Shown in pieces: positions 1-64,000 of a stretch of DNA of 64,000 bases. The notes beneath the pieces are model-generated. The model was not told the origin of the DNA. It was given only the letters and a program-made list of their open reading frames with translations, and searched no databases. Every line of letters begins with the position of its first letter. Within the stretch, counting starts at the first letter, position 1. The DNA lies in NCBI GenBank assembly GCA_002269645.1, contig NIVC01003207.1, positions 75,004 through 139,003 on the forward strand, given 5' to 3'. This DNA comes from Macrostomum lignano. Lineage: Eukaryota. A program made the position numbers and the translations under genes.

Positions 1-262
1 GGTGGCGGGTGCAGTGGGGTGGTGGGCGCAGTGGGGGGTCGGCGCAGTGGGGTAAGCGGGCGCAGTGGGGTGGTGGGTGCAGTGGGGTGGTGGGTGCAGT
101 GGGGTGGCGGGTGCAGTGGAGTGGCGGGTGCAGTGGTGGTGGGTGCAGTGGGGTGGTGGGCGCAGTGGGTGGAGGGTACAGTGGGGAGGCGGGTGCAGTG
201 GGGAGGCGGGTGCAGTGCGGTGGCGGGTGCAGTGGGGTGGTGGGCGCAGTGGGGTGGTGGGT
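1..262. repeat. G-rich minisatellite, ~17-bp unit GGGTGCAGTGGGGTGGT (runs off the window edge)
   Basis: Unit directly visible in tandem. The ORFs at 9-379 are repeat translations. Confidence 0.9.
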
Positions 263-575
263 ACATTATGGCGACCAATCAATAATGTTATGTTAAATTA
301 TAAAGCAAGAAAAACGGTCAGACATAAGACCGAAATTAAAAGAAACAAAGCCGTGGAAAATCATCAATTTAGCTCGTAAATTAGGGCAGCAACAGTACTC
401 TAGCTAACTTGTCAAACGAGACGCCAAAACTAATGACAGTATAAATAAAACTAACAAACAAGCATGCAATAGTATTATATAAAAGCGGCACCCTGAAAGT
501 CGAGCATCAATATTATATTTACTATTAAATGATTAGTAAATTCGCTGATACGAGAATTTCACAATCGCAAATCAC

Positions 576-3569
576 TCAAGCCAAATAGTGCGAGAAGAAC
601 TCATAGGAGGCGGTCACCACGCCCCAGGATAGCATCGAACGGAAGCAATTTGGCAAGGCGCCTCGGTAGATCTGGCGCACACTGCGACCCCGACTAATGT
701 ACTCTAATCGAAGGCAGGTGACAAACGAAGTGTACGGACCGCCTACAGTCTTCTGCATATGAGTTTTAGCCACATTGAACGGATAGTTAAACGTGGACAG
801 CAGAGCGCCTAGCAGGGCTCCGTTAGTGAAATCTCGAACTGGTCCCGGCATGCCCGTGGCCCGCCTCTCCATGTGGGCTTTGAGCAGGAAATATAGTACA
901 CTGCTGAATCCATTACGATAGAGAATTGGGGTCAGGCCTCTGTACCATTCTGTCAGGCCATGCTGGCGATACAGCTGACCAAATGCGTGAAAAGTGTTCC
1001 TGCGCGATAGTGTGCAATAAGATTGCAAATAGTGAGAGAAGTTTTCAAATTAAATCAAAGTCAATCAAAGACTGTTAATCAATTTTTGTTTGCGCCACCA
1101 GTGTCTTGTACAAGTGTGCCACAGGTGTCTCATACAGGTGTGCAAAACGGTGTCCCATACAAGCGTGCCACAGGTGTGCAACACAGGTGTCTCATACAGG
1201 TGCGCACCACAGGTGTCTCATACAGGTGTGCACAACAGGTGTCCCATACAAGTGTGTCACAGGTGTCTCATACAGGTGTGCAAAACAGGTGTCCCATACA
1301 AGTGTGTCACAGGTGTCTCATACAGGTGTGCCACAGGTGTTTCATACAGGTGTGCAAAACAGGTGTCCCATACAAGTGTGTCACAGGTGTCTCATACAGG
1401 TGTGCCACAGGTGTTTCATACAGGTGTGCAAAACAGGTATCCCATACAAGTGCGCCACAGGTGTCTCAAACAGGTGAGCACCACAGGTGTGCAACAGGTG
1501 AGCACCACAGGTGTGCAACAGGTGTCTAAAACAGGTGAGCACCACAGGTGTGCCACAGGTGTCTCGTACAAGTGCACCACAGGTGTGCAACAGGTAAGCA
1601 CCACAGGTGTGCAACAGGTGAGCACCACAGGTGTGCAACAGGTGTCTAAATCAGGTGAGCACCACAGGTGTGCCACAGGTGTCTCGTACAAGTGCACCAC
1701 AGGTGTGCAACAGGTGAGCACCACAGGTGTGCAACAGGTGAGCACCACAGGTGTGCAACAGGTGTCTAAAACAGGTGAGCACCACAGGTGTGCCACAGGT
1801 GTCTAAAACAGGTGAGCACCACAGGTGTGCCACAGGTGTCTCGTACAAGTGCACCACAGGTGTGTTATACAGGTGTGCAACACAGATGGGCCAAAGGTGT
1901 CTCATAGGTACCACGGGTGTCTCATAAATACCACAGGTGTCTCATATAGATACCACAGGTGTCTCGTATAGGTACCACAGGTGTCTCATATAGGCACCAC
2001 AGGTGTCTCATATAGGTACCACGGGTGTCTCATAAATACCACAGGTGTCTCATATAGGTACCACGGGTGTCTCATAAATACCACAGGTGTCTCATATAGG
2101 TACCACAGGTGTCTCATATAGGTACCACGGGTGTCTCATAAATACCACAGGTGTCTCATTTAGGTACCACAGGTGTTTCATAGGTACCACAGGTGTCTTA
2201 AAGGTACCACAGGTGTCTCATATAGGTACCACAGGTGTCTCATAGGTACCACAGGTGTCTTAAAGGTACCACAGGTGTCTCATAGGTACCACGGGTGTCT
2301 CATAAATACCACAGGTGTCTCATATAGATACCACAGGTGTCTCGTATAGGTACCACAGGTGTCTCATATAGATACCACAGGTGTCTCATATAAGCACCAC
2401 AGGTGTCTCATAGGTACCACAGGTGTTTCATAGGCACCACAGGTGTCTCATACAGGTACACAAATCTCACTGGCTAGGGGTTGGTCACTGCCGCAGCTTA
2501 ATGCGACAGGCCCAGCAGCGCACCTGTAAGTAGCCTGATACCGTTGATCCTGCAGCAGCGTCTGCACCCGTTCCAGCGGCATCAGCGAAGCTTCGCAGCT
2601 TCCCGCCATAAAAGCCGCCAAAGCGCTGCACACTTCGGCATTCCATCTCGGCGCTAATAAAGTCAATTCGGTGGAGAACTTTGCGTAGCAACCGAATAGC
2701 AGACTCAGGTTGCAGATTCGCTGCAGCAGAGGTGGCAGCACGCCTCTGAGCGGAGGTGGGGGTGGTGCATGCGATTAATTGAAGGAGTGGAAACTGGAAA
2801 CTGGGGGCAGAATACTGGAAATGGGGGCGGAATACTAGAAATGTGGGCGGAATACTGGAAATGGGGGGCGGAATACTGGAAATGGGAGCGGAATACTGGA
2901 AATGGGAGCGGAATACTGGAAATGGGGGGCGGAAAACTGGACATGGGGCGGAATACTGGAAATAAGGGAGCGAAAAACTGGAAATGGGGCGGAATACTGG
3001 AAATGGGGCGGAATACTGGAAATGGGGGGCGGAATACTGGAAATGGGGGGCGGAATACTGGAAATGGGGGGCGGAATACTAGAAATGGGGGGCGGAATAC
3101 TGGAAATGGGGGGGCGGAATACTGGAAATGGGGGGCGGAAAACTGGAAATGGAGCGGAATACTGGAAATGGGTGGCGGAATACTGGAAATGGAGGGCGGA
3201 ATATTGGAAATGAGGGGGCGGAATACTGGAAATGGGGGCGGAATACTGGAAAGGGGGGCGGAATACTGGAAATGAGGGGGCGGAATACTGGAAATGGGGG
3301 GCGGAAAAGTGAAGCAGTAACAGAAAAGTTCTCAAAATAAATACTCACCTATAGAGCGACAGAAACTCTTTCCTAATAACTTGATCTGCTGCATTTCTAA
3401 ACGATATATTCCATAACTGCTGTCTAAAAATGATTTTATGCAATGGAAAGCCAACGATGACATTAGTTACGCCAGACAGACCGCCAGCTACAAACTCAAG
3501 CCTGGCTTTGTGATGGTTCTGACCGCCTGCGGTGGCTGCGCCGGCTGGTATCGCATTAGTAGACACCAT
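576..3569 (-). CDS. SLC25A51: Mitochondrial carrier SLC25A51/52-like (putative NAD+ transporter), 3 exons: 3569-3349, 2745-2524, 999-576; 288 aa
   Basis: GT/AG junctions are phase-compatible (2,2) and total 867 nt. Carrier signatures FPLHKIIFRQQL, MPLERVQTLLQD and YPFNVAKTHMQ, plus YRGLTPILYRNG and RSMLSWG, match the MCART1/SLC25A51 family. Confidence 0.9.
1095..2460. repeat. Compound minisatellite built on ACAGGTGT core, fills SLC25A51 intron 2
   Basis: Three successive unit types (~49-bp compound, 24-bp, ~22-bp) share the core. Confidence 0.92.
2785..3306. repeat. ~21-bp minisatellite GGCGGAATACTGGAAATGGGG in SLC25A51 intron 1
   Basis: Tandem unit directly visible. Confidence 0.92.
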
Positions 3570-3775
3570 TTATTGTTATTATTGTTGTTATTTATTAAAC
3601 GTTTATGGCCGATTTGAAATAAAGAAACTGGACTCATATAGGTTAGCAGGGCAGTTGGATCACTGCATGCCTCTGCTACCTTGTTAGCTTTGCTACTGGC
3701 GCCCGCATGCAATAGTGAGAAAAAACATTTCTATTGAAGTTTAAACATTATCTAGATTAGCTATAGTGAAAGTAC

Positions 3776-4440
3776 GTTTCCTAGAAGCTAATTCCTAGAA
3801 TCGCTAAGCTAATTCCTAGAATCGCTAAGCTAATTCCTAGAATCACTAAGCTAATTCCTAGAATCGCTAAGCTAATTCCTAGAATCGCTAAGCTAATTCC
3901 TAGAATCGCTAAGCTAATTCCTAGAATCGTTAAACTAATTCCTAGAATCACCAAGTTAATTCCTAGAATCGTTAAGCTAATTCCTAGAATCGCTAAGCTA
4001 ATTCCTAGAATCGCTAAGCCAATTCCTAGAATCGCCAAACTAATTCCTAGAATCGCTAAACTAATTCCTAGAATCGCTAAACTAATTCCTAGAATCGCTA
4101 AGCTAATTCCTAGAATCGCTAAGCTAATTCCTCGAATTTCTAAGCTAATTCCTAGAATCGCTAAACTAATTCCTAGAATCGCTAAACTAATTCCTATAAT
4201 CGCTAAGCTAATTCCTAGAATCGCTAAGCTAATTCCTCGAATTTCTAAGCTAATTCCTAGAATCGCTAAACTAATTCCTAGAATCGCTAAACTAATTCCT
4301 ATAATCGCTAAGCTAATTCCTAGAATCACCAAGGTAATTCCTAGAATCGCCAAGCTAATTCCTAGAATCGCTGAGCTAATTCCCAGAATCGTTAAACTAA
4401 TTCCTAGAATCGCTAAGCTAATTCCTAGAATCTTAGAATT
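3776..4440. repeat. 21-bp minisatellite CTAGAATCGCTAAGCTAATTC (intergenic)
   Basis: About 30 tandem units. ORF 3781-4353 (AILGISL)n is a repeat translation. Confidence 0.92.
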
Positions 4441-5889
4441 CCTAGAAATTGATCACTGTTCAAATGGACAAGTAAACAAATCAGATGCACTCTACATACT
4501 ACTTAGTTGAATTTGGGAATAGCAGAAGGCTTCAACTGCTATTGGTATGTACAATGCACAGAGTCAGCCTAAAAAAGCAAGAGCAAGGTCTCCGTTGTGT
4601 TTTAAAACACTCAAGTGAAAAGCAAAACAAACAATTTGATGCAGACAACAAAAATAAACAAAAACAGAGACCCAATGAGAATGCCACCGTTAATCTTGAA
4701 TAATGATTACGACATATAAATATCGGTGCAGTTAAGACTTACACGCAAACACAAATACACAAAACTTGCAAAAAATTGATCATGCAAAGCAAACAGGGAA
4801 AATACGGTACACTAAAAACTAAAAATAAGAAATTGGGAGATCAAAGTAGGCATGAATGGACCGAGAAAATGCATTGTGACAAAGTATATATATATACAGT
4901 ACGATTATACATATCGATATAACCGAACGCAATATGAACAGAGGCTGGTAAACGCGGTTTACCAAAAAGCAAACGAATTTAAACAATTGTATGCACAGTT
5001 GATTTAAACAAACAAACTTGACAAACCTACGCGCACATTAAATGTGCCAACTATAATAAGCTGATTCTAATTTTAAATTAAAAATAAATATTTTATTTCG
5101 CATGCGCCATTTACTTTTAACAAAGAAAAACTACTACTTACTGTCATGAGTAGTGCAGTCGAATTTGCATGTCGGAATATGAAGTGAATTAATTATTAAT
5201 CTGAAATAAAATAATAGAAATAGACATACAAAATTAGCAAAACAAACATTTTCAATTGTTAAAACAAAATCACAATACAAATAGATAGAAATCAATCCTT
5301 TCTGTGAGGTCAAAGTTAACTGACGAAAATAATATTGATTTTAAAGTACATCAGCTACTTTGATAATTAATAAATCGATCAAATGGCACACCATCACCAG
5401 GCGACTGAGAATTGCAAATTGGCATTGATTTTTTTTAAAAACAAACAAAATTTTAAAAAGATGAGCACACTGAATATCAAAATTGTAAATCAGGCAGATT
5501 AACAAAATAAACAAAAATCAAAGATATATTTAACCGGAATAAATGAGAATTAAAGTAAACAATGCATAGAAAAATAAACACTTAGACCAAAAATATTCTG
5601 GAGTAAACTGTTATTATAACAAAATATCATTCAAGCGATGGAAGAGAAGTTTGGGAAAATTAATTAATGGGCTCTTAGCACTTGGTGTTTCATTTAAATT
5701 TATTATGTAATATCGAAAATTAAGTGCTTCAAATTCCGTATAGGAATACTAAATTAAAAGTATTCTAATATTATTGAAAATATTACAAAGTACGCAAATG
5801 GGGAAATGAGCAATCTACACTGAATAAACTCGGAAATGATCGCAATTAAACATTTACACGAGGGGTTTCCAGACTGTTTTACTCTGTGA

Positions 5890-7097
5890 TTGCTGGGCCA
5901 GCCTCCCAGATCCTCAGTTGCTGGGCCAGCTTTCCAGATCATCAGTTGCTGGGCCAGCCTCCCAGACTGTCAGTTGCTGGGCCAGCTTTCCAGATCATCA
6001 GTTGCTAGGCCAGCCTCCCAGATCTCCTGTTGCTGGGCCAGCCTCCCAGATCATCAGTTGCTGGGCCAGCCTCCCAGAGTGTCAGTTGCTGGGCCAGCTT
6101 CCCAGATCATCAGTTGCTAGGCCAGCCTCCCAGATCTCCTGTTGCTGGGCCAGCCTCCCAGATCCTCAGTTGCTGGGCCAGCCTCCCAGATCATCAGTTG
6201 CTAGGCCAGCCTCCCAGATTCCGTTGCTAGGCCAGCCTCCCAGATCATCAGTTGCTGGGCCAGCCTCCCAGAGTGTCAGTTGCTGGGCCAGCTTCCCAGA
6301 TCATCAGTTGCTAGGCCAGCCTCCCAGATCTCCTGTTGCTGGGCCAGCCTCCCAGATCCTCAGTTGCTGGGCCAGCCTCCCAGATCATCAGTTGCTGGGC
6401 CAGCTTTCCAGATCATCAGTTGCTAGGCCAGCCTCCCAGATCTCCTGTTGCTGGGCCAGCCTCCCAGATCATCAGTTGCTGGGCCAGCCTCCCAGAGTGT
6501 CAGTTGCTGGGCCAGCTTCCCAGATCATCAGTTGCTAGGCCAGCCTCCCAGATCTCCTGTTGCTGGGCCAGCCTCCCAGATCCTCAGTTGCTGGGCCAGC
6601 CTCCCAGATCCTCAGTTGCTGGGCCAGCCTCCCAGATCATCAGTTGCTAGGCCAGCCTCCCAGATTCCGTTGCTAGGCCAGCCTCCCAGATCTCCTGTTG
6701 CTGGACCAGCCTCCCAGATCCCCAGTTGCTAGGCCAGCCTCCCAGATCTCCTGTTGCTGGGCCAGCCTCCCAGATCTTCAGTTGCTGGGCCAGCCTCCCA
6801 GATCATCAGTTGCTAGGCCAGCCTCCCAGATTCCGTTGCTAGGCCAGCCTCCCAGATCTCCTGTTGCTGGGCCAGCCTCCCAGATCTTCAGTTGCTGGGC
6901 CAGCCTCCCAGATCCTCAGTTGCTGGGCCAGCCTCCCAGATTCCCAGTTTCTGGGTCAGCCTCCCAGATCCTCAGTTGCTGGGCCAGCCTCCCAGATTCC
7001 CAGTTTCTGGGTCAGCCTCCCAGATCCTCATTTGCTGGGCCAGCCTCCCAGATTCCCAGTTTCTGGGTCAGCCTCCCAGATCCTCAGTTGCTGGACC
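5890..7097. repeat. 27-28-bp minisatellite GTTGCTGGGCCAGCCTCCCAGATC(A/C)TCA with ~111-bp higher-order period
   Basis: Tandem unit visible. Variant monomers recur in the same 4-unit order. Confidence 0.9.
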
Positions 7098-7297
7098 GGC
7101 CTGAACAATCAAAATGATTTATCAGGTCACTACAGTTTGCAGTTTTATCATTCAACAGATCAGCTGGCAAATGAGTCATGACAGTAAACACAGTCAGGAA
7201 ACGTTTGCAACAACCCACTCATATTTTGTAAGCGATTTCAGATTAATATATGAAGCGAACCAATCAATGTTTAGTGTCTTTTCTGTTTTCTTCAGCT

Positions 7298-10200
7298 TCA
7301 CGAACAAAACTCTGATCCAGATCTGAATCTTAAACGCTTAGCTCTGGCTGATTCGGTTGCAGAAGCAGATGATGCCGCTGGCTGAGGCTGAGACTGCAGA
7401 CTCTGCTGCTGATGCGGCCGTTTAAAGTGCACCTGACTCTGAGCAGTGAGCTGCAGTTTAATTGCCGAGGAGTTCAATCTGGCCTGACAGAACAGCGAGG
7501 CGATGCCGCACATCTTGCGACTCCGCAGTGTCACGGGCACGCCGCCAGCTGGAGAAGACGAACAATTCGATGAGGCGGTTGAATGAACAGGCGACGGCTT
7601 CGAGGCGGTGGAATCCGATAGAAACACTGTCGGACTCAAGCCTAGCAGATAGCGAGGATTCAATAGCGCATTTGAGCAGCCTTCAGCAACAGATTTGAGC
7701 AGTTTAACTGACTCTGGACTGTAGTTACTAAGCTTAGTAGCATCCTCTGCTGATGTCAATTCCTGACCTTCTCTGCAACTAATTTTCAACGCTTGCCTAG
7801 CAACCGGATCGAACAGAAGCAAGCATTTCACTATCCTATCTGCCCAGCCAACATGCAGCACGGGAGTGTTGCTGTCCTGCTCCCACAGACAGATTGCGTC
7901 ATAGAAGTGCAGCAGAGCGGCCAGGCTGCGCGCATCCGAGGACACGCCAGTGTCAGCCGACGAGCGAAGCAGGCGGGGCACCAGCTCGTTAGACACCTGG
8001 GCGATAGATGAATTTAGATATGGTCAGTCATATCGAGTGTTAAATACTATAAAAAATAAACTGAGGATTTTACAGTGTCTGAAGATTCCTTGAAAATGAA
8101 GATTTCAGTGACGAATTCCTAAAAATGAGGATGTCAGAACGACAGATCCCGGAAATAAGGATTTAAGAGCGAAGATTCTCAAAATGAGGATCTCAGAGCG
8201 ACAGATAACCAAAATGAGGATTTCAGATTGAAAAATCCTCAAAATGAGGATTTCAGATTGAAAAACCTCCAAAATGAGGATTTCAGGGTGAAAAATCCCC
8301 AAAATGAGGATTTCAGGGTGAAAAATCCTTAAAATGAGGATTTCAGATTGAAAAATCCTCAAAATGAGGATTTCAGATTGAAAAACCTCCAAAATGAGGA
8401 TTTCAGGGTGAAAAACCTCCAAAATGAGGATTTCAGGGTGAAAAATCCCCAAAATGAGGATTTCAGGGTGAAAAATCCCCAAAATGAGGATTTCAGGGTG
8501 AAAAACCTCCAAAATGAGGATTTCAGGGTGAAAAATCTCCAAAATGAGGATTTCAGGGTGAAAAATCCCCAAAAGGAGGATTTCAGGGTCAAAAATCCCC
8601 AAAATGAGGATTTCAGGGTCAAAAATCCCCAAAATGAGGATTTCAGGGTCAAAAATCCCCAAAATGAGGATTTCTGAGCGACATATCCCCAAAATGAGGA
8701 TTTCAGAGTGACAAACCGCAAAATGAAGATTTCGGAGTGACAAACCTCCAAAAAAGGATTTCAGAATGCCAGACTCCCAAAATAAGGATTTCAGAGTGAA
8801 AAATTTTATAAGCTACTCAACACTCATTCAGAGATTTACCTCAAACAGCTCTTTATAGATCTCGGCGTCCTCTCTGCTGTAACTGTACTGAGCCACTGTC
8901 CGCGCGGCCAGACACCAATACCTCAGAGCCTGTCTGCACTGGCTTTTGCGATAGAAATAACCGCCCAAAGCCAGATAGGGATACACGTGACAATTGTTAT
9001 AATAAACTAGATTAGCTCGAATTGCTTCGTTATAAAGCGAGACAGCAACGCTTTCTCCAGGTGCGCTAAAACTGCAATCTTCGAATAATTCGTCACGCGG
9101 TTGTCTCTGCTGTTGCCGATGCGTTGGGTTCGCTGATTCTAAATCCGCCAGGTTGATCAGGGCCAGAGGGTAGCATTTCAGGTGGCCAAAGTCGTATAGC
9201 TGCCAGAGCAGGCGTTGCTTCAGTCCTTCCAGTGGCCTGAGGATTGGTTGGATGTTGGATTATCCTCATTGTCTTCCTTATCTCCCCATATGTCTTCCTC
9301 ATCTCCTCACCTGTCTTCCTCATCTCCTCACCCGTCTTCCTCATCTCCTCACTTGTCTTCCTCATCTCCCACCTGTCTTCCTCATCTCCTCACCCGTCTT
9401 CCTCATCTCCTCACTTGTCTTCCTCATCTCCTCACCTGTTTTTCTTATCTCCTCACCTGTCTTCCTCATCTCCTCCCCTGTCTTCCTCATCTCCTCACCT
9501 GTTTTTCTTATCTCCTCACCTGTCTTCCTCATCTCCTCACCTATCTTCCTTATCTCCTCACCTGTCTTCCCCATCTCCCACTAATCTTCCTCATCTCCTC
9601 CCCTGTCTTCCTCATCTCCTCACCTGTTTTTCTTATCTCCTCACCTGTCTTTCTCATCTCCTCACCTGTCTTCCTTATCTCCTACCTGTCTTCCTCATCT
9701 CCCCATCTGTCTTCCTCATCTCCCACCTTGTCTTCCTCATCGCATACCTGTCTACCCCATCTAACTACCTGTCCACCCCATCTCACCAACTCACCAATCT
9801 CATCTTACTATCTGTGTTTCTCATTTTCTCACCTGTCTTGTCTAAGCTATGCTAATCTATTCCATTTTTTTAAAGTTAACTATCAATACATATCGGTAGC
9901 TAAGCCTTACTTAGACTGCAGCTGAGCGTGCTGCTGATGATCAGCAGATGAAGCAGTTGCAGGATGCAGCTGGCCACCAGTTATCCTTGGACTTATAGAC
10001 GTCACCATAGCAACCAGAGTCAGCCAGTGAGTCTCGCACAGCACTGCATTGCCATTTAAATAAAGCCAAGAGGAACCAGCGCCGCTGCCTGCCGGATGCT
10101 CCGGTTGCACCGATTGACCTCGCAACGATTGCAGAGTCCTGCCAGCCCAGCTGACCTCGGCGCTGTGCTCAAGCTGGTGCCCGAACACTAGCCAGGCGTG

Positions 10201-11631
10201 ATCTTCGCTGAGTGCCAACCGGACAGTCGGCACCTCCAGTAGCTGACAGGCGGACACAACGGCCAGACACACGCCGAATGTGTCCAGCCTGGCCGGATGG
10301 TGATCGCAGCTGACCAGAGTGTAGAGAGTCTGGCAGTGCGCCAGCTCCGCTAGGCCGACGCAGTGCCTCAGGCGGGCCCAGACTCGGTCAGCCAGCTGCA
10401 CAATCACGTGACGCAGCAAATCCGGGAACCAGGCAGCAGCGGGCAGGTGAATTTCCAGCAGGTCTACGCTGGACCAGTTTAGCTTTTTTAAACGGGAGCA
10501 CAGAGCTGCGGAGTCCGTGTTGTTGTTGTTATTGTTGCTTAGCAGCACCAGCTCCTGGGGAGGGGACATGGGATTGAGGTGTAGATTTGGGTTTGATACA
10601 AAGCCAGTCAGACAGACAGACAGACACACAGAGAGACTGACAGACAGACAGACAGACACAGACAGACACAGAACACAGACAGACACAGACAGACACAGAC
10701 AGACAGACACAGACAGACACAGACAGACAGACTGACAGACAGACAGACAGACAGACACACAGACAGACAGACACAGACAGACAGACACAGACAGACAGAC
10801 AGACACACAGAGAGACAGACAGACAGACAGACAGACACAGACAGACACAGACAGACAGACACAGACAGACACAGACAGACAGACTGACTGACAGACAGAC
10901 AGACAGACAGACACACAGACAGACAGACACAGACAGACAGACACAGACAGACAGACAGACACACAGAGAGACAGACAGACAGACAAACAGACACACAGAC
11001 AGACAGACACAGACAGACAGACACAGACAGACAGACAGACACAGACAGAAAGACAGACACACAGACAGACAGATAGACAGACACAGACAGACACAGACAC
11101 ACAGACAGACAGATAGACAGACACACAGACAGACACACACACAGACAGACAGACAGACAGACACAGACACACAGACAGACAGATAGACAGACACACAGAC
11201 AGACACACACACAGTCAGACAGACAGACACAGACAGACACTCACCTGCTCAATCCTAGTCCTATATTTGGTCAGATCAAATCTCATAGCATACACATCCT
11301 GGCAGAAGCTGTTACACAATTTATCCAGCTGGTCCAAGTTCAGATTTGGAAATGCCACAATCTGATCATCGGTGCCTGCAGCGGCAGCGGCCACAGCGGC
11401 AGGTGCCGTAGTCAGCTGACTCTCAATATCGCCGAGCAGAATTGACAGCTGAGCAAGACACGGCTCAGTTTCCCTACGCAGCACGCAGCCAATTAGCGCT
11501 AGAACATCTTCCGCGGAAGACAGTCTGGCAGGAAGTCGGTATCGTTTCAACAGCTTGGCAAAGCTGATGGGTCCGACGCTTCCGGTGCCACTTAACAACG
11601 GCAAACAGGTGGTTGCCGACATGCGATGCAT
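7298..11631 (-). CDS. MEN1: Menin homolog, 4 exons: 11631-11245, 10554-9911, 9236-8840, 7996-7298; ~708 aa
   Basis: Menin motifs [73 protein letters not shown] and [16 protein letters not shown]. Junction phases 0,2,0; total 2127 nt. Exon 3 is missing from the ORF track and was translated by hand. Confidence 0.92.
8075..8810. repeat. 30-bp minisatellite AAAATGAGGATTTCAGGGTGAAAAATCCCC in MEN1 intron 3
   Basis: Tandem unit directly visible. Confidence 0.9.
9262..9800. repeat. 21-bp minisatellite CTCACCTGTCTTCCTCATCTC in MEN1 intron 2
   Basis: Tandem unit directly visible. Confidence 0.9.
10606..11240. repeat. (GACA)n/(GACACA)n compound microsatellite in MEN1 intron 1
   Basis: Directly visible. 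It begins immediately after the GTGAGT donor on the minus strand. Confidence 0.93.
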
Positions 11632-11924
11632 GCAGCATAATGGATTATAATGATTTATTACTGCTTACAGATGATCAATTCATATCAACAGAAATTTATT
11701 TTGCCTATATTTAAAAGAAAAAAATGGATATTGGCGGAAAAACTTAAAAAAGACATTTGGTAGAGTAATAGAGTACTTGGATAGGTTTAAGGACCACGAT
11801 TCAGGTATTAAGGAACAAATCAGGAGACCTAGACCCTAATACCTGAATACCTAATACCTGATATTAACTCAACTTAATCGATATGAAGTTAAGTTAATAT
11901 CGATTAGGGCACCAAATTAGTAGC

Positions 11925-12385
11925 TAATAGGGGATCAAATTAGGAGATATTAGGAGACAAAATTAGAAGCTAATAGGGGACCAAATTAGGAGGTACTAGG
12001 GGACTGAATTAGGAGATATTAGGGAACCAAATTAGGAGATATTAGGAGACAAAATTAGGAGATTAGGACACCAAACTAGGGGATATTAGGGGACCAAATT
12101 AGGAGATATTAGATGACCAGATAAGGAGATATTAGGGGACCAAATTAGGAGATATTAGATGACCAGATAAGGAGATATTAGGGGACCAAATTAGGAGATA
12201 TTAGGGGACCAAATTAGGAGATATTAGGGGACCAAATTAGAAGATATTAAAGGACCAAATTAGAAGATATTAAAGGACCAAATTAGAAGATATCAAAGGA
12301 CCAAATTAGGAGGTATAAGAAGGAACAAACTGGGAGCTATTATGGAACCAGATTAGGAGATATTAGGGGATACAAATTAGAGGCC
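11925..12385. repeat. 23-bp minisatellite GGGGACCAAATTAGGAGATATTA (CNOT6-MEN1 spacer)
   Basis: Degenerate tandem unit visible. Confidence 0.85.
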
Positions 12386-13037
12386 GTACCAGATTAGGCG
12401 AAAATCCATTAAAATACAATATATAAGACCGATAAACTAATAACAATAAAAGTACAGTGTGTACTTAAATAAAAGACAAAAACAAAGTTTCAGTGTAAGT
12501 AGCTCGAAAGTAATCAATAGCCAACAAGCAAAACACACTACTTAGCTACTTAGCTAATAGTAGTATGTACTTATATTGAGCAGGAATTTTCTTCTATTCT
12601 TCTAGTAACCATAAAAATAGAATTAAAATGAAAAAAAATCAAATAAGTAAGCTGCAACAAAAAACCATCTAAACGTGGTGGACAAAAATATACCAAAAAT
12701 GATTGATTTAAAATTAAATGCCAAAAAATCTTAAGTAAAATGTTATAGTAATTTTTTAAATTTTACGACTTAGAAGTAGAAATCTGCCAAATGAAACACT
12801 TTTTTCTTATTATCAACTACTTAAAGTAGGCTGCATTGCTGATATTTTATGAGAAACATGAAAAAAAATTAATTTAAAACTATACAATGAAGAATAAAAT
12901 TTAAAAATCAATTAGACAATATTCTTATTATCAACTATTTAAGGTACACTGGATTGCTGATATTGTATGGTTATAATCAACTTATTACTAGAAGGTTGCA
13001 GACGAATTTTAATAGTCACTTTAATAGTTCTCAATGT

Positions 13038-16000
13038 TTAGCTGGTTTGCCGCTCGTCACCGTTGCCATGGTTACTACTACTACCACTAGCTGGTAGCAG
13101 TTCCAGCTCGGCTAGCAGTGAGAAATGATCAGACGATATATGCGGATGCGGACAGCCAAGAATGCCATTCTGGGCAAACCAGGACTCCGGAATCATGTCC
13201 AAATAGCCGATGTTATTGAAATGATCCGCCGTGAAGAATATGTAGTCGATGACGCCTCGGAAACCGTAGGTGAAATTTGTGCAATTATTCGAGCCAAAGT
13301 AGCAGGGCAACAAGTTGAAATCGTGCTCAAGGTGCTCCTCGGTTGGGGCTAGTTGTGATCGGCGAGGCGTGAGCTTGTCCAGAATTTTAGCGTAGCCCAG
13401 CTCTTTGAAGTCTAGATGGGACTTGTTTACCCGGCCGCGAGATAGGTACTCGAATACACCTGACAGGATGTCAGTGAGGAGATGCCGAACATTAGAGCAC
13501 AAGCTCACACAGGGTGTACGATCGGTCCCTGACTTATTCGAATCATTTGAGACTCTTATTATAAAGATTTAGGGGCGATTCCTTTGGTGATTTAGGGGCG
13601 ATTCTTTTGGTGATTTAGAGGCGATTCTTTTGGTGATTTAGGGGCGAATCTTTTGGTGATTTAGGGGCGAATCTTTTGGTGATTTAGGGGCGATTCTTTT
13701 GGTGATTTAGGGGCGATTCTTTTGATGATTTAGGAGCGATTCTTTTGGTGATTTAGGGGCGAATCTTCTGGTGATTTAGGGGCGATTCTTTTGGTGATTT
13801 AGGGGCGATTCTTTTGGTAATTTAGGCGCGAATCTTTTGGTGATTTAGGAGCGATTCTTCCCCTAAATCAAACATTCTAACAGTATAAGCAAATGCATTT
13901 GTAGGGACTTTTGGGTAGCCATGCGATTCAGACCACTAATGTAGAGCCAACCATCTAAGTCACAGAGTATTTATCATTTTGTTTAACACTGTTTCCTGCG
14001 TTTAAGAAAAGTACCTTCTTTTGAGTGCCCACAAGCTAATTTGTCTATGGCCTAAACTCCCACTTTCGGTTTCAGCCTCAAACTAACTGTACACTAACTT
14101 TAATTAAATGGACTCGATCGCCCCCCCAGCCAAGATTTAATTGTCCGCTCAACTTAATTAATCATCTTCATCTTTACAACCCTACAATCCTTACAATCCT
14201 ACAGTCTACACCAGCTCACCGGAATCAGGCAGTGAGTTGAAATCGCCGCATATAATAGTGGGCATGCTAGCCACATCGACTTTGTCAGCCTGTGGATTCT
14301 GCTCGCGTAGATGATTCTCAATCTTCTTCCATAGCGCCGAAAGCAGCATGATGGACTGGATTAGTTTGACATCAGAGTACTCCGGATCCCAGTGAATGTG
14401 AGCGGTGGACACCACTAGCTGACGGCGCTGACCTGTGGACTCTTCCAGCACCTCAAAGATGGCCATGATTGCGACATTGTCGCGTACCATCACCCTGTTG
14501 ATCATCTGGTGGTTTGCCTGCAGGTTGCAGTAAGTGCATTAAGCACTTGTTTAACACTGCATTTCAACTACAGAATATCACAATAAACTACAAGAATCTT
14601 ACATTAAACTACAATAATCTCACATTAAACTACAATAATCTCACATTAAACTACAAGAATCTCACATCAAACTAAAAAATTGCACACTAAACTAACAGAA
14701 TCTGAAATAAAACTACAAGAATCTCACATTAAACTACAAGAATCTCATATTAAACTACAAGAATCCCATATGAAACTACAAGAATCTCACATTAAACTAC
14801 AATAATCTAATATTAAACTACAATAATCTCACATGAAACTAAAATAATCTCAAATTAAACTACAAGAATCTCACATTAAACTACAATAATCTCACACAAA
14901 ACTACAATAATCTCACATTAAACTACAATAATCTCATATCAAACTACAAGAATCTCACATTAAACTACAAAAATCTCACATTAAACTACAAGAATCTCAC
15001 ATTAAACTACAAAAATCTCACATTAAACTACAAGAATCTCACATTAAACTACAAGAATCTCACATTAAACTACAGGAATCTCACATTAAACTACAAGAAT
15101 CTCACATCAAACTAAAAAATTGCACATTAAACTAACAGAATCTGAAATAAAACTACAAGAAACTCACATCAAACTACAAGAAACTCACATCAAACTACAA
15201 GAATCTCACATTAAACTACAAGAATCCCATATGTAACTACGGCAATCTACCTTGCAATCCTTCTCGTATTTCTCAACAGCCATCTGTGAGAACTCAATGA
15301 GGTCCTCTTTAACCAGCGTAAAGCGGTCTCGCTTCCAAAAGATGGCCACCCCGTCGACATACTTGCTCTCATTGGCTGTCATCGTTCTTGCTCGACTCTT
15401 CGGACTAAAAATGCCTTCATAACCGGCTTTAGCCAGTTCCGGGCGGAAGAACACGCCAAACTGCTCAGTTTCAACTTCTTGCAAGCAGAGAATGTCAGCC
15501 TGGTAGGCTCGCAGTTCGTCCATTATGCCTCGACGTCTGTATTCCCATTGCAGGGCCCAGGATGGACAATAAGGATACTGCTTCTTAGTGGCGTACGCTT
15601 CGCATAGCACGTTGTAGCACATCACAGTGAATGCTGTACCATGGATACTACTGCCGTTGGCGCCGCTAGTAGTACCGTTTGAGCCGCTAGTTGTCGACTG
15701 GGAATTGTTTGGTGCAGAGGCGTGACCATTGCGCGAGATCGAGTCAGTATTGCTGCGACCGCCCAGATAGCACCACTTGCGACTTGGAGGCGGCGTCATG
15801 GCGAAGCCTGGGGACGTGATTTAGGGGCGATTCTTCCAGTGACTTAGGGGCGATTCTTCCAGTGACTTAGGGGCGATTCTTCCAGTGACTTAGGGGCGAT
15901 TCTTCCAGTGATTTAGGGGTGATTCTTCCGGTGATTTAGGGGTGATTCTTCCAGTGACTTAGGGGCGATTCTTCCAGTGATTTAGGGGTGATTCTTTCAG

Positions 16001-18040
16001 TGATTTAGGGGTGATTCTTCCAGTGATTTAGGGGCGATTCTTCCAGTGATTTAGGGGCGATTCTTCCAGTGATTTAGGGGTGATTCTTCCAGTGATTTAG
16101 GGGTGATTCTTCCAGTGATTTAGGGGTGATTCTTCCAGTGATTTAGGGGTGATTCTTCCAGTGATTTAGGGGTGATTCTTCCAGTGATTTAGGGGCGATT
16201 CTTCCAGTGATTTAGGGGTGATTCTTCCAGTGATTTAGGGGCGATTCTTCCAGTGATTTAGGGGTGATTCTTCCAGTGATTTAGGGGTGATTCTTCCAGT
16301 GATTTAGGGGTGATTCTTCCAGTGATTTAGGGGCGATTCTTCCAGTGATTTAGGGGTGATTCTTCCAGTGATTTAGGGGCGATTCTTCCAGTGATTTAGG
16401 GGTGATTCTTCCAGTGATTTAGGGGTGATTCTTCCAGTGATTTAGGGGCGATTCTTCCAGTGATTTAGGGGCGATTCTTCCAGTGATTTAGGGGTGATTC
16501 TTCCAGTGATTTAGGGGTGATTCTTCCAGTGATTTAGGGGTGATTCTTCCAGTGATTTAGGGGTGATTCTTCCAGTGATTTAGGGGCGATTCTTCCAGTG
16601 ATTTAGGGGTGATTCTTCCAGTGATTTAGGGGTGATTCTTTCAGTGATTTAGGGGTGATTCTTCCAGTGATTTAGGGGCAATTCTTCCAGTGATTTAGGG
16701 GTGATTCTTCCAGTGATTTAGGGGTGATTCTTCCAGTGATTTAGGGGTGATTCTTCCAGTGATTTAGGGGTGATTCTTCCAGTGATTTAGGGGTGATTCT
16801 TCCAGTGATTTAGGGGCGATTCTTCCAGTGATTTAGGGGTGATTCTTCCAGTGATTTAGGGGTGATTCTTCCAGTGATTTAGGGGTGATTCTTCCAGTGA
16901 TTTAGGGGCAATTCTTCCAGTGATTTAGGGGTGATTCTTCCAGTGATTTAGGGGTGATTCTTCCAGTGATTTAGGGGCGATTCTTCCAGTGATTTAGGGG
17001 TGATTCTTCCAATGATTTAGGGGTGATTCTTCCAGTGATTTAGGGGTGATTCTTCCGGTGATTTAGGGGCGGATCTTCCAGTGATTTAGGGGTGAATTCT
17101 TTCAATGATTTAGATAGGATTTCTACATTGATTTCAAGGCATTAAAATGGTCATATCAAAAATATTTGCAGGATGGTTGTGGGCAACCCGACGTAACGCA
17201 TTCAGCGACATCGTCCTACAACCGGCGCTGACGGCAATTCTGCCCGTTCCGCTGACTTCTGAGCGCATGCAAGCGCGCTGAGAATGTACTTTACAGACAC
17301 ACACTCATCACAGGCTCACAGACTTCTAATCATGCCTTGGGGATTGGCCCCTATAGCTGTGATTCGGAAGACAACCCACCCGCCAATATTGTGTAGCCGC
17401 TCACGGAAACGAACCAGGAATTGTATTGCGACAGGGCCAGATGCATTTTACAGCTGAGCTGCTCGGGCAAATGCCAATTACACTATTCAGACATATAGTG
17501 TTTACCTTCGCTATCCAGCAGCCAGGACAGCATACTCTGAGTAGTCTCAGAATTGTACAATTGCAGCATATCCGGATTAAGAGGATTATGATTGAGATTA
17601 AGCACCGTCAGTTGAAACAAGCGGCCCAATTGCATAGGCAAACATCTGATTTGATTGCACTGCAGGTGCAACTCTTTTAATTCTGTTATTTCGCCAATTT
17701 CTGGCGGCAAGATTTTCACCATATTGTAGGACAGGTCGAGGTGAACAAGATTTTTCAGCTGAGCAATCTCAGGCGGGATTACGCTAATCCTGTTGTGCGA
17801 CATGTACAGGTAGCGCAGAAACGACATCGAGCACAAGCCTTGTGGAAAGATCTTTACTCCGCCAAGAATTTCTAACTGATCCCAGCTGGCTTTCGAAGGT
17901 GATTGTTTCTCTTTCCGTTGTTGCAGACTTTGCTGCTTTTGCTGAGCGTTGTTGGTGCAACCATTTTCTTTGGCATCAAGGAAGTGCACCTGCCGACGAC
18001 TGCTCATGTTTATCTCCCATAATTTGCGTTTTCTCTGCAT
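13038..18040 (-). CDS. CNOT6: CCR4/CNOT6-type deadenylase (LRR + EEP nuclease), 4 exons: 18040-17506, 15807-15251, 14517-14220, 13459-13038; ~603 aa
   Basis: LRR repeats (LYMSHNRISVIPPEI, LDLSYN). EEP motifs VMCYNVL, LCLQEVE, TAHIHWDP, ICGDFNS, GVIDYIF and SSDHFSL. Phases 1,0,1; total 1812 nt. Confidence 0.93.
13568..13870. repeat. 23-bp minisatellite GGTGATTTAGGGGCGATTCTTTT in CNOT6 intron 3
   Basis: Tandem unit visible. Same family as 15816-17105. Confidence 0.9.
14575..15240. repeat. 21-bp minisatellite CTCACATTAAACTACAAGAAT in CNOT6 intron 2
   Basis: Tandem unit directly visible. Confidence 0.9.
15816..17105. repeat. 23-bp minisatellite GTGATTTAGGGG(C/T)GATTCTTCCA in CNOT6 intron 1 (~55 units)
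   Basis: Highly homogeneous array starting ~7 nt from the 3' splice site. Confidence 0.95.
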
Positions 18041-18139
18041 CGCTTTTGGTTATTGTTCTATATTTCTACCTGAAGAGATTAGGACATAAATGAATTATTT
18101 TTACAACTGAAACTTACTCAGCCTATCTGAATCTTGATT

Positions 18140-18635
18140 TATGGGCGATTCCTAAAGTGATTAATGGGCGATTTCTAAAGTGATTAATGGGCGATTTCTA
18201 AAGTGATCAATGGGCGATTTCTGAAGTGATCAATGGGCGATTCCTAAAGTGATTAATGGGCGATTTCTAAAGTGATTAATGGGCGATTTCTAAAGTGATT
18301 AATGGGCGATTCCTAAAGTGATCAATGGGCGATTCCTAAAGTGATTAATGGGCGATTTCTAAAGTGATTAATGGGCGATTTCTAAAGTGATTAGTGGGCG
18401 TTCCTAAAGTGATCAATGGGCGATTCCTGAAGTGATTAATGGGCGATTCCTAAAGTGATTAATGGGCGATTCCAAAGTGATCAATGGGCGATTCCTGAAG
18501 TGATCAATGGGCGATTCCTAAAGTGATCAATGGGCGATTTCTTAAGTGATCAATGGGCGATTCCTAAAGTGATTAATGGGCGATTCCTTAAGTTATCAAT
18601 GGGCGATTCCTTAAGTGATTAGTGGGCGATTCTTA
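18140..18635. repeat. 23-bp minisatellite GTGATTAATGGGCGATTCCTAAA upstream of CNOT6
   Basis: Tandem unit visible. Related to the CNOT6 intron 1 and intron 3 units. Confidence 0.9.
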
Positions 18636-19830
18636 ACGTATTTTATTGCAAAAGAGCTAACGCTAAATTACAGAGGTCTACATCTATCCTGAAAAAAACA
18701 AAAATAAATATAATACTTTAACAGCCACTAATTTTTAGAAAGTTGCAATTATTTTTTATTTAATAATTTACTCACAATTATTTTCAGAGAACACAGTAAA
18801 ACAAAATTATCTTCAAGTTTAATAATTAAGAAAAGGCATATCACCCAACCCGATGAAAACGGTACTTAGGTACTTAGTAGAAAGTTAATCGTCAACACAA
18901 TGACTCTTAGACAAATTTTTCGTGACTATATTACGATTCTGCCACTCGCATGATATGCTTGTGATAGTGAGTTGTTTACACTGACTATTTAACTTGTACT
19001 TATTAACAGTCGTGTCTATAGTGAAATTAATAACTTGAAAAGCAACTCAATATTATTGACAGCGAATGAAATGCAGCCATGAAATCAGATACTTATGACA
19101 ACAAGAACAGAACATGAAATTGAATAAATTCATAGCCGTTATTAACAAACATTTCAGCCCAAATAAGATTTTACACAACAAAACTTCTACCAGAGGCTAG
19201 TTTATAAGTATTTCTGGCAAAATTTACAACTAAACTGATTTCATAAAAAATGCATTTAATGTTATTGTTCAGCACTAAATATAGATCGTTTTATTCTTAC
19301 CATTTGATGAACTCCGAATCGCATATGTTAGCAAGTAATTGCTGTGGACTGCGGTCTCACTCTGAAGCTACTACCAGGTAATTATTTTTTTATCGATTAA
19401 ATATTGATAATAAAAAACTGCTAAGACGAGAAATCGAAAAAATTAATAAGTACAAACAGATTTCACTGATTTGGTAGTTAAAACTAGAAGTCCACGCCTA
19501 AAGGCGGTTGCACCACAGACAGTCTTGAAACCAAGGACTACCGAAAATCTCAGGACGCAGAACTTAAACTTGGTAGAAATTTGTAACATTCTAAAATCAG
19601 CCATACTGCTTGCTGGCTTTGAAAAGTTATTTTATATTTTGCTTTTTTTCTGGTTTTACTTGCCTAAACTGAGATTCGGAAGTTCAAATGTACAGATTTT
19701 TCGTCAATGTCAATGCTTTAATTAAACTTTCCGAATGGATTCGTTCCATTCAGAATCTAGTTAACTATTTAATGTATAATAGTAAACCACAGTTTAATTT
19801 AAATAACATTCCAATCGGGAAGTAACGGCA

Positions 19831-20582
19831 TCATTGAGACAGGTTGCTGTGCTGTTCAGACTGAGCCAATGCGGCGTAGAGTTGCCTGACATCGCCAATA
19901 TGCAGCAGGCAGCACTCAGTTGAGCAATATTCTCCATCCCATTGAGGATCATCAATTGATAGATTGCTGCAGCCTGCTCTGGCGCAGAAACGTTTTGCTG
20001 GCGGTCTGGAATGCGGCTTGGCCCGAATGAACTGGGTTCTGGCAGCGGATTCATCGGTTTCTGTTGTTGAAATGTCAAGCTTTCTTTTGCCATTCAATTT
20101 GCTGTGACTGCTGTTGCTGCTTCTGCTACTGCTACTACTGCTCACACTGCTCACACTACTGACACTGCTAACTTCTAGATCTTCCCGATCTGTTGTTTTC
20201 TGCAACAATTTCTTCTTCTTTTCCTTCTTTTTGGTCTCCTTCTTTTGCTGTTTCTTTTGTTGCTTTTTCGGCTTAGAAGAAGACTTGTTATTTGATTTTT
20301 TAGCAGCCGCTGAAGAAGCCGATGCAGTTCCAGTTGCCATGGAGTCTGCAGTGACAAATGTCATGGAAGCTACAGGCTGATTTGACAAGCCTGAGAAACT
20401 GTGAAATCTCCACTGATCTCGCAGATCGGACATTTGCGGCTGAGAACTTCGTTTTGGCCGACTGTAAGCCAGGCCAACTGAGCGAACAATTTCAGCGGCG
20501 TCAACTGCTGCTGACACATTGATGGACAGTGGAGGGCCCTCTGTCATACTGGATTCGATTATTTGCTTAAATTGCAACTTTT
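19831..20582 (-). CDS. Lys/Ser-rich protein with TOX4-type C-terminal Cys/His motif; either a terminal exon (acceptor at 20583) or a single-exon 238-aa gene from ATG 20547
   Basis: CARAGCSNLSIDDPQWDGEYCSTECCLLH aligns with the remembered TOX4 C-terminus [29 protein letters not shown]. No HMG box is seen in the window. Confidence 0.65.
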
Positions 20583-21109
20583 CTGCAAGTTGTAACTATC
20601 ATCAATTTGAAGTATGCATAAGTAAAGTGTTTGCTTAGTTTTGTTAATCTTGATAACAGATACCACACAAAACATTGATAATGTTTTGATAGTTCTACTC
20701 AATCTAATAAAAGCCACATTTTCAGGTTTAAAATAAAAATTTCATGAACAAAAGTGTTAGTAAGATTTGACTCTTATTTTATTTTAACAAACAACCAGTA
20801 AGAGGTAATGCAAGTCTCTAGCCTATATTGTATCTAGCCTAGTCTGTAGAGCAAAAGTCACAAACTTGACAACTTTTAAGAAAATAAAAATAGACAAATT
20901 ATTTATCTGTCATATCTTTAGTCAAAATTAAGTTCATGGCCTATGTAATCTTAGTAATTACACATGCATATTTATTGTGATCAATAGGAATATCTAAATG
21001 AGCTGAAATGTTAGCTAAAACTCCTAGCATATCTTCTTTATTAAACAGTCAAAATTACAAAATTTGACAAGCTTAGCAAAACTTTAAGGACATTTATCAG
21101 CATATACTA

Positions 21110-21940
21110 TTTATCCTCCCCCTGCCATATTTGGTGGACCTACACTGCCATTGTTAGACTGGCTATCTCCTTTGCTGGCTTTATTTGGAACAGTGCCCTA
21201 GAGGTGAAAGGGTTCTTAAGGCTCTAAATAGGGTGCAAGGCCACACTTGTCAAGCTATCATGAGAGCGGCTCCCCCTATGCCCTTTGCTAGCATAAACTC
21301 TTTCCTGGACATTCCCCTTGACCTTTGTCAGAGGAGAGGCAATGAAGAACACTTGCTGTCTGCTTGACATAGGTGTCCTAACTCAGAAGCAGTTTGCCTT
21401 CAGAAAGTGAAACCTCTGGCCACACAGTGACCATAGCCCGTGAGACCTAGAAGCAGCAAGAGGCTTGCTGACCCTCTAGGAGAGAATCCTATCTATGCTC
21501 TGCCCTCCACTCAAATTCAAAACCAGTATTCCACCACATCATGAAGTAAGGGACAACTGGAAACCCTGTGAAATCTACTGCTTCATTTATGGGTTCCAAA
21601 ACAACTCTGCCTCTGGCTACAGCTACTGCATCATGTCTGGAGGGAGAACTGTGGTGACCTTCTCTTAGCACACTGGCACCTGCTTCACCATCTTCTAGAA
21701 TTAAGTTCTTGCCATCAGCTCCTATGCAGTATGCTATGAAGCTATACAATCTGCTTAGACAGTCAAGTGGCAATCCACACCTTTAAGTGTACCACCACCT
21801 GCTTGTGTACAGTCCTTGACTGCATTGGGTAGCTCAATTGCTTAGGCACCTCCAACAAGGTTTCCCTAGGTGTTTCTAGGCCTGAGAACCTCTACCAGCT
21901 TGTCTGCTACCTAAGGGCTACTAGGCAAGTGACAATCTAC
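21110..21940 (+). mobile_element. Heavily decayed LINE fragment (post-RT region + RNase H remnant; I/Loa-like)
   Basis: Hand translation gives KALNRVQGHTCQAIMRAAPPMPFASINSFLDIPLDL and a TDGS/FQAEVLAI-like stretch, with many stops. Confidence 0.45.
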
Positions 21941-24631
21941 CTCCTAGATTCTCCAAAGGAAGACCACGCTGCAGACACTAGCACTACTGGAATTTCCTAT
22001 ACAACACCATAGCATTAGCAGCCTGTGGTTGCAAAGGGTTAGCAAAATGGGCAGCAATACCTCCTCACTGTTCCAGACACACAGAGCCCCTGCAGCTAAG
22101 TCAAGTAAGTCAATCAGCATGTATTCATAAGTTTCATAAAACAGTTTGCAAATTAGTTTGTCACTTATAATCCCTGTAACTATTGTCATTTATTGATATT
22201 AGCATGCCAGAATGAAGTGACATTGGCTCTATTTGATCCTAATAGTTAAAATGATATTTAGTTAATGTAAACATATGCAACTGCTGGCCAACCTAGCTAA
22301 TCTGGCCACCATAAATTGTAGTGGACCAAGAGTAAGCTGCAAAAATGCCCACCTGAAGGAATATGGATGTAGTACAAATTATTTGATGAGGCATTTAGCC
22401 CTAATAAGACTGTCATAGTTACTCCTGCTGTTTACCCAAAATGTGTTAATTTTTGCTTTAGGGTTTCTTTCACAGTTAAGTCATATTTTTGGTCAAAAAG
22501 AAGTCACATGGCCAGTGTAAATCAGGGGGTTGCATGTAGGAGTTAATGCATTGCTTAAAAAAAATAAAAATTTTCAATTTGAACTTCTAAAAAATCAGTG
22601 AAAGTGCAAGTTGCTTTGTGCCTTGCCTACATTGAGTTTGCTTGACTTCTTATCATTTCTCTATGATTTTAATTAATAAATTGTTTTCTAGATTTACAAG
22701 ACATAGGTAAAGTTTTAGCTCATTTGGATATTTCCAATATTCATAGTACATAGTATTTAGTCTAGAAACTGCAATATCTCTCAATCATTATTGATATATT
22801 CTGTTTCTAAAAAGAACATCAAGAAAAAGACTTTAATGACTATTCTGACTCTTGATACTATTACATGAATTATGCTATTATTCATTTAGTAGTTTATAAT
22901 ATGTATTATATATATTTTAGAAATAGAAATTTCTAATAATTTCTAATAATAATAATTTATAATAAATTTAGAATTTATAATAGAAAAATATCATGTTCTA
23001 ATATAATATATTGCTAAAATTTTGCCAACCATTGCCATTATAAATTTTCATTAATAGCTAAGTTTTATATAAAAATTGTAGTATAATTACCATTACAAAA
23101 AACACAATTGCTTCCTTGTATTCATACTTTTAAAACGGTTATTATCAGAAAATGAATGAGACAATTTAAGTTGCCCCATAGTGAAAAGTTTTATTAATAG
23201 TAACATTTTAATTTAAAATAATTTCTATTTTAACTTTAGTGGTGCATTTTTTTATTAAGCCCTAATTATGGCCAAAACATTTGCTATTAATAAGTGCAAC
23301 TTTGAGTTATTTAAAAATTGTAGTTCTTTTAGAAAATTGATATTAAAGATGCAAACTATCAATTTTCTTATCAATATAAATAATGGTTTTTCATTTCTAT
23401 AACCCTTGCAAGGTATCTTATTGCTAAGTAATATTGGTTATTAAAGCAAATAAACTAAGAGCTAATATGTTGAAAAACAAATAAAATCAAACTTGTACAA
23501 TCACAAATATTAAACTTGTATATCATATGTCTAATAGTCATAACAATATTTTCAAAAAATGAAGCACTAGGCTGATTGTCTATATATTTGATATAATTTA
23601 AATAGTCATTTTCCATCATATTAGTTAACATTAGAAAGCAGAAAAAGAATCATTTTAAAACATAGGATAAATTTCCAAAACTCTCTTAATCCTTAAAGCT
23701 CAAATCCAATTTGAATAGTCACATCAAAATTTAGGTAAACCATAGCAATAACCCTAAAAACAATGGGAATTTAAACCCTAAAATTATGTAAGAGCTTAGT
23801 GCCCTTAGGTATATTATATATATAAACAATAGCCATTATAAGTTTACACTAATGACTAATATAAATATCTGTATAAATTATTTCCATAGCATACATAATG
23901 ATGACTTTCATTAAATAACTTTTATTAATTATTCCAAGTCAAGTGTATGGCAAGTAATAAAAAAAATAATAATAGATTATACCTACTCTACTTGGGCCAC
24001 ATATACAACCAATAGCTTAGCCACAGCTATTGTGCAATGTATCTAAAGGTTGCATATGGCTATTCAATCCAAGGTCTAAGGAGTTACAATATCTTCAATT
24101 ATCCTAGCTAATGCTAGCACCCATTTTATAGCTGGGTGAACTGAAACAATGCAGAATTAAGAGTCTTGCTCAAGTACACATTGTTCTAGTGGGATTGGGA
24201 ATTAAACCCCCAACCTTCAAGTTGTGAGTCTAACATTTTAACCTCTAGGCTACAACCCCCTTATACACTCTTATGGCAGGCACTAAAAAATACAACTCTT
24301 GGAAATAGATTTTTTGAAAATGGATATTTGGCTAGTCACAATATTCTTAATATATACTAAATCTGAACTTGGTCATTTTTATATGCTAGCTATATATATT
24401 ATTGTTGGATTTGAAAAATTTTATATATGCCAAGATTGTCAATGAAAGGTAAAAATATGCTATAAATTTATGATATAAAGGTCACCTTCAAGACTATAAT
24501 AATTACATGTATATACAAAAATAGGCCTATTTGAAATTTCTATTTGCCAACTGTTCAAACTCATATCATATGAACAAATTAAGAATAAGAATAATAGAAA
24601 AATAGCTGTTTCTTTTCAGATAAAATGCTGA

Positions 24632-27600
24632 TATAGGGCTGCTTTATAAGTTTGAGAAAAAGAATTTTTTTGCTTTCACCTTAATTTTTTTGTATATACT
24701 CCCACGTAATGAGACTTCTCAACATAGTTTCCAGACAGATTGATGCATTCCTGCATCCTATAGAACCATGCTGAAAAACAGTCCCTTAATTCCACCTGAG
24801 TGACAGCTTCCAGCTCTACTTTCAATGCCTCTTCAAGCTCTTTGCGCAACTCAAAGCACTTTCCCTTGAGATTCTTCTTGATCTTTGGAAAGAGGAAGAA
24901 GTTAGCTAGAGTAAGGTCAGGCAAGTAGGCTAGACATGGCAATAGAGTCAGCTGAGTCAATGCAAGAAACTTTTGTGTCATCCTGGCTTGGTGAGCTGGA
25001 GTATTGTCATGGTGCAAGAAAATGGCACAGTCTCTGCTCTTTGGCCACTCCTGATCCTGTCACTGTGGCAGTCACTGTTGCAGTGACTGTGGCACTTTCC
25101 TCAAGTAGAATGGGTGACAGGATGCCATACTGCCAGAAGAAAACTGCTGTCATGACCTTGCTAACATTTCTCTCATGTAGGAATTTGATGGGGACATCTT
25201 CTTTGAAGGCAATCTACTTTCTGCTCTGGAATTTGGTCTCTCGGTCATAAAAGTAAACCTAAGTTCAGGGTGCCCGTGCCCTTCTTTATCTCTTTTATTC
25301 TCCTTTATTTGGCAAACCCCTCCTTTATCTGCTTTATTTTAAAGATTTTTTTTTGGATTTTTTTAGCCCCTTAACACTGCTATTTAGTTCGAACAAAATC
25401 GGTTGAGCTGTTTTAGCTAAAATCAATCAAATACCCACAGACAGATCATTTTTAGTATATGGAAATAGTATATTTAGATTATATATTACTTAATATATTA
25501 TTAGTTTAGGGTCCTTTTAAATAATCATTAGGCTTATTCTATTCACTTGTACTTTTTTCCTGGACAAAGATATGTTGAAGAATATTTTGTAGGTCTTAAA
25601 AACTTTTGTATATACGATTACTAATTTTACAAAATTTTAAGCATTAACCCTAGGTTAGCCACAATATTAGATATTGAAAGATAAAATGATTTTGTTATAA
25701 TCTAGCCTAGCCTTATATAGTAAGTTTTTTTCTACAGTTAAAAAACTTGCCAGTTATAGCTATTTGGATAATAAATCAGTATTAGTATGGTGTCATCTAA
25801 AAAAAAACCTAAAAAGAAAAAAGAGAAGACATACAATTCAACTTTCAAGCCTAAATGGCTTTCAAGCAATCCAATGGGCTGAGGTAATTAGATGTCAGGA
25901 TGACTACAATGCTTTTTGTACTTGCTGTTCTACCAAAATAGGTGTCTGCCACATGGGTAAATCACCAAATGTATTATGGAAAGCATGACTTGCAAGCTAG
26001 GCAATGGCAGGGCTTGCTGCAATTTTTTTTACATGCAAAATGACATTTCCCAGGTTGGAAGAAACGACTTGTCTGCTATTGCTCAGCACTTGAAGCTGGA
26101 TAGCCATGTGAAAAAGTGGAAACATATGGAATATTGCTAGCCTTGAATATGGAAACATATTCAAGGCTAGCAATGTGCAGCTCTTATTTGTTTTAAGCCA
26201 TCAATAGCAGCTGCAAATTCATCTGCTCCAGCCACTGATCCAGCTGCCATAGCTGCTGATCCACCTGCTGCTGCTACTGTTGCTGCTAATTTTTCTGTCA
26301 ATACTGGCTCTGGTACTAGTGGAGACCAGTTCTATAACTCTTTTTTGTGATGAACATATATGTGACCAGAGCTGAAATCAAGTGGGCACTTTATCTTGTT
26401 TGGTCACATGGCTCTTTCTAAAGCAGCGATAGAATGGCTAATGTACTTTAAGACATGGATCCCAACAGTGAGATTTTATGCTAAATCTTGATGGATGGGA
26501 CAAGGTGAGCAGTTTATTTTTTTGTCATCTTGTTTGTGCTAGCCTATACTTCTATAAGCTTTTCTTTTAGCATCTCTGCATGCCTAATGAATATTTATAA
26601 TAGTTGTATAATTATTATCGCAATTTATACAAGTAAAATAGTCGATTATTAGCCATGTTGAATCCATGCGAAAAAACTAGAAAGTAATTTAGCCTTTTGT
26701 TTTACTAAGTGAAATATTGACAATAAATATATTTTGTTATAAATGTAGCCTCCTAGACTCTATATATATAAAAGCCAATTTGCTCCCAAATAAACCAACT
26801 TGCTCTTAGCTTGTTTGTTTGCCAAATTCATAGTAATATTTTCAGACTTGTTTTTGTATAAACCTTGAATTCTTATTCAGTTAGTTTTTTGCAAAACTAA
26901 AAGGTTGAAGTGCTCAGAAACTTACTTAGAAAAGGGATTTGGAAAATATATGAAAGAAAGTACTAAGAGTAATCTCTGTGACCCTCTAATCTTGGTTAGA
27001 GGTTAGACTGCTCAGGCCAAATTATACAAGGGTGTCTAAAAAGTAGTGATACTTTTAACCATAGCTCTTGTTCTATAGCTTCCTGTGATATAAAATTTTA
27101 TGAACTAATAGTGGCAAATCTTTTCTAGACTGCTTTTTGAATTTTTTTAAAATTGATACTAGAGAACAAAAGTTATACCCATGAATGAAAGTAACAGTAC
27201 CTGTACCATAGAGTTACACAAACTATATTGAAATTTATAATAGTCAACTTCTGCACTTATTCATTAGGAAGGCATTGATAAATGTCTTTTTTAAGCAATA
27301 CCAAAGCCCAATTGCAAAATGATAACTCACTGTGACTGACTGAAATTTGTCTATGGACAAGATCATGCGCAGAAAAATAAAGCATTAAATTCATTACTTT
27401 ACTTGCAAACAAAGGAGCTTGCATTTTGCGATTTGTTCATGAGTTCATTGCCCATACTCGACAACACACATGGATGTGCACTCAGTTGTTGCTCAGCAAA
27501 GTACCATCTTCACTCTCTGGGGCACTGGCCATAGAGCCTCAGTAATTCACACAAAACTTTGCTCTGTGCACGGATCCTCTGTGGTCAACAAAATGACAGT

Positions 27601-29454
27601 TTGTGCCGACATTGTGCCAAAAGTTTTTGATTAAACTTTTAAACTTAAAAATTTTCACTGAATGCAAATGAGTGACACATGAGCAGGCAGATCAGGCCAT
27701 TAGTCAATTTGTTGCTTTCTATAGCAACGAAAGAGTAATTGAAGCCTTGCAGGCCTTCAATGCTTCCAAGGATTGTTTAGACACTTTCTTTGTGCAGTTG
27801 TTTAACACCAATGTCGATCTGACTGAATTGAGTGAACTTTGGACTATTGTCTGCATGGTCCTTATTCTTTCACATGGACAGGCATCTGTTGAGAGTGGAT
27901 TTTCTATCAAAAAGACTCTCATAGTTGAGAACCTATCTGACAGAAGCCTTATTGCTCAACAGATTATAAATGATGCTATTCTCCAGTCAGATGGCTCACT
28001 TACTTCTATTGAAATAACACCAAGCATGCTTAGGCATATAAAGGTTGTTAAAACTCGGTCTTGCAAGGCACAAGAACAACAGGGAAAGGCTGACTCTGCA
28101 CAAGATCAATGAAAATGAACTAAAAAGTGCCAGAGAAGAAATGGAAAAGCTTAAGAAAGAATTAGCAACAAAGCGACATGTTGCAGAGGCTGCAACTAAG
28201 GAGGCTAACACTTTGCTAAGACAGCTGAATGAATTAAAAAAGAAGTAGCCTATTGATTTGATACTAAATTGTTTTCTCAACTAGCTACCAGATTACCTAT
28301 TACTTCTGCGTTTTTGTTAATGTTTTCAGTAATCAGTGCTCATATTTGTTTCTAATTGCTTTAAAACTTTCAACATTCTTTTTAGAAATAGTCAGTAAAC
28401 AATAGGATTTTTCTAATAGTAACAATAACAATTATTGTTTGTATAAGAAATATATGCCCATAAGTGCATAACAATCCTTTTTCACTTAAGCTTCATGCTT
28501 ATTTAGTTTTAGTAGTTTACCACTGCATTTGTTTTTTTGCTTTGTATACAAATTGTACATTCACAACATCTTTTTGAAATTAGTACATGAATTGGCTTCT
28601 TAAAACTTATTATATTGTATCATTATAGGGTGCAATGATGTTATACTTTTTTCATTATATTGCCATCTAAATTAAAATATAAGCATATTGAGCATGTGAT
28701 ATAGGTTTAGGTCCACGTTAATACATTAAAAATTAGGTCTCCTTTATTTTGGCATCAAACAGTCTTATGTATTTTACTTGCTCAAAATGTGCGGGCACCC
28801 TGCAAGTTTCATCTCCTATCAGGATATTGTCCATTAATTTTGAAGCCCATGCAATGAATTTGTTAAGCATGAAGTTTGCAAACTCAACATGAGCTTGCCT
28901 TTGGGTCCAGTTCAAGTGATGGGGCACCCAGTGTACAGACACTTTTCTCGTGCCTAGATGATCATGCAAGATGGAAATGTCATCTGAATCCAAAATCCTA
29001 ACATGTTTCTTGATTTTGCAAACCATCACTTGTTAATGTTCATTGAGCAGTCTTTGGACACTGGCCACTATTGCATTTGTAATGGCCAAATTTGGATGGC
29101 CTTCATATTAATCATTGTCTAGCTCCAGGCAGCCAGAATGAAATTGGCCAAACCACTTGTATATACTATTATCTGGGATAGGGCTTCATCATCTAGGGCT
29201 TTTTGAAGCATCTGCAAGCACTTGAAGGCAGATTAGCCAAGTTAAAATTGAGCAAGAATTGCAATTTGTCTGTCACACTCTGCCAATCACAGGGCAAGTT
29301 TGGGGTCATAACACTTTTTCAACCACTGCATTATACCATTTTAGTCAGAGGCTGAAAATTGCAATATCTACTGAAATAAGCATATAAAATCTCATTTTAT
29401 TTGCATAAAATGAAGTTAATTTTTCTACAAACTTATTATTAAGCAGCACTTGTA
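24632..29454 (-). mobile_element. Decayed mariner transposon (~1.28 kb once the insert is removed), split by a hAT-like insertion
   Basis: Degenerate TIRs at ~24632-24660 and ~29421-29454. Motifs WVPH (~28920), reconstructed GDETWVYFYDRETK, HHDNTPAH and AYLPDLTLANFFLFPKIK (YSPDLAP-like). Confidence 0.85.
25266..28802 (+). mobile_element. Decayed hAT-like DNA transposon, TIR CAGGGTGCCCG, 6-bp TSD (T/C)AAGTT
   Basis: 11-bp perfect TIRs. Zinc-finger remnant (AFCTCCSTKIGVCHMG) near 25900 and C-terminal LILSHGQASVESGFS near 27870. Confidence 0.75.
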
Positions 29455-30059
29455 TTTGAATCAAAATGTTTCATTAATTTACTACTAGGGCCTAGCTATC
29501 TACCTTAGCATAGACCTCTAGAAAACAAACTGAAACTGACAGCAGACAATACAAACCAAATCAAAAATATTAATCAAACTAGATATTTTTATTGAGTAGG
29601 CCTAAGAGGCTATTGATCAAATGGCTTTTCTTATGCCTTTTATTTTTGGGCATCAATAATTTAAGTAGACCTACATATAAATAAAACTACAAATATTGAT
29701 TTGATGCTAGGCTAATTGGCACCTAGTATTCTATTGCCACACCTCTAGCAATAGCCATACCAAATTTACCAAGCTAAATTACCATTCTGTTCTACGCACA
29801 TCTTTAGCTTTATATTTGATTGTGACATTTGTGGTGGCCTTTGTGATCTTGTGCAATGCATTTTTCTTTTTTTACCATACAAACTGTATCTTTGTGGCAG
29901 TAACTCTGTTATTGTCTGGTCCCAAGCCCAGAATGAGAAAGGAGAAGGGCTGCATTGAATAAACATGCAGTTGAATACAGTGGTTTCAGAGATACTGTGT
30001 CCAAGATACTAAGAATACAAGTTGGAAGGGAAAAAAGTTTCATGCGAGGTGTGTATTAT

Positions 30060-30235
30060 TGGCAGTTGACAAAGTGAGTTGTGACCAAAAGTTGACATTG
30101 TCCCATTGAACAGTTGACAAAATAGGCCTAACCAAGCTTTGAAAGTATCCTATTGGTTGGTTGATAAAACAACCAATATGGGGAACAGGTTGACGATGTG
30201 TCCAGTTGACAGTTGACAATGGCAGTTGATGAAAT
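30060..30235. repeat. Cluster of short (CA)GTTGAC motifs, resembling transposon subterminal repeats
   Basis: About eight GTTGA(C/T) motifs within 180 bp. Parent element not identified. Confidence 0.4.
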
Positions 30236-30673
30236 GACTAGGCCTAGGATCCTTAAAATGACATGGCAATGGCATGGCATGAAGTGCAGTTCAAGAAAAT
30301 ATGTCTATGGCCAAAATCAGTGTCAACTCTGTGCAATTAAAGGGAGATGGGCTTGGGGTTAGAAATGTTAGCTGCCAAGTTGAGAATACTCAAGAGTTAA
30401 GATGCAAGTTATTCCCATTGAAAAAGTAATTTAATTAATGATTCTGCAGGATAGCCAACCCAGCTTCCTAGACCTAGTGTCACTATGAGCAGAATGACAT
30501 TATTTGTGTACATAGGATACTCAAGTTCCACTTCATAAGCTTAAGTTGCCAAGTTGATAGGCCCTTTGGTTGAATAAAAAAATACAATTATTTTAGTGCC
30601 TACAATTTGTGGTCATTTTTTCATGAAAAGTTAGGCCTAGTTTATATGATATATTAATATAATAATTATATTA

Positions 30674-30785
30674 GGTTATCTTCAAGTTTCGTTCGTTTAA
30701 TTCCAACACCCACCCCCCACCACCCTTGAATAGAGGGCGAAAATAATTCCGGAAATAATTAAACGAACGAAACTTGAAGATTGCC
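30674..30785. mobile_element. 112-bp MITE, PIF/Harbinger(Tourist)-like, TTA TSD
   Basis: Perfect 25-bp inverted repeat 30678-30702/30757-30781 extending to GG..CC termini, with TTA on both sides. Confidence 0.7.
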
Positions 30786-32003
30786 TTATATTATATTATA
30801 TATATATATACATATATACACAATTACTTCTACACTACTTCTACACAGTAATTTTTTGCTAGGTTGAACATGCTACGGCTGATTGATGACTCACTATCAA
30901 TAGGCGAAGTTTCAGAAGCAGCCCACTGGTCCATCAGTTACTCGGACGATTTTTACAAGAAATGGAATGACTATGCAAGAATATAAATGTCTGTATCTTA
31001 CAGTGAAATTAGGGTAAAAACTTTATTTAATAATAAAAAATAGTGTTATGAACATTTAGAGAATTTAATTTTTTAGAATGTTAGGAGCATTTGTTTGTAT
31101 GTGCTACGAAAAAACGGGCCCTACAAAGTCTGAGATTTGAATTCCACGGTTTACGCTTCTTTAAAACCAGCAATTACCTGTTTGTTGGTTATACTGCTGG
31201 ACTTACAGAAAAAAACGCAGAAGTATTTACTGTAAAATGTCTCTTATCGATATAATTCTTCAGACGCACTACTTAACTTAAAAGTGATGCTTAACTTGTA
31301 ACTAAATGCGTTTGCAGATGTTCATCAACTAAATCCTGCAATTAATTGGCAGAACTTTATGACTAACAGTTACTGATTTAGTAACAAAAATAAAAAAACA
31401 CTTACTCTAAACTGCCGCCTGAAGCAAATCTCGCTAAAACTTCATTCAAAAACAAAAATTATCGATCGTAACCCCCGTACATGTATATGGCCCTATAGCA
31501 TCATCGAAAACTGCAGAAAGCATCAAGAAACGAACATACTTATGTCATTGTTAATATATATGATGGGCTAATAAAGATTAGATACACGCAAGGACCACTT
31601 TAGTATAACAGGCCCGTAAGAACTTAAATGTCAGAGTATCAATTACTCTGAGTAATTTAATTAGATCGGCCAATGTTTTTTTAAAACCAATGAAGCTTTC
31701 ACTATACAAACTTGTATTATAACTACAGCTAGCAGAGTAACATTATTTTCGTGCCAAATTTATAGGATCACTTCACTGGCCCCAAATCAACTGCAATAAT
31801 TGATATTGTGACTACAAACGAATTTTTATTATCTCTGCGGTGTAATTTTCAGGAAATTGGCCACTAAAAATACCCACAAGATCTTTGAGTTTTTCGTCGT
31901 CAGCTGTTACTGTGGTTACCTTAATGCGTGTAGATAGTATATACAATTGGTCCTTGATCTGTATACATGTAGCTGGCACCCAGCTTACAAATTATAACAA
32001 CAT

Positions 32004-35000
32004 TGTGACGTTGTCAGTTTAAGGTGGTCCCGAAAAGGGCCGTTGGACTGCTGTTTCTCCATAGTTTCAACCCTTCAGTTTCACCGTTCCAACTAAACTT
32101 TTCCATTTGTTTATTGCGACGTTTACTTGTAGTAGTGCCCAACGATTTTGTGGCAATTTCTAATTCACTGTATATTTTACTATCCTCTCTCGCGACCGTT
32201 TAAAATTGGCACGATCGATAATTTCAAGTTCTCTCGCCAGCCAATGAAAACTCTCCGTGTTTTACGCTCCCCCCTCTGCGCTCCTTTATTAAACCCCCCG
32301 CCTGGCGGCAGGCACTCCTCACTCCCTGCTCGTCCCTGTTCTTGTGTTCTGTGTTCTCTCTCCTTAGGCTTGCCTCCGTCCCGTCTGGCTTGCCTAGCCT
32401 TGTCTAGCCTTGTTTTCCTTCTCTCTGTCTGGCTGCCTCGAGCCTCCTTACCTCACGCCACGGCTGACGCCAACCTCGCCACTGCTCATCTGCCTACCTA
32501 CTACGTCTCACTGCCTTCACTGTACTCATTGCCATTGATCATCACGTTACGTCGCCATTATATCACTCGTCTGTCGCTTGAACTCACATCCAATTTATTG
32601 TCTTGTAACCGTGACAAACGGAGTGGTCTAAGATCTGACCTCATCAATATCAACGTCTGTGTATTGTACATTCACGCCAAAAAGGCAATAAGCGCACAGG
32701 ATACAGGGAACATGAAGAAAACGGCAGGTAGACGGCGCACAATACCGTAGGGGAGGATGGAAAAAGGGAAGGACAGCCGGCAAAAAGGACGACAAAAGCA
32801 GACGGAGGAAAAGCAGCAATCAAACAAAGAGAGAAACAGAGAATCCAGAAAAAGCAAAAAGTAGTACATTAGAACGGCCCAGAGCCCGTCGCAGACAGGA
32901 TAGGCAAAAGCAATACCAAAAGTTGAGAAGGCAAAGAAGAAGACAGCAGGAAGAAGGAAAGGAAAAGCAGACGACAGACACGCGCCACCCCCCCCCCCGG
33001 CTGCCACCCGGGGGACCAACGCACACCACACGAAGTCACAGCTACAGTCCGTCCGGTTTTCTGGCCAAAACCGGCAAACCCGTACAAGCACCAAAGGAGA
33101 CGGGCCAAGTCGGCGAGGCGCGAGGCCACCCGTCATAAGGGCGTAGTGCCAGACCACGACAAGCAGTGGAGATTGTGATTAAAGTTAACCATAATAACAT
33201 ATAAGTAGCATAGTTAGTAAATTAATAAGTTAGTTAAACTTCCTACATCCAAGTTAAGACATAAGTAGCATATAAAGTAAGTAGTCATCAAAGATAAATA
33301 TGGCCTAATTGGAAAGAATTAACCAAAGAAATCTATTTGGACCCACACCCCCCACACACCTTTGGAAAGATTTCAAGAGCTGCCATACCTCCCCGTCCTT
33401 CTATGGAAAGCCTCCGCCTCATAAACCCCTCCCTCAAGTACCATGATCGACAACAGTTTCTGTTCGGCTTTAGTGAAACCTAAATTAGTTAAAATTTGCG
33501 ATGTTCTCTTCTCCATGCATCCTCTCCAATTCCAGATAAGCCCAGAGCATTTAAATCCTGGTTTTTCTAACGACTTAAGGTTATAGTAATTAAGGACCCA
33601 ATCTTTGATGCATGGTTTGTTATAATAGCTACATTTATTATCGGCAGCTCTTTCCATACTTCCTGGTCCCACTCCCGCATCTGCAACAATTGAGACGTCC
33701 CCAATCCAGGCGGTGTTGCCCATCTTCCAAATCAGGTCTGGCCTACGACCTCCTTCTTTCGTAGAAATAAGCTGTTCTTTGATAGGTTGATGAGCTCTAG
33801 TTTCTAATTTGGCAAAAATATAGTTAACAATCTTATGGTGCCTGAAGTTACGTTTGTCGAATGTACGATTACAGCTTTGTAAGATGTGCCCCAAACCTTC
33901 AGCTCTACGACAGCCCGCATCGCAATTCGGAGCTTTGCCCCGACCTCTGGATGCACGGGCCCTGGTAGGCCAAAGATTGGATCTTATTTTGAGGCACTTA
34001 ATACACATTTCTGATGAGACTATGCTTGTGCCGTCGGAGACCCAGTCATGAACGAAAGGGACCTCGGCGGCTTCAGCAAGGCCTCTGCCATCCATCGTGT
34101 TGTTGAGCCTCTCTTTCCAATGGAGGTTAATTTCATTCATACTGTTATAAACTATTAAAGATTTGTCAAGTTTAAATTTATTGGCGAATTTAGGTTGATT
34201 AGCGATCTTCTTAATTAGAGAGTCACTACAGTTAATAAGGCTTTGAAGTTTCCTGTTCTTAAAGTAAGGAATACATGTAGTAAATGAACTAATACCCAGG
34301 CCTCCATCGCGTACCCTCGCATGAATTATAGGCGACGGAGTATCCTTGGGTAACCTGAGTATATTGATAACCCATTTTCTGACCGTAATGTCTGCTTCTA
34401 ATAATGTCTTTTTGTGGATTCTACCGTTAGTAAGAAGATAATTAACTTTAGGTATGACATTAGTGGAAAGTAGGTACATGCGTTGCTGAGGCCTAAGAGG
34501 GGCCTCCTTAAGTTTGGCAAGCATGTCCTTTAAGACCTTCAATCCCGGCTGCACTTGCCCTTTGGCATTGATCTCAATTCCCAAATATTTATAGCTATTT
34601 TGAAGGCCTATATTAGGTAGTTCTTGGTTGTAAATTTTAAATCTAATGCTTTGGTTATTAAGCCACCTCTTGTTCTTCCCATCCCAAACGATCGCGATGG
34701 TAGCACTCTTCTTGATATTGACTTCGAGGCCAGTTGGAGCAAGGGCCTCTTCAAAGGTACTGAGATGTTTAGTAAGTCCGGCTTCACTCGATGCGCAGAT
34801 AGCCATATCGTCCGCAAATGCTGCAGAGTTGACTCTCTCCTGAGCAATTGGGAAGGCTAGGTGCGGGTCGAGTGAGCCCAGGACCTCATCTATTACAAAA
34901 TTAAAAAGGATAGGTGACAAAGGGTCACCTTGCTTGACCCCCCTCCCAAGATTAGTAGTATTCCCAAAGATTTCAGTAGTATTGTTGGTGTATAAGTTGT

Positions 35001-35457
35001 CTAGGTAGTTAATTAATAGATCTGGTATACCTACTCTCCTGGCTGCCCTAATTAAAGTTGGGTGGTTGACCGAATCGAAAGCTTTTTTAAGGTCTAGGAA
35101 GGCCAGGAACAGGGGTGAGTTCCCTGCTCTGGCCTCCGCTAGAAGGTTTTCAATTAGGAAGTGATTCGCGCCAACCCCATCTAACCCTAGTTTGAAACCC
35201 CTCTGAACACTACTGATATCACTGATATAAAAGAAACCATTGTTGCAGCCGCCAGTGCCCAGAAAGCAATAGTTTGTTATTTGCCAGTAACAACCAAACT
35301 TACTATTTACATTGATAATAAAAACGACTACGGCAGTTTCCTGCCCTTATTGCCAAGTGCTCCGCTACACCATCCACTTCGCCTAAGTTGACTTCAACTT
35401 ATTTTGGGACTAAAACGGCCCTTTTAAGGGTCACGGCCAACATCAAATAACGTGACA
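32004..35457. mobile_element. TG...CA-bounded element with 5-bp TSD AACAT (solo LTR or TIR element) hosting the R2-type insertion
   Basis: TGTGACGTT...AACGTGACA termini, AACAT at 31999-32003 and 35458-35462, and an imperfect ~40-bp terminal IR sharing AAAAGGGCCGTT. Confidence 0.45.
33373..35220 (-). mobile_element. 5'-truncated R2-type non-LTR retrotransposon: RT + CCHC knuckle + restriction-like endonuclease, ~615 uninterrupted codons
   Basis: Frame extends upstream of the listed ORF with no stops: QRGF, DLKKAFDSV, GVKQGDPLSP, AFADD, YKYLG, CDAGCRRAEGLGHILQSC, RHHKIV, RPDL, DVSIV, KCSYY. Confidence 0.9.
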
Positions 35458-35599
35458 AACATGTTCAGTTCCTTTTGCGCAATGGGAAAGACCCACCCAT
35501 GCAATCTTCTAAATATACTAAATCTCTAAGGTTTGTATGTTTGTTGTTATTAAACGGGGTGGGTAGCCTAGGGGCTCCCGCGGATCTGCAGCCCAGGGA

Positions 35600-35994
35600 A
35601 TTGGGCTCGATCTGCCGCTGTGATGGGGCACAATCTACCAGGGATTCCAATTCCACTGTCAGAGATGAGAGCCAAGACACAATAAGCAGGGAAACAACCA
35701 GAGGAGCCAGCAGATGGACGACCAAGGCAAAGCAGGATGGACCGGGCAGGGAGGGCAGAGCTCATAACTCCAAAGATTGGAAGGCACTGCCAGGCCTTAG
35801 ATAAAAGCGGGGAGATAAAAACAAATGGGAGAAGCACCTAAACCCTAAACCCGGGGCTCAGCCTCAGGGCTGGCATCAACTGGGCTCTACCGTACACTTT
35901 TGTGAATTGTCGTCTTTCCTGCAGGGCGGGTGCGACCGGGGGGCTCAATTGTCCCGTTCTAGCCACACTGCAGTCCAGATCTCCAACTCACTCC
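35600..35994 (+). mobile_element. Dispersed repeat, probable 3' end of an RTE-like LINE (copy 1)
   Basis: Homologous to 48180-48577 plus 49370-49385. Both copies end at CTCCAACTCACTCC. Confidence 0.5.
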
Positions 35995-36722
35995 AGGTAC
36001 ACCCCCCCCTAACCCAAGGCCGATGCATGGCCAAACAATTGGAAAGAAAAAGTTGGGCTATATTCAGATGAGCACATCACCTCCGGTGAGGACTCTAATT
36101 GGATTGGGCTAGCGAGGCAGCCAGGGTAAAAACAGTCAGAGACCGTCTTTACGGTCTGTATGTTTGCTTGCTAGCTTGCTTGTCCATAACGCTCTAGCCA
36201 ATTACTATACTTCTACCATCTTGCGCAACCACAATTTTGATGCCACCAATGCAATTGCAAGTAACATATCTTGGTAAAGTCAATTGTTGTAATTTCATTA
36301 TATCCTCAGCCTCACATGTGAAGTCATTTCGCAAAATTTTGCTACTACAAATTACTTAGTAGATTTAAAATCGTTTTAAACTGAAAAGCTAAATAAACAG
36401 AGAAACAAACGACACTACATGCACGAGAGTAATGTGTAAGTTTATTGCAATTTAAAAGATGGAAAACAGGATTTTACAATTAACTTGCAATATTCAACAC
36501 AGCTAACATAAGTTTATAGTGCGGAAAATATTAATAAAAAAATTTGTAAGGCAGATTTCGATTAAAGCCAAAACTTTAGGTTAACTTTAGATAAGGTGAA
36601 AAAAATCAAGATGCATCGGAAATGTTTCAAGTATTCTGACGTTTAGCCAATGTAACGTTACTTTCTGAATCTCATCAGGCTTTTACTATTGTGCATTTGT
36701 GACACGGAATTAAATTGCTTTT

Positions 36723-37993
36723 CTAAGGCAGCGCAGAGGCGGTAAAGCCGAGAACCTCAACTTCGCACAGGCTGACGTAAGTGTTCAGCCGATTGATGAG
36801 GCGAACCCGACTGCCGTAGCCGAGGCAGCTGACCGTCTTGATGGAGAAGCTCTGAGCTACGTCCACCCTGGCGCACTCGATATCGTCAACCAGCAGGGTG
36901 AAGCTGTTGAGCCTCTCAGCGCAGCAGTCCTGCCTGTTGAAGATGCGGACTGCCGTGATGCGGGACTGCTGAGCGAGGTCGGCCTGCCACCACTGGAAGT
37001 CGCCTCCGTCGGTGTGGGTGCAGGAGCCTCCGTAAAAGTTTTGATTCTTGTTACCGTCGATCGCTAGACCGCAGAAATATTGTCCAAGAGTGGAGATCTG
37101 GCTGCAGTTTCGAATGGTCAGAACGGATTCCGTTGGCGCTGCAAGAGTCAATAAACTCTCAAATTTAGAAATAATTTGTAGAACTGCATTAATGAGTGCC
37201 CTGATTGGCAGTAAAATATGGAATATTTTTCAGTCAATAATCCTGTCACACAGCCTTTCAGCCTGTTTAGAGGCAATGATGTGCAACTTGCAAGCGATGG
37301 AAATAAAGAAGCCTGGTTATTCTTCCCGCAGCAGTTAATCTGCAAATCCAGTAGTCCCCACGCCTAGTGATGTGTTACACTTTTATAAGTATGGTATGAT
37401 AAGTATTCGTAAGTGTGGGTGCAGGAGCCTTCGTGAAAGTTCTGATCCGTGTTACCATCGATTGCTTGACCGCAGACTGCGCTCTGGTAAGTAGAGATCT
37501 GACTGCAGTTTCGGACAGTCAAAAAGGCTTCTGTTGGCTCTAAAGCTACCAAAGCGAAGGGCAGACATTGAAATAACAGTTTTGAATCTCAGCACTTATA
37601 ACCAAAAATTCCTCCTTAACATTATTTATGTCATTGAATTCATTCAGTGTGGAACTCACAGTCGAAAGACTTCGTGAAGACGTCGACCGGCTTGTCGCTC
37701 GGCTGCCACAGCGACTTGCTGAAGAACGCAGCGATGCTGAACAGCTGGCACGACAGACTCGCCTCTTGCCAGTAGAAGCCGAAGCAGACACCGGACTGGG
37801 CTCTGCACTGCAGAGAGCACTGCAGCTCGCTGCCAACTTCCTGCACGGACTTGAAGGACTGCGGCACCGTCAGGCTGTGGGGCTGGGCTAAAGAGAACAG
37901 CGTCTGGTTGGCGCAGCTGCCGGGGTCATTGCCTGCGACTTTCGAGGAGGTTGTCGCCAGCAGAGCGAATGCCAGTTGAAGGAGACGTTGCAT
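36723..37993 (-). CDS. Secreted PAN/Apple + F-type lectin (FTP) protein, copy A; exons 37993-37660 and 37138-36723; 249 aa
   Basis: Hydrophobic N-terminus; PAN-like C-x3-C-x5-C-FGFYW-x6-C; AIDGN; intact fucose motif H-x26-R-x-D-x4-R; phase-1 GT/AG junction. Confidence 0.85.
37364..37545 (-). other. Truncated FTP exon (possible alternative terminal exon) inside lectin A
   Basis: Phase-1 TAG acceptor. Encodes the FTP N-half up to GSCTHT, then an unrelated tail and a stop. Confidence 0.7.
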
Positions 37994-38479
37994 TTTTTGG
38001 TTTTGGTTGGGTATTAACGGCCTGAAGCTCTAGCTTAACCTCACAGATGAAAACAAGACATGGGCTTAGCCTGCTGCTTTAGCAGTTTATAATAAATTTG
38101 AGTGGATACGATGCTAAATATCCCTTCCCCACAGATAATGCAACATTTTGCAATGCACATCTGCGCTTAATTTACGGGATTTAAGGCTATTGGGATAATT
38201 CTCGTTGCTGTGTAGTTGATGGTGGGGGGGCAGTGAGAGATGAGGGTATTGCTTTGGGCTGCGCCGCATAGCTACGTAATGATGGGCAGCAGAGGCTGTA
38301 AAAGTTGCGATCCTTTTCCCCTAAGGCAGCTCACAATCTCTCAACGGAGCAGCTCTCAGGACAATTGCAAAGGCTTGCTTCCAAATAGACAGGCCAGAAT
38401 TAGTGTTAGAAAATTTAATCATCATATTGCATTGTATAAATAGTCCACTGTCACGCATTTTTATGGCATTGGATGCGTT

Positions 38480-39600
38480 TAAGTCGACTTGGATATTTGC
38501 TGTAGGCTTTGGGTTGCTGACCATTCTTCCAATCCTTTCGACTGAGGAAGCTGTCAGGAGCGGCCAGGGGGAAGGCATGAGCGGGGCCGCAGTCCCCACC
38601 CCCATTTGATTGTCAGATGTCGTGTCGGCAGAAGCTCCCGCCTCCGCCGCGGCAGCTTTACGCGTCTCGCCCGGCCTCCTCACTGCCACTTTGAGGGTCG
38701 GCTTCGTAGGAGCGGATGCGCAGCTTCCAAAGGCCGGCGTTGATGAAGCTGTCGTGTGGATAACGCCGCATCCAGGCGTCCGACAGGCATCGAATGGATG
38801 TGAAGCCTGTGACGTCGGTGCGCTTTAGGATGGCATACACCATTAGGCCCGCGGCAGGGACCTCTCGGTTGACTGCAAGCAGCCCTTCGGGAGCTCGTCA
38901 GCAGAGGTAACGACGCTTCTGGCTGGAACCCTGATTCTGTGCCTTTCGGTCCGGGGGCGTTTGTTCTCTCTTCAGAAGGCTAGGTTGAGGTCCCAGCTCT
39001 GCTGTGAAGCCAGCAGCTGAAGGAGCCGCCGTCCCGAGTCAGCATCACCGGGCCACATCCCTAGTCGCATTCGAGTGAATGTTCATAGGCGTGCCCTTTA
39101 GATTAAGCTTCCACAATGGGCCATCAACAGTGCGACTCAACTGCTTCAGCTGATCGGGGGACAGGCGCACATCCTTCCCCAGGATGGCAACCGTCGGTTG
39201 CCTCTCGGCCGCAACAGAATAGGAGGCCCAGGGTTCGGTGGAGCCTTGATCAGGTGGGCTGTCCATCCTCCCGGCTGCATCAGCCTCCCTATCCTGGGCA
39301 GGAGACTTCAGTGGTCTCAGGGCCCTTCTTCCGTCGCTGCCCCTACCGCCGAAATTGGAAATCTTCCCCTGTCACGAGGCGTTAGCCCCTGGCGCTGTTT
39401 AAGCTTCCACCCTCCTTGGCCCGCCTCCTTGTTAAGCCGGCGGCGGGCAGCTCCAGAGGTGATGCTTAGTTGCTTGGTAGTGTTGCATAGGGAAAGAGAC
39501 AATGAAGTTATCGCGGATCAAGCCGCATCTTATTTTTTCTGCTTATTTGTTTCTTTAGGCTCACTTTTCGTATATATAAACTAAAGCGTTGGTAGGGCGA
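38480..39600 (-). mobile_element. Decayed LINE ORF1 (gag/DUF4780-like) remnant
   Basis: Broken GC-rich frames such as SYSVAAERQPTVAILGKDVRLSPDQLKQL resemble DUF4780-type ORF1. Weak, by-eye similarity only. Confidence 0.3.
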
Positions 39601-42529
39601 GAGCCATAAACAGAGAAGTTAGCGCAAAAGTACAAGTACGCAGCAGGTAGCTGGAGTGGCAGGTGTCTTCTCGGAGGCACCGATCAGAGTTCTTCTCGGC
39701 GTCCCCGATGGTAGCAGATGGTATGGCCACGTAGTCCAGGGCCCCGGCCGATGCCCGGAGGCAGTGTGTCATCCACAGCCGGCAGGTTACTTCAACTAGA
39801 AGCCATTAGCAGGAAGTAAAAGGTGGGACTTCCTGCAGAACACAGGCAAAGAGCCGCTAGGCCGCAACCCCAAACCAAGTGGCAGGTCCGCAAAATAGAA
39901 GAATACCACCCTGTGAGGGGACCCAAAAGCCCAGGGGGGACCGTTTGCGACCAGACTACTCCCTGGCCAAGCGTCCATTAGCACGGAGTTACACTGGGAC
40001 CTTGGAGGGTGCGTTTTTTTATGGTCAAACCAGGACCTCGGCACGAACGAATCAGCTTGGCAAGGCCCCATGAGGCCTGTCTTAACACCCACAGGACGAG
40101 TACCTTCAGAGTGCAAGGTGAAAGGCAGGAGACGAAGACTCTTGAGCTATCAGCCCGCCAGAGGAGGCAGGTGTGAGCATCGCTAGCTGCAAAAGAGGCC
40201 ATACCAGACTCATACTGCACAGATAGTTTACCACGAAATTTTGTGCAGGACCCGGGGTCATAGGGGCAACATCCTTGGCAACTAATACGTGAGCATGGTA
40301 GCTATCCATTGAGTGAAACTAAATATCGGAAATATAATAATTATCTTTTTCACTTTGCAAATCTGAAATGTTTTCGTCTCGCAACCTCACGCTAAGTAAA
40401 TTTTGTAAGATGAAGACCCACGCTTTCATTATTAGTACATGTATCTCTATCCGTTATGATGTAACCCGGTCGTGGGACTAGTCCAGGATCTAGGATGGAA
40501 TACCAGGGTAGAAGAAAAGCTACTTCCCTCAGTTGGTTTTGGGTAGCTTGAGTTGTGATTGAGAGGCCGAGGTTCCTCGGATTAAACTAGCCGCTCCGGA
40601 GTGTTTTATATTATAGTACTCGTAGGTACTCGCCAGAGGCGTGGACGCCACCAGCTACACCTGGAAACTTTCATTAATGAAAGCAGACTCCCAGCCTGCT
40701 ACGGCAACGAATTGGGAGCCGAAAAAAAGCGAATAAAAGCGAATAAAAGCGAATAAAAAACCGAAAAAAGCGAAGATTCCGAAAAAGCGGAGTTTGAGGT
40801 GGAAGGGAGGAAGTACGTTGGGCAAGGGATGAGTCATCCGATGAGTCATCGGGGAAAGGGCCCGGATATCTAGGGGTTGAGATTGTGTTCGGCGCACCTG
40901 AGGAATGCATTTAATACATTAGAATTTTAAGTGTAGATTGGCTGGCCAATCGCTGTTAGCGGGGCCGGGGGTGCTTGCCACCGCCCTTGTGTTCGCCGCC
41001 ACTTGGGCGGGTTGGGTGTCAGAAGAGCCTTTTTAGCCTCACCTTGTTTCGCTTCATTTGCGCGCGCGTTTTTTTCTGGCTTAGCCCCCCACCTTTACTC
41101 GTAATCACAATTTCTAGTTTCCTTTTGCTTTCGATTATATTTTACATTATCAAACGTTTACATTTGCAAATATACTCGCGTTTCGTATGTTGTCCATACA
41201 GGGCGGTAGGATGTTTTTTCGTGCTCTGCAATTGTTGTCTCCTCTGCTCTATCCCTCCGGCCGTTCCGCTAATGGGGGCCTGACCGCTGTAACATCAGTT
41301 ATTAATACCGGGATTTCAGGGTTCTTGACAGTTGGTGAAAAACACTTTGTTGTTACTAATTGCTCATATCATTATTACTGTTGCTGACAGCAATAACAGG
41401 TGCGATGCATTGTCATCCGGAATCGATGAACTTAAGATTACAAATTTCAATGCTTGATATCATATCCTAGTAAAGCCTATTTTTAGGCTCCATTTTTTTG
41501 AGAAGACCAGTCGCTTTTGATCTCATATTTTAGACTCGGGGCAAAGCTTTCCGGTCCAGATACTAGCTAGAGAAGTCCATGTCCAAAACACTCCATCATT
41601 TCTGGCTTTCAAACCGCATTACAGCCATAGACAAAAAACAGCAAACGTTTTGCTAGTCAATGGAGGTAATACATAAACATATAGCATCAAGCATCGTGAT
41701 TTGACATACGACAAAATGTTGAAAAATTTTGAAAATCTTTAAAGCATTTTCAGACTCGTGCAAATGAAGTGTATGAGCTTTCTCACACTGTCCAACTATG
41801 AAATGTCAGTGAATCTGTTATTGGGGCCTAACTTACTATAAATTAAAAGGGCAAATATCAAAGCTATAGTTGGCGAGCATCGGCCGACGGACAGCTATAC
41901 CTACATCCAAGTTTTGCTGCGTTTCTGCAAACGCCACTGTGCTATGGTTGATGGAGTATTCAATGAGGCAACCTTCCGAACTGTTCGATGGTGTACTCAA
42001 AGAACTATACGGTTTAAGGTCATTTACAACTGCCAGGCTTACGTCATCCGACATGTCACGTTGACAATTGGTGCTGACAGCAATCGGCACCCTCTAGCTC
42101 AATGCTACTATATCTTTCGCAATAGGTAATGGTGCACAGTAGCTCCCTTTGCTGTCCCTCAATGACCGTAACCTCGTCCATGCTGTGACCACTGTCTAAA
42201 AGGTCACGCATGTGCAATGGTGTGTGTATGGCTTCGAAAGCAAAAACGCTTCATTGAGATCAACAATGAACAAGCACAACCTATTGACGCTGTAACAGGT
42301 AAGATTTTGCGTCCTGCCTGCACCCTCTGCTCACGTCGGATAGCTAAGAATTGAACTCAAAGCATGGTATTTTTGGGCCCAGGCTGCTGCGGTTCTACAG
42401 CCCAGCCGAGGCAATGGCCATGCCTTTGGGCCTGCAGAAGCGGGCGAGAGAAAAAGTGAAGTGAGCGCCTCCACTGTCTCTCCTTTTATTTTAAACACGA
42501 AGATACGCGTTTGAACGAAAATGCTTATA

Positions 42530-43600
42530 AGCTACACACATTCACCTCAACTTAGACGATGGACTGCAAACCCCCCTCTCTCATCCTCAGGAAGGGCTTC
42601 AAATGTACCCTTCCGCCGCGAGGGTGCCACCCATTGGACGTGGGCATCAACCGGAGAAGCCAGGGCATTCACTGCTTCACTGACGGATCCCTGTGTGACG
42701 GCCTAGCGGGCGCGGGCATTGCCATTTTCCACAAGGGTGAGACGATCTTTCAAGAGAGTCTTCATCTTGGTGAAAATGTCTCGGTTTTACAATCCGAAGT
42801 TATGGCTATCAACCAGTGCGCTGAGCATTTGCACAAAGCTGGCATCAGCAGCTTTGACATAAATTTTTACTCTGACAGCCAGGCTGCTATTAAAGCCTTG
42901 TCTTCCATCAAGCTCTCAACCAAGTCAGTTTCAGACAGCTTCAAAAGCTTGCAGACCCTGGCGATTCTCAACAGGATCAATGTTATCTGGATACCAGGCC
43001 ACAGCAATATCCTCGGAATTGAGCCTGTGGATCAACTCACCTAACGGGGTAGCACCCCGGGTGGAGCGCAACGCTCGGTCAAGTTACCTTCTCCGAAGTC
43101 ATCAGTCAACCGCGCCATTCAAGAGTGGCTGAACCACTAGCACCAGATCCACTGGAAGTATCCGAATATCTAATCTCCTTAAGCAAAACTGACCTCAGGG
43201 AGATGTGCATGGTCATTACTGGCCATGGCTTCTCCCAGAGACATATTTTACTGCAAAGTGGTTGCTCCCCTATCTGCCCATTCCGTGATTTAGAGGAGGA
43301 AACCTCGACGCACCACGTCACTTTCTGCCTGCACTTCAACGAGGCGCGGAGACGTCACCTCGGTCACCCGCTAAGGCTGGACGAGCTCACCACTCCGGAC
43401 CGGATCCGTGACCTGCGCGCATTCGTTCGGGATTCTGGACGGATGAAGATCGCAGACGCCACTCTCGCGAGCTCTTCTGCTGCCGACGAGGGGTGGGCGC
43501 AGCCCCAAGGCTAACGCCTTCCTGTTTTTAGCTTGGCCGGGTTGTGATAGGGGCCTCGCGGCCTAATCGCGGCGTTCGGCCCCCTTCGTCGGTAGTAATT
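42530..43600 (+). mobile_element. 5'-truncated LINE 3' end with RNase H and CCHC remnant (I/Loa-like)
   Basis: [31 protein letters not shown], then ITGH..CPF..EET..H..C, with stops and a frameshift. Confidence 0.8.
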
Positions 43601-44059
43601 AAGCAATCTACATGGAACAAATATGGTTTTAGGCAGCCGCCCTTCACAAATATGACGGCATTATATGCAGTTCATAGACGCCACGTAGCTTGTACTTGAC
43701 AACAAGAAAAATTTTGTAACTCCCTTAAATGCATTAGCAAGAAGGCGCGAAAAAAAATTAACAACAAAGTTAATTGCAGTTTAAAATGTGAATTGGTGTT
43801 TTTACTTATAATATAAAGTCTTCACCATTCTGTGGTCTTCACCATTGACTTCACGCTCACCGTTAAGCACAACAAAGCTTATAGCCAACGAATATACTGG
43901 CTCGTAGTTAATTTTAGAAAAACAAAATTAAAGATTCTTGGAAAAGTTTTAGTTATATTCAGACTTTAAACACATGACACGTTACTTTCGGAATCTCATT
44001 CTGAATCGCTTCAACTTGTGTGTATTTGTGACACCGAAGAAGCTCCTTAGGTCGGTCCT

Positions 44060-45331
44060 TTAAGGCAGCGCAGAGACGGTGAAGCCGAGAACCTCAACTT
44101 CGCACAGGCTGAACACAAGACCATGCAAGCGACTGACGAGGCGAACCCGACTGCCGTAGCCGACGCAGCTGACCGTCTTGATGGAGAAGCTCGGATCTGC
44201 GTCCACGCTGGCGCACTCGACATCGTCAACCAGCAGGGTGAAGTTGTTGAGCCTCTCAGCGCAGCAGTCCAGCCTATTAAAGATGCGGACTGCCGTGATG
44301 CGGGACTGCTGAGCGAGGTCGGCCTGCCACCAATGGAAGTCGCCTTCGTTGGTGTGGGTGCAGGAGTCATGAGAAAAATGCTGATTTTTGTTACCGTCGA
44401 TCGCTAGACCGCAGAAATATTGTCCAAGAGTGGAGATCTGGCTGCAGTTTCGAATGGTCAGAACGGATTCCGTTGGCGCTGCAAGAGTCAATAAACTCTC
44501 AAATTTAGGCATAATTTGTAGAACTGCATTAATGAGTGCCCTGATTGGCAGTAAAATATGGAATATTTTTCAGTCAATAATCCTGTCACACAGCCTTTCA
44601 GCCTGTTTAGAGGCAATGATGTGCAACTTGCAAGCGGATGGAAATAAAGAAGTCTGGTTATTCTTCCCACAGTTAATCTGCAAATCCAGTGGTCCTCACG
44701 CCTAGTGATGTGTTACACTTTTATAAGTATGGTATGATAAGTATTCGTAAGTGTGGGTGCAGGAGCCTTCGTGAAAGTTCTGATCCGTGTTACCATCGAT
44801 TGCTTGACCGCAGACTGCGCTCTGGTAAGTAGAGATCTGACTGCAGTTTCGGACAGTCAAAAAGGCTTCTGTTAGCTTTAAAGCTACCAAAGCGAAGGGC
44901 AGACATTGAAATAACAGTTTTGAATCTCAGCATTTATAACCTAAAATTCCTCCTTAACATTATTTATGTCATTGAATTCATTCAGTGTGAAACTCACAGT
45001 CGAAAGACTTCGTGAAGACGTCGACCGGCTTGTCGCTCGGCTGCCACAGCGAATTGCTGAAGAACGCAGCGATGCTGAACAGCTGGCACGACAGACTCGC
45101 CTCTTGCCAGTAGAAGCCGAAGCAGACACCGGACTGGGCCCTGCACTGCAGAGAGCACTGCAGCTCGCTGCCAACTGCCTGCACGGACTTGAAGGACTGC
45201 GGCACCGTCAGGCTGTGGGGCTGGGCTAAAGAGAACAGCTTCTGGTTGGCGCAGCTGCCAGGGTCATTGCCTGAGACTGTCGAGCAGGTTGTCGCCAACA
45301 GAGCGAGTGCCAGTTGAAGCAGATGTTGCAT
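44060..45331 (-). CDS. Secreted PAN/Apple + F-type lectin protein, copy B; exons 45331-44998 and 44478-44060; 250 aa
   Basis: Same architecture as copy A, with the H-x26-R-x-D-x4-R motif intact. Confidence 0.85.
44702..44883 (-). other. Truncated FTP exon inside lectin B
   Basis: Near-identical to 37364-37545, with the same acceptor and stop. Confidence 0.7.
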
Positions 45332-46376
45332 TTTTTTGTTTTGGTTGGGTATTAACGGCCTGAAGCTCTAGCTTAACCTCACAGATGAAAACAAGGCATG
45401 GGTTTAGTCTGCTGCTTTAGCAGTTTATAATAAATTTGAGTGGATACGATGCAAAATATCCCTTCCCCCCAGATAATGCAATATTTTGCAATGCACATCT
45501 GCGCTTAATTTACGGGATTTAAGGCTATTGGGATAATTCTGGTTGCTATGCAGTTGATGGGGATGGGGATACTGCTGTCAGGTGCAGCGCATGGAGATGC
45601 ATCATAATGAGCAGCAGATGCATTGCAAGTTGCGATCCCATTCCCCATAGGCAGCTCCAAGTCTCTCAACGGAGCAGTTGTGAGGACAATAGAAAAAGTT
45701 TTAGCTGCTTAAACACCTAGGCCAGGATTAGGGTTTTAAAATCGATTCTATTACCTTATATTATAGTCCGCTGTCACGCATTTTAATTGAAAGCGTTGAA
45801 GCCGTTGAAGGAGGCACTGGAGTTGCCTATTCCTCTGACCCTGCCAACTGCAGAATTAAAAGCAGCTGAGAGACTGAGTGAGATTTGTTTACGAGCAGCA
45901 GTGAAGCCGGAGTAGGTGTGCGGGCAGAAATTGATTCATAATCTTGAGGTTAAAGTTAAAATTTTATTTTGGCAACAAATTTAGGCTCGTATTTAGTCTG
46001 GTCTCCGCCTTTTCGCCCTTGCGTTCTCGTTTGCTCAGATTTTTTTTCGCTTTTTCATTCGACTGTTAAATCTTTCGAAAGAAATAAATTCGTCCGCAAG
46101 CTTTGTTTCGCGCAGAGGTTCCGTTTCGTGCCACCTCTAGTCTTGCCTCGATCCTTTCCTCGCGGTTTAAGGGCGAATTGCCGTTTTGAATGGCATTTTC
46201 CCATTTTGATGGTCCATTCCACATTCTATGGTTGCGTATTCCCAAGCAGCTCGAGCCTGCGGTCTGGCTTGAATGTCTATGGCGTCCCGTTTTGATTATC
46301 CAAATTCCCATTTAGATCATCAAAAGCAATACTAGCTTGCAAAATGCCATAATAAGAATTGCGGGAGGGCTAGGAC

Positions 46377-46704
46377 CATGGATGAATAATATAACTGGAT
46401 CGCCAAAAGCTCAATTTTTTTGGTCCTAGCCATAGACAGGCACCAGCATCACAAGAAGCTCATGACGCCTTGAATTTATTGTCTTCACTTGACTCTCATT
46501 TGTCAAGTTTGCTTGCAACTCATTTGGCTGTTTGTTTTCGCCTTTTATTGTTTGTTTGTTTGTCAAGGTTTGCAGCTTCTGCAACTGCTATTTGTCTATG
46601 TGTGAAAGTACGGCGTCATGAGCTTCTTGTGATGCTGGTGCCTGTTTATGGCTAGGACCAAACAAATCTAGCTTTTGGCGATCCAGTTATGTTATTCATT
46701 CATG
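46377..46704. mobile_element. 328-bp hAT-type MITE with ~93-bp TIRs and 8-bp TSD GCTAGGAC
   Basis: Arms at 46377-46469 and 46612-46704. TSD at 46369-46376 and 46705-46712. Confidence 0.8.
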
Positions 46705-47077
46705 GCTAGGACACACTGGCGCAGCGCTTTCGGCGACGATATCCCAAAATCAACGCTGGGGCAATTCTGGCCATTCATCTTCATTCAGCTGACTTCTGAG
46801 CACATGCAATCGCGCCAATGCGCACACATGCACACGCTTACAAAGGTTGTGCAGTGGCCTTAGCTTGATCTACTGACCAGGTATGTACACTCACTGTGTC
46901 TTAGGGGTTGGCCGTCAAGGGTGTGACTGGCATGACAACCCTTCGGTCAATTTTTTACATTGCTAGGCCAAAAATTAATGTGGCCGCAAATGGAATCGAG
47001 CCAGAAATCGTGGCGAGAGATTTAGGGTTAGGGTAACACTTTAGCCAGTCAGTCACATGGCTTGTGCCATAGACTAA

Positions 47078-47341
47078 CTGTACCGGATATTGATGCGTCT
47101 TTTGCTTTCAGTAGGTTAAATATTTTCTCCCCCTTTTTCCAAACATGTCTATGGAAAAGTAAGTCCGAGGATGATATTATCAAGGCCTCGGCTTCGCCGA
47201 TAATGATATTATCAAGGCCTCGGCTTCGCCTCGGCCTGAGAAATGCATCCTCGGACTTAATTTTCTATAGACATGTTTGGAAAAAGGGGGAGAAAATATT
47301 TAACCTACTGAAAGCAAAAGACGCATCAATATCCGGTACAG
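47078..47341. repeat. Near-perfect 96-bp inverted repeat with a GGCCTCGGCTTCGCC-containing spacer
   Basis: Arms at 47078-47173 and 47246-47341. Confidence 0.85.
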
Positions 47342-47826
47342 CTTCGCCTCGGTCTGAGAAATGCATCCTCGGACTTACTTTTCCATAGCCACACTGGGAA
47401 AAGGAGGAGAATGTATACTTAAATCACAGAATATGCACCGAATGCCGATTCGAGTATTTTTGTTTAAAAAATCGGTACAAGAATTAAAATCCCACCAGCC
47501 TACTCTTGTTGTGAAGCTTTGATAAGTAGGGCTTGATTTTTGCCATAGACTATTTTATGAATGAAACTGAAAAAGGAAAAGGAAAGGAAAGGTTTTCACT
47601 TAACTGAAAATTAAGTTCAGTCTGAGCTTTTCTGCGTAGCATGGCTGGAAAATCCAGACTCCAGTGCGCAGCCTATGCATGCCCAAACTATGCCTACAAG
47701 TGCCCTCCGGAGTCCCGGACACCCGATTCCTCACGGCGAACGCTGTGCTAAGGCAATGACCAAGTTGTTTGCCAGACTTCGCCTGCATCACTGGTGCAAC
47801 AGTCAGAGGACGCTCGCTCGGCAGAG

Positions 47827-49385
47827 TACAAGACATTGCCAACCCAAAAAGTGGAATCGGGGACGGTGCTAGGACCGAGTCCACCCAGGCTACCCCCCCC
47901 CCCCCCCCAGCAGACAAGTCCTCGAGAGTGCGCGAAAAACAGAATTGGATTTACTACTGAAAGCCGTCCAAGAGCGGGGAAACCCAGAAGTCTTGGAAGG
48001 GGCTTAACTGTTCGAGCGAGTCTGGAAGGCTTGTATCCGAGGGCGAGTCTCCTTGCAAGCCACAAGGGCATCACCTATCCAGCTCAATATTGGAGGCCAG
48101 GCCAAGGGGGGGAGGGGCACAAGGGGCAAGAGGAAACCGGACTCAGCCGGTTTTCCCCGATTCGGGACGAACATCCTTCCCAGGACTCCAATCCACTGTC
48201 AGAGATGAGAGCCAAGACACAATAAGCAAGGAGACAACCAGAGGAGCCAGCAGATGGACCAAGGACAGAGCAGGATGGACCGGGCAGGTAGGGCAGAGCT
48301 CATAACTCCGAGAATTGGAAGGCTTCTAATGGCCAGATAAAATAATAAAAGAATGGGGATAAAACCGCGCTGGGATGCCAGTCCAGAAAAAAAGAATGGC
48401 AGAAAGGAGGAGCACCTGAACCCTACTAGCAGGTGGGGAACACCCTGCAACCCGGGGCTCAGCCTCAGGGCTGGCATCAACTGGGCTCTACCGTACACTT
48501 TTGTGAATGGTCGTCGTTACTGCAGGGCGCGTGCGACCAGGGGGCTCAAGTCCCGTTCTGGCCACACTGCAGTCCAGGGGGGTCTTTCTCGAAAATTGCG
48601 TAAGTTCTATGGTAAGTTCGATCTTAAGTTAGAACTTTACGCTCTGCGTAAGATCAATACTAAGCCAGTTTCTCGAAACTCACTTAGACTTTGCGTGACT
48701 TACGCGATTCATAAGTCTAGTTAAGTCGATTAAGTGTTGCCTATGGAAGAGAAGACAAAAAATCAAATCTAAAAAGCTAATTTAAATGATATGTATTTCT
48801 TGCTTTTTTTACTAACAGTAATAGGAAATGGGCACCAGTTTTATTTTATTTTATTTTAGGAAAGTACCCAAAGAAATACATGCATGTACAAGCAAAAGAT
48901 TATAATGTTTTAGAACGCGAGCAGTTGTTAACCAGTTTTTTGGCTTGACAGTTAAAAGTCGTAACAGATCAAGTCAATTAAAGTAGACAATCAACCCGCA
49001 CAACTCCACATTGACCCCTAAATCACAGAACACACCAGTTGTCGTGGACATCACTACCAATCACAACCTCAGACTTGATCTGATCTTTGCTCTCACTTGC
49101 AGTATTAAAGATATCATACCCTGAGATCTCTCCGATAAGTGCTTCTTACCGAGATACCGAGCAGTCGTAGGGTTAAGATCAACCTTACGAAAGACCATAG
49201 ACATACGAACGTTTCGAGAAACAGTCTTTTGGCAAAGTTACGAGCTCACAAAGTTGCGATCGATCGTACGTCGTTTCAAGTTGCGAGACTTTCGAGCAAG
49301 CCATAAGCACTTCCTCCCCAACTTACGTCTTTGGCCGATCGTAAGTTGCTTTCGAGAAAGACCCCCCCAGATCTCCAACTCACTC
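47827..49385 (+). mobile_element. RTE-like LINE 3' fragment (copy 2) flanked by 84-bp direct repeats and interrupted by a MITE
   Basis: Direct repeats at 47743-47826 and 49386-49469 (2 mismatches). C-terminal SRWTKDRAGWTGQV resembles the RTE W..DR..W motif. Homologous to 35600-35994. Confidence 0.55.
48578..49367. mobile_element. ~790-bp non-autonomous Harbinger-like element, TIR GGGGGTCTTTCTCGAAA, (C)CAG TSD
   Basis: 17-bp perfect TIRs. The empty site AGTCCAGATCTCC is visible in the paralogous repeat at ~35970. Confidence 0.85.
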
Positions 49386-49729
49386 CTGTGCTAAGGCAAT
49401 GGCCAAGTTGTTTGCCAGACTTCGCCTGCATCACTGGTGCAACAGTCAGAGGACGCTCGCTCAGCAGAGAAAGCGGGGGCGTACGACAGGAATAAAGAGA
49501 GCTGAAGAGAGGAAAAAGCTGGTGCGATTAAATGCTGTTTAACTGTAGTTTAACTGTGATGCGAATGAATTCTGCTTAGCTGTTGTTTGTTGATGATGCG
49601 AATGAATTCTGTTTAACTTGAGTTCTTCATTGTTTGGTTTGTTTAAATGATAAACTAAGAAAAAATGATAAAAATTTTACATTTGGTCCTCCAGGTTATT
49701 TATTATTCTTCGCTAATTTATACTACTGG

Positions 49730-50250
49730 CCATAGACTTCACAACAAGAGTAGTGCACACGAATTTTAATTCGGCTTCATGGAAATCGCTCGATTTGGCA
49801 TTCTGTGTATATTCTGTGACTTAAACTACGATTACTTATTTAAGTAAGTCCGTTTAAGTCCGTAAACAAAGTCGTGTTGGATCATGAAGACTAGATCTTT
49901 GAGGGTGCCAGGTGGAATTTGGAAACTTTTCCCAGTTCTCTTTACGAACTTCGAACACAAAATACTGGAGCAAATAATTCAGGTCGGATTTCGTAAGATC
50001 CTCGGTTGGCTTGAGAACCATGAGTCCTGACTCATCGCCTGTCAACTGACGATTGACGCGCATCTCTTTCTATAGATTGAATAACTTCATTGCCCATTTT
50101 TCCTTTGCTCTGGTAGCAGCAGGCAAACTTTCGTCGATTCTTTTTTTAGAGCAGCTTCGTCCAGGGACTCAGCAGAAACTCGAGTTGTCGACTCAACTCC
50201 GAAAGCAGCAAAGAAAGCGTCAAAATTGAAGTCTTCTAAGCCTTCCATAT
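49730..50250 (-). mobile_element. Crypton (tyrosine recombinase/DUF3504-type) remnant
   Basis: LNYLLQYFVFEVRKENWEKFPNST resembles the L..F..EVRK..GE.YP..T block of Crypton/ZMYM proteins. 49740-49830 has an inverted homolog at ~47420-47515. Confidence 0.4.
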
Positions 50251-50354
50251 TGTATTGTTGATTCTAGTTCGAAGAAAAAGCGAATTTAAATTCGGCTGTT
50301 ATGTTTTGCCACCGCTGACTGACTGCTGCTTCGTGACTGTATCTTTGTGAGAAA

Positions 50355-51607
50355 GGGGATGTCAACTTAAGCATCAGAATGGAGCCCGAAGTTCAGTTCC
50401 GGACCAAACCGACTGCAATCGATAACTTGTCGGCCCAGACGACTAGAATCGCCGAGACATCCCATCCGGCTCCCTTCCTTGGGGTCCCAGGGGATAAAGG
50501 GGATAAAATGGGGATCTCATGTCAACTTAAGGCTCTGGAATGGAGCCCGAATTTCAGCTCCGGACCAAACCGACTGAATCGATAACTTGTCGGCCCAGAC
50601 GACTAGAATCGCCGAGACATCCCATCCGGCTCCCTTCCTTGGGGTCCCAGGGGATAAAGGGGATAAAATGGGGATCTCATGTCAACTTAAGGCTCTGGAA
50701 TGGAGCCCGAAGTTCAGCTCCGGACTAAACCGACTGCAATCGATAACTTGTCGGCCCAGACGACTAGAATCGCCGAGACATCCCATCCGGCTCCCTTCCT
50801 TGGGGTCCCAGGGGATAAAGGGGATAAAATGGGATCTCATGTCAACTTAAGGCTCTGGAATGGAGCCCGAAGTTCAGCTCCGGACCAAACCGACTGCAAT
50901 CGATAACTTGTCGGCCCAGACGACTAGAATCGCCGAGACATCCCATCCGGCTCCCTTCCTTGGGGTCCCAGAGGATAAAGGGGATAAAATGGGGATCTCA
51001 TGTCAACTTAAGGCTCTGGAATGGAGCCCGAATTTCAGCTCCGGACCAAACCGACTGCAATCGATAACTTGTCGGCCCAGACGACTAGAATCGCCGAGAC
51101 ATCCCATCCGGCTCCCTTCTTGGGGTCCCAAGGGATGAAGGGGATAAAATGGGGATCTCATGTCAACTTAAGGCTCTGGAATGGAGCCCGAAGTTCAGCT
51201 CCGGACCAAACCGACTGCAATCGATAACTTGTCGGCCCAGACGACTAGAATCGCCGAGACATCCCATCCGGCTCCCTTCCTTGGGGTCCCAGGGGATAAA
51301 GGGGATAAAATGGGGATCTCATGTCAACTTAAGGCTCTGGAATGGAGCCCGAAGTTCAGCTCCGGACCAAACCGACTGCAATCGATAACTTGTCGGCCCA
51401 GACGACTAGAATCGCCGAGACATCCCATCCGGCTCCCTTCCTTGGGGTCCCAGGGGATAAAGGGGATAAAATGGGGATCTCATGTCAACTTAAGGCTCTG
51501 GAATGGAGCCCGAAGTTCAGCTCCGGACCAAACCGACTGCAATCGATAACTTGTCGGCCCAGACGACTAGAATCGCCGAGACATCCCATCCGGCTCCCTT
51601 CCTTGGG
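50355..51607 (+). repeat. Left arm: ~7.8 tandem copies of a 160-161-bp unit
   Basis: Unit starts at 50359, 50519, 50679, 50839, 51000, 51160, 51321, 51482. Confidence 0.95.
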
Positions 51608-52602
51608 CTGACTGAAACTCCTCTCGCTGGCCGCTAGACAGTTGCTCAGTAGGCTTTCGCTGCTGTGGTAAAGCATTTTCTCTGGCATAAAGTCTGGCAA
51701 CAAGACGGCGTGGAAGAGGGAATCAACAAAGCGAAGGCTAGCACCAGACCTTCGATAGCTATCTTGGTGGTAAGCGTAGCAGCCCAGGAGTCTGAGCACT
51801 GCCATTACATGACAATGGCGGCCTGCATTCCTACTTCCAGCTTTTGCTGATGAGTAGTAGCCATGAAGAAGTTGCAATCCTGGATCTCTAAAACCAAAGC
51901 GATTGTCCGCTGCTGTCACACACTCTAAGAATCACGCGGTAGGATTTCGAATTATGGCGCGAGAAAACGACAGCTAGAAAAATCAAGACGGATGCCACCG
52001 ACCGAATCGGTTGCTCCAGTTTTCTAGCGGCGTCTCTTGCCGAAACTTCCAATACTCCCGGCGGCTCGGATGTGTAACTCAAAGTCTCTCCAGGAGTCAC
52101 CTTCGTAGCTACCGAGAACCTCCTTGACACGAATGTTTTGAATGTAATAATCGGCTTGATTTAGTTGATACGGACCCACCAAAACCTCTGACAAATTCAC
52201 TGTGTGAATTCGGGGGAACCCCGAGCTTTTTGGATCCAGCGGGTTGACAGCAATCCATGCCCTTGTGTTAGCAGGGGGACACGCTTCAGATCACAGTTGA
52301 AGTGCAGCTGCTCAATTTCGTCCAGTTCGTTGGACAAGAGCACTCGGCGCATGAAATTCTGCCCGAATTCGAACAACGATAGCCCTGTCCATGACGGTGG
52401 CAGCTGTTTAAATGATTCAAAACCTGGATGCGCCCGGTTGTACTTTGCCATCGAGGTCTCGATAACAACGTCTAATCGGCTGGGCTCACTGAAGCCGGCT
52501 GACGGCAGCCACTGATACGGTTTGTGCCTCTCGTTAACACATTTGTCCTGCTTAATGGCAGCAAAGCAGCACTCAATGACATAGCGGAACATAGTGGCAC
52601 AG

Positions 52603-53676
52603 CGGATGTCTCGGCGATTCTAGTCGTCTGGGCCGACAAGTTATCGATTGCAGTCGGTTTGGTCCGGAGCTGAAATTCGGGCTCCATTCCAGAGCCTTAA
52701 GTTGACATGAGATCCCCATTTTATCCCCTTTATCCCCTGGGACCCCAAGGAAGGGAGCCGGATGGGATGTCTCGGCGATTCTAGTCGTCTGGGCCGACAA
52801 GTTATCGATTGCAGTCGGTTTGGTCCGGAGCTGAACTTCGGGCTCCATTCCAGAGCCTTAAGTTGACATGAGATCCCCATTTTATCCCCTTTATCCCTGG
52901 GACCCCAAGGAAGGGAGCCGGATGGGATGTCTCGGCGATTCTAGTCGTCTGGGCCGACAAGTTATCGATTGCAGTCGGTTTGGTCCGGAGCTGAACTTCG
53001 GGCTCCATTCCAGAGCCTTAAGTTGACATGAGATCCCCATTTTATCCCCTTTATCCCCTGGGACCCCAAGGAAGAGAGCCGGATGGGATGTCTCGGCGAT
53101 TCTAGTCGTCTGGGCCGACAAGTTATCGATTGCAGTCGGTTTGGTCCGGAGCTGAACTTCGGGCTCCATTCCAGAGCCTTAAGTTGACATGAGATCCCCA
53201 TTTTATCCCCTTTATCCCCTGGGACCCCAAGGAAGGGAGCCGGATGAGATGTCTCGGCGATTCTAGTCGTCTGGGCCGACAAGTTATCGATTGCAGTCGG
53301 TTTGGTCCGGAGCTGAACTTCGGGCTCCATTCCAGAGCCTTAAGTTGACATGAGATCCCCATTTTATCCCCTTTATCCCCTGGGACCCCAAGGAAGGGAG
53401 CCGGATGGGATGTCTCGGCGATTCTAGTCGTCTGGGCCGACAAGTTATCGATTTCAGTCGGTTTGGTCCGGAGCTGAACTTCGGGCTCCATTCCAGAGCC
53501 TTAAGTTGACATGAGATCCCCATTTTATCCCCTTTATCCCCTGGGACCCCAAGGAAGGGAGCCGGATGGGAGTTCTCGGCGATTCCAGTCGTCTGGGCCG
53601 ACAAGTTATCGATTGCAGTCGGTTTGGTCTGGAGCTGAACTTCGGGCTCCATTCTGGTGCTTAAGTTGACATCCCC
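52603..53676 (-). repeat. Right arm: ~6.7 copies of the same 161-bp unit, inverted
   Basis: Reverse complement of the left-arm unit. Confidence 0.95.
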
Positions 53677-53777
53677 TTTATTTATTTGTCTATGGTCGGA
53701 ATAAAATGGTCTAAGCCTATATGTCTATCAATCAGATGGGATGCCCCCGTAAAATAGGCAATCGAATTTCATATAAA

Positions 53778-54190
53778 ATAAACGCCGTTTAATTCATCAT
53801 AGTCTATGTAGAATATCATCGGCTGCATTCAATTTAGAGATGACGCACTGCTTTCTTGTGCAGCAACGACCTAGGCACGAGTGCGCGGCTCTCCTAAGAT
53901 CTCTAATCTCCCTCTTTCTCGGGTCTCTAATCTCCCTCTTAGCACTTGTGCCTGCACTCGAAAGCAGTGCGTCGATATCATTGGCTAACGATTTTGTTTT
54001 TACCATACAAGCGTGCGGCAACGTACCGTTTTGTGTGCGGCAATGCCCCATTGCGTTGCAGCACGCTTCTATGGTAAACACAAAAGCGAAATCGTTTGAC
54101 AATGGTCCTCGGCTCGTTTCGCTCGCCTCGGGACCATTAAATTCAGCCTCGGAAATTCTAACGACTGAATTTGAATTAAACGGCGTTTAT
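53778..54190. mobile_element. ~410-bp MITE-like segment bounded by a perfect 19-bp inverted repeat
   Basis: ATAAACGCCGTTTAATTCA at 53778-53796 and its reverse complement at 54172-54190. TSD not identified. Confidence 0.5.
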
Positions 54191-54608
54191 TATTTACATA
54201 AAAAACCAGCATTAAGAATATGAAATAATGTTAGTGAAAAGGCTCCATTGCCATAGACACAGCTAAAGCAAGCGGCCTTTTCTAGAATTTCTACTATTCG
54301 CAAGTGTAGATGACACACTGTTTTGAACCTATCCCCTTGTGTTAAGCGCCTTTGCATTAAATTTTTAATTAAGGACCAGAGGATCCGGAATTAAGTTTCC
54401 ACATACAATACCGAACTAAATGTACATAAGTTTAAAGTCCAAAGCTTATAGATTTGCTTTAAAACTAAAAATTTAATCAAAATTGAGAAGAAAATCGAGA
54501 AAGATATTCCAGATAAACAAGAAAAGAGATCAGGACAAGTTCACTCATCGGTCAGAACAGACTCGATTTACTTTTAAACACAAGACAGACTCCTTAGGGT
54601 TCTGCTGT

Positions 54609-55510
54609 CTAAGGCAGCACAGAGACGGGGAAGCCAAGCAGCTCAACTTCGCACAGGCTGAACACCACACCACGCAAGCGACTGACGAGGCGAACCCGAC
54701 TGCCGTAGCCGAGGCAGCTGACTGTCTTGATGGAGAAGCTCTGAGCTCCGTCTACCCTGGCACACTCGACATCATCGACCAGCAGGGTGAAGTTGTTGAG
54801 CCTCTCAGCGCAGCAGTCCTGTCTGTTGAAGATGCGGACTGCCTTGATGCGGAACTGCTGAGCGAGGTCGGCCTGCCACCATTGGGATTTGCCTCCTTCG
54901 GTGTGGGCGCAGGAGCCTCCGTGAAAGTTCTGATTCGTGTTGCCATCGATTGCTAATCCGCAGACAGCACTCGCAAAAGTAGAGATCTGACTGCAGTTTT
55001 GAACAGTCAAAACTGCTTCTGTCGGTACTGCAGCAACCAAAGCGAAGGAAAAGCATTTCACTAAGAGCCTTTAAGTCTCAGTAATTATTGAGGCTTAAAT
55101 TAGGAGGCAAAATTACCTCCTTCAAATAATTTATACCGTTGAATTCAATAAGTGCAAAACTCACAGTCGAACAGCTTTGTGAAGACATCGACCGGCTTGG
55201 CTCTCGGCTTGGCGCTCGGCTGCCACAGCGACTTGCTGAAGAACGCAGCGATGCTGAACAGCTGGCATGACAGACTCGCCTCTTGCCAGTAGAAGCCGAA
55301 GCAGACACCGGACTGGGCCCTGCACTGCAGAGAGCACTGCAGCTCGCTGCCAACTGCCTGCACGGACTTGAAGGACTGCGGCACCGTCAGGCTGTGGGGC
55401 TCGGCTAAAGAGAACAGCTTCTGGTTGGCGCAGCTGCCGGGGTCATCGCCTGTGACTGTCGAGCAGATCGTCGCCAGCAGAGCGAATGCGGCTGTGAGGA
55501 GTTGCTGCAT
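54609..55510 (-). CDS. Secreted PAN/Apple + F-type lectin protein, copy C; exons 55510-55165 and 55027-54609; 254 aa
   Basis: 137-bp phase-1 intron, fucose motif intact, no truncated extra exon. Confidence 0.87.
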
Positions 55511-55998
55511 CGCTCTGGATAGATCTTTGCAGTGTGAAATGGCTTTGTGACAAATACAGTATCGATCTACCTGTCGTAAGCTGTTTTAAGCTTTCTCCAT
55601 TTGCCCCTGAAAGGATGCAAATATTTGCTAGTTCCGGTACAGTGGTTAAAACCCTACAGCGTTGCTCTGAGGTGGGACTGAGGCAACGTGTTGAGTTGGT
55701 GGGAAAGCACTGGAGGGAGTCAGTTTTTTAGTGATGATCATCAGAAAGCTCCCGTTGAGTAAGTTGCAATCAAGTTCCTGACGAAAGCAATTGTCACACA
55801 CCCGAGAACCCAGTAATTGCTTTTAGATGACAAAAGTGTTTCTGCTTCCCTGCATAAAATAAGAGAAAGCCCAAGTTTGAGAAACCCCTTTCATTGTACG
55901 AATACTCTCCGGCTAAAAGCAACGGAAACGCCATATCTTCTGAGTGACAAATACTTGCTGCCATGCAGCCAAGCAACTCCTCTATGCAGATGTAGATG

Positions 55999-56058
<60 letters not shown>

Positions 56059-56061
56059 CAC

Positions 56062-56125
<64 letters not shown>

Positions 56126-56150
56126 GGCAGACAGACAGACAGACAGACAG
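55999..56150. repeat. (GACA)n microsatellite
   Basis: Directly visible. Confidence 0.95.
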
Positions 56151-56819
56151 AAACAGTCTGATTGGTGGGGGGTGCAGTACAACCGTCCTGCACGCATTAA
56201 TCAGCTGTTCCTCACAGCATTTAAAACATCGAATTCTCAGACTGCAAGATATCAGGAGCTATCTGGATTATAAGCCGGTACCTCAAGTTGTCGGCATCTT
56301 GAAGGTATGCCGTACATGTAGCAATTTTAGAAATTTTATATGATTTAGCAATATGTAAATGTAACAGTACCATGCTGCTACTTGGTTGGGGTTGATGCGT
56401 CGTGCGAGAAGCTACGCTCGTACATCGTAGAACCAAACATACTCGTAACAGAGTCCGGTTGAAAATATTAATCAAATTAGTGTTAGGATTTTGTGAATTT
56501 TTAAATCGTTTTTTATAAGGTATTTGCTGTCTTTTTTGTTTCACTAAAGTTGAAACAAAGGTCAAAGGTCTGTTTCCATTATTTGATACAGTAATTCAAC
56601 TTTCATAGCATATGTTTTAATGTTTGATAATGGTTAGCAATTATGAAAATTATATTATGTCTAATTTGATCAAAAACAAATGTAAGCAGTACTTGTATTC
56701 TAATCGAATCAAAATGTCGTTATACCGTTTTACTTTTAGTTAAAAATTTCAAATTATTTTAAAACTTTTTATTATACTTTCAAACTTTTAGTCACTACTT
56801 CGGCTGTTCGTCGCCTCCA

Positions 56820-59669
56820 TTACACCTCCACTTCGCAGAGGATCAGCGGCTCCGCTTTGTGACTATCGATACGAACAACTTCGCCGTACGCGTTGCACTC
56901 GAAAGTCCGAGCCGAGAAGTGGTCGTCGGAACGGTAAAAGGCGCATTCGAGACCACCTACGCTGATTGAGAAATCTTTGAGCCGGTCAGAGCAGCAATCT
57001 TCGAGGTACTAGATTCGAATCTTCGATACAAATGAAGCTTTGGGTAATTGCGCCTGCCACCAGTTGTTGTGTGCACTCTCAGTATGTGTGCACGACCCGG
57101 CGTGGTAGTCCTGGTTCCGGATGCCATCAAAGGCCCGTTTGCAGTCGCAACCAGAGGCAGTTGAGCTCTGACTACAACTGTTGAACTTGAGCTGTTCTGC
57201 AAGTTCCATGGAAACCCATTCTTTCATTCAGCGTTCTCGTCGATCTACAGTGTTTCTACCGGTATAAATTGTCGGTTTTAAATCTTTAACTACTGATTGT
57301 TAGTATATTTTTATTCAAGCTTATCCCGTGATACCTGCGCTTTGAGCAATGGCTATTTTGCCTCTCTGGTGTTGAGAATGCGGAGCACTCTATCTGTGAA
57401 TACTCCGCGTGTACTCAGAACAGGTTTACCTACCTCAGCCCAAACTCGGACCTTCCCGACGTTTTCAGACCCAAGAACTTCTGCGCGAGCTCTTCCGCTA
57501 CCTACGGGCTACAGACTCTCCTGGACTCTCCGGAGGGGGACTGCACTGCGTACACCGGCACCACCGGATCTGCCTACGAGACACCACAGCACCAGCTGCC
57601 TGTGATCACCAAGGGTTAGCGGGATGGTCGCCAACGCCTCCCCAACGTATCCGGATGCCCGAAACCAGCCCGCAGCTCAGCCAAGAATGTCAAGCTTATC
57701 CCATACAACAATCCGACATCATGCCGAGACATCCGCAGACGCTTTGGGCGTCCAGCAAATTGCAAAAGAGGGCAAATTATTAATTTCTGAAAAGATTTCC
57801 AATGTGATCTTAACTTTAGTTAAAGCAAATAATCTTTTGGGTACTACTATAATATTAGAGCGCATTGCTTATACTCACTTTCTGGCATAGATGTGTCTTC
57901 CGTGTCTTACAAACGCTTTATCCTCGCACATAGTCAAATTTGTTGGCCTACGATTAGCAATCTTGATTTTCTGGCCGGTGCCTGGGCACTTGAGAGTCAG
58001 CATCGAGAAAAATGAGTCGGGCTCTGACCGGTACGATGCGCATTCTTTATCGTCGATGAGTACGGCAAAGTCCGACAGCCGATCTAAGCAGCAGTCCAGT
58101 CGGTTGTAGATGCGGACATGAGTCACATCACTAACCTTGGTTAGGTGGCCCTGCCATCAGCCTCGCTCTGCTTGGGTGTGACTGCACGAACCGTGAATGT
58201 AGCCCTGGTGATGTTGCCATCGATTGCTCGGTCACAGACGCCACCATACGAAATTGAACTCTGCGAGCAAGAGTCGAAGGCCAGTTGTTCTGAAATAGGT
58301 GGGTTTTTACACGAGTAAGTTAGTACAATCTCGAGGCATCGGATGTTTTAGTGCCAATTTTTCGGCCTGTGCCTTATGTACAATAGCAATTTCAGTTTCC
58401 ACCCGTAGCATCTGATCTCACCTCCAATCGAAGGCAGGCTAATAGCATATCCGAGGACTTGCACTTCGCACAAAGAAAATGTCGATTCTCTGTGACTTTG
58501 AATTCGAACGACCTGACCAATCCTGTCTACGTTGAAATTTCATTGCAAAATGTTCGCCTCGATAAACAGCGCTAAGGTGCCCATCGATGTAGATAGAAAA
58601 GTAGTCAAGCCTCTCCGAGCAGCAGTCCATTCTGTTATAGATGCGAATCTGTTTGAAGTGGGTAAGGTGCTCAGTTCGAGCCTGCCACCAGCCCTGGTGC
58701 GCCTCCGTGTGGGTGCACGAGCCGGCGTGATAGTCCTGGTTGGTGTTGCCATCGATCGCTCGAACGCATTTGGCGCCACCAAATGTGGAGCTCTGTCTAC
58801 ACTCAATCAGCTGAATTTGCTGGTCTGAAGTGAGATTTTTTAAGTTAAAGCAATGCATTGCAGTGAAAACTTCCATATAGGGACCGGACGGCATTGGGAC
58901 TAAAGCCCTCAGTGGGTGCCCTCAGTAACTCGCAAGCAGGGGACCGCGGAACGGGGAGAAGCAGGGGCAGCTGTCCACTCCGGCATTTAGATGGAAGGCC
59001 TGTTTCTCCTCAAAAATGGCTCGTTGGAAATTGAAATGGTCAAAAAACCCTGGAGAGAAATCATGTAGAAAAAAAGCACTATGTGCGCGTAGAGAGCCTA
59101 TAAATCTTGCTTGCGACGCTAAACAGGCGCTAGAATCTCACCTAAAGTCTCTAATTGGAATTTGGGATTCTTTCTTCGCACCACGCCTGCTTGCCAGTGA
59201 CTTTTAATTTGTATTAAATGTAGTTCTCCATTGACCTCAAAGACAACTAGAACAACAACTAGGGTTTCAAGTTTTTCCTAATTAACAACGTATCAAAAAT
59301 AAAAAGCCGTATTTTTTACCTATTTTTACTAACCGCAACCGCATCCGCTTAACTTGTAGGTTAAGATTGCAGCTCTTCGACTTCTAGATGATAATTCTCT
59401 CTTCTGATTTAAATATTGGGTCTTATTTGATCCTACAAACTCTGCCAACAAATGTCACTTTTACGCGAAACTGGTCAGTTATGAGCTACTAATTCCTAGC
59501 ATCTATAACTTCATCCTCATCTGTGTATACATGTAGGCTATTTATCAGACTTTCGTATCTACAGTCAGGTTACATGTTAACACTTACAAACGGCGCCGTA
59601 CGCAGGTCGATTAACGCAGCCGGACACCAATGCCGCAAGCAGCAGGGACAGAATCGTTTTCGACGACAT
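56820..59669 (-). pseudogene. Triple-FTP F-type lectin pseudogene; exons 59669-59588 (signal peptide), 58824-58422, 58289-57879, 57196-56820
   Basis: MSSKTILSLLLAALVSG signal exon with GTAAGT donor, then three FTP exons. Lesions: frameshift ~58540, frameshift ~58208, TGA 58157-59, TAG 57009-11. Confidence 0.8.
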
Positions 59670-62600
59670 TTATGGAATCTATTATTGCGTGGCAGATGTT
59701 TCTCAACGTTTGGTAGATATGACTGGTGCAGATTGAATCAGTTTAGGCTGCGCTTATAGCAAATTTATTACGCTCGCAGACCGTAGTATGAGGTCAAGGT
59801 CAAATAACGAACTTTGGCTGCAGATAGACCACGTGACATGCGATGCTGCTCGTTAACTCTAAACCTTTTTGGAAACTCTTTAGCAGCTGTTATCATGGAA
59901 ACCAACACTTATCGCTGATTTCATTGTGCTTCGAAATGAAACCTGCAATGACCAGCAGTTACTAATTTCTTTTCAAGCTTTAACATCTAATCAAAAACTG
60001 ATTAGACAGGAAACTTCTCCGAGTTTTTAAATAATGTGACCTTTTTCCGGTACGATTCAATCTCTGATTAGGACTAAAAAACACTTCACAATTTTCTAAA
60101 GTTTTTTTAAATGCTTAGAATCTTTCTAATCAAATTTTGTGCGAGTTACAAACTTATATATATTTTATATATATATATATATTATAAACGTCATTCTGTA
60201 TATAATAATATACAAATTAGATTAATTCCGACAGCAGTTAAAATTTGTTATGCTGTATAAAACCTGCAGCTTGCACACGGGAAATAGCATGTTATTCAGG
60301 TTTAGTTATATAGATTCGTTTAGTTGGATTAGATGATGAAAATTGGCAATTTAATTTAGTTATTCAGCGAGCCAACTGAGACGAAGCCAGATGCGGGGTT
60401 AGAAGAATCAATTATCTTTGTGCACCTGCAGAGCCGGGCACTCAATCATTAGCAAGATCACCTGACTCTCTGATTTACAGGCAAAATTCCAAGCCTATTT
60501 GTTATACTTAATCAAGCAAAATTATAAGCAAGCAGTACGTTTTACAAGAAACTTCAAAAACTACAATTTTGAATGCGTCATTCTAAGAAACCCCGCTAAT
60601 GACGATAAATCATGCGCTGAGTGTGACTGCGCAGGGATCATTTAGGATCAACCGAAAAAATCATCCATCCACAAGATAGGCTAATGAGACCTCAGGTGGC
60701 CAGAGAAGCTAGTGTAAAAAATCGCAACTCGCGACAGCGTAAAAGTCAGCTACTGACAACTCAATTTTGTCAGTAGTCTTGCTGCACATGCATTTTGTTT
60801 GAGCTACTATTTGCATTCGATAGTTATTGACAAATTAACAAGACAATATATAGCAAAGAAAATTTAGGCACACGTACTGAGTGAAAAATGTTACAGTTTG
60901 TATACTTTCTCGTTCCAAATCACTTCAGAGTTTGATGAACAATTCTGCTATTATCGAGCGTTATGTCTTAGTTCGTCTAAGACGCAACATCTGCGAGTTT
61001 ATGTAGTAAAGACATTGCAGCTCGCTAAAATTCATATTTATTTTAGGATTTTCCGACTTTAGCGTGAAGTATCGAAATCTAAGCCTGATTTGGGTACGAG
61101 ATGGATTCACAGGTTGTAAAAAATACTAAGCAAGTTACGATCGCAGACCTGCAACAGACGAATTTTAGCCCTTTTATTAAAATGATCGTGTTGGCATCGT
61201 TTTTTTCTTTTTTTTTATAAACTGACTTTTCTGACAGATAAAATTCTGACGAGAAACGCCAAAAGGAAAAATAATAAACAAGGGTGATAATGTCGAGGGT
61301 TTAATTACGAGCTAGTAAATAAAACATGCTTCTTTTGAGTGAATTGTCACGCATTTCTGCCGTATGATTAACTAATTAGTCGGATAATCCCAGGAGATAA
61401 GGAAGGAAGGCGAGAGAAATCAGGTTATTAATCTCTCTCAGAGACTTCAGCAAGGACTTAGGAGCCGTAGGTGACGGATTAAGCCGTATATGCTTTTAGC
61501 ATGTTTCAAGCTATTGGCCAATTTTCTTCGTTTATTTGACTTAACTGTCAAGCCGAGAAGAACACAAGCCATGGCTACAGGCTGCACAGAAAGCCTCTTG
61601 GCCTCCCAATTCTGCGCTTATAAATAAATTATTCAACGTAAACAAAAACGCAGAGGAAAATGGGAAGTAGAGGAGAGCTAGATGCAATGGTTGAAAGCCG
61701 TCGTGCACTCAGGAGTTTGAGCTCCTCTGTCTTGATGGGCAGGGTGAAGTATAGGGTCCGCTCGTACATGTAGCTAGGTAATGGCCAAGCATATGATCTT
61801 ATTCTTAACGTATTCATAATAGCAATCGAAAAACGTTTTTCTGTCTTATAGATATTGCATGCAAAGCGAAGACATGTTCAGCTTACCACTGTGTTGAACT
61901 AGCTATAGAGAACGAAATCATATGCAGATAAGGAGAAAAAGTCAACTCAAGTCAGCGAGAGAGTGGAGAGAAAGGGAGCCAGGGAGAACGAAAACTTCAA
62001 CCAGCAAGTCTGGCAGAAACTCTGCAAGATCCTGCTGCTTTGGAATCCAGGCGTGACTGGCGGTCGATCGCAATTTTGCTAGAAGGCTTTTTTGCTTCGC
62101 TTAACTATATCGCCATACCGGACTCGCAAGCCCTCCGGATCAGTCCAGTCCAGTTGCAGTTAAGATCTCAGCGACTTGTTGCTAAGGCTTACTGCACTGC
62201 CAATCTGCAACGCCCATCGTTTCCTAGCCGTTTAGTGCCATCAAAAATCTGGATGCCAATCTATATTGGAACTTATAGTCGGCTATATAGGGAGACTGGG
62301 AAAGTCAATGTTTCCGGCACCCACTGTCCCCTGAGGGAAATGAAAGCGCTGTAGGGACGGTTTGCGGGAGTGGGTGCCATCGAATTCTTATACGAGCGTA
62401 TATATAACACAGCGTATGGCTTTGGTAACAAGGGGGGGAATAGAATTGAAGGACTGGGAAAGGGGAACTCCGAAGGGTTGGGGTGGGAGCTAACTGCCAG
62501 GAGCAATTTATTTCACGCGTTGCGTCGCCTCCTGTGGGCAGCAGGATAGCCGTAAGTAGCTAGATATCGGTCCCTCTTGAGATTAGCTTTGCATAGTTAA

Positions 62601-63679
62601 CTCTCTAGAATTTTCGTGAAGAGAGAGTTAAGGGTTGGGACTGCTGCGTATTCCTATCGCTAACAATTGATTCTTTTCTTTTGTGAAGAAAGATACTTCA
62701 CTGATTTCAGCAAGTAAGCGTACTCGTAAATGTACTCAAGTCTGTGTCTGTCTGTTTTTTCGTTTTTTCAACCCTCCAGTCCAATGCTGTCACAGTATCT
62801 GATTTAGTGCTTGTTTTTATAGGGCCTAGTTGGTATGATTTGTTAGTGCAATGTGTCCGGATTCCTGCTTCTTTCTATTTATACATATATACAATATTCG
62901 AAATCTTGGCAACTCTAACTAAAGTGACTTTTTTAGTCCTTTCACCGTGTCAGCGACTGAGATCGGGAGTGCCCTCTTGATTGATTTTTTAGCTTATTGA
63001 AATCATGCTCGATCAACATCGACTTCAACAGAGTATGAAGTTTAAGAATTATCAACTTGCTTTTTCCGTCATGTCTATGTCTATGGGCAAAACCAAAGCT
63101 ACTGCTGCCAAATGGAATTCTCAACTAAGGACAACTTGATAACTTGTCCTTGTTCTCAACTTGATTTTATGAATTGTCAACTTTGGCTGACAAAAGCAAT
63201 GGTAGATTGGTGTCTATGGTTTGAAGGCAGATAAATGATCTACTTACTAGATATAACAAAAAGCCATTTGAGCAAGCACATTATCAGAGTATATTCTTAC
63301 GAGTGTCAATATTGATTTCAAAGTATTGAAGAATGATTTAAGCGTGGGATACTTATAGTCATGTAGTCATATAGTCAAATTTAATTAAAAGAAATTGGAA
63401 TTAAAGAAGTCATGAAGCTTTTAATTTTTCCATTGATTATCTTGGCAGTGGAAGCTTTCTATCTTACATGGTATATTCAGCCTTTCTGCTGTTTTTGTAT
63501 CTGGTTAATCAGGTTTCAGTTTCTTTTAATGGATTTTCTTGGAAGACAAGCCCAGCCAAACGATGAATGTGGCTCACACGACATTTGCATGGCTTTAGAA
63601 GTCTCATTTTGTCATGGCGTAGTGCACTTTTACAATTACAGCTTCAAATAGCTGCGCACATTTCTGACTCGTGTTAGTG

Positions 63680-63860
63680 CATAAAAAAATGAAAAGTGCC
63701 TTGCCTATTCATCCATCGTTGCTATCGAGGAAAGCAAACTTGGTGGATACGGAGAGAGGCTATCAACAACCCGGCAGGCCAGAAATTTTACTTTTCAAAA
63801 ATTCATTCCTTCAGGCCATCATAGCGATGGAATGGAACGGGGGTTCTGGTTGGTGAATTG
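63680..63860 (+). mobile_element. Possible decayed CR1/L2-type LINE C-terminal remnant
   Basis: LFKNSFLQAIIAMEWNG resembles the FKNSFFP.TI.EWN motif. Short and weak. Confidence 0.25.
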
Positions 63861-64000
63861 AGAAAAAGACCATTTCTGACGCGAGCAGTCGAGGGGGACA
63901 CGGACAGGAAAGAGGGAAAATGACAACGACACCCAAAGCCAGCAGCATAGGTTAAGAAGTTTTCGAAGCATTTTGACTGAATAGCTGGCATTCTATAATA

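Follow-up and report, generated by a model that had tools for sequence, protein, structure and literature searches.

Spy transposons insert between AAA and TTT and produce no target-site duplication (TSD), which has been experimentally verified (PMC4122938, PMC11304231). Their transposases have the published spacing D(79-80)D(44-62)E, most of them are said to have no N-terminal C2H2 finger, and the terminal consensus 5'-GGANNNNG-3' is termed "relatively well conserved", not universal (PMC4122938). The long terminal inverted repeats (TIRs) of Spy have "no apparent subrepeat structure", and the question of how and why TIRs reach kilobase length was left open in the same paper, where no subrepeats were reported (PMC4122938). 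Arms built of tandem repeats are known from the foldback transposons of Drosophila, namely FB, Galileo and Tetris, the last in D. virilis (PMC4079207).

Here, we describe a 3,322-bp element (50355-53676, with a transposase remnant on the minus strand) in a 64-kb window of the Macrostomum lignano genome, that is, the whole stretch of DNA analysed. It is probably a copy of a PHIS (PIF/Harbinger-ISL2EU-Spy) cut-and-paste transposon that is non-autonomous, has lost internal sequence and has been inactivated by mutation; its terminal modules form arrays, and its insertion at AAA/TTT is Spy-like.

Architecture of the element

The two termini of the element adjoin AAA on the left (50352-50354) and TTT on the right (53677-53679). 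The initial annotation had placed the same element at 50352-53679, a span longer by six bases because AAA and TTT were counted in. In the Spy model the AAA would be the host half of an AAA-TTT target and the TTT its putative second half; otherwise the AAA is the outermost three bases of the inverted repeat. The left terminal motif, GGGGATGTCAACTTAAG (50355-50371, plus strand), has an exact inverted copy at 53660-53676 (minus strand), where its reverse complement is read, and a motif search of the whole window returned these two matches only, both at the termini of the element.

The left arm (50355-51607, plus strand, 1,253 bp) is composed of a variant terminal unit, six full internal units of 160-161 bp and a partial unit of 124 bp, while the right arm (52604-53676, minus strand, 1,073 bp), whose units run in the opposite direction, has five full internal units between its own variant terminal unit and a partial unit of 103 bp. 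Tandem Repeats Finder placed one array of 161-bp units at 50359-51607, with 7.8 copies at 97% matches, and a second, reversed one at 52604-53672, with 6.7 copies at 98% matches, in good agreement with the roughly eight and seven opposed copies noted earlier. An inverted-repeat search likewise recovered inverted arms, reaching 633 nt (96% complementarity) and 494 nt (99%). Aligned from their tips, the two arms are identical in 1,059 of 1,079 columns, in accordance with the stem of more than 1 kb noted earlier. Together they occupy 2,326 of the 3,322 bp (70%). With its length given over largely to inverted arms of tandem subrepeats, and with only a dead piece of a gene as its core, the element belongs structurally to the foldback class.

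Within every unit, the terminal sequence recurs as a near-copy (GGGGAT[CTCAT]GTCAACTTAAG), alongside three GGGGAT motifs, and each end of the element consists of the true terminus and head-to-tail copies of its first ~160 bp. The internal units differ from their consensus at 0-4 positions, and the outermost unit of both arms carries four private differences, which are common to the two arms and absent from the internal units. The near-identity of the units had been read as a sign of recent amplification; the near-identity is real, and it may reflect homogenisation in addition to recent amplification. A 33-nt unit probe matched 13 times in the window, always within the element, where 0 matches would be expected by chance. 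Neither a single unit nor a free 161-bp array was seen elsewhere in the 64-kb window, and scans of viral and prokaryotic genome collections with the 161-bp unit gave zero matches. The open reading frames of the arrays (MEPEVQLRT...) were rejected as genes: the unit length of 161 cannot be divided by 3, and their sole homologues are in gene models over other copies. The surroundings agree with M. lignano as the host: a neighbouring FTP-lectin gene shares 97% identity with a protein of this species, against only 34-49% for the best matches in other species.

Could such a structure arise without transposition, either because a 161-bp satellite array was duplicated locally in inverted form around a dead transposase fragment, or as a palindromic assembly artefact? 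Assemblies are known to be error-prone at long inverted repeats, and the DNA of a single copy is all that is open to inspection. However, artefactual palindromes are near-perfect, whereas the arms here differ in unit number, in private substitutions and in end phase (124 versus 103) and are set against a 996-bp non-palindromic core. The ends are sharp, the 17-nt terminal motif is also present at the own end of a relative in a metagenome contig (L001), and the outermost unit deviates from the internal units identically on both arms. With no unit elsewhere in the window and identical arm/core junctions at two or more other loci (see below), an origin of this kind is very improbable.

The transposase core

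The core (51608-52603, minus strand, 996 bp) was recognised by tblastn and HMMER as the decayed 3' part of a transposase gene, of which ~300 codons are readable only with at least four frame changes, followed by ~110 bp without a match. When the family proteins were compared with the whole window by tblastn, 52604-51701 was the sole match region, and the homology begins exactly at the arm/core junction. What survives is the C-terminal third of the family transposase, from the helix of the catalytic E to the Cys/His-rich tail; the N-terminal ~365 codons, with the zinc finger, the HTH and both catalytic aspartates, are missing. The codon of the catalytic glutamate of the DDE triad lies at 52572-52574 (minus strand) in MFRYVIECCFAAIKQ, within the R(3)E pattern; it aligns with RFAVECTFAAIKQ in the protein P0003, and in the family alignment it falls in the VE column. 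The core keeps RYVIE at this position, which belongs to the only part of the DDE region that survives.

Two motifs of the core had been described as PHIS-like in the initial annotation, and BLASTP alignments bear this out. VFSRHNSKSY (51939-51968, minus strand) is a remnant of the PSxH block and aligns to P0004, P0006, P0008 and P0013, and GYYSSAKAGSRNAGRHCHVMAVL (51794-51862, minus strand) is a remnant of the zinc-finger-like C-terminal CKxGxRxxGCCSHV block, as judged from P0006-P0013 and the family alignment. The first cysteines of the latter block are gone, and the two remnants are in different reading frames.

A full HMMER search with the translation of the core among 1.84 billion proteins led to a family with DDE_Tnp_4 and HTH_Tnp_4 members. 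P0003 gave the best match, with an E value of 7.8e-47 and 47% identity across 174 aa; for P0006-P0013, the E values were 2e-11 to 2e-6. P0011 exceeds the Pfam cut-off for DDE_Tnp_4 (32.4 versus 24.8 bits), P0010 has a weak match to this domain, and P0003 and P0013 have weak HTH_Tnp_4 matches; P0011 also matches an IS5-family NCBIfam profile at the E region, weakly and far below the cut-off (E 3e-4). The relatives of the core are single open reading frames of 758-1,075 aa with HTH_Tnp_4, and an N-terminal C2H2 zinc finger is present in P0003, P0007 and P0013. In the family alignment, the D, D and R(3)E columns are conserved together with a C-terminal CCSHV block, and the spacing is D(93-94)D(80-102)E, with the triad as assigned here. 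The catalytic region can be aligned with IS5/Harbinger-type DDE enzymes (DDE_Tnp_4), the R(3)E pattern being kept. Since the relatives carry the C2H2 finger, HTH_Tnp_4, DDE_Tnp_4 and the C-terminal PSxH/CKxGxRxxGCCSHV region, comparison of the protein sequences places the family of the core in the PHIS superfamily.

Other searches returned little: individual core reading frames had no match in Pfam, and a word-indexed protein search found P0001 only with the core and three TARA relatives only with the family profile. The THAP domain of P0002 might suggest a THAP-containing ISL2EU identity, which was rejected, because P0002 is a chimeric gene model of 2,393 aa in which this domain lies upstream by ~400 aa.

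Further copies and relatives

The search for other copies, which the initial annotation had recommended, yielded two M. lignano gene models, P0001 and P0002, which are chimeras built over such copies. They cross copies with the same two arm/core junctions as the element in the window, their flanking sequence is absent from the window, and P0002 reads through more than one full unit beside the core. At least two further copies are thus present at other loci and, since their junctions are the same as here, the foldback form itself has spread. Exact-sequence look-ups of P0001 and of the 131-aa core reading frame found no contig on record, nor did the window reveal an autonomous partner.

The closest near-full-length relative is L001, where AAA is followed directly by the left terminus GAGGATGTCAACTTAGG, which agrees with GGGGATGTCAACTTAAG in 15 of 17 bases. 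A conserved subterminal GAAAGGAGAAAATGGGAT lies ~150 bp inside its end, and a tandem array is absent. Among the other contigs, no TIR was found in L004 or in L007, L008 and L009 are one locus whose AAA...TTT inverted repeat touches the contig end, and the ends of L010 are AT-rich and ambiguous. When metagenomes were scanned for the terminus, the single match was a chance one, in a bacterial- or phage-like contig.

The insertion site

The element is flanked by ...TTTGTGAG[AAA] on the left and [TTT]ATTTATTT... on the right. When the flanks are joined across it, CGTGACTGTATCTTTGTGAGAAA meets TTTATTTATTTGTCTATGGTCGG, and the joint, which reads GAGAAATTTATT, contains an exact AAATTT. No direct repeat of 2-10 bp was found at either choice of boundary for this one insertion, and no paralogous empty site was found in the window near the insertion. 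M. lignano has duplicated chromosome sets, which makes a homeologous or polymorphic empty site likely to exist. The AAA and TTT flanks and the missing duplication are as the initial annotation described, the lack of a TSD typical of Spy being observed at a single insertion. In the closest lineage, all three termini (the two ends in the window and the left end of L001) abut AAA or TTT, and the next base outward varies (G, A, T).

The TWA, ANT, CWG or TNA duplications of PIF/Harbinger, Pangu, NuwaI and NuwaII are absent for both boundary choices. The features of ISL2EU are absent as well: the flanks are GAGAAA and TTTATT, the relatives have C2H2 and not THAP, and their contigs are without a second open reading frame.

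The element might nevertheless be the same dead PHIS foldback without being Spy, that is, a member of ISL2EU or of an undescribed PHIS group. AAA and TTT would then be the outermost bases of the inverted repeat, and the TSD would be absent for another reason or lost, e.g. by recombination of two copies giving chimeric flanks. Indeed, the inverted repeat extends through AAA and TTT (50352-50578 and 53453-53679), and both the DDE spacing of the family and its terminal motif are unlike the published Spy values. The terminus is GGGGATGT in the window and GAGGATGT in L001, neither of which fits the Spy consensus; shifted by 2 bases, the window terminus becomes GGATGTCA, which fits three of the four fixed positions. 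Some distant relatives also lack AAA-TTT flanks: in L005, a candidate TIR of 12 nt has TTT on either side, the homology of L011 starts after ...AAGGA and that of L013 after ...CCAGG, and the left boundary of L011-L014 is without AAA (a right end of these four was sought and none was found). Moreover, ISL2EU and the Spy clade are sister groups, and the Spy elements of the oyster were formerly classed as ISL2EU.

However, if AAA and TTT are assigned to the element, the flanks become GTGAG and ATTTA, which hold no AT, TWA, ANT, CWG or TNA duplication, and therefore no described PHIS group fits. The exact AAATTT of the joined flanks, and the three termini at AAA or TTT with a variable base beyond, also speak against a non-Spy element, and no YqaJ or Myb second reading frame was seen. 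In addition, the single-frame relatives of 758-1,075 aa are nearer to Spy (~700 aa) than to the tabulated ISL2EU transposases (426-525 aa) (PMC4482050). We regard the non-Spy reading as rather unlikely, and Spy-type integration of the element is likely. Of the Spy assignment made at the outset, the PHIS part holds, while Spy proper draws on one insertion and the left end of one relative, with spacing and terminus mismatched.

Proposed origin and significance

For a Spy-like PHIS element, the following course may be suggested. Tandem duplication of the terminal module would have produced the arrays in both arms. A repeat of the terminal motif, the conserved subterminal AAA(G/T)GG(G/A)GAT-like motif, lies ~150 bp inside the end and may have served as the homologous sequence at which slippage or unequal exchange took place. 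The arrays could then be kept homogeneous by conversion together with unequal exchange, with the outermost unit staying distinct on both arms. The transposase would be supplied in trans by a full-length family member elsewhere in the genome; it is predicted to bind the repeated motifs, GGGGAT being a candidate site, and to cut at the outermost GGGG termini, and the element would be inserted between AAA and TTT without target duplication, as described for Spy. Pairing of the arms, as single strands or as RNA, would form a stem of ~1 kb, and hairpin RNA or trouble in replication or recombination is a possible result.

The element offers one concrete route to kilobase TIRs, namely tandem duplication of a terminal ~160-bp module, and this duplication apparently took place after the split from an array-less relative with the same terminus. 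If the Spy assignment is true, PHIS/Spy-like elements extend to Platyhelminthes. The practical value is modest and lies in the repeat annotation of a very repeat-rich model genome, in which loci prone to hairpins and misassembly are flagged. One may go further and speculate that M. lignano hosts a still-active, flatworm-specific, TSD-less Spy-like lineage, in which multiplication of the terminal module is adaptive for the element (more binding sites and efficient mobilisation in trans) or for the host (~1-kb hairpin transcripts feeding small-RNA silencing of the family). We consider this improbable; if true, the locus would be part of a self-limiting circuit, and the lineage would provide a native, AAATTT-specific and footprint-free vector for an already transformable flatworm.

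Comparison with known systems

With Spy, the element and its relatives share a DDE_Tnp_4/IS5-type transposase, one long open reading frame (758-1,075 aa in the relatives, ~700 aa with an N-terminal HTH in Spy), and AAA and TTT abutting the termini with no target-site duplication. The TIR length of Spy is very variable (9-1,474 bp), and non-autonomous derivatives are common, as here. The differences are the terminus (GGGGATGT versus GGANNNNG), the wider spacing of the catalytic triad, the N-terminal C2H2 finger of some relatives, and the host, a flatworm, whereas the 2024 survey of Spy listed Arthropoda, Cnidaria and Mollusca only. The arms also differ, being tandem arrays and not subrepeat-free long TIRs, and the initial remark that such arms are unusual for the group matches the published description (PMC4122938).

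ISL2EU has transposases with the same HTH_Tnp_4 and DDE_Tnp_4 domains (PMC4482050), but it is distinguished by AT duplications at A-AT-T, a THAP domain and a second, YqaJ reading frame, none of which was found here.

The closest likeness in form is to FB, Galileo and Tetris, which share kilobase-scale inverted arms of internal tandem repeats (~220 bp in Tetris, 161 bp here), an outermost part unlike the repeated remainder of the arm, a coding capacity that is small or nil, and mobilisation presumed to occur in trans. They belong to superfamilies different from that of this PHIS element, FB and Galileo being related to Mutator-like and P-like transposases. The repeats of Tetris also occur as free satellite arrays, in contrast to the 161-bp unit in this window. 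The partner of Tetris is unknown, whereas a transposase remnant is recognisable here and allows the parent family to be named. Tandem-repeat arms are already known from foldback transposons, and the element is a modest variation on what is known, not a new kind.

Termini, insertion site and arms

The window has just two instances of the 17-nt terminus GGGGATGTCAACTTAAG, one at 50355-50371 and its inverted copy at 53660-53676; they are abutted by AAA (50352-50354) on the left and by TTT (53677-53679) on the right, six flanking bases that the initial annotation had taken into the element (50352-53679). No direct repeat of 2-10 bp was found in the flanks ...TTTGTGAG / ATTTATTT..., whether AAA/TTT are counted as part of the element or not. 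The insertion is thus without a target-site duplication (TSD) and flanked by AAA and TTT, as first proposed. Joined without the element, the flanks read GAGAAATTTATT.

Two 161-bp arrays of opposite orientation were identified by Tandem Repeats Finder, at 50359-51607 (7.8 copies, 97% matches) and 52604-53672 (6.7 copies, 98%), in agreement with the roughly 8 and 7 inverted copies read initially. An inverted-repeat search paired the arms in numerous registers, with complementarity of 96% over as much as 633 nt and of 99% over as much as 494 nt, and 1,059 of 1,079 columns are identical in their tip-anchored alignment. A 33-nt unit probe has 13 matches in the 64-kb window (chance expectation none), all within the element, and detected no free 161-bp array outside it.

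Cutting at GTCAACTTAAG delimits 8 units in the left arm and 7 in the right, and each internal unit has 0-4 deviations from the 161-nt consensus. The outermost units of both arms have four private differences in common, with GCAYCAGAATGG where internal units have GGCTCTGGAATGG. The layout is therefore mirrored: on each arm, a terminal unit of distinct sequence precedes a homogenised array. In arrays evolving by unequal exchange, the edge units are usually more divergent. The near-identity of the units (97-98%), from which a recent amplification had been concluded, holds; recency is only one option, and the high identity may reflect either recent amplification or ongoing homogenisation. The unit phase at the core border differs between the left (124) and right (103) arms. 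Each unit ends in GGGGATAAAGGGGATAAAATGGGGAT-CTCAT, followed by GTCAACTTAAG of the next one, so that, apart from an insert of 5 nt, the unit boundaries closely reproduce the true terminus GGGGAT-GTCAACTTAAG. The element has 37 occurrences of GGGGAT/ATCCCC versus 17 in the remaining 60.7 kb.

Transposase remnant in the core

Pfam matched no family on single ORFs of the core (51608-52603). The minus-strand frames were joined into a 295-aa conceptual translation, and a full HMMER search against 1.84 billion representative proteins gave 14 matches. Among them, P0003 (E 7.8e-47, 47% identity over 174 aa) and the closer fragments P0004 and P0005 (E 2.9e-26 and 2.1e-21) are transposase relatives, as are the more distant P0006-P0013 (E 2e-11 to 2e-6), while P0001 and P0002 (E 9.7e-44 and 4.6e-54) are gene models over other element copies. 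P0014 (E 2.2e-6), a low-complexity repeat protein, was set aside. Pfam recognizes DDE_Tnp_4 in P0011 (32.4 bits, cut-off 24.8) and weakly in P0010, HTH_Tnp_4 weakly in P0003 and P0013, and N-terminal C2H2 fingers in P0003, P0007 and P0013.

The family alignment contains conserved D, D and R(3)E columns, a triad that we assigned on the alignment with spacing D(93-94)D(80-102)E, and C-terminal to R(3)E a region of ~300 aa with PSxH and CKxGxRxxGCCSHV blocks. The peptide VFSRHNSKSY and the SWIM-finger-like peptide, whose resemblance to transposase blocks of the PIF/Harbinger-ISL2EU-Spy (PHIS) superfamily was noticed initially, do correspond in the alignments to PSxH and CCSHV, respectively; this second block lacks its first cysteines both in the window copy and in L001, the contig encoding P0003. 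The homology starts at 52604, exactly at the right arm/core junction, with the catalytic-E helix RCATMFRYVIECCFAAIKQ (E codon 52572-52574, minus strand), and extends to ~51701 through at least four frame changes. Therefore, what remains in the core is the C-terminal third of a PHIS-type transposase, no longer functional; a deletion has removed ~365 N-terminal codons and with them both catalytic aspartates. The window contains no further matches to this family.

Other copies and genomic surroundings

P0001 (UniRef) and P0002 (UniParc) are chimeric M. lignano models crossing other copies of the element. Both contain the unit translation and share the right arm/core junction, ...RIAETS/AVPLCSAM or, in the other frame, ...RHP/LCHYVPLC; P0001 also has the left junction of the window copy, and in P0002 the translation covers more than one complete unit beside the core. 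Nothing in the window corresponds to the flanking parts of either model. With the same junctions and foreign flanks, this deletion derivative with its arrayed arms is present at no fewer than three loci, and the foldback form itself has multiplied. These public models are annotation artefacts spliced across element copies: P0002 (2,393 aa) combines array units and the transposase remnant with a THAP and a PRP4 domain, and P0001 carries the name "DUF3480 domain-containing".

Four tandem paralogous single-exon FTP / F5/8-type-C (fucolectin-like) genes are located on the minus strand (36723-37151, 44060-44512, 54609-55061 and 58439-58894; 73-84% DNA identity), with the element between the second and third. 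The copy at 44060-44512 is 97% identical to the M. lignano protein A0A1I8GNW6, with paralogues at 80-82% and best other-species matches at 34-49%. Upstream of the element is an 84-bp direct repeat of 97.6% identity (49386-49469 / 47743-47826, ~1.6 kb apart). Retroelement debris comprises a 515-aa ORF (33373-34920, minus), in which an RVT_1 reverse transcriptase is represented by its C-terminal part, and a separate RNase H ORF (42559-43044, plus). A 433-aa ORF (9907-11208, minus) strongly matches Menin (E 6e-31, aa 266-410); as it continues into a (CAGA)n microsatellite (10605-11239), a Menin exon adjoining a simple repeat is the probable identity. Positions 1-19000 hold an unusually dense run of unrelated minisatellites with periods of 17, 13-120, 22, 21, 21, 28, 30-90, 21, 4, 23, 23, 21, 23 and 23 bp and arrays of up to 1.3 kb (e.g., 5890-7102 and 15816-17113); several 23-bp arrays (13566-13859, 15816-17113 and 18135-18636) have related GATTTAGGGG-type units.

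Relatives and a possible origin of the array

L001, the 3-kb JGI metagenome contig encoding P0003, has a left end ...GCGCTTAAA/GAGGATGTCAACTTAGG that agrees with the window terminus at 15 of 17 positions, again after AAA. About 150 bp inside this end is GAAAGGAGAAAATGGGAT, the counterpart of the unit's end, and ~800 bp of unique sequence separates that region from the ATG; the 161-bp array is absent from L001. On the simplest reading, the terminal motif of the ancestral end would have had a second, subterminal copy ~160 bp away; tandem duplication of the intervening segment may have followed in the M. lignano lineage, the array then being presumably homogenised by unequal exchange.

The core is 74% identical to the Logan contig L002 and 71% to L003. 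L003 starts within ~3 nt of the position of the arm/core junction at 52604, which may be coincidental or mean that a repeat in that place broke the assembly of L003 as well. Its frame runs past the transposase C-terminus (L003:1000-1344, Logan SRR31252258) into GLRNRGLQCYANVVVQ, a region absent from the window copy whose weak, below-cut-off match (E 0.008) is to the beginning of the UCH/USP protease profile; some family members may have a deubiquitinase-like tail.

Probable assignment to Spy

The 3-bp duplication of PIF/Harbinger is TWA. The PHIS groups are defined by target sites: PIF/Harbinger duplicates 3 bp, ISL2EU duplicates AT at A/AT/T, and Pangu, NuwaI and NuwaII duplicate ANT, CWG and TNA, respectively (PMC4122938, PMC4482050, PMC11304231), whereas Spy inserts between AAA and TTT with no TSD, as shown by experiment for cgSpy (PMC4122938, PMC11304231). 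By this signature the window insertion fits Spy only. In the closest lineage AAA or TTT adjoins 3/3 termini, the next base outward being variable. In addition, the relatives are each encoded by one long ORF (758-1,075 aa), nearer in size to the ~700 aa of Spy, while tabulated ISL2EU transposases have 426-525 aa. However, the terminus does not match the Spy consensus GGANNNNG, the family spacing D(93-94)D(80-102)E is wider than that published for Spy, and some members have a C2H2 finger. The distant relatives' flanks are TTT/TTT in L005 and non-AAA on the left in L011 and L013, with doubtful boundaries, and no empty site or DNA flanks of other copies were obtained from the window, sequence look-ups, or metagenome, viral and prokaryotic genome collections. 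For these reasons the assignment is not firm, and we regard Spy-type membership as fairly probable; that the element is a non-autonomous foldback of the PHIS superfamily is very highly probable. In L005 (EMOS marine metagenome, ~33% identity), the best candidate terminal inverted repeat (TIR), GGAGAACTTTTT / AAGAAGTTCTCC at 19-30 and 2389-2400, starts with a Spy-like GGA and has TTT on both sides, not AAA and TTT.

Possible mechanism and comparison with known systems

A dead transposase remnant sits between arms of repeated terminal modules, and the same deletion derivative is present at several loci. The element may have been mobilised in trans by a full-length family member, with the repeated GGGGAT-containing modules as putative extra transposase-binding sites. 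Cleavage would occur at the outermost ends only, and insertion between AAA and TTT; the internal pseudo-ends have the 5-nt insert and are preceded by AAAT instead of AAA. Such arms might give rise to hairpin RNA, seed satellites or promote rearrangement.

Foldback transposons with tandem-repeat arms, such as FB, Galileo and Tetris, are well known, and the ~220-bp TIR repeats of Tetris also seeded a satellite (PMC4079207). The founding Spy paper described long TIRs without subrepeats and an unclear mechanism of TIR expansion (PMC4122938). The 2015 survey scanned flatworm genomes, and a term search of its family tables gave no flatworm entries (PMC4482050); the 2024 survey names Arthropoda, Cnidaria and Mollusca only (PMC11304231). 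What is new here is the tandem-repeat foldback architecture in a PHIS/Spy-like family and the host phylum of such a family, together with an array-less sister lineage that points to how the array arose.
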